Shown: one piece after another, positions 1 to 32,271 of the stretch
How the letters are laid out: every line of letters begins with the position of its first letter
Position numbering within the stretch: position 1 is the first letter of the stretch
From: Euryarchaeota archaeon UBA10
GTDB taxonomy: Archaea > Thermoplasmatota > Poseidoniia > Poseidoniales > Poseidoniaceae
Direction of reading: 5' to 3'
NCBI GenBank assembly: GCA_002498185.1
Contig: DAGO01000079.1
Coordinates: 35,643 to 67,913 of the forward strand
Length of the DNA stretch: 32,271 bases
Translations under genes and position numbers: made by a program
The notes under the pieces: generated by a model
What the model was told of the DNA's origin: nothing
Database searches by the model: none
Seen by the model: only the letters and a program-made list of their open reading frames with translations

Positions 1-597
1 ACAACTCCGCCAGTCATTTTCTGAATATATGCTACGAAGTGGTTGAGGGTTGGATGCTCTGATAGAACGAAGTCCTCATCGACAGGCAGTGAGAATATTT
101 CTCGTACATCACCCATGATTTCCGCTTGCTTTACGGTATCAATTCCCAATTCGCCCTCGAGGTCCTGGTCCATCTCAATGAAATCTTCAGGATAGCCTGT
201 ATGTTTGACGACGACACCGATTAGCCTTGGCTGAATATCCTCTGCGCCACCGCTTGGGGCTTCTACTGTAGTAGCAGGTGCTGCAACCGGCGCAGGCTCA
301 GGCTCTGGTGTAGCTACCGGTTCTGGTGCTGCAACCTCGGCTGGCGCTTCTACAACAGCAGGAGCGCCTCCTTGCATCTTGTGAATGTAAGCAATCATGT
401 GATTCAACGTTGGATAATCTGATAGAACGAAATCCTCGTCAACAGGTAAACCGAATTTAGCACGGATATCTGCCATGATTTCTGCTTGCTTTACTGTATC
501 AATTCCCAATTCGCCTTCTAGGTCCTGGTCTAGTTCGACGAAGTCAGCAGGATACCCAGTATGGTTCACTACTACATCGATTACAATCTGAGTTGTA
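1..597 (-). repeat. Tandem 360-bp in-frame duplication encoding two PfaA-type carrier (ACP-like) domains separated by Ala/Pro-rich linkers
   Basis: Positions 61-235 align with 421-595 at an exact 360-nt offset (for example gatagaacgaagtcctcatcgacagg vs gatagaacgaaatcctcgtcaacagg). The core 113-170 vs 473-530 differs at 4 of 58 nt, all synonymous. Both copies encode DQDLEGELGIDTVKQAEIM. Confidence 0.9.
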
Positions 598-3500
598 TCG
601 CCTGCTGGGGCTGGCGTTGGCGCCGGTTGGCTAGCAGGGGCTGGGGCTGGCTCAGGTGCCGGTTCAGGCTCTGGAGCTTGCTCAACGATTACTGGAGCAG
701 CCTTGGTTGCTTCAGCGCTAGGAACCGCGTATTCCTCACCTTGGATTCCACCGTGGAGGTTGTTTTCTCCATCAACATATGCCACAAGCTTGTTCTTGAG
801 TACACGTAATTCGAGATTTGCTGTTCCTGCTAATGACTGATTCCAAGCAAGGAGTTTTTGTTTGTCGATTCTATCTCCAGAAAATTCGAACTTTCTAACA
901 AATGAAAGTCCAATTTGACTTCCAAATCCTGCTGCGAATCGCATTCCATACCTCAATTCAGAATAATCTCCTCCCTTCGAGAGGTTGAGGTTACCAAGTT
1001 CTGGATCTACCTCTTTGTGATTTGCAATTGGAGGTATTCTACCCGTCAACAAACCGTAGAACATCGATGCATCTTCAATTCCGACACCCATTGGATGTCC
1101 TGTGAATCCTTTGGTATTGGCGATTACAAGAGAATCTGTACTTGCACCGAAGGTCTCGCGCAATGCTTTGACCTCTGCTTGAGCTGAACCTCCTCTTGCC
1201 GGAGTGTAGGTTTCGTGAGAGAAGAACACTGTACTTGGAGCTATTTGATGTCTATCTAAGCCCCATCTCTGCTCGATTTCAGTTACGAATTCATTCACTG
1301 TTTTAGCCACATGGTCTACATCAAGTCTAGTCCCATGATATGCTGAGTTGGAAATCTTAGTGCCGAGTATCTCTGCCATAGGCTGAACGCCTCTAGCATC
1401 AGATTCTGACTTTCTCTCAACTACGAACGCTGCTGCACCCATTCCCAGAATCAATCCATTTCTTCTCTTGTCAAATGGGAGTGCTGTATCTTCGACAACA
1501 TTGCTGGTTGCGGCAGCTCCACTAGCAGCGAATCCTGAGCCAATCCACTCCCATAGGTCGTCTCCTGTCACATCATCAGCAGAGATGATTACAACTCTAT
1601 CACAACGGTCGTTAGCAAGCCAATCTTCAGCGACACCGAATGCTGCAGTTGCTGAAGCGCATGCTAGGTTGATTGTGGTGTTCGGCCCACGAATACCTAC
1701 ATGCTGTGCGAATTGGGAATGACCCATATTCAAAATCTGGAACAGATACCTTCTGTCAAATCGACCTTCTCCATCGTCGCCATCCACCTTAGCATGCTTT
1801 GCTGCCATTTGATGTCCTGCGAAACAAGAAGCGAATACAATCCCGGTTCTGTCTCGGTAAACCGAAGGCATTTGCCACGACCTAATTAGGCGCAGTCCGC
1901 CTTTACCGACCTGCTCGACCGGAGTAAGAGGGATTCCTGCATCTTTCAATGCGATTAGACCTGCTGCACATGCCAATTGAGTTGTGATATCCCAAGCGGC
2001 TGCAATCTTTGCTTCGATTCCAAATTCTTCTTCAGGGTCAAAGGCTGACATTACTCCTGCAAGTTGAGGTATGTCGCCAAATTCCTTAGCTGCATCCATT
2101 CCTACGCTGCCATCTCTTCCTTTGATTAGTCGCACGATATTCTTGTCAAGCAAACGTTGCTTGTACTCATCGCTGACTTCGCTAATGCAGGTCTCGCCTC
2201 GAACTAATTTCTCGAAATTGCCCTCATCGAAAACCCTCTCTCCACCTGGTAAGCCGAGAGAGATACCAGTGATTACGAATGGATCATCGTCTCTATCATC
2301 CAATTTTGTGGCTCTTGACTTGGCTCCTGTAATCGGGGCGGATGTAATCCATCGAGTGATATCCCCCGGAGTCTTTGCCACTGTAATATCCCAATCAGGG
2401 TCTGTGCTACATCTAGCATGAACTGTCGTGATGACATCTTGCACCTGTTGGTCGCTCATTCCCAAAACAGCACGCATGTCGACATTGCCTTGACAGAATT
2501 TCGCTGGATACCCTGTTTGAGCGGCAATCAATTCACCGACTAAGGCTTTCTTTGCTGCATCTGGGTCAACGTATGTGTCGCTGGACTTTACAACGGTCTT
2601 AGTAACAACTTCTCCACCCTTTGAGGGTAGAGGTTTACTTCTTTCTCTTAGAGGAGTTGTAGGCTTAGATACTGAGCTAGATGCTTCAATAGGGCCTGCT
2701 CGGAAAGCCTCGGTCAAGTGAGGGCTATCTCTTCCCGGCCACTGCGGTGGCCTTCCCGCAAGAGCAAGAGTTCCTAGAGCAGACAAGAAGGTCGCAATTC
2801 CTCCAGCCTTAGGATGGTTAGTCATCACAGGTAGGGCAGGCCTACCTTCGAGGATTTGCGATGCGAAAACTGTAAGCGCTCTTTTCGGTCCAACTTCCAA
2901 GAATATTCTCGCACCTGCGTCATACATCGAATTGACTTGAGTTGTCCACTCAACACTGGATGCCATTTGCGGTGCCAATTTTGAGAGTGCTGCGGCCTTA
3001 GAATCGCCGCCATCATCCATAGGATACCAGCCACCATCTACGTTGCTCGTAATCGGAATCTTTGGCCATTTAACGTCGAGATTCTCAAGGAATCTTCGTA
3101 GCGGTTCGTTTGCCGGCGCAACGATTCTCGAATGGAATGCATGGCTTGTTGCCAAGGCTACTGTCTGGAATCCTTCTGCCTCGAAACGGGACATCGCCGC
3201 CTTGACAGGTTCTGTTTCTCCAGCGATAACTGTCATCTTTGGAGAGTTCTTGTTCGCAGCGATAACATAGCCATCAACTTCCTCGATAATCTCAGCAATT
3301 CTCTCGTAAGGAGCGGTGACGCTAGCCATCAATCCCTTGTCATCAATTTCGACGCTGCCCATTTCAGTACCACGGGCGGCTGCGGCTCTCAAAGCGCCAT
3401 CCATGTCTAGGATTCCTGCACTCATCAATGCAGCATATTCGCCTAGGCTGTGTCCAGCAACCATGTCTGGCTTGTGTCCGTGAGCATTCAGTGCGGCTTC

Positions 3501-5618
3501 TATTGCTAAATCCGCAGTAAGCATTGCTGGCTGTGTATACTCGGTTTGCTTGAGCTTGTGCTCAGCCTCTTTCTTTTCTTCATCACTGAGATTTTCTCTC
3601 AGAACGAATGATGACAGGGTTTCTCCATCTAGGACATCAACCATAGTGATGTCAGCCTTGTTCCAAACTTCGCCAACTCCCGTATATCTTGAATTCAAAT
3701 CATTGGTCATGCCAACATATTGACTACCTTGCCCGGGATACATGTGAGCGACTTTTGCTTCGCTTGGAAGTGCAGGGTCGTTGCTAATTAGAATGCCTTG
3801 ACTCATCAAGAAGCCCCATTTCCCAGGGTCGTCCATCGCCTTGAGTGCCAAGTCCTTACGCTTGTTGAACTCAGCCCAACTAGTCGCTGTAATCGCCATT
3901 CTTAGCGAATCGCTGGTATCATAGGACCAGTGTTCAGGTAGTGTGAATGAAAGACGCATTCCTTTTGGGTCATCGTCGAAATTACTTCCCGAAAATGTAA
4001 TTCCGGCCAATTTGGATTTGACGGTTTCAACAGAGTCACCAGACAGCAATAGTAGGCCGCCTTCAATCGCTTTGAGTTCTTCATGTGTCATTGTTGGTTT
4101 AGAAGATGAAGTCGTTGCTGTTCCAGCATATGCATCCCATCTTCCATCCCACTCCGATACCAAATCAGCGTGATAATCAGGAACATACTCTTCCAATGTT
4201 ACGTGGAAATTTGTTCCACCGAAACCGAATGCGGAGATACCTGCTCTACGTGGATTGGTTTCTGGTTTAGGCCAATCCAATGCTTTGGTTGGAACGAAGA
4301 ATGGAATTTCGCCCCATTCTACGGTAGGATTAGGCGTTTCGAAACCTGCGCTCGGCGGGATTGTAGCGTGGTAAACCGCGTTACATGCCTTCATTATTCC
4401 AGCAATTCCTGCTGCAGCCTTCAAGTGACCAATCTGGCTTTTCACTGAACCAACAGCGATGTGATCTCCGCCATCGAGACCGGTCCAAAGCAGGGAAAGT
4501 GTCGATAATTCTGTTGCGTCACCCACCTTCGTTGATGTGCCGTGAGCCTCAACCAACTCAACGGTTGATGGCTCATATCCTGCTTGCGCATAGGCTCTGC
4601 TTACAGCTTGAACCTGTCCTCTCTGACTCGGTGCGGTGATTCCCTTGCCTCTGCCATCAGAAGAGCCTCCGACTCCACGAATAACCGCCTTGATATCATC
4701 ACCGTCATCGATTGCATCGGACAATCTCTTGAGAAGAAGTACACCTGCTCCTTCACCCATTACGAATCCGTTTGCTCTTGCATCGAATGGAGTTGAATGA
4801 GTGGGAGAAAGAGCGCCAATCGCACTGAACTTAGCATAGGTTGGTGCCTCCATGCAGCGGTCGGTCGCTCCGGCTAGCATAGTGTCGACTTGACGTGTTT
4901 GGAGTAGACGGCATGCATCTAGCAATGCCGCCATCGAAGATGCACATGCTGCATCTGTGGAATAATTTGGACCTTGTAAATCAAGCAAATTAGCGACTCG
5001 GCCGCTGACTACATTTGCTAATTCTCCCGGCATAGTGTCCTCATCAATGCGTGGAGTGCCTTCGCAGATTTTCTCCACCATAGCGTCTGCTTGCTCAGGA
5101 GTTACGCCATTGTCGATAGCGATTTTTCTCATTTCGGCACTGAATACTCGAATGTTTGATTCAGAACGATTCTCACCGCCCAGTGCATTAGCAAAAATCA
5201 CGCCTGTGCGAGCTCTATCGAGCGTTTTTCCGCCTTCGCCATAACCTGCGTTATCGATTGCATCTGCGGAAACCGTGACCGCCCACAACTGGCATGGGTC
5301 GATTTGAGGTAGAGTCCCCGGGGGCTGCCTCCATCTGCGCCAATCGAACTCATAGCCGTCTACAAATCCTCCAATTTTGGAGTACGTCTTACCTTCGCTG
5401 ACATTCCCAGGTGCGCCGTTTTCCCAGTAAATATCTGGATCCCAGCGGTCTTTCGAGACTTCCTTAATCGAGACATGAGCATCGATTATGTTCTGCCAAA
5501 ACTCCTCGATGGAGGTTGCATCTGGCATCAGTGCTGCCATTCCAATAACCGCAATCGGCTCGAATGGAGATTGATTCAATCCGTCTACTTGTTTTCCGTC
5601 TGCAGTGGTAATCGTCAT
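1..5618 (-). CDS. Type I polyketide/PUFA-synthase-like megasynthase, N-terminal >=1872 aa (KS-AT-carrier-like-KS-carrier-carrier...); 3' end runs off the left window edge
   Basis: My own translation of the minus frame from ATG 5618-5616 (MTITTADGKQVDGLNQSPFEPIAVIGMAALMPDA...) stays open to position 1. It is absent from the ORF track because there is no stop in the window. KS motifs: TDAACASS, EAHGTSTKVGD, GFGGTNFH. AT motifs: YPGQGSQY, GHSLGE, SHAFHS. Second KS: INLACASAT, NTKGFTGHPMG. Two PfaA-like carrier repeats follow. A GGGGGAG SD-like element sits 7 nt upstream of the ATG, inside the last codons of fabI. Confidence 0.85.
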   Translation of the reverse strand, partial: MTITTADGKQVDGLNQSPFEPIAVIGMAALMPDATSIEEFWQNIIDAHVSIKEVSKDRWDPDIYWENGAPGNVSEGKTYSKIGGFVDGYEFDWRRWRQPPGTLPQIDPCQLWAVTVSADAIDNAGYGEGGKTLDRARTGVIFANALGGENRSESNIRVFSAEMRKIAIDNGVTPEQADAMVEKICEGTPRIDEDTMPGELANVVSGRVANLLDLQGPNYSTDAACASSMAALLDACRLLQTRQVDTMLAGATDRCMEAPTYAKFSAIGALSPTHSTPFDARANGFVMGEGAGVLLLKRLSDAIDDGDDIKAVIRGVGGSSDGRGKGITAPSQRGQVQAVSRAYAQAGYEPSTVELVEAHGTSTKVGDATELSTLSLLWTGLDGGDHIAVGSVKSQIGHLKAAAGIAGIMKACNAVYHATIPPSAGFETPNPTVEWGEIPFFVPTKALDWPKPETNPRRAGISAFGFGGTNFHVTLEEYVPDYHADLVSEWDGRWDAYAGTATTSSSKPTMTHEELKAIEGGLLLLSGDSVETVKSKLAGITFSGSNFDDDPKGMRLSFTLPEHWSYDTSDSLRMAITATSWAEFNKRKDLALKAMDDPGKWGFLMSQGILISNDPALPSEAKVAHMYPGQGSQYVGMTNDLNSRYTGVGEVWNKADITMVDVLDGETLSSFVLRENLSDEEKKEAEHKLKQTEYTQPAMLTADLAIEAALNAHGHKPDMVAGHSLGEYAALMSAGILDMDGALRAAAARGTEMGSVEIDDKGLMASVTAPYERIAEIIEEVDGYVIAANKNSPKMTVIAGETEPVKAAMSRFEAEGFQTVALATSHAFHSRIVAPANEPLRRFLENLDVKWPKIPITSNVDGGWYPMDDGGDSKAAALSKLAPQMASSVEWTTQVNSMYDAGARIFLEVGPKRALTVFASQILEGRPALPVMTNHPKAGGIATFLSALGTLALAGRPPQWPGRDSPHLTEAFRAGPIEASSSVSKPTTPLRERSKPLPSKGGEVVTKTVVKSSDTYVDPDAAKKALVGELIAAQTGYPAKFCQGNVDMRAVLGMSDQQVQDVITTVHARCSTDPDWDITVAKTPGDITRWITSAPITGAKSRATKLDDRDDDPFVITGISLGLPGGERVFDEGNFEKLVRGETCISEVSDEYKQRLLDKNIVRLIKGRDGSVGMDAAKEFGDIPQLAGVMSAFDPEEEFGIEAKIAAAWDITTQLACAAGLIALKDAGIPLTPVEQVGKGGLRLIRSWQMPSVYRDRTGIVFASCFAGHQMAAKHAKVDGDDGEGRFDRRYLFQILNMGHSQFAQHVGIRGPNTTINLACASATAAFGVAEDWLANDRCDRVVIISADDVTGDDLWEWIGSGFAASGAAATSNVVEDTALPFDKRRNGLILGMGAAAFVVERKSESDARGVQPMAEILGTKISNSAYHGTRLDVDHVAKTVNEFVTEIEQRWGLDRHQIAPSTVFFSHETYTPARGGSAQAEVKALRETFGASTDSLVIANTKGFTGHPMGVGIEDASMFYGLLTGRIPPIANHKEVDPELGNLNLSKGGDYSELRYGMRFAAGFGSQIGLSFVRKFEFSGDRIDKQKLLAWNQSLAGTANLELRVLKNKLVAYVDGENNLHGGIQGEEYAVPSAEATKAAPVIVEQAPEPEPAPEPAPAPASQPAPTPAPAGDTTQIVIDVVVNHTGYPADFVELDQDLEGELGIDTVKQAEIMADIRAKFGLPVDEDFVLSDYPTLNHMIAYIHKMQGGAPAVVEAPAEVAAPEPVATPEPEPAPVAAPATTVEAPSGGAEDIQPRLIGVVVKHTGYPEDFIEMDQDLEGELGIDTVKQAEIMGDVREIFSLPVDEDFVLSEHPTLNHFVAYIQKMTGGV
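885..2295 (-). other. Ketosynthase domain 2 (divergent, catalytic residues apparently present)
   Basis: DDPFVITGISLGLPGG...GPNTTINLACASATAAFG (Cys codon 1659-1661)...FFSHETYTPARGGSAQAE...ANTKGFTGHPMGVGIED...AAGFGSQIGLSF. Confidence 0.7.
2340..2545 (-). other. Degenerate carrier-protein-like domain between AT and KS2
   Basis: QTGYPAKFCQGNVDMRAVLGMSDQQVQDVITTVH aligns by eye with the downstream repeats (TGYPADFVELDQDLEGELGIDTVKQAEIM). The signature reads LGMSD instead of LGIDS/T. Confidence 0.4.
2830..3760 (-). other. Acyltransferase (malonyl-type) domain of the megasynthase
   Basis: HMYPGQGSQYVGM; PDMVAGHSLGEYAALMSAG (Ser codon 3447-3449); ATSHAFHSRIV (HAFH motif, usually associated with malonyl specificity). 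Confidence 0.8.
4190..5567 (-). other. Ketosynthase domain 1 of the megasynthase
   Basis: PIAVIGMAALMPDA...STDAACASS (Cys codon 4944-4946)...VEAHGTSTKVGDATE...VKSQIGHLKAAAG...GISAFGFGGTNFHVTLEEY. The Cys-His-His triad is readable. Confidence 0.8.
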
Positions 5619-5622
5619 CTGA

Positions 5623-6417
5623 TTACTCCCCCATAATGCTCGATGGGACCATCGTTATCGAATATCCAGCATCAACATGGATACACTGTCCCGTCACTCC
5701 CGCTGAAAGTGGGCTGGCCAGCCAAGTAGTGCAACCTGCGACGTCAGACTGGGTTACATTTCTGCGAAGTGGTGAGTTTGCTGCAACGTGGTCGAGGATA
5801 TTATCGAATCCAGGAATTCCGCTTGCTGCAATGGTTCGAATGGGCCCACTGGAGATGGAATTGACACGGTGTCCTTCTGGGCCTAAGTGGCACGCTAATT
5901 CTCTAGTCCAGCACTCTAGAGCTGCTTTTGCCATGCTCATTATTCCGTAAGAAGGAACGTGCCTTGTTGATGCAGCGTAGGTCAATGTGATTGTTGATGA
6001 GCCAGGATTTAGGTGTGGCAATGCGAACTTCAAGCATCTTTGCAAAGAGTTAGCAGAGATTGTGTAAGCAGTATTGATGCTCTCATCGTCGACGAAAAGG
6101 ATCGGTCGGTCAAAGCATTCCCTTGGTGCAAATCCGATAGCGTGAATCAGAATGTCTGCTTTTAGCCCGGGATTTTCTTTGCTGAAAGCATCGAAGAATT
6201 CCTTGGTATCCGCATCAGAAGCGACGTCTAGAGGATAGAAACCGGCTATTGCTGGGAGTTTGTCTTTGAGTTGGAATACTCGTGACATGAAACGCTTCTG
6301 ATAACCCAAGTACAGAGTCACCCCTGCTTCGGCCAAACTTTGGCAAATTGCCCAAGCGATTGAGTCTTCACTGGCCACTCCGAAAACAAATGCAACTTTA
6401 CCTTGTAAACCAAGCAT
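5623..6417 (-). CDS. fabI: Enoyl-[acyl-carrier-protein] reductase, SDR-type (FabI family)
   Basis: MLGLQGKVAFVFGVASEDSIAWAI (FabI N-terminal glycine-rich pattern) and SYGIMSMAKAALE (Y-x6-K catalytic pattern). I prefer the ATG at 6417 over the track's GTG at 6426. The stop lies 4 nt before the megasynthase ATG. Confidence 0.85.
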   Translation of the reverse strand: MLGLQGKVAFVFGVASEDSIAWAICQSLAEAGVTLYLGYQKRFMSRVFQLKDKLPAIAGFYPLDVASDADTKEFFDAFSKENPGLKADILIHAIGFAPRECFDRPILFVDDESINTAYTISANSLQRCLKFALPHLNPGSSTITLTYAASTRHVPSYGIMSMAKAALECWTRELACHLGPEGHRVNSISSGPIRTIAASGIPGFDNILDHVAANSPLRRNVTQSDVAGCTTWLASPLSAGVTGQCIHVDAGYSITMVPSSIMGE

Positions 6418-6423
6418 GATTAG

Positions 6424-6444
6424 CACCTACCCTTAGGGTAGGTG
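6424..6444 (-). promoter_or_regulatory. Perfect 9-bp hairpin whose 3' arm is the SD-like element of fabI
   Basis: Plus strand is cacctaccc-tta-gggtaggtg. The mRNA sense reads CACCUACCC UAA GGGUAGGUG CUAAUC AUG. Confidence 0.4.
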
Positions 6445-6533
6445 TTTCCCTTGCCATGACGCCTATGACTGTTGCCATAGGAAATAAGGGCTAAAAGTCG
6501 ATTATCGCAGTGAATTTTCGAACTCGATTTGCT

Positions 6534-7667
6534 TCACAAATCTTCAAAATCGAAATCGTCCATATCGTCAAGGTCGTCGAAGTCCAAATCATCTTCAAAC
6601 TCGTCTTCAATTTGCTCTTCAGGAATCCCTGCCTTTTTCATCATCCTTCTTGCCGCTTTGTTAGCCTTCTTTTCAGCCTTGGCAGCCTTCTTGGCTTCCT
6701 TTGCAGCAATCTTTTGCTTACCTGCTTTCTTGGTTAGTCTGGAGATGATTACCAGTAGTAGAATTACTCCGACTAAACCGCCGCCGCCCATTGCAATCAT
6801 TGCAATGCTGTCTTGATCCATTGAATCTAGGCCAATTGACCCTCCACCACCGCTAGAAGCTGCGACTACAACCCTAACCGAAACTTCGCTTGCTTCGGCT
6901 TCAGTGTCTAGTTTCGAATATGCTCGCAACTCAACTTGAATCGAAATTTCCTCAGATGAATCTGATGGCGCCTCAAGGATAATTGTTCCTTGGTCAGAGG
7001 ATGCACCCGGGTTCACGGTTGCACGGAAAAATGGGTCAGAAACAAATTTGAATCCTGCATCTTCAATCTGCTGAAGATTTAGGATTTCAACTTCCAAATT
7101 GTCGACTCTGTTACCATCGTTGAAAATGGTGAATTGAAGCGTTGCTTCTCCGCCTGCTTCGATGTTTCTAGTGGAAGGATTCGAGACTTCCAAGTCCATT
7201 CTTGAGTAAGGTAATGAGCTTACAGAACCGCCGGTTTCAGATGTTGAGCCTGCTTGTCCAAGCGGTATCGTGAATGGGTCACTTCCGATTGTAACACTGG
7301 TAACTGTTGCAGTAATGTTGTAATCTTCACTCAAAACTTCAATTCTAGGCGATGCGGAAAATGTCGCCATGAAGGTTGCGTCTTCTCCAGCACCGAGTTC
7401 AACCGAAGACTCAGACAAGGATAATGAGAAATCATTCCCGTCTAAATTGCTGTCTAAATCTACATTTTGAGGAAATGATCCTGTATTTGTCACGGTACAT
7501 GTGACTGAAACCGGTGCGTTTTGTTCTGGGTGAACATTGATTTTTATTGTGGATTCGTTACACTCAACCTCTACGCCAACAGGTGTTAGTTGCGCTTGTG
7601 TATTCATCGGAGTGAACAAACATAACACTAGAATGGACACTAAAAACACCCTAGTTACGGTTTGCAT
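6534..7667 (-). CDS. Secreted, C-terminally TM-anchored surface protein (CARDB/S-layer-like beta-rich ectodomain) with a Lys-rich then strongly acidic cytoplasmic tail
   Basis: Signal-peptide-like N-terminus MQTVTRVFLVSILVLCLFTPMNTQAQ. Repeated ...T(V/I)xNxG...DL patterns. TM segment GGGGLVGVILLLVIISRL. Tail KKAGKQKIAAKEAKKAAKAEKKANK...DEFEDDLDFDDLDDMDDFDFEDL. Confidence 0.7.
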   Translation of the reverse strand: MQTVTRVFLVSILVLCLFTPMNTQAQLTPVGVEVECNESTIKINVHPEQNAPVSVTCTVTNTGSFPQNVDLDSNLDGNDFSLSLSESSVELGAGEDATFMATFSASPRIEVLSEDYNITATVTSVTIGSDPFTIPLGQAGSTSETGGSVSSLPYSRMDLEVSNPSTRNIEAGGEATLQFTIFNDGNRVDNLEVEILNLQQIEDAGFKFVSDPFFRATVNPGASSDQGTIILEAPSDSSEEISIQVELRAYSKLDTEAEASEVSVRVVVAASSGGGGSIGLDSMDQDSIAMIAMGGGGLVGVILLLVIISRLTKKAGKQKIAAKEAKKAAKAEKKANKAARRMMKKAGIPEEQIEDEFEDDLDFDDLDDMDDFDFEDL

Positions 7668-7669
7668 CG

Positions 7670-7688
7670 TCCCTCCCGAAGGGAGGGA
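7670..7688 (-). promoter_or_regulatory. Perfect 8-bp hairpin sequestering the GGGAGGGA SD of the surface-protein gene
   Basis: Plus strand is tccctccc-gaa-gggaggga. The mRNA sense reads UCCCUCCC UUC GGGAGGGA CG AUG (ATG at 7667). It lies between the TatD stop (7715) and the next start. Confidence 0.45.
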
Positions 7689-7714
7689 TAGTCATGAACT
7701 CTTTGGGCGATGAA

Positions 7715-8557
7715 TCACTGACTACCGTATATTCTGTCTGGCAAATCTTTGTGGCAATTGTAAAGGATGTCCTCATCTAATCCGGCTGCTAATAATTGCC
7801 GAGTGCGCTTTGGTACAGTCTTTGGCCCGAGAACAGCACCCGGTCTTCTGGGGTCGTCCATGTAATCGGTCTCCAGCATAAATCCGTGAGATGATGATTC
7901 GAAGGTATTCATCAATTCCTCAATTGATCCACTGCCCGCTAAAACACTAGGAGTTAGACCATGAGTGTATGACTCATCTACCCTTGGAGGTGCGTAATGT
8001 CTGACTAATTTCTCCCTTGCAAGTCCCGCTTTGTCTGCCATTCGAGCCAACTCACCATAGGTCTCATCTGATTCCCCTTCTACGTGTAGTTGCAAAGGAA
8101 TGTTCTCCTTGGCTGCCAACTGCATGGTTTCCAAAAGCAACGTGTTTGAGCGCTGCCAAATTTCATCTGAAACCGGCCAATGAGGCCTTCCGACTTCTCC
8201 AATTCCATGGGCCAGGCCTTCGTGAACATAATGCAGAGCAGTTTCAATGCTATCCCAATAATTCTCCTCGGCCCTATCGCCTAAAGACTCGAATTGGTGA
8301 GCGAATGCTGCAGGATGTGGCCCCAAAATAACACGGACTCCTAGTCCCAATTCACGAACTTGTTCTGCCATTGCAATTGTATTCGCATAAGCTTCAGAAT
8401 GACCATCCCTAGTCACTGGTGGAGATGCGAAATCGGGACAGTGGACGAGAACTAAATCAGTCCCACCTACTCGCAAAAAATCCCTTGCTGCATCCAAAAA
8501 TCTGCCATTCCGATTAAGATGGAAATGGTCGTCTAGGATTGGTCCATTCCAATCCAT
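7715..8557 (-). CDS. TatD-family metal-dependent hydrolase (amidohydrolase fold)
   Basis: N-terminal ILDDHFHL (the TatD D-x-H-x-H pattern), then internal LQLHVEGE and HYAPP segments typical of the family. ATG at 8557 is preferred; the GTG at 8566 would overlap the upstream stop. Confidence 0.65.
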   Translation of the reverse strand: MDWNGPILDDHFHLNRNGRFLDAARDFLRVGGTDLVLVHCPDFASPPVTRDGHSEAYANTIAMAEQVRELGLGVRVILGPHPAAFAHQFESLGDRAEENYWDSIETALHYVHEGLAHGIGEVGRPHWPVSDEIWQRSNTLLLETMQLAAKENIPLQLHVEGESDETYGELARMADKAGLAREKLVRHYAPPRVDESYTHGLTPSVLAGSGSIEELMNTFESSSHGFMLETDYMDDPRRPGAVLGPKTVPKRTRQLLAAGLDEDILYNCHKDLPDRIYGSQ

Positions 8558-8562
8558 CGAAA

Positions 8563-9102
8563 TCACGCCTTGAACGATTTCTTGTCTGCAAACTTAGACT
8601 TCCAATGTACTGCTGACATTGTAACCATGTTAGGGTGGCGAGCATTTAGTGCTACACATCTACCGGTTGGCCAAATTAGCAATTCCAAGTCATGTCGAGT
8701 GTCTTCTAACCTTAGGCAGCCTAGCCTTTCGTCCATTGAAGATGTTCCACTTCCAAGATTCATACGGATATTTTCAATTGGAATTGGTTCACCAAAATCA
8801 AAAGAGGCGATGATTGGGCCCAGTTCTGTAACCATTCCAGAATCATCTCTTCCCATTCGCAACATCATTTCTTTCGCAGCCGCTCTGGCCGCTTCAATTC
8901 GATGTGTGCCGTGAACAACAATCCTTCCTTCACTGTCGATAATCAGAGTCGCTCTGGGCTTATCGAGCATTTTGATAATGACATCGCCATTAACGACTCC
9001 CCCAAGTCTCTCAACGGCTTCTTCCAGATCTACACGAGGAGTTGGAGTGAAGCGAACAAGTAGATTTTCTACTCGAACTTCGATGCTACTAGAGCCGACC
9101 AT
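8563..9102 (-). CDS. Divergent TBP-fold (TATA-box-binding-protein-like) two-repeat protein
   Basis: Two internal repeats align by eye to archaeal TBP. RVENLLVRF..VDLEEAV...DKPRATLIIDSEGRIVVHGTHRIEAARAAAKEM matches RIENIVASVDL..LDLEKV...[22 protein letters not shown]. The second repeat is IIASFDFGEPIPIENI...LELLIWPTGRCVALNARH. ATG at 9102 is preceded by GAGGAGGAG, and the upstream extension in the track overlaps the previous gene. Confidence 0.5.
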   Translation of the reverse strand: MVGSSSIEVRVENLLVRFTPTPRVDLEEAVERLGGVVNGDVIIKMLDKPRATLIIDSEGRIVVHGTHRIEAARAAAKEMMLRMGRDDSGMVTELGPIIASFDFGEPIPIENIRMNLGSGTSSMDERLGCLRLEDTRHDLELLIWPTGRCVALNARHPNMVTMSAVHWKSKFADKKSFKA

Positions 9103-9104
9103 AA

Positions 9105-9902
9105 TCACTCCTCCTCGTTCTCCGATGGGGCGCCATCTGAAGAACTCTCTGCATAAGGCAACGTTTCCAAAGCCGTTAGCATAGAACTTCTCCATGCCTG
9201 TTGTATCGGTACAAGCAGCACTGCGTCATCGCCATGTGTTTCACGAAGACTTGCTAGACCTCCACGCAATCTTCCTGCGAACCTTAGGTCCTTGGCTCGA
9301 TTAAGTTCTTCTTCAGAATTCTCCCGATTCAACTTCCACCAGGTTGCTGCTAATGCGCTCGCTGCTTGCAAGCCATCCGGCTCACGGGAAGGTTGTTCGA
9401 CAACATGTTTACGCATCTTTTTGATACCTTTTCGCCATCTTCTAGATGTAAAAACAATCCTAGCCAATTTTAGCGGTCTAGTCATTGCTTTGGCTTCCTT
9501 ACCAAGGAAGTCCGCCCAACCATCATCATCCATATCCGGTTCTGCAAAGAATACTGCACGGTCATGATTAACCGCAGCTTTGTGCAACCTTCTAGGCTCT
9601 GGGTCTGGGAATTTCCCAACCTGTAATCCTTCGACTCCATATGCTAGCATCTCGAGATACAGACCGTCTAGACCGCCGTTTAGTATAGCGCTATCGAGGT
9701 TGATTCCAGGGTCTTCGACTTCTGATTTTTCTTCCTCTGCCCAGACCTCGATTTCCTCACTAGACCCCATTATTCCAAGGCCGTGCCAACTGATGCGCGG
9801 CCTCATTCCGTTGGGTAGAACAACAGTAGGTAAAACTCCGTGGAGCACAATTGTGCCGCCATCGGGGTCTTCCCAATGTATGTCATTCCAGTCAAGATTC
9901 AT
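9105..9902 (-). CDS. Hypothetical protein (265 aa, acidic; no family recognised)
   Basis: Long ORF packed between neighbours (6 nt after the giant gene's stop, 2 nt before the next start). I recognised no motif. Confidence 0.55.
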   Translation of the reverse strand: MNLDWNDIHWEDPDGGTIVLHGVLPTVVLPNGMRPRISWHGLGIMGSSEEIEVWAEEEKSEVEDPGINLDSAILNGGLDGLYLEMLAYGVEGLQVGKFPDPEPRRLHKAAVNHDRAVFFAEPDMDDDGWADFLGKEAKAMTRPLKLARIVFTSRRWRKGIKKMRKHVVEQPSREPDGLQAASALAATWWKLNRENSEEELNRAKDLRFAGRLRGGLASLRETHGDDAVLLVPIQQAWRSSMLTALETLPYAESSSDGAPSENEEE

Positions 9903-9908
9903 CTTGAA

Positions 9909-12900
9909 TCACTGATTATTGTTGACCCAATCACGTAGACTGTCAATGTCCCAACCTTGGTCAAAGTAGCCTTGGATTGTCGCTTGGTCCCATTGTGGGA
10001 ACTCTGCCATTGCTGCAGCCATTGCTGGATCTACATTCGCTGCTGGAGGCGGTCCTGCCGAAGGAGGACCTGCTCTAGGCACTTCAGCGTAGGATTTCTC
10101 GGCTTCTTCATCATACTCGTATTCATACTCGTATGTTCCATCACCGGAATCTCTTCTAGCAAGTACCACGACTACAACTAACAGAATTAGAATCAGCGTA
10201 CCTAATCCAATAACAATCAACATACCTGAACCAGATAAGAACCCTTCATCATCAGAAGCTTCTGCTACGTTGAATGACTTAGAGTTCTCTGAGCCATTCC
10301 ATAGGACTTCATTGGATTCTGAATCCACGATTAAGAAGTACATTCCACTAGTTGGTGTTCCGAACACTTCCAGGTCGTTAACGAAAATATTCGCCATTGT
10401 ACCTTGAGCAATCTCTTCGGTTGTCCATGTCAATTCAGTTGTTGGGAATCCACCATCCTTCACGGACTGGACCTCAAGTGTGATGTTCCCATCCTTTGTA
10501 CCGATGTTCTGAATTGAAATTTCGAGTTCAGGAACTTGTCCGACTTCTGGATTCTTCGGCGTCATTCGAACGTCGATGACATTGAACTTGGCTTGTTCGT
10601 GGACCAATCTGTACTGTGAGTTGTGTACAGGGTTGCTCGAATAGATGGAACTTATTCCGCCTACAATGTTCGGTCCGCCGCCTTCAATATCCCAACCTGC
10701 AGAATCTCTTCCCTCAATCCACATTACAAGGTCTACAGTGGTAATCTGTGCTTGCGTTGGGTCTTGTGGGTCTGGCCATAGGTCGACACATTCTGCGCTG
10801 ACCAAGTAATCGCCACCTTGAATCTTCAGATCCAATGGATGAGACTGCGCCTCTACACCGAATCTCTGGCCATATACAGGCCAAGTTAGGTTTGAATCAG
10901 CATCAGAGTAGAAGGACCACATTAGGTTGACTTCACCAGCAAGTAGAGCAGCGTTCTCTTCGATTACCGCTTCAACATCGATACAGTGCATTGTTGATGA
11001 TGGCATTGTGTTGCCGAGAACTTCTCCATTGATTCCAGAGCTTGCAGTCCATGAATCGTCATCGATTTCTGGCTTGCTTGCATCAACCTTGATCTTGAAT
11101 GATGCACATCCGAAAGCGCTGTTTCCATCACAAATATTTGCAGTAGAATCCGTCGCACCATCAGGTAGGTTAACCAATCTGAATGTGTATGTGTACTCAT
11201 TGTTCAGAGGAGGTGCTGTGATGTTGATGTTGAATGCACCGCCATCGATTGTGTGCAAGGTAGGTCCATCTGTCTTGGAACCATCTGCACCACCAGCAGG
11301 GTATGCAAAGTAACCCTTGCTACCGTCCATCATTGCTTCTTGGCGAGTTACTTCTAGAGTGAATTCGCCTTCAGGCAGAACATAGACACCGAAGTTAATT
11401 CCGTCAATGTATGCATACTGTCCTTCCATGGAGATTGTGTCACCAGGGAATACGAATGCAACTTGAACATCCTGTGAGTATGGGTAAGACAAGTCTGTGA
11501 ATGCAGGAGTAATTCCGCTTCGGAAGTCCAACTGAATACCATCGCTGTAGACCCAGCGCTGCTTGTGGCGTCCACCGGATTCACTCATTATTGATGGATC
11601 CCTATCCATATCCTTGATTCTTAGCTGAGGAATCATTGTTCCACCACCAATACCGATGATGTCCCAATTCATTCTAATCGGTAGGTCGAGGTAGAACTCG
11701 TCTTCGAATGGGTCGATTAGTCGACCTCCATCCATACGCAGAACCTGAGGACCATCGCTGCCATTACCTGCTTCAATGATTTCGATATCTGTTGAAGAAG
11801 TCCATGCTGTCTCATTTCTTGGTGAGTAATATACCACCATATCTTGAGCACCAAGGTCGATTTCGAAGTAGTTGATATCTCTCCAACCATTCTCATCGGT
11901 TGCTTCAACAATCAAGTGGTACTGGTTTCCAGCATACATTGTCATGTTCCAAGGCCCTTGGTAGAATGGTGCACCTTCGCTTGGGTTGTGCAAGCGCTCT
12001 CCGTTGGAATCTTCGATGAAGAAGTTCCTGATGTTAGGAGTCTTTGCATCCATTGATACATAAGTGACCAGGTCGTTCTCGAATCCAGGTACACCAGCAG
12101 CAATTGAGTTACCTCCAAGGTCTGTACCTTCGATGTAGATACTGACCTTGCCCGGTGGGTCTTGACCCTTGTTTGCATCATCACTGAATGTTCCAGTGTA
12201 ATTTGCGGTAGGCGCATTACCGTCGCTGTACAATGTTAGAACTACGTACTCATCAGGGTCTGCAATTCCGTCCATGTCAGTGTCGTGGTCATACTCGACC
12301 CAGTAGTACATGTCTAGGCTACTTGGAGGAGTAGGGATATCCTGTGCTAGAACTCTGACCTTCTGTTGAGCGCTTGGCAGTACCCATGTATCGTCAACTA
12401 GGCTTCTCCAGTTGGTCCAAATTGTCTGGTCGAAGTTAGCAGCCTTCAATACTGAAATATTGACCAAAGTAGGAGAATATGTATCGATTGACAAATTGAA
12501 TGGAATAGCACAATCGGAATCTGAAACGATTGGTGCTGGAGGACATAGTGTGTCTCCTCCTTCGTATCCATCAATCATGAATCGATATGTCGCTTGGCCA
12601 GCAGCTGTCGCTCCCAAGTTAATCGCCCAATCGAAGTCGCCGCCAATGACCCCAGTGGTGTTCGTTACTTCGACCCACTCTGAGACAACTGTTCCATTCA
12701 CAGTCTGGACATCCCAGCGTTGTAGAGACATGTTGTAAGAGGTCGGGTCAGGAGCAACATCCAGTCCTTCGAGTCTGATGCTGCCAACTAAGTTGATGTT
12801 CTGGTTAGAACTTGCAGATGCTAGGTTTTGTACGTCTCCTGCATTGTTTCTCAACTCAAATGCTGAGACCATTGCATCGTTCTCGATTGCGTTTCCGCTA

Positions 12901-15719
12901 GCAGGTGCCAGAACGATAGCACCAGGAAGTCCATTGACCCCGTTATCTGCAACAAGGCTTGCATACAGACGCAATTCTGCTGTGTCTTCCCATGCGGTGT
13001 TAATTCTGAATCTCCATGTTACAGTAATTTCATCTCCAGCCCAGTTGTATGACGAAGACTCCATTGTGACCAAGTTGTCTGGGTCGTGTGCTTCAGTGAA
13101 CAGTGATAGTTCAGAGAATGCAAGTTCAACAACTCCGCTTGAAGATTCCATTCTTAGTCTGGATTCTGCGAAAGCCGCACCTGTTGATTGAGAAACACTG
13201 TGGGTTGAAACAGCTTCAATGATGTCACCATTTGGATACAGCCCTTCAGGACTACCTGTTAGACTTAGAGTTGAATCGTAACCTGTTGCAGTGGTAATCG
13301 ATAGGTCTGAAAGCATGACACCTCCGCCGGAATGTGCTGAAACTGCCAATGGTACATCGACTTGAGCACCTGTTCCAAGAGCGATACCTTGGTTCAACTC
13401 TCTATCGAAATTGCTGGAACCACCAAGAGATGTTTCCCAATCATAGATGATGTCCAAGTCACTTACCTTGACATGAGTTCCACTAGCTGCATTTTGATTT
13501 GATACCGAGAAGCGGAATGTGGCCCACTCGTTTCCATATTCATCGATGTGTGATGCTTGCAGAAGTGGATTATTCATCAAAGACGTAATAGCATCCTTGA
13601 ATGCAAACATCGGGAACATTGTCTCATGCGCAATCACAGATTGATTAGGTACCGTTCCCAATGAAACTTCTTGACCACTTGCAGTTAATGACAAATCAAA
13701 GCCACCAGCAGTGTTGTCTGACATAATGACGTCTGCTACCTTGACATCAGCACCGATAGGTAGCATGAAACCACCGCCAGTTGCCTCACCGTTTGTATTC
13801 AGAGTAATTGTGGCTTCATCCATTGCGTAATTGACGCCTAGCGATGAACCAGCCCAGAATTCGGTCTGGCGACCGAATGCACCGAATGCTGGTTCATCCA
13901 TTGCCCATTCAATGTCTCCATCGTTTGCGATATCGATAGATACGCCAGTTGCGCTGTGACCGAATTCTAGGTCGAACCATAGTTCAGACAAGCCACAGGT
14001 GTTGCTGTAAGATACAATGGATGAGAATCCGAAAATTGGGTCTGTAGGAATCCATTTCTGGCCTACAGTCAAGTTGTGATTGGTGTTATCCCTTAGAATA
14101 ACTTCGATCTTTGGAGATTCCATACAATCATCGACCACTACCGGTGTTACGCCCACAATAGGCTGAGAGAATTTTGAGGTATACAAGGTCGGAGTGAATG
14201 AGTTATCTGCAATCGTCGGATTGTAGAATAGCGGTATATCTCCACCAGGAGATTGCCATACACCATTGGATATCATCGGACTTTGAACAACATCAGTATC
14301 GTTCATTCCAGTACCGATTCTAGTACCTATGCTCAATCCGTGCAATACTGCTGTGGATAGCCTATACTGTCCTGTATCGAAATCGAAACGGAGGTCGATA
14401 ACTGGATATTCTGAAGCATCAACGCCCCATAATTCGATGATTGGACCTACTAAACCAGTCATTTGGTTTCCATCTCTGTCTAGTGCGATTTCAGTTGTTC
14501 CCGCACGCAGAACTGAAACAGTCAGTGAGTTGGTTGGAGTTGTTTCTTGTTCTAGGGTTAGAACTCCGTAGCCGTCAGGGAATCCTGGGTTAGGAGATTG
14601 CTTGGGTGTGAAGCCCTTGACAGTCATTGAACCGGACTGAGGCAATGGGTCTCCAAGGCGGAAGTCATCGATGAACCAACCAGGCATGGTTGTGTTTTGT
14701 GGCACACCTGCACCGCTGTTGTGACTCAAGACGAACTTGAGTTGGACATACTTGTGGATGTGCTCATTCAGGTTGACTGCTAGTGTTGACCAGCCGTTAG
14801 GGTTCTGAGTAGGGTGAGTTGATTCTCCACCAAGTGCATAGTCTGTGCCAGTAAGACTGTCACAATTCTGAATCTTTCCGTTTCCACTACCGATTGGATA
14901 CAGTCCGTTTGCGTAACTGACTCCGGTTGAGTTGGTCATATCGAATGGAATGTAACTCCAACCTACTTCGGGTGGAGGGAATGAAGGAGAGGATGAGTTC
15001 CTGACCATTACATATCCACAGTCGTAGTAAGTGTTGGTTGGATTAGCACCTGGGTTGGTTTGAGACCAGTGCATTCCGTGCCAGCTTGAGAAGCGAGCGA
15101 TGAATGACCCTGGGTCAACTTCCATTTCTGGAGTTATCATGCTGTATGAGAATCCTGAACCTTGGTCATCAGTGGTGTAATCATTGTCGAAATCGTACAT
15201 ATTTGTACCCCAACAATCATTTCCAGTGTTACAGTTTTCATTCAAAACAAATCCATCAGCGAGAGTGCCGTGCTGCCAACCTGTGCCATCTGCGACTGGT
15301 TGTGAAACATCCATGAATCCAGAGCCTGTTCTCTCAAAGTCGGTGGAGAAACCACCGCTGACTAGACTTATTGTGTCTTCATGGTATGTGAAATCTGCTA
15401 GGGTTGAGAACTCGGTTTGCTGATTGTTGTAGACCGGATCCCATACATATTGAGATGTTTCAGAATTGATTGTAGTGTATGTTTCATGGGTAGCCATATC
15501 TGTGGAAACTTTCACTGATGCGCTTGTAACCGTGTCACCTGAAGGTATTGTCACGGTTCCATCTACGATGTTTGTGTAGTCTGGTCCGTCTCGAACTTCA
15601 ACGGTTACTTCGCTATCTCCGCCGCTAAATGTAGTCACATTTGCTGCGCCTGCAATAGGAGCAATCAGCATAATACCTGTGAAAACCAAAGCGGTAATTG
15701 CACTCTTTTTGTCTGTCAT
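9909..15719 (-). CDS. Giant (1936 aa) secreted surface/adhesin-like protein with a C-terminal TM anchor and cytoplasmic tail
   Basis: N-terminal signal/anchor MTDKKSAITALVFTGIMLIAPIAGAANV. Long Thr/Ser/Asn/Gly/Asp-rich ectodomain. TM segment GMLIVIGLGTLILILLVVVVVLARR. Tail GTYEYEYEYDEEAEK...PRAGPPSAGPPPAA...GWDIDSLRDWVNNNQ. SD-like GAGGGTGG upstream of the ATG. Confidence 0.85.
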   Translation of the reverse strand: MTDKKSAITALVFTGIMLIAPIAGAANVTTFSGGDSEVTVEVRDGPDYTNIVDGTVTIPSGDTVTSASVKVSTDMATHETYTTINSETSQYVWDPVYNNQQTEFSTLADFTYHEDTISLVSGGFSTDFERTGSGFMDVSQPVADGTGWQHGTLADGFVLNENCNTGNDCWGTNMYDFDNDYTTDDQGSGFSYSMITPEMEVDPGSFIARFSSWHGMHWSQTNPGANPTNTYYDCGYVMVRNSSSPSFPPPEVGWSYIPFDMTNSTGVSYANGLYPIGSGNGKIQNCDSLTGTDYALGGESTHPTQNPNGWSTLAVNLNEHIHKYVQLKFVLSHNSGAGVPQNTTMPGWFIDDFRLGDPLPQSGSMTVKGFTPKQSPNPGFPDGYGVLTLEQETTPTNSLTVSVLRAGTTEIALDRDGNQMTGLVGPIIELWGVDASEYPVIDLRFDFDTGQYRLSTAVLHGLSIGTRIGTGMNDTDVVQSPMISNGVWQSPGGDIPLFYNPTIADNSFTPTLYTSKFSQPIVGVTPVVVDDCMESPKIEVILRDNTNHNLTVGQKWIPTDPIFGFSSIVSYSNTCGLSELWFDLEFGHSATGVSIDIANDGDIEWAMDEPAFGAFGRQTEFWAGSSLGVNYAMDEATITLNTNGEATGGGFMLPIGADVKVADVIMSDNTAGGFDLSLTASGQEVSLGTVPNQSVIAHETMFPMFAFKDAITSLMNNPLLQASHIDEYGNEWATFRFSVSNQNAASGTHVKVSDLDIIYDWETSLGGSSNFDRELNQGIALGTGAQVDVPLAVSAHSGGGVMLSDLSITTATGYDSTLSLTGSPEGLYPNGDIIEAVSTHSVSQSTGAAFAESRLRMESSSGVVELAFSELSLFTEAHDPDNLVTMESSSYNWAGDEITVTWRFRINTAWEDTAELRLYASLVADNGVNGLPGAIVLAPASGNAIENDAMVSAFELRNNAGDVQNLASASSNQNINLVGSIRLEGLDVAPDPTSYNMSLQRWDVQTVNGTVVSEWVEVTNTTGVIGGDFDWAINLGATAAGQATYRFMIDGYEGGDTLCPPAPIVSDSDCAIPFNLSIDTYSPTLVNISVLKAANFDQTIWTNWRSLVDDTWVLPSAQQKVRVLAQDIPTPPSSLDMYYWVEYDHDTDMDGIADPDEYVVLTLYSDGNAPTANYTGTFSDDANKGQDPPGKVSIYIEGTDLGGNSIAAGVPGFENDLVTYVSMDAKTPNIRNFFIEDSNGERLHNPSEGAPFYQGPWNMTMYAGNQYHLIVEATDENGWRDINYFEIDLGAQDMVVYYSPRNETAWTSSTDIEIIEAGNGSDGPQVLRMDGGRLIDPFEDEFYLDLPIRMNWDIIGIGGGTMIPQLRIKDMDRDPSIMSESGGRHKQRWVYSDGIQLDFRSGITPAFTDLSYPYSQDVQVAFVFPGDTISMEGQYAYIDGINFGVYVLPEGEFTLEVTRQEAMMDGSKGYFAYPAGGADGSKTDGPTLHTIDGGAFNINITAPPLNNEYTYTFRLVNLPDGATDSTANICDGNSAFGCASFKIKVDASKPEIDDDSWTASSGINGEVLGNTMPSSTMHCIDVEAVIEENAALLAGEVNLMWSFYSDADSNLTWPVYGQRFGVEAQSHPLDLKIQGGDYLVSAECVDLWPDPQDPTQAQITTVDLVMWIEGRDSAGWDIEGGGPNIVGGISSIYSSNPVHNSQYRLVHEQAKFNVIDVRMTPKNPEVGQVPELEISIQNIGTKDGNITLEVQSVKDGGFPTTELTWTTEEIAQGTMANIFVNDLEVFGTPTSGMYFLIVDSESNEVLWNGSENSKSFNVAEASDDEGFLSGSGMLIVIGLGTLILILLVVVVVLARRDSGDGTYEYEYEYDEEAEKSYAEVPRAGPPSAGPPPAANVDPAMAAAMAEFPQWDQATIQGYFDQGWDIDSLRDWVNNNQ

Positions 15720-15783
15720 GGGGCCACCCTCTTTCCTGCCCCAATCAAATCGGGCATAAAAGACCGACGGGGAAGTGTCTATT

Positions 15784-15811
15784 CGGGTTCCCCCCTTAAG
15801 GGGGGGACCCG
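15784..15811 (-). terminator. GC-rich 12-bp hairpin just downstream of the ThiI-like stop, followed by a T-tract/TATA-like TCTTTTAT on the coding strand
   Basis: Plus strand is cgggttcccccc-ttaa-gggggggacccg. It has one G-T/C-A position, so it is perfect only with a wobble on the plus-sense RNA. Confidence 0.35.
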
Positions 15812-15818
15812 TTTGATG

Positions 15819-16511
15819 TCAAAGTTTCACTACTCTAAACTTAGAATAACAGTCAGAAGCGATGTGCTGCAAGCCACCGACTCTCTCTTCAGAGCGTTCC
15901 AACCATTCCTTGTTAGCAACCGTGCTTGGCTTACTTGGACCTAGTGCGTCACAAACTTCTGGCCCTTCACTGATTTCTAGTGTCCCAATATTCCTTGCCA
16001 TGGACATAATCGTAACCTTATCAAATGCCAAAAGAGGACGTAATGGAAGAAGTGAACTGGCTATTTCGACCCCTCCCAAATTGCCTAGAGTTTGACTGGA
16101 CACTTGCCCCAAGTTCTCGCCTGTCAGTAAATGAGTTGCATCAATTTCCTCTCCTCTGATTGTTGCAATAGAATTGTACAATCGTTTCATGTGAATGAAA
16201 TATTCAGTGTGGTTCCACTTCTCGGTAAATAGAGCGAGCTTTTCGGCAACAGGAACTACAATCAAGTCGCGGTCTAAATTTTCCCTAGCAAGTTCTCCAA
16301 GCTTACCATCGCTATCTAACAAATATCGTAGTAATGCAATAGTTTTCTCTTCTGCTTCCGGACCCGTTATTGGTTCCTGAGATGCATGAACCGGGAATAT
16401 TTTCCAACCTTGCATTAGCATGCGTGCTACAGCGACGGGGGAGTCAATACCCCCGCTTACTAGAGCAACACAAACGCCGGCCATAGTTGGGTGGCGAATC
16501 CTATACCTCAT
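15819..16511 (-). CDS. ThiI-like PP-loop ATP pyrophosphatase domain protein lacking the N-terminal THUMP module
   Basis: VALVSGGIDSPVAVARM matches the ThiI PP-loop SGGxDS(P). At ~220-230 aa it covers only the AANH domain. Alternative ATG at 16484. Confidence 0.65.
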   Translation of the reverse strand: MRYRIRHPTMAGVCVALVSGGIDSPVAVARMLMQGWKIFPVHASQEPITGPEAEEKTIALLRYLLDSDGKLGELARENLDRDLIVVPVAEKLALFTEKWNHTEYFIHMKRLYNSIATIRGEEIDATHLLTGENLGQVSSQTLGNLGGVEIASSLLPLRPLLAFDKVTIMSMARNIGTLEISEGPEVCDALGPSKPSTVANKEWLERSEERVGGLQHIASDCYSKFRVVKL

Positions 16512-16578
16512 CAAATCTTAGCATAATATGGGGAATTAGTACATGGATTCAAGGAGTTGATGCCAACAGCAGTTACCA

Positions 16579-17040
16579 ATGGAGCCGTATAGTACAGAAC
16601 CTGTAACCCTGATTGAGGAAGTCTTTCCTCAGGATACCAATTCATACAACACATTGTTTGGTGGTCGACTACTATCGCTAATGGATAAGGCTGCAGGCAT
16701 AGTGTGTGCAAAATTCGCACACAGAGAATTCGTGACGATTTCGATTGATACTTTAGAGTTCAAGGCACCAGCAAAACAGGGAGATTTAATTGAAGTAACT
16801 GGAAAAGTTGTTTTCACTTCAAACAGAACCGCTTGTGCGAAGGTAACCGCTTGGGCAATGAGCAAATCTGATTGGACAAAGACCGAAATTTGTCAGGGTT
16901 ATTTCTTCATGATTGCAATCGACTCGATGATGCGCCCTATTCCAATCCCCCAATTCAGTGCTGAAACAGATGAAGAAAAGGCTGATTGGGAGACGGCAAA
17001 GGGAATTAGAGAGCACATGCTTTCTAGAAAAAACAAGTGA
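16579..17040 (+). CDS. Acyl-CoA thioesterase, hotdog fold (YciA/BFIT-BACH-like)
   Basis: PQDTNSYNTLFGGRLLSLMDKAAGIVCAKFAHREFVTISIDTLEFKAPAKQGDLIEVTGKV is the classic acyl-CoA hydrolase hotdog pattern. Confidence 0.8.
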   Translation: MEPYSTEPVTLIEEVFPQDTNSYNTLFGGRLLSLMDKAAGIVCAKFAHREFVTISIDTLEFKAPAKQGDLIEVTGKVVFTSNRTACAKVTAWAMSKSDWTKTEICQGYFFMIAIDSMMRPIPIPQFSAETDEEKADWETAKGIREHMLSRKNK

Positions 17041-18561
17041 TCAATCATCAATTCTTGGAATTGAGGCTACATCCTCTGGGCTCTTAGTATCTGAACTAAC
17101 TAAGTCTTTGAAACTTGAAGGAATCTCTGGTTTCGGACTAATGTGTTCCATCATTCTGTCTACTTCTTCATCGCTGACGTCGCCACCATTGCTCTTAGCT
17201 AGATTCTGAATGGATTCTGCGACCTGGGATTGACGACTGTTTTCAGCCTGTAAACGGATGGCATCTGCAGTACGGCCTTTTGGTCGCTTTCGCAAAAATC
17301 TCTTCGATATTTTACTAGCCCTACCAATTGTTGGACTGATTAATTCAGCGATTACAGACCTACCGCGTAGCGCTCTAGTGCTGTTTTTACGAACCTTGAT
17401 TCGACGATTCTTAGGTTTAGCAACCAACTTAGTCATGTTTGGATAAAGGTCTCTTGGAGATTTGACCTCTTCAGGGATGATTTCCGCTTCGAGTGGAACC
17501 TCTCTGCGAGCAGACGCCACAAGAGAGGGTTGCTCTTCTTCTACAACTGGCTGCAATGGGGTGTCTGGAGATGAGAATGATTCTGGCCCTGCGTTTGGTA
17601 CGTGAACGCCGCTTGCCCCCACAAATGAAGGCAAAAATTCGGTTGGCGGCGGCGTAGGTTGTTGAGGTAACGGGTTTGAGTAAGCAGGCTGCATGTTATG
17701 CTGGTGAATCATTTCGTAGGATGGTAGGCCTGTCGGGGCAGTCCTGTGAACTTGATTGTAAACCGGCTGATTCGCTGGTTGTTGCCAACCATTTTGCATG
17801 ACTTGGTTTCTTTGAGTGAATAAATTGGACTTTGAGCGAGCTAGAAGCCCCTCTGAAATCTGTAGTTCCATTTGTGATTGGATTTCAGGCTCATCTTCCC
17901 AAATTGGTATGTCCAAATCATCAATCGCAATCGCTGGGCTGACTACTTCAGCATCGAAAACTTCTTCCTCATCCATCGAATCTATGAAGTGAGAAATTAC
18001 GGCAGAAGGGAATACTTCAACCGGTTCTGGAATCACTTCTAGTTCATCGCTATTAATTGAGCGAGGATAGTCAGAATCACTAACCATATTATCGACGCTT
18101 GCTTTAGCTTCCTCCAAAGTCATGCCGTTTTGGATACGCTGAATCAATGCACACAATCGCATAATTGTCAAATCTGCTCCGTACACTACGTGGCAATCTT
18201 CTGCGTTTGTATCGATAATTAGAGTCGGTTGCTTTGTGATGTAATGGGCTGCTGAAAGCACTAAGCCAGCCGCCCCCAGAAGGGCCTGCAACTTACCAGT
18301 AACTCCTCTCCAAGCAACCCAGATGAAAATTAAACCGACGACTGCAAGCCATCCCGGCACTAATGTAGTGTCATGATGTTGGACTCTTTTGATAGCATCC
18401 AAACGGATGTCAAGAGCATGTCCGTTTCGGGATTCAAATGAGACCTGGTTCTCGTTTAAGGTCGTCCTGACCTTGCCGCGAACTCCCCCCAGTGACAACG
18501 AGCGGAATTTTATCCCCGCTCCATTGACACCGAGCCCCTCTGGCCTCGTGTCCATAAGCAT
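17041..18561 (-). CDS. Hypothetical membrane protein with two TM helices, a Gln/Pro-rich low-complexity middle and a basic C-terminal region
   Basis: TM segments LVPGWLAVVGLIFIWVAW and LLGAAGLVLSAAHYI. Q/P-rich stretch QNGWQQPANQPVYNQ...PLPQQPTPPPTEF. No family recognised. Confidence 0.55.
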   Translation of the reverse strand: MLMDTRPEGLGVNGAGIKFRSLSLGGVRGKVRTTLNENQVSFESRNGHALDIRLDAIKRVQHHDTTLVPGWLAVVGLIFIWVAWRGVTGKLQALLGAAGLVLSAAHYITKQPTLIIDTNAEDCHVVYGADLTIMRLCALIQRIQNGMTLEEAKASVDNMVSDSDYPRSINSDELEVIPEPVEVFPSAVISHFIDSMDEEEVFDAEVVSPAIAIDDLDIPIWEDEPEIQSQMELQISEGLLARSKSNLFTQRNQVMQNGWQQPANQPVYNQVHRTAPTGLPSYEMIHQHNMQPAYSNPLPQQPTPPPTEFLPSFVGASGVHVPNAGPESFSSPDTPLQPVVEEEQPSLVASARREVPLEAEIIPEEVKSPRDLYPNMTKLVAKPKNRRIKVRKNSTRALRGRSVIAELISPTIGRASKISKRFLRKRPKGRTADAIRLQAENSRQSQVAESIQNLAKSNGGDVSDEEVDRMMEHISPKPEIPSSFKDLVSSDTKSPEDVASIPRIDD

Positions 18562-18606
18562 CCCGAACCGCCGAAGTTAATCCCGAGGTTATGAACCCAC
18601 CGTTTT

Positions 18607-18623
18607 CCCCTCCTATGGAGGGG
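18607..18623 (-). terminator. 7-bp CCCCTCC/GGAGGGG hairpin 18 nt after the EF-Tu-like stop
   Basis: Plus strand is cccctcc-tat-ggagggg. It lies 45 nt upstream of the next ATG, with in-frame stops between, so it is not that gene's SD. Confidence 0.3.
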
Positions 18624-18640
18624 TCGTTCTTCGAGGTGAT

Positions 18641-19660
18641 TTACGAAAGCCGAGTCAACTTTGCGCTACCCATGATTCTAGGCTTCGAATCGAGTTGAGC
18701 AAGAAGGACAACTGGTGGGTTTTCTTTGCGGATGAATAGAGGCGAGTCCCATGCCACCTCAAGTCCTGAATCAATCGATTCTACCCTTCCTACTACGAAT
18801 TGCAAATCAACGCTGGCATGGACAACATCACCCACTGCAAGAACTCTCTTTTGGAATGGGGAAATACTGAGTTCGACTGAACTTTTTTCATGCTTGTCAA
18901 GACATAGAGGAATTGAGATTCCTTTGTTCTTATCTTCAACAGCAGGATGAATGACTAGAGAACCACCTGTGAGATGCTCTTCCTTGGTATTGCGCAAGGC
19001 AATTCCAACTCTATCTCCTGCAACTGCTTGCTCAACATCATCGTCCATAACCTGTAAGCTCTTGACGGTTCCAGGGCCTTCTGCTGGAAGGAGATGTAAT
19101 TCGTCATGGACAGAAACTGAGCCTGATTGGACATATCCAATAGCGACCAATCCGATCCCCTTCACATTGAAATGCTGGTCGATTGGGACAACTAGGGGTT
19201 CTTGTTTTGCCGATTCCAGATCACTGGAAATTTCGTCCATTAAACCGTATAATGCGCCCCTTAATTCGATTCCGTCATCGCTACACTGCTCCCATGATGA
19301 AAGGCCTGCCTGAGCGATAAATGCTTTCACTTGGTCTTCATCTATCCACTCGCCTTGAGGAGGGTTGATTACGTAAATTCCCTTACTAATTCCAGCTGCT
19401 GCAAAACCAACCAAAACCTCACCAAACGTGGCATCGATTCCAGTAACTTCGAGCAAACCAACACGAGCTGCACACAACGAGTTGAAGAATGGGCGGATTC
19501 TTTCTGGCATTTTTGCTGGCCTAATTATCGAAAGAATACGTGGGCCGTCTGCTCCCGATTCTTTGTGAACGTAAGTATGGACGTCGCGCTGGTCAGTGGC
19601 TTTGGCCACAGCTTTAGCCAAGTCATCGCTGCCAATCATTGCGATATTCAGCACTGTCAT
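18641..19660 (-). CDS. EF-Tu/SelB-like three-domain protein with a degenerate (apparently P-loop-less) G domain
   Basis: Domain II pattern VVPIDQHFNVKGIGLVAIGYVQSGSVSVHDELHLLP...VKSLQVMDDDVEQAVAGDRVGIALRN. The N-terminus reads NIAMIGSDDLAKAV where GxxxxGK(S/T) is expected, and no NKxD is seen. ATG at 19660 is preferred to the TTG at 19699. Confidence 0.5.
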   Translation of the reverse strand: MTVLNIAMIGSDDLAKAVAKATDQRDVHTYVHKESGADGPRILSIIRPAKMPERIRPFFNSLCAARVGLLEVTGIDATFGEVLVGFAAAGISKGIYVINPPQGEWIDEDQVKAFIAQAGLSSWEQCSDDGIELRGALYGLMDEISSDLESAKQEPLVVPIDQHFNVKGIGLVAIGYVQSGSVSVHDELHLLPAEGPGTVKSLQVMDDDVEQAVAGDRVGIALRNTKEEHLTGGSLVIHPAVEDKNKGISIPLCLDKHEKSSVELSISPFQKRVLAVGDVVHASVDLQFVVGRVESIDSGLEVAWDSPLFIRKENPPVVLLAQLDSKPRIMGSAKLTRLS

Positions 19661-19699
19661 GGTACTGCGAGTTAGGGGGTGTTCTTGAGCATACTGCAA

Positions 19700-20626
19700 T
19701 CAAGAGGTGTTTGTGATGCGTCTATATTCGGAAAGTCGAATTTCGTATTCCTCATTCGAAAGATTACGAATCCTTTCTGTTCCGAAGTTTTCTATTGTAA
19801 ATGAGGCTGTTACAGTAGCATGAACTAATGATTCAGCAAGTTCATTTCGACTAACTTCGCCTGAATTTTGAGTAAGGTACTGAGCCATTGCACCTGCGAA
19901 AGAATCACCACAACCCGTTGGGTCTGTTAATTGCCTGGTCGGATATGATGGCATCGAGATAATTCCTTCTGGATGCATGGCTAAGACTCCATGTTCGCCG
20001 CGCTTGACGACCAAGATTCCTCCTTGCTTCATCTCCAGAACGCTCTCTGCTGCTCGAATCAAGTTATCATCACCAGCGAGCATCTTTACTTCTGCATCAT
20101 TCAGAATTAAGATATCGACCTTTGTCATAACATCACGCAACTCTTGGTTTGCAATGTCGATCCAGAGATTCATTGAATCCAAAATCGAAACTCTTCCAAC
20201 ATTAGTTTGGGATATTACAGAAGATTGTAGACTTGGGTGCAAATTGGCACACATCAGCACTTTGGGGGAGGTTTGTTCTTCGGGAACTTTAGGTTGGAAA
20301 CTCTCGAACACATTGAGATGAGTCTCGTGTGTGACGGCTTCAGCCATATCCCCATGATAGGAGCCTTTCCAGCGGAATGTTTCTCCTTCGTTTTCTTCAA
20401 TTCCGCTAATTTCCAATCCGGAATTTCGGTACCATTCAAGGTGCTCTGATTTGAAATCCTGACCGACAACACCGACCAATGCGACACCGTTGCCGCCATT
20501 CTTGCGATTGTGAAAGGCTGCCGAGAAGCCTCCGTACGACGCTGAACCACCCAGTTCATCTTCTCGTGAACCCATAGGGGTTTCAAGAGAATCGTAGGCT
20601 AGGCTGCCAACGATTAGTACATCCAT
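19700..20626 (-). CDS. PfkB-family (ribokinase-like) sugar/nucleoside kinase
   Basis: MDVLIVGSLAYD N-terminus and the DPTGCGDSFAGAMA PfkB signature near the C-terminus. The ATG at 20626 lies 4 nt after the biotin carboxylase stop. Confidence 0.8.
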   Translation of the reverse strand: MDVLIVGSLAYDSLETPMGSREDELGGSASYGGFSAAFHNRKNGGNGVALVGVVGQDFKSEHLEWYRNSGLEISGIEENEGETFRWKGSYHGDMAEAVTHETHLNVFESFQPKVPEEQTSPKVLMCANLHPSLQSSVISQTNVGRVSILDSMNLWIDIANQELRDVMTKVDILILNDAEVKMLAGDDNLIRAAESVLEMKQGGILVVKRGEHGVLAMHPEGIISMPSYPTRQLTDPTGCGDSFAGAMAQYLTQNSGEVSRNELAESLVHATVTASFTIENFGTERIRNLSNEEYEIRLSEYRRITNTS

Positions 20627-20630
20627 AGAA

Positions 20631-21971
20631 TCATCCCAACAAGTCTTGGTGCTCATCGATGTAGGCGATTGTAATATCCCCTGCAAGGAAATCCTTCTCA
20701 TCCATTATTCTGCGATGTAGTGGAATTAGATGGTCCACACCAGTGATTATGGTTTCATCTAATGCTGTTCTCATTCTACGGATTGCTGAATCTCTATCCG
20801 GCCCCCAAGCGAGTAGCTTTGCAAGTAGACTGTCGAAACATCCCGGCATTTCATAACCCGGGTGTGCATGTGTATCACACCTGATTCCGAATCCAGATGG
20901 GAAGTGGCATTCCCACAACCTGCCTGGAGATGGAACGAAATTGGTGGTGTCTTCTGCATTGAGCCTACATTGTATTGCGTGGCCTCTGATTGTAATATCA
21001 TCTTGAGTTAGAGGTAGGCTTTCTCCCTGAGCAACTCTAATTCCTAATTCTACGAGATTGTATCCGGTAATCAATTCTGTAACGGTATGCTCAACCTGTA
21101 CCCTTGGATTCACTTCTAAGAAGTAGAAATCTCCATTCTTGTCTCGTAAGAACTCGAATGTTGCTAGACCTTTGTAGCCCACTGATTCTGCACCTGCACA
21201 AACCAATGCTCCAACTTCTGCTCTCTTTTCGTCGGTTAGCCAAGGACCTTCTTCGACCAGTTTCTGGTGGCGACGCTGAATTGAACAGAATCTTTCACCA
21301 AAGTGAATCGCCTTTTCTCCATCTGCTAGGACTTGGAACTCGACGTGTTGTGCACCTTCGATGTATTTCTCAACAAATACTCTATCATCGCCAAACGCTG
21401 ATTTTGCACGGCCCTGACATAGTTTGAGTGCACCTTCAAACTCGTTCGCTGCATGAACGATTTGCATTCCGATTCCACCGCCACCTGCGGCTGCCTTGAT
21501 GATTACCGGATAGCCGATTTCATCAGCTAATTCACTGGCAACTTCTGCAGAGGAAATCGGTTCGCTACTACCCTTTGCAGTAGGTAGGCCTGCGGCTTCC
21601 ATAGCCGCACGGGCTTCGATTTTGTCACCTAGTAAAGTAATGACATGCGAAGCTGGTCCGATGAACGTAATTCCCTCTTCCTCCAAACGCTTGACGAAAT
21701 GTGCATTCTCTGCTAGGAACCCGTATCCTGGGTGGACTGCGTCGCATTCAAGGTCCTTAGCAGCCTGTACAACAGCCTCGATATCAAGGTAAGAATCCAA
21801 TGGATTTGACCTCATTATTGGATAAGCAATGTCAGCCATTCTAACGGGTAGAGATAATCGGTCTTCTCTGCCGTGAATAATTGCAGCCTCAATACCCATG
21901 TCCCTGAGTGTTCTTAGAATCCTCAAAGCGATTTCTCCACGGTTCGCAATTAGCACACGCTTGAATGCCAT
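20631..21971 (-). CDS. accC: Biotin carboxylase (ATP-grasp subunit of an acyl-CoA or pyruvate carboxylase)
   Basis: MAFKRVLIANRGEIALRILRTLRDMGIEAAIIH, GYGFLAENAHF, YPVIIKAAAGGGGIGM, FLEVNPRVQVEHTVTE. No BCCP or carboxyltransferase gene is adjacent. Confidence 0.9.
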   Translation of the reverse strand: MAFKRVLIANRGEIALRILRTLRDMGIEAAIIHGREDRLSLPVRMADIAYPIMRSNPLDSYLDIEAVVQAAKDLECDAVHPGYGFLAENAHFVKRLEEEGITFIGPASHVITLLGDKIEARAAMEAAGLPTAKGSSEPISSAEVASELADEIGYPVIIKAAAGGGGIGMQIVHAANEFEGALKLCQGRAKSAFGDDRVFVEKYIEGAQHVEFQVLADGEKAIHFGERFCSIQRRHQKLVEEGPWLTDEKRAEVGALVCAGAESVGYKGLATFEFLRDKNGDFYFLEVNPRVQVEHTVTELITGYNLVELGIRVAQGESLPLTQDDITIRGHAIQCRLNAEDTTNFVPSPGRLWECHFPSGFGIRCDTHAHPGYEMPGCFDSLLAKLLAWGPDRDSAIRRMRTALDETIITGVDHLIPLHRRIMDEKDFLAGDITIAYIDEHQDLLG

Positions 21972-22130
21972 GTTAGACCCCAAACCTAACTATTCTAAGA
22001 TGAAAGCGGTTGGTTTGGGTTCGATAAATGCGATTTTTTACGCCGAAAAATGGAAACAAACTACCTTTTTCCGCCGAACTTAGGAACGATTTGCCGTTCT
22101 TCTTATAGGATACCCAAACAATTGAACAAT

Positions 22131-22607
22131 ATGGCCGACGATGTTGACACGGGAGCATCCACTGTCGAGAGGTTGGCAGGTAGAGACTTGAATCAGGATG
22201 GCAAAGTAATCAATTTGGTAATTTGTGGAAACTCTAGATTCTACAATTACGAATGGATTGAAGAACAGCTAGAACAATGGATAAAATGGAATGATTATCC
22301 TGATTTGATAATCATCGGAGGAGCCAGTGGAGTTGATTACTTGGTCGAGAGGTGGGCTAACAATCAAGCGATACCAATGGCAATTTTCACCGAAGCTTGG
22401 AATGAACCTCGTAGCGGACTCGAGGATTCTGGACGTCCTGAAGCTGCACCTACACTGGGTGACAAAATGCTGGAACATGCTACTCATCTAGTTGCATTCC
22501 CTGGGCCGAAATCAAAATGGACTACGATCATGATAAATCGTGCACGAGAAAAAGGAATCCCCGCAGTAGCGGTTCCTACACCATCCGAAGGAGATGCAGA
22601 TCAGTAG
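22131..22607 (+). CDS. DUF2493-like SLOG-superfamily protein
   Basis: LVICGNSRF...LIIIGGASGVDYLVERWA...HLVAFPGPKSKWTTIMINRAREKGIPV matches the pattern I remember for DUF2493/YspA-type Rossmann-like (SLOG) domains. ATG at 22131 is preferred. Confidence 0.55.
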   Translation: MADDVDTGASTVERLAGRDLNQDGKVINLVICGNSRFYNYEWIEEQLEQWIKWNDYPDLIIIGGASGVDYLVERWANNQAIPMAIFTEAWNEPRSGLEDSGRPEAAPTLGDKMLEHATHLVAFPGPKSKWTTIMINRAREKGIPAVAVPTPSEGDADQ

Positions 22608-23863
22608 ACGTCTCTCAAGTAACGCTTCTGTTCCTTCATCATTGTCTTCTCGATGAAGTGGGTAGCATCTGCTTCAGACATTCCACCGTGCTCAATCGCA
22701 ATGTCGATTAGCGCACGGTGTACATCCTTTGCCATGTATTGCTTGTCGCCACAGATGTAGAAGTAAGCTCCACGCTCGAACCACTCCCACACTTCTGCTC
22801 CGTGCTCTTTGAGCCTATGCTGAACGTAGATTTTCTCTTCTTGGTCTCTTGACCAAGCAGTTGTGAATCTGTACATATGTCCTTCATCTAGCCAATTCTC
22901 GATTTCATCCTTGTAATAGAATTCAGTCTTGGAGGATTGGTCTCCAAAGAATAGCCAGTTCTTTCCAGTTCCACCATCGTGGACTCTCTGTTCCATGAAT
23001 GCACGGAAAGGAGCGATACCTGTTCCCGGCCCCACCATGATAATGTCCGTAGATTTGTCTTCGGGCAGAACGAATGACTTGGTTGGCGACATGAATACAC
23101 CAACATCTGTCTTGTTTACTTTAACTTCATCAGCCATGTAAATTGTACACAATCCACCTCTGTCTCTACCGTGGTGAGAGTATCTTACAATTCCAACAGT
23201 TAACTCGACGAATCCTGGATGAGCATCGTGGCTGCTTGCGATTGAATACAGTCTTGGCTTCAACTTGTCAATCAATTCAATGAACTCTTCAGGAGTGTAA
23301 CTTACATCGAAGTCATTCAATACATCGATGTAGTCTCGAGACCAGATGTAATCTTCCATTGCATCTGCATCGGTAGCTAGGTTCTCTGCACGACCAGCAG
23401 GGTCATCACCAGGGATGGAAGGCAGAAGTTCACTTTCCATGGCCGAATCTCCACTCATCCAATCGGAGCCTTGTCCAGCGACGGATTCTCGGTATCTTTC
23501 AATCATCTTTACAGTGATTCTCATTCCATTAGAACTGACTTTTTCAGTTAGCGACTTCACGAATTTCTTGTTGACTCTGTGAATTTCAAAATCCTTCTTC
23601 AGTGCTTCCCAAAGTGTTCTCTCGCCATTGTGGGTTGTAACCATGTGATCTTGTGCCCATCCTGCAGTCTCGATTAACAAATCAACAGTGTTAGCAGGAT
23701 TTTCTGCGAGTACTCCAAGAGCATCCCCTACCTTGTAGTCAAGACCAGAATCGCCCAAATCAAATACAACGTGGCGTGTTTCTTTCCTAGAGCCCTCACC
23801 ATTTAGGATATAGCACTCAGTTATCTTGGTCATGTATGGGTTTTTTGCGCTCCAATTAGACAT
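22601..23863 (-). CDS. CysJ-like FAD/NADPH oxidoreductase (FNR-like module, no flavodoxin domain)
   Basis: KNPYMTKITECYILNGEGSRKETRHVVFDL, RLYSIASS (the FAD-binding RxYS motif), GPGTGIAPFRAF, YICGD...MAKDV, C-terminal YLRDVY. Confidence 0.8.
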   Translation of the reverse strand: MSNWSAKNPYMTKITECYILNGEGSRKETRHVVFDLGDSGLDYKVGDALGVLAENPANTVDLLIETAGWAQDHMVTTHNGERTLWEALKKDFEIHRVNKKFVKSLTEKVSSNGMRITVKMIERYRESVAGQGSDWMSGDSAMESELLPSIPGDDPAGRAENLATDADAMEDYIWSRDYIDVLNDFDVSYTPEEFIELIDKLKPRLYSIASSHDAHPGFVELTVGIVRYSHHGRDRGGLCTIYMADEVKVNKTDVGVFMSPTKSFVLPEDKSTDIIMVGPGTGIAPFRAFMEQRVHDGGTGKNWLFFGDQSSKTEFYYKDEIENWLDEGHMYRFTTAWSRDQEEKIYVQHRLKEHGAEVWEWFERGAYFYICGDKQYMAKDVHRALIDIAIEHGGMSEADATHFIEKTMMKEQKRYLRDVY

Positions 23864-23953
23864 AGTAACCAACCGATGTTTGCCCGCACCTGTAAGGGAT
23901 AGATGAATGTTAGGTGCGATGATGTCTTAGACTTGAAGCACTTGCAGCGAACA

Positions 23954-24718
23954 ATGGTCGATGTTCAGTTGCTCGGAAGTGGCAATGCATTCTTGCCTTC
24001 AGGCAGGATGCATTCATTCCTTCTAATCGACAAACACATCATCGTAGACTGTCCTCCGACCGCACTAGCTAGTCTGAGAAATGCTGGTATTAGTCCAGCA
24101 GATATCGATACAATTCTGATTACTCATGTTCATGGAGACCATGTCTTCGGTTTCCCGTTCTTCCTCCTAGAGAGAAAATACATCTCCGACAGGGGAGGAG
24201 AACGCCCTCTCACTGTAGCTGGTTCCAGTATTGTAAGAGAGAGACTAACAGAACTGTGTAAACTGGCGTATCCTGGCTCTCTAGATGAAATGCTAAACAG
24301 CATTGAATGGGTAGACACTCCAAATATCGAAGGATGGAGTATGGAGAGATTCGAAGTCTATCACGAGCCAATGGTAGAGCCTCATGGATGGATGCTGACC
24401 AATGACCAGGGTTGGTCCATGCTACATTCAGGTGATTCAGGACCTTGTGAAGAATTGTGGAACAGAATAGCGAAGTGCAGTTTTGCAGTAGTAGAAATGG
24501 GAGTTCCAGAATGGGTTGAAACTGATGAGCATCACAAACCAAGTGATATTGTTAGATTAGCAGAAAAGTGTCCCAATACACAATTGATTCTGACCCACAC
24601 ATACATCGATTCTGATTACAAAATTTTGACTAAAGAAGTCCCAGAATTTCCTGAAAATGTGATTCATGGAGAAGATGGCATGCTTTTTGCACTTGATAGT
24701 GAAGGTTCAATTTGTTAG
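23954..24718 (+). CDS. Metallo-beta-lactamase-fold hydrolase (RNase Z/BN-like)
   Basis: VQLLGSGNAF...ILITHVHGDHVFG (the HxHxDH motif). Alternative upstream ATG at 23903. Confidence 0.7.
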   Translation: MVDVQLLGSGNAFLPSGRMHSFLLIDKHIIVDCPPTALASLRNAGISPADIDTILITHVHGDHVFGFPFFLLERKYISDRGGERPLTVAGSSIVRERLTELCKLAYPGSLDEMLNSIEWVDTPNIEGWSMERFEVYHEPMVEPHGWMLTNDQGWSMLHSGDSGPCEELWNRIAKCSFAVVEMGVPEWVETDEHHKPSDIVRLAEKCPNTQLILTHTYIDSDYKILTKEVPEFPENVIHGEDGMLFALDSEGSIC

Positions 24719-25125
24719 AATAAAATGCTATTAAAATAACATTATTTTCTATGTATTTTTTCAGTTTGTTGATTTTCGAGCGAAAATAAGAAATTTGATC
24801 TTGAACAAAATCAAATCCAATTCTCAATTTTCCCGTTTCAAATTTATTTTGAACAAAATATTTTTTGAAAAACTGAGTTTTTTCTTCTCGGCGATAAATA
24901 TTTTTTATTTCGGCGAGCTAGTCAAAATTGTGCGGCACAGTATGTTCTTTTTATAACATAAAGCGTAAAATTATGCTTCCCTTTTTATACCTCCAATTGA
25001 AATCGATTTAGTAAGCAAATCTAGGTCTTTACCACCTAGTTCGGGATTAGCCTTATATGGTGGACTCGGACTCCCCGTAGGCATCACGCATGGTGGGGCG
25101 CGGGTAGGCAACAAACAAAGCAAAA
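24719..25125. other. Putative replication origin region: AT-rich unwinding-element-like stretch with several short repeat families, immediately upstream of orc1/cdc6
   Basis: This is the longest and by far the most AT-rich intergenic region in the window. TTGAACAAAAT occurs twice (24801-24811, 24849-24859). Related TTGAAA-type elements are at 24836-24845 (reverse), 24865-24872 and CTCCAATTGAAAT at 24991-25003. TTCGRGCGA-type repeats are at 24775-24783, 24885-24894 and 24908-24917. GGTGG-containing repeats lie at 25030-25100. TATA-like ccctttttatac is at 24980-24990. Confidence 0.45.
24756..24761 (+). terminator. Oligo-T tract downstream of the MBL-fold gene
   Basis: T6 run (atgtattttttcag) about 40 nt after the stop. 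Archaeal termination typically uses oligo-T. Confidence 0.3.
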
Positions 25126-26385
25126 ATGGAGAGGTGTTATTTTTTGACGAGAAATATTTTCGATGGTATTCTCAATCAGAAAACTCTGTTCGTGCAAAAA
25201 GAAGTACTGCGCCACACATACCAGCCTGAGACCTTACCACACCGCGACCTTGAAAGAGACCAACTTTCATTCAATCTGGTTGAAGCCTTGAAAGGTCACA
25301 TACCTTCGAACATGATTCTCTATGGAGTGACTGGTGCAGGTAAAACTGCCGTAACTCGCTATGTATGTGACCAACTTCAGAGCAAGGGTGAATCCATTGG
25401 TAGGATGGTTCACCCTGTGATGGTTAATTGTAGACAAATTGACACTCAATACCGAGTCCTATCTCACCTAGGCAATGCGCTTTTAGAGGATTATGAGAGA
25501 GAAGAAATCCCGTTCACAGGTTGGCCTACCGATCGGGTATTCTCTGAAGTGGTAAAGAGAATGAATGCTCGCGGCGGAGTATATGTCCTGGTTTTGGATG
25601 AAATCGACCATTTGGTAAAGAAAGCCGGTGACGACCTTCTGTACAACCTAACAAACTTGAATGCTGAATTGAAAGATGCTCGGGCTTGTGTAATTGGAAT
25701 CTCAAACGATTTGAAGTTCACAGATTTCCTAGACCCCAGAGTTAGAAGTCGTCTTGGCCAACAAGACATAGTATTCAATCCATACAATGCTGAACAGTTG
25801 CAAGATATTTTGCGCTCTAGAGCTGAAGTTGGAATAAATTCTGATGCAATCGGTGCTGGAGTTATCGAATTGTGTGCGGCACTTGCAGCACAGGAACACG
25901 GAGATGCAAGATGTGCTCTTGACTTGCTTCGAGTTTCAACTGAAAAGGCAGAGCAAGAAGGCTTAGACCTAGTAGAGCAAAACCATGTTCGAATAGCACA
26001 GGCTCAAATCGAGTCAGACCAAGTTACTCCTGTAATCCGCACACTACCCACTCAACAAAAATTGGTTCTAGCATCTGTCCTAATCAATGAGAAAAATGGG
26101 CTAAGAAATATGCAAACTGGTGAAGTGTACCATATCTACAAGCAGGCTTGCACAAATGTAGGACAGCAATTCCTCACATCAAGGAGAGTTTCCGGCATCA
26201 TCTCGAATCTCGATATGCTCGGATTAATCACTGCGAAGACAATCTCTAGAGGGAGATATGGCCGAAGCAAGGAAATCAATTCATGCATTCCAACTAACAT
26301 TGACCCTTGCGATGTTATGTCCAAAGCAGAACCTGCTTTGAATGAGGTTTTCTCTGCTAAATATCGCCATCAAACACAGCTTTGA
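25126..26385 (+). CDS. cdc6: Orc1/Cdc6 replication initiator (AAA+ with C-terminal winged helix)
   Basis: YQPETLPHRDLERDQL, Walker A LYGVTGAGKTAV, Walker B VLVLDEIDHL, GISND, GDARCALDLLR. Confidence 0.9.
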   Translation: MERCYFLTRNIFDGILNQKTLFVQKEVLRHTYQPETLPHRDLERDQLSFNLVEALKGHIPSNMILYGVTGAGKTAVTRYVCDQLQSKGESIGRMVHPVMVNCRQIDTQYRVLSHLGNALLEDYEREEIPFTGWPTDRVFSEVVKRMNARGGVYVLVLDEIDHLVKKAGDDLLYNLTNLNAELKDARACVIGISNDLKFTDFLDPRVRSRLGQQDIVFNPYNAEQLQDILRSRAEVGINSDAIGAGVIELCAALAAQEHGDARCALDLLRVSTEKAEQEGLDLVEQNHVRIAQAQIESDQVTPVIRTLPTQQKLVLASVLINEKNGLRNMQTGEVYHIYKQACTNVGQQFLTSRRVSGIISNLDMLGLITAKTISRGRYGRSKEINSCIPTNIDPCDVMSKAEPALNEVFSAKYRHQTQL

Positions 26386-26449
26386 ACTGTGAATTGACTG
26401 TTTGCTGACTTTGGCAAGACTCTTAACCGCGTCTAAGGTCGCCCAGCCC

Positions 26450-26998
26450 ATGAGCGATGACGGAGATAATGCACAGGGCAATCTGGGCACAATTCTGTTA
26501 AATCCATCCAGCACTCTTGCGTCATGGTATTTCTGGCTAGGATTGCTAGGACTAATGCTTGCAGTTCTAAACATAATGGGAATAATTCACCCTACCTATC
26601 GCGTCTCTTGGGGAGGCCTTCTGACATTCGAGTACACCAATGATGCATTCGGTAACAAGGACGGTGCTGCTGCATTCGTAGCAAGTGATGCCATATTCAT
26701 GGCAATTGTTGGAGGAATGACTTTCCTAGGTGCACGAGGACTAATCGGAAACGGCGACCCTGCAGAATGGGCTAAGGGCATTGTAACCAATGATTGGTAC
26801 TACGATTTACTAGATTTTGAGTCTGGTTGGGCACTTATTTTGGGAACATGGTCTGTGCTTGCAAGCATTGTATTCTACTTCTATTGGGGAATCGCGCACA
26901 TGGCGTGGATTGACCCTGGAGTATACTCAATAGCCATCGCACTAATGGGAACTGGTCTTGTTTTGCGAATGCTTTCATCTGTTGAATATGAAGAGTGA
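26450..26998 (+). CDS. Hypothetical integral membrane protein (about 4 TM helices)
   Basis: Hydrophobic segments WYFWLGLLGLMLAVLNIMGII, AIFMAIVGGMTFLGA, WALILGTWSVLASIVFYFYWGI, VYSIAIALMGTGLVL. ATG at 26450 is preferred to the TTG at 26402. Confidence 0.55.
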   Translation: MSDDGDNAQGNLGTILLNPSSTLASWYFWLGLLGLMLAVLNIMGIIHPTYRVSWGGLLTFEYTNDAFGNKDGAAAFVASDAIFMAIVGGMTFLGARGLIGNGDPAEWAKGIVTNDWYYDLLDFESGWALILGTWSVLASIVFYFYWGIAHMAWIDPGVYSIAIALMGTGLVLRMLSSVEYEE

Positions 26999-26999
26999 T

Positions 27000-28016
27000 T
27001 TAGTGTCCATTTCGACCTAACAAAGCATCTAGGTATCCTAACAGGATTCCTTGCCATAGTACAAATGACCATGAAATAAGTACGAATGTGGCGTAGGGTT
27101 TTCTCTTAGGTAAATCGCTTCTGAAAAATGATATTATCCAAAATAATGGTACTATTGAAATCAATAGTACCTCTCGTGAAAGTGAATAATACAAGGATTC
27201 AGGATTGACCTGGTCATAAGAGAGCAGGTTGTTGATGTACTCAAACAATCCAAATCCTCCGAGCATCATCAACGGAATCATCCAAAGAACAATCCAAGAC
27301 GAACCAATGAAATCATGTCTTATTCCCTTGTATCGACGATGTATTCTAACGTGGGCTCTGGCATCTCTCTTTCTCTTATTCAAGAATCTACGCAGGCCTG
27401 TTTCCGGAACGTGATTAACAACCGCCTCTGGCGTGTAGACAATGGTACCTCCTTCCTGAACTAACTTCAGTGAAACCTCCATGTCCTCTGCATGATACCA
27501 CGAAGGGTCAAACCCGCCAATATCCAATAACTTCTCCCTGTGGAACATAGAACATGGACCGTTAGCTAGTTTGGTACGGCGTGGTCGTGAACGGTACTTT
27601 GATTCGATTTCGATAGACCTGATCTTGGAAATTACGTCATCTGAGCGACCGAAAATTGTTCTTCCAGTGACTGCAACTACTTCTTCCCCTCCTCTAGAGT
27701 CTGAGGATTCCAACATTCGCTGTATCCAATCCGCTTCTGGCCTTACATCGATATCAGTAATTGCGAACCATTCACCTTTCGATGCCTCTAATGCAGCCAT
27801 CCTACCCGCCGATAGGCCAAGAGCATCTTGGGTGATGACTGTTACCAAATCATGATTCGACCATTCCTCAGCTTTCTGCTTACCGCCATCAATCGAGCCA
27901 TCATCTACCAGAATAATTTCCAATGGTGAATGGGTTTGGTTAACTAGAGATTCCATACAACCGTCAATCCATTCAACGCCATCTCTGACGCAAACGGCTA
28001 CCGAAACCAGAGTCAA
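27000..28016 (-). CDS. Family 2 glycosyltransferase with C-terminal TM helices
   Basis: VSVAVCVRDGVEWIDGCMESLVNQTHSPLEIILVDDGSIDGG (GT-A N-terminal pattern with DDGS), a later ITDIDVRP acidic motif, and a hydrophobic C-terminal third. It appears to start at a TTG overlapping the upstream stop (TTGA), preceded by GAGGTGAGGGA. Confidence 0.75.
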   Translation of the reverse strand: MTLVSVAVCVRDGVEWIDGCMESLVNQTHSPLEIILVDDGSIDGGKQKAEEWSNHDLVTVITQDALGLSAGRMAALEASKGEWFAITDIDVRPEADWIQRMLESSDSRGGEEVVAVTGRTIFGRSDDVISKIRSIEIESKYRSRPRRTKLANGPCSMFHREKLLDIGGFDPSWYHAEDMEVSLKLVQEGGTIVYTPEAVVNHVPETGLRRFLNKRKRDARAHVRIHRRYKGIRHDFIGSSWIVLWMIPLMMLGGFGLFEYINNLLSYDQVNPESLYYSLSREVLLISIVPLFWIISFFRSDLPKRKPYATFVLISWSFVLWQGILLGYLDALLGRNGH

Positions 28017-29002
28017 TCCCTCACCTCAAATCTAGAAAGCAATCCTCTGCATTCTTCCTTGGCGTCCAATGTTGTTATGCGTAAAACAACTCCAGTATTT
28101 GGCTGACCATATACGATATTGGTTCCTAGAGGTGCCAGTAAATGGACGATTATCGGGGCCAAGTCTTCTTCTCCTTCGACTTGAATACAAGTTGTTTGGT
28201 CATTTTGTAGCGCAGACCGAATTGCATCAATTAAGGATGGAGTAATCTGTCCTGCTGGATTATCGGCGTTAAGCAACACATCAAAATCGCTCAAATTGAC
28301 TTTCTCATCTAACTCTACGCGCTTGGTCATCCCGTCGATAATTGCAATATCCGCCACTACACCCATCTCTAGCAATGTTGCTACGCAAACATCTCCAACA
28401 GCAACGATACCACCTGGTGCAATACTTTCCATTGCTGCGGACATCGCAACTTCTGGTGAATCTTCAGGTCCTGTAAACAAATCTCCGCTAGGCTCTTTCA
28501 ACTCCGCATCTAATCCTCGGTGGAAGTGATGTGTTTGATTTGACTGCTCCCCGCTCAACCATTGCTTCCCATCACAATCGATCAAACCTGCTCTGATTCT
28601 AGAACTAGAGATAATTCCACCTACTTCATCTAAGCTGTGCTGTACCTCAATAATTTCTAGAGGCAGTAATCCATTTGCAAGTCGAATTTCATTAATTCTC
28701 TGACAATTTCCCAATGTTTCAGGAGTACAGATGATGCTGTCACAATCTTTGCGACTAGGTGCAGGGCCGTAATTGTCCTCTAGTTCATGGGTTGTGATTC
28801 TTTCATCTGCCCATGCGATAATAGCCTCTCTTCTATCTTCAAAGGATTGTAAAATAGGAGATTTTGCCGCCGACATGGCGTCATTTGTGATCCAAACTTC
28901 GACCAATTCTGCGGAATCCAGTGCCGCATTAAGTAAAGATTTGTGACCTTGGTGAAATCTGTCGAAAGTGCCGCCAACTAAGCAGCGCTCCAACTTCGCC
29001 AT
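28013..29002 (-). CDS. Fusion of archaeal-type phosphopantetheine adenylyltransferase (PPAT) and DUF359 GTP-dependent dephospho-CoA kinase (last two CoA-biosynthesis steps)
   Basis: N-terminal half: CLVGGTFDRFHQGHKSLL (cytidylyltransferase HxGH) ...ICTPETL...RINEIR. C-terminal half: AVGDVCVATLLEMGVVADIAIIDGMTKR...NPAGQIT...VEGEEDLAPIIVHLLAP...IVYGQPNTGVV (the DUF359/COG1909 pattern). ATG at 29002 (MAKLERC) is preferred to 29032. Confidence 0.75.
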   Translation of the reverse strand: MAKLERCLVGGTFDRFHQGHKSLLNAALDSAELVEVWITNDAMSAAKSPILQSFEDRREAIIAWADERITTHELEDNYGPAPSRKDCDSIICTPETLGNCQRINEIRLANGLLPLEIIEVQHSLDEVGGIISSSRIRAGLIDCDGKQWLSGEQSNQTHHFHRGLDAELKEPSGDLFTGPEDSPEVAMSAAMESIAPGGIVAVGDVCVATLLEMGVVADIAIIDGMTKRVELDEKVNLSDFDVLLNADNPAGQITPSLIDAIRSALQNDQTTCIQVEGEEDLAPIIVHLLAPLGTNIVYGQPNTGVVLRITTLDAKEECRGLLSRFEVRD

Positions 29003-29032
29003 GTGCCTAACTGAGTTTGGATGGCTATTCAA

Positions 29033-29328
29033 TGAATCGCAAGAAAGGTGTGCCCCGACCCGTAACAGCCCCTGTCATTGTCTCCTCGGAGGCTTGACCC
29101 AGGGTCAGGGCGTCTGTGCAGCCGGTTGGTTGTCTCACTCTCACTCTCTCGTCCAGCGAGGACCCATTACCGACCACATAGTCCATCGGTTTGCATCAGA
29201 GGTCATTCCCGAAAGTCACCCTGGTCTTCGTCGATGGCACATGACCGCAATCATTGGTATCACAGTTCATCGGGCAGCACGCCCTCCCTGCGATGTTGCA
29301 TGTGCGGTCGATATGTTCTCGAGACTCA
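29033..29328. ncRNA. Candidate structured RNA or regulatory leader in a GC-rich intergenic region; identity and strand unresolved
   Basis: About 300 nt lack a credible ORF and are visibly more G+C-rich than the flanking genes. Several 6-9 bp helices are present: 29268-29295 (catc/gcag...ctgc/gatg), 29183-29188 with 29232-29237, 29243-29249 with 29303-29309, and a nested stem around 29064-29120. I could not recognise any conserved SRP, RNase P or 5S core. Confidence 0.2.
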
Positions 29329-31602
29329 TCATTGTTGAAGCCGTCGGTGTAACTCTATATGGACATCTAAATTGTGTTCGGTTTCAATAGGAATGATTGG
29401 AACCGTTTTCTGGAATAACCAGCACGCAAATGGGTGACTTCTGCCTATTGGAGGATTCATCCCTTGCTCAAATGCAGAAATTCCATCCAAAACATCCAGT
29501 AGTGAATCTTTGCCGATACCCTCTGGCATGTGGTGAACCAATACAAGTTCGTCCGATTTGAGACCTTGATCCCAAAGTATCGCCGGCCATGGTAAATCAA
29601 GCATTGAAAGAGCGGCCCTTCCCATTGAAGATGACAGACATACTGACAACCACGAGGGCGCCTTTAATTTCCACAACGAGTGATGAACGTCTTCCATTAT
29701 TGCCAACATTCCTTCCCGGTCTAAATTCTGATTCTCAAACAGCATCTTGTGGTGCGTACAAGCTTCAACCAACCGAGAAATTTCAGGCTCGTTCCAATTA
29801 TGCCTCAATACATCTCCGGCCCTCAATGGCTGACTCAGCCATAAATCGGTAACATCGGGCATTTCCTCAATCCATTCTCTACTGAGTAAAATCGCAGTCG
29901 CAACCGATGGCTCAGTGATTCGAGTTGAGAGAGTTGCAAAGGGATTAGCCCTTATCCTCTTAATCAGAATGGACAATGCAGAATCGTCCACTGTGGCTAA
30001 ATCTGCTAAATCTGAATTGTCAAATTCGCTCAAATTCGCTAAATCCGCCCACTTAGGGTCGAGTATACCTCCAATTCTTCTCCACCTAGCAGAGTGGTTG
30101 CTCTCTGTAGTTGCTATCCATGATGCCAAGGGATACTGTGTTTCGTGCTTGTCAGCCCAAACGTCGTCCCCACTTTCTAATTGAATTGCAAGCCAGAGCG
30201 CTTCTAACTCGTTTTCAGCGTTTCTAACTGTGACTGATTTGCCACGAACAATCTCTTCAGGCGACTGAGGCGGCGTCCAATCTACAGGCATTTTAGCCTC
30301 GTGTGCAACTGAAATTGGTAACCTCAACCTGCCTTGCATCTCGAGATTGAATTTACCTTGTCCATTTCCTGATGTAAGTTTGAATGGTAAATCCAAGTCA
30401 ACCGATTCTCCGATAATTATTCTGCATCTACTATCGTTGACCAACCTATCAAGGGACTTCACATGACCCCAACGCCAATCGACAACGATAGGCATCTCGC
30501 CTTCTTCTAGAGAGAATAGTAATGCTGCTTCTCCACCACGTTCTGAAATGGAACGTGTGTCGATTAAATCGTTGAATTGTTCAGACCATTTTCTTCCAGG
30601 GAAATCATTCAACACTTTACGGGTTAGAGAATTTGATGAATTAGATTTAATGTCTGAGACTAATTTGCTGAACCTTTCTTCAATTGACATTGGAGATAAT
30701 CTGGGATGATTGAGTTTCAACCAATGTCTGAGAATTGCATAAGGCAAATCAGTCAATGGCAAACCTATCAAGTCACCATCGGCAATGACTAGTGCATTAT
30801 TTCCGATACTATTTGCAATCAATGAGCGATCAATTCTCCTACCTAATTTGGCATGTATCCCGCCTCTGGGAGAGACTAGTGGTCCTGAATTACCTGCGTG
30901 GCCAATCGATACTTCGCCATCTCGCAGGGCTTGAGGCAAATCTGGCCAAAATCCAGACGGTAGTGGAGAAAACCAACTCCCCACGCCTAGCGGCCACGGA
31001 CTGTCCTCATCCAGTAGTCTTGCTCGAACAATTCCGATTACTTTCGGCCTCTCCATCCAAGCGTTCAGTGTCATCGGGCTTGGCTCATTAGGTGCCGTGC
31101 TTTTGCGCATAGTTTCGATATCCCACCATACTGGACCATCGCCTCTCTGAACGGCCCAACGCCAATTGTTAGACTCCCCTCCATTTCCATTGGAATCAAT
31201 GAGAACTCCACTTTCCTCATCCATCGGTCTTTCTGGTAGCCCAAGTAGTGGCCCTGCAGGTCTAGAGGCGTAACCAAGTAGCAGCATCGAGCCTTCTCGG
31301 CCAAGTACAATTCCTGCTGCTCCAGGAGGCGGTGGCCACCTTACCAATTCGTTCAACCTAGCTAATCCGTCCGCTTCTAAACGGTTCAATCCCTTAGAGG
31401 ATAGACGGTATCTCGAACCGCGTAAACTAGCATCATCTCGCACTACGTCGCCCGATTCTCTCAATTGCTTGAGTGCTGCAGATGCGTGAGGTACTCTGAT
31501 AGATAGAGCGTGAGATACCTCTGTGACTGTCCCACCGCCATCAGCTAGCCAATCCAGAACTCTCCTTTGGTATGTAGATCGAATACGATTACTACGCACC
31601 AT
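29329..31602 (-). CDS. Large orphan protein (757 aa) with an N-terminal winged-helix DNA-binding domain and an uncharacterised ~650-aa C-terminal region
   Basis: N-terminus RRVLDWLADGGGTVTEVSHALSIRVPHASAALKQLRESGDVVRDDASLRGSRYRLSSKG follows the ArsR/MarR-like wHTH pattern. I recognised no P-loop or other catalytic motif in the rest. ATG at 31602 is preferred to the TTG at 31611. Confidence 0.65.
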   Translation of the reverse strand: MVRSNRIRSTYQRRVLDWLADGGGTVTEVSHALSIRVPHASAALKQLRESGDVVRDDASLRGSRYRLSSKGLNRLEADGLARLNELVRWPPPPGAAGIVLGREGSMLLLGYASRPAGPLLGLPERPMDEESGVLIDSNGNGGESNNWRWAVQRGDGPVWWDIETMRKSTAPNEPSPMTLNAWMERPKVIGIVRARLLDEDSPWPLGVGSWFSPLPSGFWPDLPQALRDGEVSIGHAGNSGPLVSPRGGIHAKLGRRIDRSLIANSIGNNALVIADGDLIGLPLTDLPYAILRHWLKLNHPRLSPMSIEERFSKLVSDIKSNSSNSLTRKVLNDFPGRKWSEQFNDLIDTRSISERGGEAALLFSLEEGEMPIVVDWRWGHVKSLDRLVNDSRCRIIIGESVDLDLPFKLTSGNGQGKFNLEMQGRLRLPISVAHEAKMPVDWTPPQSPEEIVRGKSVTVRNAENELEALWLAIQLESGDDVWADKHETQYPLASWIATTESNHSARWRRIGGILDPKWADLANLSEFDNSDLADLATVDDSALSILIKRIRANPFATLSTRITEPSVATAILLSREWIEEMPDVTDLWLSQPLRAGDVLRHNWNEPEISRLVEACTHHKMLFENQNLDREGMLAIMEDVHHSLWKLKAPSWLSVCLSSSMGRAALSMLDLPWPAILWDQGLKSDELVLVHHMPEGIGKDSLLDVLDGISAFEQGMNPPIGRSHPFACWLFQKTVPIIPIETEHNLDVHIELHRRLQQ

Positions 31603-31646
31603 TGTCACCAATACTGTCGAAATGCTGGCTCCATATGAATATTCTT

Positions 31647-31682
31647 ACTTACATTACATTATTTTGTTACATATTGTTACAT
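31647..31682. repeat. Cluster of TTACAT/TGTTACATA direct repeats in the divergent promoter region
   Basis: cttacattacattattttgttacatattgttacata. The unit TTGTTACATA is tandemly duplicated (31663-31672, 31673-31682) and preceded by two more TACAT units. Confidence 0.6.
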
Positions 31683-31705
31683 ATTTCCACTGGAGAATTG
31701 AAAAT
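31683..31705. promoter_or_regulatory. Orc1/Cdc6-box-like dyad (TCCA-N-TGGA) overlapping an AATTGAAAAT element
   Basis: The sequence is atttccactggagaattgaaaat. Its reverse complement CTCCAGTGGAAAT differs at 2 of 13 positions from CTCCAATTGAAAT at 24991-25003 next to cdc6. The 9-bp palindrome tccactgga lies at 31686-31694. Confidence 0.3.
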
Positions 31706-31872
31706 ATACACTCGGTTTAACAATGAAACCACTTTTTTGTGCAAAATCTGCGTTAGTTGATGTAACTTCAAGGCCTTCGGGGGGAGAACGGTTATATGGG
31801 CTGCTTCGCTCCTCCTGTTTAACGGCCCACCCGAGACCGGGAAACGGTCGGATGACGAAGAGGAGATTGCAT

Positions 31873-32199
31873 ATGAAAACAGTAAGAATACGTGAGAAAA
31901 TCAAGAAGTTCCTGGGTGACCGCCCACGCAACACGGCTGAAATTTTGGAGCACATTAACAGCACCATGAGACACGGCACTACTAGTCAGCAACTCGGAAA
32001 CGTACTCTCCAAAGACAAGGATATTGTCAAAGTAGGATACATCAAGCGCTCCGGCATTCTATCTGGAGGATATGACATCTGCGAATGGGCAACACGAACT
32101 TGGGTTTCAGACAACTGCCCTGATTGGCAAGAAGGACAGCCTCTAATCATTGATGCAGAAGGAAATGTTCAAACCAATGATTTGATCAGACGAAACTGA
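31873..32199 (+). CDS. Small winged-helix DNA-binding protein (108 aa)
   Basis: MKTVRIREKIKKFLGDRPRNTAEILEHINSTMRHGTTSQQLGNVLSKDKDIVKVG follows a wHTH pattern. The ATG at 31873 is preceded by GAGGAG (31860-31865). The upstream part of the track ORF (31723-31872) looks non-coding. Confidence 0.6.
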   Translation: MKTVRIREKIKKFLGDRPRNTAEILEHINSTMRHGTTSQQLGNVLSKDKDIVKVGYIKRSGILSGGYDICEWATRTWVSDNCPDWQEGQPLIIDAEGNVQTNDLIRRN

Positions 32200-32204
32200 T
32201 TACA

Positions 32205-32271
32205 ATGAATTGGATTCGAACCATGACGGATGCAACCGTCTGCATGTTTTGTGGAGGACTAGTCGTTGGCT
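32205..32271 (+). CDS. Partial ORF (5' end only) with a CxxC motif, possibly a zinc-ribbon protein
   Basis: The ATG at 32205 lies 5 nt after the preceding stop. The reading is MNWIRTMTDATVCMFCGGLVVG... and runs off the right window edge. Confidence 0.3.
   Translation, partial: MNWIRTMTDATVCMFCGGLVVG

What the first reader, a model, noticed from the sequence alone, without database searches (positions are those of the whole stretch)
1..6417. Type I PKS/PUFA-synthase-like megasynthase coupled to fabI in an archaeal-looking locus, invisible in the supplied ORF track
For 1-5618 the ORF track lists only short plus-strand ORFs, yet the minus strand reads as one open frame of at least 1872 codons from ATG 5618 to the window edge. 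From motifs, the domain order is as follows. First comes a KS with an intact Cys/His/His triad. Next is a malonyl-type AT (GHSLGE, HAFH), then a degenerate carrier-like domain. A second KS follows; it is divergent but still bears Cys/His/His (ACAS, SHETYTP, GFTGHP). Last are two PfaA-type carrier repeats, and the protein continues off-window. Four nt upstream lies an SDR-type enoyl reductase (FabI) whose final codons contain the GGGGGAG SD for the megasynthase, which suggests a fabI-synthase operon. The rest of the window is archaeal in character (Orc1/Cdc6, TBP fold, archaeal PPAT plus DUF359 kinase). Archaea are usually described as lacking ACP-dependent FAS/PKS systems. In addition, KS-AT-CP-KS-CP-CP is neither the textbook PfaA (KS-AT-ACPn-KR-DH) nor the PfaC (KS-CLF-DH-DH) order. 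The product and its role in membranes or secondary lipids are therefore open.
Basis: partly seen in the sequence, partly recalled or inferred. Interest (0 to 1): 0.8.

Follow-up and report, generated by a model that had tools for sequence, protein, structure and literature searches.

The report
Fatty-acid-type megasynthase operon in archaea
Abundant ocean archaea (Marine Group II) carry a conserved operon for a giant bacterial-type fatty-acid/polyketide synthase with its own reductase and activating enzyme, which is a concrete candidate for how they could make fatty acids, and its carrier domains have threonine where textbook carriers have serine.

Summary
The minus strand is open from ATG 5618 to the window edge (1872 codons). 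It reads KS, malonyl-type AT, a decayed carrier remnant, a second FabF-like KS with intact Cys/His/Lys/His, then two carrier domains. A FabI gene ends 4 nt upstream.

Full-length homologs (about 2,760-3,050 aa) add further carriers, KR and a PKS-type DH. A divergent Sfp-type phosphopantetheinyl transferase gene follows them. The fabI-synthase-PPTase order holds in every Poseidoniales locus with room to show it. These include single-cell genomes and Mb-scale contigs, so the locus is not a chimera.

The architecture is not unprecedented. It matches the uncharacterised "Type R" Pfa-like cluster of Shulse and Allen (2011), which is widespread in Bacteria. Three bacterial loci examined have an acyl-CoA-dehydrogenase-like gene where the archaea have FabI. 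One Heimdallarchaeote also carries a homolog.

It is not a PUFA synthase. It scores below the PfaA cut-off, no PfaB/C/D is nearby and it has no FabA-type DH.

Most likely it is an iterative, ACP-dependent synthase of saturated acyl chains that uses FabI as a trans enoyl reductase.

Unexpectedly, every carrier repeat examined in Poseidoniales (358 repeats in 120 proteins) and in 111 bacterial homologs (566 repeats) has Thr at the phosphopantetheine serine position.

The parts
1..5618 (-). N-terminal 1872 codons of a ~2,890-aa Type R Pfa-like megasynthase. The ORF runs off the window. The missing part (a third carrier, KR, DH) is inferred from P0001, which is 95% identical.
   Evidence: Open frame. 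Pfam and NCBIfam domains. Full-length homologs.
4185..5561 (-). KS1, a PKS-type ketosynthase (aa 20-478). Active site C225, H359, H398.
   Evidence: Pfam 8e-73 / 5e-37. Best PDB relatives are PKS ketosynthases. Residues are invariant in 117 homologs.
2754..3743 (-). Malonyl-type acyltransferase (aa 626-955), with GHSLGE (S724) and HAFH (H826).
   Evidence: Acyl_transf_1 5e-35 and FabD model 2e-59. Motifs are invariant.
2337..2564 (-). Decayed carrier-like domain (ACP0 remnant, aa ~1019-1094). It has no conserved Ser or Thr at the attachment position.
   Evidence: Family ACP HMM i-E 2.8e-4. PfaA model ACP region E 2.5e-4. AF2 helical domain with pLDDT ~90. The site residue varies S/D/N/T/A among homologs. 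An intact carrier sits at this place in bacterial P0157 and P0158.
759..2303 (-). KS2, a FabF-like second ketosynthase (aa ~1106-1620). Active site C1320, H1468, K1503, H1508.
   Evidence: FabF model 6.6e-38. S. aureus FabF 1.4e-23 with the active-site residues aligned. The AF2 model matches FabF at TM 0.82. Residues are invariant in 117 MGII and 16 diverse family members.
369..599 (-). Carrier domain 1 (aa 1674-1750), with Thr1708 (codon 495-497) at the phosphopantetheine site.
   Evidence: PP-binding. Thr aligns with the Ser of solved ACPs. In the AF2 model Thr is the first residue of helix II, and the fold matches ACPs at TM 0.8-0.89.
9..242 (-). Carrier domain 2 (aa 1793-1870), with Thr1828 (codon 135-137).
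   Evidence: PP-binding with 2 stretches. Family ACP HMM 2.3e-35.
5623..6417 (-). FabI-type enoyl reductase (264 aa), the proposed trans-acting ER of the synthase. Its stop lies 4 nt before the synthase ATG.
   Evidence: adh_short_C2 1.3e-66. All best NCBIfam hits are FabI models, but below their cut-offs. The Tyr/Tyr/Lys motif LTYAAS...SYGIMSMAKAALE is present. It is found at 80-98% identity in all 67 loci that reach that far upstream.
5626..5632 (-). GGGGGAG Shine-Dalgarno-like motif inside the last FabI codons, 7 nt before ATG 5618.
   Evidence: Sequence read directly. Its function is inferred.

Best explanation
The window holds the first two genes of a three-gene operon, fabI - megasynthase - PPTase. 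The operon is a conserved chromosomal feature of Marine Group II archaea (Poseidoniales). The synthase belongs to the uncharacterised 'Type R' Pfa-like family, which is otherwise bacterial.

Proposed mechanism:
- The dedicated Sfp-type PPTase, just off-window, converts the 2-4 tandem carriers to their holo form. The only conserved hydroxyl at the attachment position is Thr.
- The AT loads malonyl units from malonyl-CoA.
- The two catalytically intact ketosynthases (PKS-type KS1 and FabF-type KS2) share initiation and elongation. They probably divide the work by chain length.
- The KR reduces and the PKS-type DH dehydrates.
- FabI, made from the same transcript, reduces the enoyl-ACP in trans.
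- The product is therefore a saturated or largely saturated straight acyl chain. It is not a PUFA, because there is no FabA-type isomerising DH.
- There is no TE. The chain is probably passed to acyltransferases such as the PlsC homologs reported in most MGII genera, or released by a discrete thioesterase.

Shown: gene content, domain order, catalytic residues, conservation, synteny and family membership. Inferred: iterative saturated synthesis, FabI as partner, Thr as attachment site and the fate of the product.
For: Gene and domains:
- Open frame and domains.
- Full architecture with KR and DH in 120 homologs.
- All catalytic residues of KS1, AT, KS2 and DH are invariant in 117 MGII proteins.
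- The same residues plus the KR Ser/Tyr/Lys/Asn are invariant in 16 diverse family members.
- KS2 is as conserved as KS1 (0.85-0.93 per 50-aa block).

Operon and synteny:
- fabI-synthase-PPTase, with the same upstream genes, occurs on a 34-kb, a 133-kb, a 1.16-Mb and a 3.0-Mb contig.
- FabI is present in all 67 GTDB loci that reach far enough upstream.
- The PPTase is present in all 48 loci with room downstream.
- 214 GTDB species genomes encode KS2 relatives.
- The PPTase has both 4PPT_N and ACPS domains. GIDAE and WTSKEAVQK motifs are visible in its sequence.

Family and bacterial contexts:
- Type R description.
- In all three bacterial loci examined the synthase sits with a PPTase. Two of them also hold acetyl-CoA carboxylase genes, which points to bulk malonyl-CoA consumption.
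- One relative, P0146, fuses an NMO-type ER and a PPTase to the same core. This shows that the family works with an ER.

Wider support:
- A biotin carboxylase gene lies 15 kb away in the window.
- MGII lack G1P dehydrogenase, and most genera have G3P dehydrogenase and plsC (PMC6461757 and its supplement).
Against: - There is no biochemical or lipid evidence. MGII are uncultured, and no fatty-acid lipid has been assigned to them in what I could read.
- Thr at the carrier site is, to my knowledge, not an accepted PPTase substrate. E. coli ACP S36T is used as a non-modifiable apo form (own knowledge, not checked here). Carrier function is therefore assumed, not shown.
- FabI scores fall below every NCBIfam FabI equivalog cut-off (213 vs 391 bits).
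- No TE or acyltransferase lies in the operon.
- The three bacterial loci examined pair the synthase with an acyl-CoA-dehydrogenase-like gene, and one of them also with ETF and WS/DGAT genes. The ancestral product may therefore be a storage or specialised lipid rather than a membrane fatty acid.
- I could not check whether MGII also hold discrete FAS II genes.
Confidence: 0.6

Rival explanations
1. The synthase makes a specialised 'secondary' lipid or polyketide rather than bulk membrane fatty acids. Examples are a hydroxy or very-long-chain acyl chain for a storage lipid, a glycolipid or an envelope component. In that case FabI acts only in some cycles or not on this enzyme.
For: - The family was defined as a 'secondary lipid' synthase of unknown product.
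- In the Acidobacteria locus it sits beside WS/DGAT and ETF genes.
- Tandem carriers are typical of PUFA and heterocyst-glycolipid synthases.
- The flanking MGII genes include a predicted anchored surface protein (choice-of-anchor T) and a 1936-aa protein of unknown function.
Against: - FabI is translationally coupled and universally present. KR and DH are intact. A complete reducing cycle is therefore encoded.
- The operon is core in all Poseidoniales genomes sampled rather than patchy, which is unusual for secondary metabolism.
Confidence: 0.27
2. It is a polyunsaturated fatty acid (PfaA-type) synthase subunit.
For: The best NCBIfam model is TIGR02813 PfaA (647 bits). It has tandem carriers with Pro/Ala-rich linkers.
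Against: - The score is below the PfaA cut-off of 1010 bits.
- No pfaB, pfaC or pfaD genes lie within 10 kb in four Poseidoniia loci.
- It has no FabA-type DH/isomerase domains, only a PKS-type DH.
- The ER partner is FabI, not an NMO/PfaD type.
Confidence: 0.03
3. The Thr carriers cannot be phosphopantetheinylated. The tandem domains would then be structural or docking modules, and the enzyme would work on CoA thioesters or with a separate carrier.
For: No conserved Ser exists in the repeats. To my knowledge PPTases are specific for Ser.
Against: - A dedicated PPTase gene is adjacent or fused throughout the family.
- Thr and Ser interchange at exactly this position among relatives, and even within one protein, P0230.
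- All four Thr codons are used, so the residue is under amino-acid-level selection.
- The fold is a canonical ACP with Thr at the N-terminus of helix II.
Confidence: 0.07
4. The synthase region is bacterial DNA joined to archaeal genes by mis-assembly or binning.
For: - G+C is slightly higher in 1-6 kb (0.48-0.50) than in the neighbouring 6-9 kb (0.45-0.46). Tetranucleotide correlation of the first 6.4 kb with the rest of the window is 0.76-0.80, against 0.83-0.88 among the other segments.
- The family is mainly bacterial.
Against: The same junction and gene order recur in independent assemblies. These include contigs of 1.16, 1.53 and 3.0 Mb and the isolates AG-404-K16, AG-461-G23 and AH-273-F07.
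Confidence: 0.01

Closest known systems
'Type R' secondary lipid synthase cluster (Shulse and Allen 2011, PLoS One 6:e20146)
   Same: It is a single pfaA homolog with KS-MAT-second KS ('CLF')-tandem ACPs-KR, followed by a PPTase gene. Acetyl-CoA carboxylase genes are sometimes in the cluster. Homologs at 35-50% identity occur in the same phyla, Acidobacteria and Chloroflexi.
   Different: - The host is archaeal.
- FabI lies upstream instead of the acyl-CoA-dehydrogenase-like gene seen in three bacterial loci.
- It has 2-4 carriers rather than 3-6.
- A decayed carrier lies before KS2.
- The 'CLF' keeps its full Cys/His/Lys/His set, so it is a KS and not a chain-length factor.
- The paper mentions neither archaea nor threonine.
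PfaA of bacterial omega-3 PUFA synthases (TIGR02813)
   Same: KS-MAT, tandem ACPs with Pro/Ala linkers, KR and a PKS-type DH. It is the best-scoring NCBIfam model.
   Different: - A FabF-like KS is inserted between AT and the ACPs.
- The score is below the cut-off.
- There are no PfaB/C/D partners.
- The carriers have Thr rather than Ser.
- The reductase partner is FabI.
Type II FAS enzymes FabF and FabI
   Same: KS2 has the FabF fold and active site. The upstream gene has the FabI fold and Tyr/Lys motif.
   Different: KS2 is a domain of a megasynthase and scores 130 bits against a 494-bit cut-off. FabI scores below all equivalog cut-offs. No discrete ACP, FabD, FabG or FabZ was seen in the locus.
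Enediyne PKS (PksE) and other iterative KS-AT-ACP-KR-DH-PPTase enzymes (own knowledge)
   Same: Iterative type I layout related to PfaA. The PPTase is fused in some family members (P0142, P0146).
   Different: The second KS, the tandem carriers and the ER partner are all absent from enediyne PKSs. This was not tested by phylogeny here.
ACP-independent archaeal fatty acid synthase complex of Sulfolobus (bioRxiv 10.1101/2024.07.05.601840)
   Same: It is also proposed to let an archaeon make fatty acids de novo.
   Different: That system is CoA-based and built from thiolase, SDR and MDR enzymes. [quoted passage not shown] The present operon is ACP-dependent and of bacterial type.

Membership tests
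Type R Pfa-like secondary lipid synthase (Shulse and Allen 2011) | One polypeptide with the order KS-MAT-second KS/'CLF'-tandem ACP-KR. | tested here: met
   The window ORF gives KS-AT-(ACP remnant)-KS2-ACP-ACP. Full-length homologs add ACP, KR and DH.
Type R Pfa-like secondary lipid synthase (Shulse and Allen 2011) | PPTase gene immediately downstream. | tested here: met
   It is off-window. It is present 4-13 nt after the stop in L001, L002, L003 and L087, and in all 48 GTDB loci with room. Pfam gives 4PPT_N + ACPS.
Type R Pfa-like secondary lipid synthase (Shulse and Allen 2011) | Sequence relatedness to the named Type R members (Koribacter, Solibacter, Roseiflexus, Elusimicrobium). | tested here: inconclusive
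   Full-length homologs with the same architecture were found in Korobacteraceae, Sulfotelmatobacter, Chloroploca, Anaerolineae and Caldilineaceae. The exact proteins of the 2011 paper were not retrieved, and no KS tree with them was built.
PfaA, PUFA synthase subunit A (TIGR02813) | Whole-protein score at or above the curated cut-off (1010 bits). | tested here: not met
   647 bits for the 1872-aa fragment, matched over aa 21-926 only. The full-length P0001 was not scanned against NCBIfam.
PfaA, PUFA synthase subunit A (TIGR02813) | Companion pfaB/pfaC (KS-CLF-FabA-type DH x2) and pfaD (NMO-type ER) genes. | tested here: not met
   None within 10 kb on either side in four Poseidoniia loci. The rest of the genomes was not searched.
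FabI enoyl-ACP reductase | SDR fold of the adh_short_C2 type with catalytic Tyr...Tyr-x6-Lys. | tested here: met
   PF13561 1.3e-66 over the full length. LTYAAS...SYGIMSMAKAALE is present.
FabI enoyl-ACP reductase | Score above an NCBIfam FabI equivalog cut-off. | tested here: not met
   The best is NF005615 at 213.6 bits against a cut-off of 391. Twelve FabI models hit, all below their cut-offs.
Acyl carrier protein / PP-binding domain | Four-helix ACP fold. | tested here: met
   PF00550 7e-15. AF2 model pLDDT 85, matching solved ACPs at TM 0.8-0.89 and rmsd 1.4-2.0 A.
Acyl carrier protein / PP-binding domain | Conserved Ser at the N-terminus of helix II as the 4'-phosphopantetheine attachment site. 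| tested here: not met
   Thr occupies that position in the window (T1708, T1828). The same holds for all 358 repeats of 120 MGII homologs and for 566 of 566 repeats of 111 bacterial homologs.
Acyl carrier protein / PP-binding domain | Actual phosphopantetheinylation. | not testable with these tools
   This needs mass spectrometry of the carrier co-expressed with the adjacent PPTase.
Chain length factor (KS-beta/CLF) | Loss of the active-site Cys in the second KS-like domain. | tested here: not met
   Cys1320, H1468, K1503 and H1508 are invariant. The domain is a KS, not a CLF.

The most novel reading that the evidence does not exclude
The carriers of this whole megasynthase family bear 4'-phosphopantetheine on threonine rather than serine. 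The PPTase always encoded next to or fused to the synthase would install it. The family includes the version that is core to Marine Group II archaea, among the most abundant archaea of the surface ocean.

This would be a new form of a universal post-translational modification. It would also mean that two archaeal lineages hold complete ACP-dependent fatty-acid-type synthases that bear on the 'lipid divide'. Those lineages are Poseidoniia, and at least one Heimdallarchaeote with a Ser-type version and a fused PPTase.
Probability: 0.4. Interest if true: 0.85.

Novelty: new variant of a known kind. Interest (0 to 1): 0.66.

Why it matters
Archaeal membranes are textbook isoprenoid ethers, and ACP-dependent fatty acid synthesis is said to be absent from nearly all Archaea. 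MGII archaea lack G1P dehydrogenase and have G3P dehydrogenase and plsC. This led to the unproven idea that they make 'mixed' or bacterial-type lipids.

No paper I could search names the enzyme that would make the acyl chains. This operon is a specific, universally conserved and clonable candidate of three genes, about 10.2 kb in total. That turns the hypothesis into a direct heterologous-expression experiment.

The operon also links MGII to a very large, uncharacterised bacterial megasynthase family of more than 1,000 clusters at 50% identity. The product of that family has been unknown since 2011.

Finally, the analysis exposes a family-wide Ser-to-Thr change at the most conserved residue of carrier proteins.

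Tried and rejected
- **Exact look-up of FabI.** The window's FabI was not on record. I used P0001 and other homologs to extend the locus instead.
- **First tblastn for FabI.** The query was out of frame because of my coordinate slip (6416 instead of 6417). It gave spurious 32-64% identities. I redid it correctly (80-98%). The PPTase counts stand.
- **Literature.** Ten full-text searches found no paper linking MGII/Poseidoniales with a PKS, PUFA synthase, ketoacyl synthase or ACP. They also found none on threonine as a phosphopantetheine site. Villanueva 2017, Dibrova 2014, Martin-Cuadrado 2015 and the Beld PPTase review are not held, so prior description cannot be excluded.
- **Lost search.** P0122's context came from the look-up of encoding contigs instead.
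- **PUFA synthase reading.** Rejected.
- **Chimera reading.** Rejected.
- **CLF reading of KS2.** Rejected.
- **Other scans.** tRNA and Rfam scans of the window found nothing.
- **KS2 tree.** The neighbour-joining tree used only 42 sequences that covered the whole domain. I used it only to rank nearest relatives.

Full report
**1. Observation**

The minus strand of window 1-5618 translates without a stop for 1872 codons from ATG 5618. The other two frames are closed. The ORF list misses it only because ORFs that run off the source are not listed.

Pfam finds these domains:
- ketoacyl-synt N and C at aa 20-426.
- KAsynt_C_assoc.
- Acyl_transf_1 at aa 626-924.
- A second ketoacyl-synt stretch.
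- Two PP-binding domains.

FabI lies at 5623-6417(-), 264 aa, adh_short_C2 1.3e-66. It ends TAA at 5625-5623, four bases before the synthase ATG. GGGGGAG (5632-5626) sits within its last codons.

The rest of the window is archaeal:
- Orc1/Cdc6 at 25126-26385.
- A TBP-like protein.
- PPAT+DUF359.

The window also holds a ThiI-domain protein and a biotin carboxylase.

**2. The whole protein and operon**

The closest homolog, P0001 (2887 aa, 95% identical), and about 120 others of 2,726-3,054 aa are named Candidatus Poseidoniales/Poseidoniaceae wherever a source names them. After the window edge they continue with a third (sometimes fourth) carrier, a KR and a PKS-type double-hotdog DH. There is no TE.

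On the contigs that encode them, a 226-255-aa gene with 4PPT_N and ACPS domains follows 4-13 nt after the stop. This is a divergent Sfp-type phosphopantetheinyl transferase. GIDAE and WTSKEAVQK motifs are visible in its sequence.

The upstream order is the same as in the window: giant protein, 265-aa protein, TBP-like protein, TatD, anchored protein, FabI, synthase. It recurs on contigs of 34 kb, 133 kb and 1.16 Mb. A more distant relative (52% identity) on a 3.0-Mb contig has a similar order.

A scan of one genome per GTDB species with a KS2 profile found 214 genomes. The best 80 are all Poseidoniales or 'Euryarchaeota/Methanobacteriota' records, apart from one record labelled Salipiger. They include the isolates AG-404-K16, AG-461-G23 and AH-273-F07, which have single-cell-type names.

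Among those 80 loci:
- FabI is present at 80-98% identity in all 67 that reach far enough upstream.
- The PPTase is present in all 48 with room downstream.

The locus is therefore a genuine core feature of MGII chromosomes. The small compositional offset of the first 6 kb fits an old transfer rather than a chimera.

**3. Domain anatomy**

- **KS1** is a PKS-type KS. Its best solved relatives are PKS ketosynthases, and it includes 6riw-like matches.
- **The AT** has the malonyl motifs GHSLGE and HAFH.
- **The stretch between AT and KS2** contains a decayed carrier.
  - It has weak HMM matches.
  - AF2 folds it confidently as a helical domain.
  - Foldseek also aligns the model over 641 columns to the ACP1-KS-AT fragment of Pks13 (rank 35).
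  - Its site residue varies among MGII proteins.
  - Some bacterial relatives keep an intact carrier there.
- **KS2** is FabF-like.
  - It matches the FabF model at 6.6e-38 and S. aureus FabF at 1.4e-23, with Cys, both His and Lys aligned.
  - The AF2 model matches FabF at TM 0.82.
  - It is as conserved as KS1.
  - Its catalytic residues are invariant in 117 MGII proteins and in 16 diverse family members.
  - It is therefore an active KS, not the 'CLF' of the 2011 description.

**4. What it is related to**

A HMMER scan of 1.84 billion cluster representatives used aa 960-1872 as the query. It found 1,042 clusters at E<1e-30. The top 150 are proteins of up to ~4,000 aa, some of them fragments. 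In the full-length ones KS2 lies at about residue 1,100-2,300, which matches the same layout.

A profile search gave the named sources:
- Chloroflexi: AL-N15, Anaerolineae, Caldilineaceae, Chloroploca.
- Saprospiraceae and Lewinellaceae.
- Calditrichaeota.
- Acidobacteria: Sulfotelmatobacter, Korobacteraceae.
- Leptospiraceae.
- Myxococcota.
- One Heimdallarchaeote.

This matches the 'Type R' cluster of Shulse and Allen 2011. That cluster is a pfaA homolog, KS-MAT-CLF-ACP(3-6)-KR, plus a downstream PPTase. An ACC gene is sometimes inserted, and the product is unknown.

In three bacterial loci the gene upstream is a ~550-aa acyl-CoA-dehydrogenase-like protein rather than FabI. Two loci hold ACC genes, and the Acidobacteria locus also holds ETF and WS/DGAT genes.

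The Heimdallarchaeote copy has a fused PPTase. It lies beside Arf/Ras-type GTPase, ACC and FabH-like genes.

By KS2 distance, the nearest named non-Poseidoniia relatives are Myxococcota MAGs. This ranking is only suggestive.

**5. The threonine carriers**

Both window carriers read DLEGELGIDTVKQAEIM. HMMER alignments to solved ACPs put this Thr opposite the phosphopantetheine Ser. In an AF2 model (pLDDT 85) that matches solved ACPs at TM 0.8-0.89, Thr is the first residue of helix II, which is the canonical site.

Counts of the site residue:

| Set | Result |
|---|---|
| 120 MGII homologs | 358 of 358 repeats read LGIDTVK |
| 111 bacterial homologs | 566 of 566 repeats have Thr |
| 150 cluster representatives | 405 motif matches have Thr, 20 have Ser |

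- The Ser cases sit in a few proteins, including the Heimdallarchaeote.
- One protein, P0230, mixes both residues.

Across 80 Poseidoniia loci all four Thr codons are used (ACG 91, ACT 53, ACA 47, ACC 43). Ser is one substitution away, so Thr itself is under selection. No other conserved Ser exists in the repeat.

With a dedicated PPTase always adjacent or fused, the simplest reading is that Thr is the attachment site. This is an inference. I found no paper describing it, but my literature access was limited.

**6. Function**

A KS pair, a malonyl AT, carriers, KR, DH and a coupled FabI encode a complete reducing cycle. There is no FabA-type isomerase and no PfaB/C/D. The PfaA model score is below its cut-off, so a PUFA product is unlikely.

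I therefore favour iterative synthesis of saturated acyl chains with FabI as trans ER (confidence about 0.6 for this mechanism). The main rival is a specialised secondary lipid (about 0.27).

Published comparative studies say the following:
- Rinke 2019, main text: MGII lack G1P dehydrogenase and have G3P dehydrogenase.
- Rinke 2019, supplement: plsC 'hints' at a bacteria-like fatty acid pathway.
- Rinke, Tully and Deschamps: none mentions a polyketide synthase, ketoacyl synthase or ACP.

**7. Verdict**

The architecture belongs to a known but uncharacterised family, so it is a new variant (archaeal host, FabI partner) and not a new kind.

Its value lies in three points:
- It gives the MGII 'bacterial-type lipid' hypothesis a concrete, testable enzyme.
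- It shows that the family also reaches Asgard archaea.
- It exposes a family-wide Thr at the carrier site.

Noticed in passing
window 9909-15719 (-): A 1936-aa ORF with no Pfam, NCBIfam or PDB sequence match. A similar giant gene (1,890-1,990 aa) lies at the same place upstream of the synthase operon in L001, L003 and L087. In L002 it is split into smaller genes.
   Followed up: partly
L040 (CAXQWT010000010.1): A GTDB record titled 'MAG: Salipiger bermudensis' carries the archaeal fabI-synthase-PPTase operon at 78% KS2 identity to Poseidoniales. This is probably a binning or labelling error in that MAG.
   Followed up: no
L088 (Heimdallarchaeota JADCLS010000015.1), gene 10001-19705: A Heimdallarchaeote encodes a homolog (P0142, 3234 aa) with Ser-type carriers and a fused C-terminal PPTase. 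It lies beside Arf/Ras-type GTPase, carboxyltransferase, BCCP and FabH-like genes.
   Followed up: partly
L084, L085, L086 (bacterial loci): All three bacterial homologs are preceded by a ~550-aa acyl-CoA-dehydrogenase-like gene, a candidate alternative enoyl reductase. L085 and L086 also hold acetyl-CoA carboxylase genes, and L086 also holds ETF alpha/beta, an Fe-S/CCG oxidoreductase and WS/DGAT.
   Followed up: partly
window 20631-21983 (-): A biotin carboxylase (AccC-like, 558 bits, below the equivalog cut-offs) stands without an adjacent carboxyltransferase or BCCP gene. Whether it supplies malonyl-CoA to the synthase is unknown.
   Followed up: no
window 16579-17040 (+): A hotdog-fold 4HBT thioesterase (YciA-like, weak) lies about 11 kb from the synthase start. 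It is a possible but untested release enzyme for a synthase that lacks a TE.
   Followed up: no
window 17041-18561 (-) and 29329-31611 (-): Two long ORFs (506 aa and 760 aa) have no Pfam hit. The 506-aa ORF also has no NCBIfam hit.
   Followed up: no
window 8563-9195 (-) and 9105-9902 (-): The listed ORFs overlap by 91 nt. In homologous loci the TBP-like gene is called at 177-179 aa, so its true start is probably downstream of the first ATG. Its TBP match covers only one repeat (aa 72-111, 1.6e-08).
   Followed up: no
P0146 (JGI metagenome protein, 3420 aa): One family member fuses an NMO-type enoyl reductase at the N-terminus and a PPTase at the C-terminus. Its order is ER-KS-ACP-ACP-AT-KS2-ACP-KR-DH-PPTase, which is close to an all-in-one fatty acid synthase.
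   Followed up: partly

What the first reader, a model, noticed from the sequence alone, without database searches (positions are those of the whole stretch)
1..597. Both PfaA-type carrier repeats carry Thr at the expected phosphopantetheinyl-Ser position (GIDT instead of GxDS)
The PUFA-synthase ACP signature, as I remember it, is TGYP..ML.L..D.EADLGIDSIKRVEI. Both repeats read TGYP(A/E)DF(V/I)E(L/M)DQDLEGELGIDTVKQAEIM. The Thr codons are ACA (495-497) and ACC (135-137), so the residue is maintained through different codons. The third, degenerate carrier-like domain reads LGMSD, with a Ser (codon 2454-2456) displaced by one position. A Ser-to-Thr change at the attachment site is generally regarded as poorly or not modified by PPTases; this is my recollection for E. 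coli ACP S36T. Two readings follow. Either a Thr-accepting PPTase exists, or these are non-canonical carrier-like domains, for example docking or non-covalent CoA-thioester handling. The second reading would fit published proposals of ACP-independent fatty-acid synthesis in archaea.
Basis: partly seen in the sequence, partly recalled or inferred. Interest (0 to 1): 0.7.

Follow-up and report, generated by a model that had tools for sequence, protein, structure and literature searches.

The report
Threonine-type acyl carrier domains in archaea
A marine archaeon's giant fatty-acid/polyketide-type enzyme has threonine where all characterised acyl carrier proteins have the cofactor-bearing serine; this holds across a large family that always comes with its own cofactor-attaching enzyme, so the threonine is probably a working, undescribed attachment site.

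Summary
Both carrier repeats read LGIDTVKQAEIM, with Thr codons at 495-497 (ACA) and 135-137 (ACC). That Thr aligns with the phosphopantetheinyl-Ser of solved ACPs and starts helix II in a confident ACP-fold model.

It is not decay.
- In about 80 Poseidoniales (Marine Group II) loci chosen by their second ketosynthase, not by the carrier, all 231 intact LGIDTV[KR] motifs (window included) have Thr. All four Thr codons are used.
- In 143 representatives of the wider family (at most 50% mutual identity), 403 of 437 carrier domains have Thr and 26 have Ser. One Ser-only protein is a canonical PfaA caught through its ACPs.
- Ser-type and mixed proteins are each most similar to Thr-type ones.

An Sfp-type PPTase gene with intact catalytic motifs follows the synthase in every one of the 61 archaeal loci with enough downstream DNA. 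It is fused to the synthase in 47 of 150 representatives. The architecture matches the published, uncharacterised "Type R secondary lipid synthase".

Best explanation: Thr carries the 4'-phosphopantetheine arm, added by the dedicated PPTase. This is inferred, not shown. The "ACP-independent or docking domain" reading is not supported. None of the ten open-literature searches found a report of a Thr attachment site.

The parts
3..5618 (-). Partial CDS (1872 aa, C-terminus cut by the window edge) of a PfaA-like megasynthase: KS, AT, decayed carrier, KS2, carrier 1, carrier 2 and onward. In relatives the protein continues with a third Thr carrier, KR and DH, about 2,900 aa in all.
   Evidence: ORF and Pfam. 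L004 continues with ACP x3, KR and DH carrying HxxxGxxxxP. L089, 90% DNA identity to the window, has a third LGIDTVK carrier; best NCBIfam model is TIGR02813 PfaA, below its cutoff.
4185..5561 (-). KS1 (ketoacyl synthase N- and C-terminal domains plus C-terminal extension), with the DAACASS active-site Cys motif.
   Evidence: PF00109, PF02801 and PF16197 on residues 20-478. Sequence.
2847..3743 (-). Acyltransferase (malonyl-CoA:ACP transacylase-like) domain with the GHSLGE motif.
   Evidence: PF00698, residues 626-924. TIGR00128 fabD, 2e-59.
2346..2567 (-). Decayed carrier-like domain between AT and KS2 (TGYPAKF...LGMSD). Asp occupies the attachment position and Ser (2454-2456) lies one residue earlier.
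   Evidence: the motif in other Poseidoniales is LGMSD, LGMNE or LGMDD (L001 reads LGMSE), so that Ser is not conserved. The same position is an intact LGIDTV[KR] or LGVDTVK carrier in bacterial relatives (L003; P0155, P0156 and P0212).
825..2282 (-). KS2, the second ketosynthase-like domain (the 'CLF' of Type R clusters). It keeps Cys-His-His: ACAS, SHETYT, GFTGHPMG.
   Evidence: weak second PF00109 stretch and PF08545. C208, H356 and H396 are invariant in alignment A1. It was used as a carrier-independent probe.
363..599 (-). Carrier domain 1 (ACP fold). Attachment-position Thr codon ACA at 495-497, motif LGIDTVKQAEIM.
   Evidence: AF2 model with pLDDT 92.1, helix II starting at T35. Foldseek top hits are all ACPs, TM 0.79-0.85.
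240..362 (-). Ala/Pro/Glu-rich flexible linker between carrier 1 and carrier 2. A similar linker lies at 600-824 between KS2 and carrier 1.
   Evidence: translation (APAVVEAPAEVAAPEPVATPEPEPAPVAAPATTVEAPSGG).
3..239 (-). Carrier domain 2 (ACP fold). Attachment-position Thr codon ACC at 135-137. The window ends just after this domain.
   Evidence: second PF00550 stretch.
5623..6426 (-). FabI-type enoyl reductase (SDR). Its stop codon lies 4 nt upstream of the synthase ATG, so it is probably the trans-acting ER of the system.
   Evidence: PF13561, 1.3e-66. FabI models up to 2.9e-63, below the equivalog cutoffs. Same position in L001.
20631..21983 (-). Biotin carboxylase (acetyl-CoA carboxylase component). 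Possible malonyl-CoA supply. Not adjacent to the synthase; the link is inferred only.
   Evidence: ACC genes sit inside related clusters in L002, L084, L086, L087 and L088.
28013..29032 (-). Fusion of a cytidylyltransferase-like domain (read here as PPAT) and DUF359 (read here as the archaeal dephospho-CoA kinase family). By that reading it makes CoA, the donor of the phosphopantetheine arm. The link to the synthase is inferred only.
   Evidence: PF01467 and PF04019. The PPAT and dephospho-CoA kinase assignments are from my own knowledge of these families.

Best explanation
The two domains (three in the complete protein) are genuine tandem acyl carrier domains of a bacterial-type, iteratively acting PfaA-like synthase of the 'Type R secondary lipid synthase' kind: KS, AT, decayed carrier, KS2, ACP x3, KR, DH. 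The attachment residue for 4'-phosphopantetheine is threonine instead of serine.

A dedicated Sfp-type PPTase is encoded immediately downstream of the synthase. That gene lies beyond the left edge of this window and is seen in all relatives. It transfers phosphopantetheine from CoA to the Thr hydroxyl at the N-terminus of helix II.

The holo-carriers then shuttle malonyl and growing acyl thioesters between KS, AT, KS2, KR and DH in cis, and the upstream FabI-type enoyl reductase in trans. The product would be a fatty-acyl lipid or hydrocarbon precursor.

Shown: sequence, fold, conservation, Ser/Thr interchange, PPTase linkage and PPTase catalytic motifs. Inferred: that Thr is actually modified, the trans-ER role of FabI, and the product.
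For: 1. Thr sits exactly in the Ser column of solved ACPs. It is at the first turn of helix II in a pLDDT-92 model whose structural neighbours are all ACPs. The flanking recognition features are kept: Gly-x-Asp before it and a hydrophobic residue after it.

2. Strong purifying selection for Thr. The motif LGIDTV[KR] occurs 231 times in the window plus 83 fetched loci, about 80 of them Poseidoniales species-representative loci picked by KS2 similarity. All four Thr codons are used and no Ser appears at that column, although Ser is one substitution away.

3. Family-wide. An exhaustive HMMER search found 1053 representatives at E<=1e-30. Among the best 150, 143 carried at least one carrier domain: 134 proteins are Thr-only, 5 are Ser-only (one of them a canonical PfaA matched through its ACPs alone), and 2 are mixed. 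By domain, 403 have Thr and 26 have Ser out of 437.

4. Only Ser and Thr alternate at this column in intact tandem carriers. Ser-type and mixed proteins are each most similar to Thr-type ones: P0128 to MGII P0121 and to P0122; P0143 to P0167; P0231 carries S, T, S in one Heimdallarchaeal protein. This points to a conserved hydroxyl nucleophile.

5. By contrast, the decayed inter-KS carrier of MGII has lost the hydroxyl: Asp or Glu at the site, and a neighbouring Ser that is not conserved.

6. Dedicated PPTase. It lies on the same strand about 2.7 kb after the last carrier in all 61 Poseidoniales loci with enough downstream DNA. It is also present in bacterial L002, L003 and Nonomuraea L084 and in Ser-type L085. 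It is fused to the synthase C-terminus in 47 of 150 representatives, and the Thr-type fused proteins contain no GxDS carrier motif anywhere.

7. The PPTases look active. Pfam PF01648 plus an N-terminal PPTase domain match. His, Asp and the W..KE..K residues are kept in 103-104 of 104, and the Glu of the Asp-x-Glu motif in 102 of 104. The AF2 model (pLDDT 84.7) matches only Sfp-type PPTases: AASDHPPT, Sfp, PptT, PptAb and PcpS.
Against: - There is no direct evidence of modification: no mass spectrometry and no proteome data.
- The one experimental precedent I could cite is negative. E. coli ACP S36T cannot be phosphopantetheinylated and is non-functional (PMC3340395). I know of no documented O-phosphopantetheinyl-threonine.
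- Comparing PPTases from Thr-type clusters (104) with those from Ser-type or mixed clusters (5, plus Sfp) showed no residue that marks a Thr-adapted active site.
- The PPTase gene is not in this window. It is inferred from relatives at 81-90% DNA identity.
- A PPTase target encoded elsewhere in the genome cannot be excluded with these tools.
Confidence: 0.7

Rival explanations
1. The Thr domains are never phosphopantetheinylated. They would be pseudo-carriers: structural spacers, docking modules, or binders of free acyl-CoA. The synthase would work on CoA thioesters, in line with proposals of ACP-independent fatty-acid synthesis in archaea.
For: E. coli ACP S36T is not modified. From my own knowledge, archaea generally lack ACP and AcpS, and ACP-independent synthesis has been proposed (Lombard et al. 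2012; Dibrova et al. 2014; neither paper is held). No Thr-adapted signature was seen in the PPTases.
Against: - A catalytically intact PPTase is strictly linked or fused, with no Ser carrier in the same protein.
- Conservation at that column is restricted to Thr or Ser, whereas a truly decayed carrier in the same protein drifts to Asp or Glu.
- The tandem, linker-separated array is typical of working PUFA-synthase ACPs.
- The family is mostly bacterial and occurs in organisms with normal ACP biology, such as Nonomuraea, so it is not an archaeal adaptation.
Confidence: 0.12
2. The PPTase is real and active, but its substrate is something other than the conserved Thr. It could be another residue of these domains or a carrier protein encoded elsewhere. 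Thr would then be conserved for a structural reason, such as capping helix II.
For: Thr and Ser are both good N-cap residues for helices. The rest of the genome could not be searched here.
Against: - In the sequences inspected, no other Ser of the domain is conserved. The Ser of 'VLSD' is Ala or Arg in relatives.
- The conserved Thr residues of TGYP and PTL are, from recollection, also present in canonical Ser-type PUFA ACPs.
- In 47 fused proteins the PPTase sits in the same polypeptide as the Thr carriers.
- The PPTase gene overlaps the synthase stop codon in L004.
- Asn, Asp and Gly are also good N-caps, yet never occur at this position in intact tandem carriers.
Confidence: 0.08
3. Thr carries a different group from canonical phosphopantetheine. 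Examples would be a modified CoA-derived arm, or direct O-acylation as an oxyester carrier.
For: Nothing specific. It is only that Thr is unprecedented as a phosphopantetheine site.
Against: The linked enzyme is an ordinary Sfp-type PPTase by sequence motifs and fold. KS, AT, KR and DH chemistry needs a long thiol arm and thioester activation. No other modifying enzyme is conserved in the operon.
Confidence: 0.05

Closest known systems
Type R 'secondary lipid synthase' gene cluster (Shulse & Allen 2011, PLoS One 6:e20146; PMC3098273)
   Same: One pfaA homolog with KS-MAT-CLF-ACP(3-6)-KR, followed by a downstream PPTase gene. An ACC gene is sometimes inserted. Distribution is patchy and suggests horizontal transfer. 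The product is unknown. The MGII locus has the same order, with three carriers, and the PPTase directly downstream.
   Different: That paper lists only bacteria (Koribacter, Solibacter, Elusimicrobium, Roseiflexus). The words 'archaea' and 'threonine' do not occur in it. Here the hosts are Poseidoniales, with further family members in other Thermoplasmatota and in Heimdallarchaeota. The 'CLF' keeps Cys-His-His. A decayed extra carrier sits between AT and KS2. A FabI-type ER gene precedes the synthase. I did not retrieve the named Type R genomes, so shared ancestry is inferred from architecture only.
PUFA synthase PfaA with tandem ACPs (TIGR02813; motif LGIDSIKRVEI)
   Same: Best-scoring NCBIfam model. 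Shares the KS-MAT start, tandem ACPs separated by Ala/Pro linkers, KR and a PS-type DH at the C-terminus, the TGYP...(E/D)LGID(S/T)(I/V)K motif frame, and a dedicated Sfp-type PPTase (PfaE).
   Different: The score is 646.8, below the cutoff of 1010.1. A second KS lies inside the same protein. No PfaB, PfaC or PfaD partners were found in the window or the loci examined, and a FabI-type ER is present instead. The carriers read GIDTVKQ, not GIDSIKR. A canonical PfaA in the same search (P0222) has LGIDSIKR nine times.
Canonical acyl carrier proteins (PF00550), such as E. coli AcpP
   Same: Four-helix ACP fold, TM 0.79-0.85 and rmsd 1.4-1.9 Å to solved ACPs. The Pfam hit is above threshold. The Gly-x-Asp-[hydroxyl residue]-hydrophobic motif sits at the start of helix II.
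   Different: The attachment residue is Thr. In E. coli AcpP the S36T change abolishes modification and function (PMC3340395).
Sfp-type (group II) phosphopantetheinyl transferases (Sfp, PptT, AASDHPPT, PfaE)
   Same: The partner enzyme is about 230-250 aa with two PPTase half-domains. It has PF01648 plus an N-terminal PPTase domain, conserved His, Asp-x-Glu and W..KE..K motifs, and exclusively Sfp-type structural neighbours.
   Different: It is very divergent in sequence: no PDB hit by phmmer, and it only just passes the Pfam cutoff in L004 (26.3 against 25). Its presumed substrate hydroxyl is on Thr.

Membership tests
Acyl carrier protein / PP-binding domain (PF00550) | Profile match above Pfam's gathering score | tested here: met
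   55.5 bits against 20.8, two stretches; three stretches in the complete relative L004.
Acyl carrier protein / PP-binding domain (PF00550) | Small helical-bundle ACP fold with the attachment residue at the N-terminus of helix II | tested here: met
   pLDDT 92.1, helix II begins at residue 35 (the Thr); the top 50 Foldseek hits are ACPs, TM 0.73-0.85.
Acyl carrier protein / PP-binding domain (PF00550) | Invariant Ser in the (D/H)S(L/I) motif as the phosphopantetheine acceptor | tested here: not met
   Thr occupies the Ser column in both repeats. Thr is found in all 231 motif instances across the window and related loci.
Acyl carrier protein / PP-binding domain (PF00550) | Covalent 4'-phosphopantetheine on the domain | not testable with these tools
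   Needs intact-mass or MS/MS analysis of the protein co-expressed with the cognate PPTase.
PUFA synthase PfaA (NCBIfam TIGR02813) | Whole-protein score at or above the curated cutoff | tested here: inconclusive
   646.8 bits for the window's protein, against a cutoff of 1010.1. That protein is truncated, and the KR-DH part from L001 adds 194 bits. The complete relative was not scored as one protein.
PUFA synthase PfaA (NCBIfam TIGR02813) | KS-MAT-ACPn-KR-DH order, with PfaB, PfaC and PfaD partners | tested here: not met
   an extra carrier remnant and a second KS lie between MAT and the ACPs. The neighbours are FabI and a PPTase. No PfaB, PfaC or PfaD homologs were found in the window or the loci examined.
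Type R secondary lipid synthase (Shulse & Allen 2011) | Single pfaA homolog with KS-MAT-CLF-ACP(3-6)-KR | tested here: met
   KS, AT, (decayed carrier), KS2, ACP x3, KR, DH in L004 and most Poseidoniales loci. Definition quoted.
Type R secondary lipid synthase (Shulse & Allen 2011) | PPTase gene directly downstream of the pfaA homolog | tested here: met
   found in all 61 loci with at least about 3.5 kb downstream; the PPTase ORF 7061-7783 overlaps the synthase stop at 7089 in L004. It is not visible in the window itself, which is truncated.
Type R secondary lipid synthase (Shulse & Allen 2011) | KS phylogeny grouping with the named Type R genomes (Koribacter, Solibacter, Elusimicrobium, Roseiflexus) | not tested
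Sfp-type (group II) PPTase (partner enzyme in relatives) | Two PPTase half-domains, PF01648 match, and conserved His, Asp-x-Glu and W..KE..K motifs | tested here: met
   PF01648 at 26.3-48.6 bits against a cutoff of 25, plus 4PPT_N or AASDHPPT_N. His and Asp 104/104, Glu 102/104, Lys-Glu and Lys 103/104; only Sfp-type PPTases as structural matches, probability 1.0.

The most novel reading that the evidence does not exclude
O-(4'-phosphopantetheinyl)-threonine would be the native, obligatory attachment chemistry of a large carrier-domain family marked by GxDT(V/I)KQ. The family has more than 1000 clusters at 50% identity and spans Actinomycetota and other bacteria, the abundant marine Poseidoniales, other Thermoplasmatota and Heimdallarchaeota. 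A co-inherited clade of Sfp-type PPTases that accepts a secondary alcohol would install the arm. That would be a post-translational modification and a carrier/PPTase pairing not described so far. It would also mean that Marine Group II archaea run a complete carrier-dependent, bacterial-type fatty-acyl synthase.
Probability: 0.62. Interest if true: 0.85.

Novelty: new variant of a known kind. Interest (0 to 1): 0.72.

Why it matters
Serine as the universal phosphopantetheine acceptor is textbook biochemistry. From my own knowledge, it is also built into annotation rules: the PROSITE PS00012 pattern, UniProt site annotation, and 'inactive ACP' calls in genome-mining tools. All of these would score this whole family as dead.

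If Thr is modified, several things follow:
1. A new protein modification and a PPTase clade with altered nucleophile specificity would be defined.
2. A potentially orthogonal carrier/PPTase pair would become available for protein labelling and pathway engineering.
3. Hundreds of 'Type R' clusters of unknown product would be recognised as functional.
4. Among the most abundant planktonic archaea, and some Asgard archaea, would be shown to own a complete carrier-dependent fatty-acyl synthase with its own activating enzyme. That bears on the archaeal/bacterial 'lipid divide' and on claims that archaeal fatty-acid synthesis is ACP-independent.

The question is directly testable with one co-expression and mass-spectrometry experiment.

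Tried and rejected
- **Literature.** They covered Poseidoniales/MGII with ACP, PKS or ketoacyl; the strings 'LGIDT', 'GIDTV' and 'GxDT'; Thr replacing Ser in carrier proteins; PUFA synthase with threonine; and archaeal or Asgard PKS with PPTase. None returned a report of a Thr attachment site or of this archaeal synthase. Only the S36T precedent and, by direct DOI look-up, the Shulse & Allen Type R description were useful. The Beld 2014 PPTase review, Lombard 2012 and Dibrova 2014 are not held.
- **PPTase against PDB by sequence.** phmmer found nothing. The fold comparison was needed instead.
- **Residues separating PPTases of Thr-type and Ser-type clusters.** None were evident, and only 4-5 Ser-type sequences were available.
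- **Taxon names for bacterial Thr-type proteins.** Most clusters carry no name. Only Nonomuraea (through the plasmid collection), Heimdallarchaeota and Thermoplasmatota could be named.
- **Length bias in the search for homologous proteins.** With carrier queries it returned only short fragments: contig ends or frameshifted long-read calls in the repeat array. It is also biased by its 5-mer prefilter towards GIDTV. I therefore did not use those counts as the conservation test and relied on KS2-selected loci and the exhaustive HMMER search.
- **Rejected: lineage-specific decay.** Thr uses all four codons in 231 motif instances with no Ser, whereas the truly decayed inter-KS carrier drifts.
- **Rejected: sequencing error.** The same residue appears in hundreds of independent assemblies.
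- **First pass of the KS2 identity comparison.** One search was mis-registered and was redone.
Full report
**What is in the window**

The window is archaeal. It encodes a TATA-binding protein, Cdc6/Orc1, and a fusion of a cytidylyltransferase-like domain with DUF359. Its closest relatives in species-representative genomes are all Poseidoniales, the Marine Group II archaea.

A minus-strand ORF starts at ATG 5618 and runs off the left end of the window (1872 aa). Pfam and NCBIfam give this order: KS (residues 20-478), AT (626-924), a weak second ketosynthase-like region (KS2), and two PP-binding stretches at the end. The best family model is PfaA (TIGR02813), at 646.8 bits against a cutoff of 1010.1. 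A FabI-type enoyl reductase gene ends 4 nt upstream of the synthase start codon.

**Checking the observation**

Both carrier repeats read TGYP(A/E)DF(V/I)E(L/M)DQDLEGELGIDTVKQAEIM. The Thr codons are ACA at 495-497 and ACC at 135-137. The third, degenerate domain reads LGMSD, with Ser at 2454-2456.

phmmer against solved structures aligns 'GIDT' with the 'G(V/A/I)DS' of PigH, S. aureus ACP, spinach ACP and others. So Thr occupies the phosphopantetheinyl-Ser column.

An AlphaFold2 model of carrier 1 has pLDDT 92.1, and helix II begins at this Thr. Foldseek returns only ACPs, with TM 0.79-0.85 for the leading hits.

**Is it decay?**

No. I selected relatives without reference to the carrier. An alignment of the KS2 domain was used to scan one genome per GTDB species. 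At least 566 loci matched, and the best 80 were all Poseidoniales.

- A carrier HMM whose seeds included both Ser- and Thr-type sequences found 228 LGIDTVK and 1 LGIDTVR in the fetched loci. No Ser occurred at the attachment column. There were usually three tandem carriers per protein.
- A separate motif count found LGIDTV[KR] 231 times in the window plus the 83 loci. The Thr codons are ACG 107, ACC 46, ACT 39 and ACA 39. Thr is therefore kept by selection even though Ser is one substitution away.
- The carrier remnant between AT and KS2 does drift, reading LGMSD, LGMNE or LGMDD and LGMSE in L001. Its off-register Ser is not conserved. In bacterial relatives that position holds an intact GIDT carrier.

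The window's nearest relatives (L089, 90% DNA identity; L004, 96% KS2 protein identity) show the missing C-terminus. It consists of a third LGIDTVK carrier, KR, and a PS-type DH with HxxxGxxxxP.

**The wider family**

An exhaustive HMMER search of 1.84 billion cluster representatives, using KS2 plus the two carriers as query, gave 1053 hits at E<=1e-30. Among the best 150, which are at most 50% identical to each other, 143 carried at least one carrier domain:

| Carrier type | Proteins |
|---|---|
| Thr only | 134 |
| Ser only | 5 |
| Mixed Ser and Thr | 2 |
| Neither | 2 |

By domain, 403 have Thr and 26 have Ser out of 437. One of the Ser-only proteins is a canonical PfaA with LGIDSIKR nine times, matched through its ACPs only.

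By KS2 identity, each Ser-type or mixed protein is most similar to Thr-type proteins:
- P0128 (Ser) is closest to the Poseidoniales representative P0121 and to P0122.
- Heimdallarchaeal P0143 (Ser) is 73% identical to P0167 (Thr).
- Heimdallarchaeal P0231 carries Ser, Thr and Ser in successive carriers of one protein.

So Ser and Thr, and nothing else, interchange at this column in intact tandem carriers. That pattern fits an essential hydroxyl nucleophile.

Named hosts of the Thr type include Nonomuraea gerenzanensis, Heimdallarchaeota and other Thermoplasmatota. The Nonomuraea cluster runs acyl-CoA dehydrogenase, synthase with LGVDTVKQ, single-chain ACC, PPTase.

**The PPTase**

In a syntenic 867-kb Poseidoniales contig the gene order is FabI, then the synthase (split by long-read frameshifts), then a PF01648 protein.

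- A homolog lies on the same strand about 2.7 kb after the last carrier in all 61 Poseidoniales loci with enough downstream DNA. Every locus without it is truncated.
- In L004 its ORF (7061-7783) overlaps the synthase stop codon at 7089.
- Bacterial relatives L002, L003 and L084, and the Ser-type L085, have it too.
- In 47 of 150 representatives it is fused to the synthase C-terminus. The Thr-type fused proteins contain no GxDS carrier motif anywhere.

These PPTases pass Pfam PF01648 and also have an N-terminal PPTase domain. An AF2 model (pLDDT 84.7) matches only Sfp-type PPTases: AASDHPPT, Sfp, PptT, PptAb and PcpS.

A conserved, apparently active, dedicated PPTase whose only available carrier domains bear Thr is the core of the argument that Thr is the acceptor.

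**Caveats**

- Nothing here shows the modification.
- E. coli ACP S36T cannot be modified and is non-functional (PMC3340395).
- I found no residue that separates PPTases of Thr-type clusters from those of Ser-type clusters.
- The PPTase gene lies outside this window.
- The rest of the genome could not be searched for another carrier protein.

**Comparison with what is known**

The architecture and the downstream PPTase match the 'Type R secondary lipid synthase' of Shulse & Allen 2011: KS-MAT-CLF-ACP(3-6)-KR plus a PPTase, found in Koribacter, Solibacter, Elusimicrobium and Roseiflexus, with an unknown product. That paper mentions neither archaea nor threonine.

The protein is PfaA-like but not a PfaA. 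Its score is below the cutoff, it has an internal second KS that keeps Cys-His-His, it has no PfaB, PfaC or PfaD partners in the window or the loci examined, and it has a FabI-type ER instead. Ten open-literature searches found no report of a Thr phosphopantetheine site or of the MGII synthase.

**Verdict**

The 'lineage-specific decay' and 'ACP-independent docking domain' readings are not supported.

The best-supported explanation, at about 0.7, is a family-wide Thr-type acyl carrier domain activated by a co-inherited Sfp-type PPTase. Poseidoniales appear to have acquired it as part of a bacterial-type operon. It is a new variant of a known kind. It is of high interest because it contradicts a textbook invariant, and one co-expression and mass-spectrometry experiment can test it.

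Noticed in passing
window 825-2282 (-): The second KS-like domain, called 'CLF' in the Type R description, keeps the full Cys-His-His triad (ACAS, SHETYT, GFTGHPMG). These residues are invariant in archaeal and bacterial relatives. It may therefore be an active second ketosynthase rather than a chain-length factor.
   Followed up: partly
window 2346-2567 (-); L003:7113-7500: The carrier-like remnant between AT and KS2 is an intact GIDT carrier in many bacterial relatives (for example LGIDTVRQ in L003) but has decayed in Poseidoniales. This is an internal example of what real decay of this domain looks like.
   Followed up: yes
window 9909-15719 (-): A 1936-aa ORF with no Pfam or NCBIfam match. 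It is conserved next to the same locus in the 867-kb relative L001 (1952 aa). Function unknown.
   Followed up: no
window 6534-7667 (-): A 377-aa protein that matches NCBIfam 'choice-of-anchor T' (2.3e-30). It sits between the TatD-like gene and fabI, in the same place as a similar-sized gene (376 aa) in L001.
   Followed up: no
window 28013-29032 (-): Fusion of a cytidylyltransferase-like domain (read here as PPAT) with DUF359 (read here, from my own knowledge, as the archaeal dephospho-CoA kinase family). By that reading the last two steps of CoA synthesis are in one protein.
   Followed up: no
window 24719-25125, upstream of Cdc6/Orc1 (25126-26385 +): The roughly 400-bp spacer before the cdc6/orc1 gene contains short T- and A-rich direct and inverted repeats. 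It could be a replication origin, but the repeats are weak and nothing was shown.
   Followed up: partly
P0143, P0160, P0231 (Heimdallarchaeota); L086: Asgard (Heimdall) archaea encode members of the same megasynthase family with Ser-only, Thr-only or mixed Ser/Thr carriers. All three proteins have a PPTase domain near the C-terminus. They are a natural test bed for Ser/Thr interchange.
   Followed up: partly
L002, L084 (Nonomuraea gerenzanensis 5987771-6013366): The actinobacterial-type version of the cluster runs acyl-CoA dehydrogenase, synthase, single-chain multidomain acetyl-CoA carboxylase, PPTase. Aromatic ammonia-lyase genes lie near the cluster in L002 and L003.
   Followed up: partly
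L001, L089 and many P00xx fragments: Assemblies break or frameshift inside the tandem carrier array, and the window itself ends there. Many database 'acyl carrier proteins' of 80-340 aa are therefore fragments of these megasynthases, not free-standing ACPs.
   Followed up: yes
L085:5703-6542: The PPTase of the Ser-type relative closest to MGII has Thr in place of the otherwise invariant His of the IS.GH motif. This is a single case of unknown significance.
   Followed up: no
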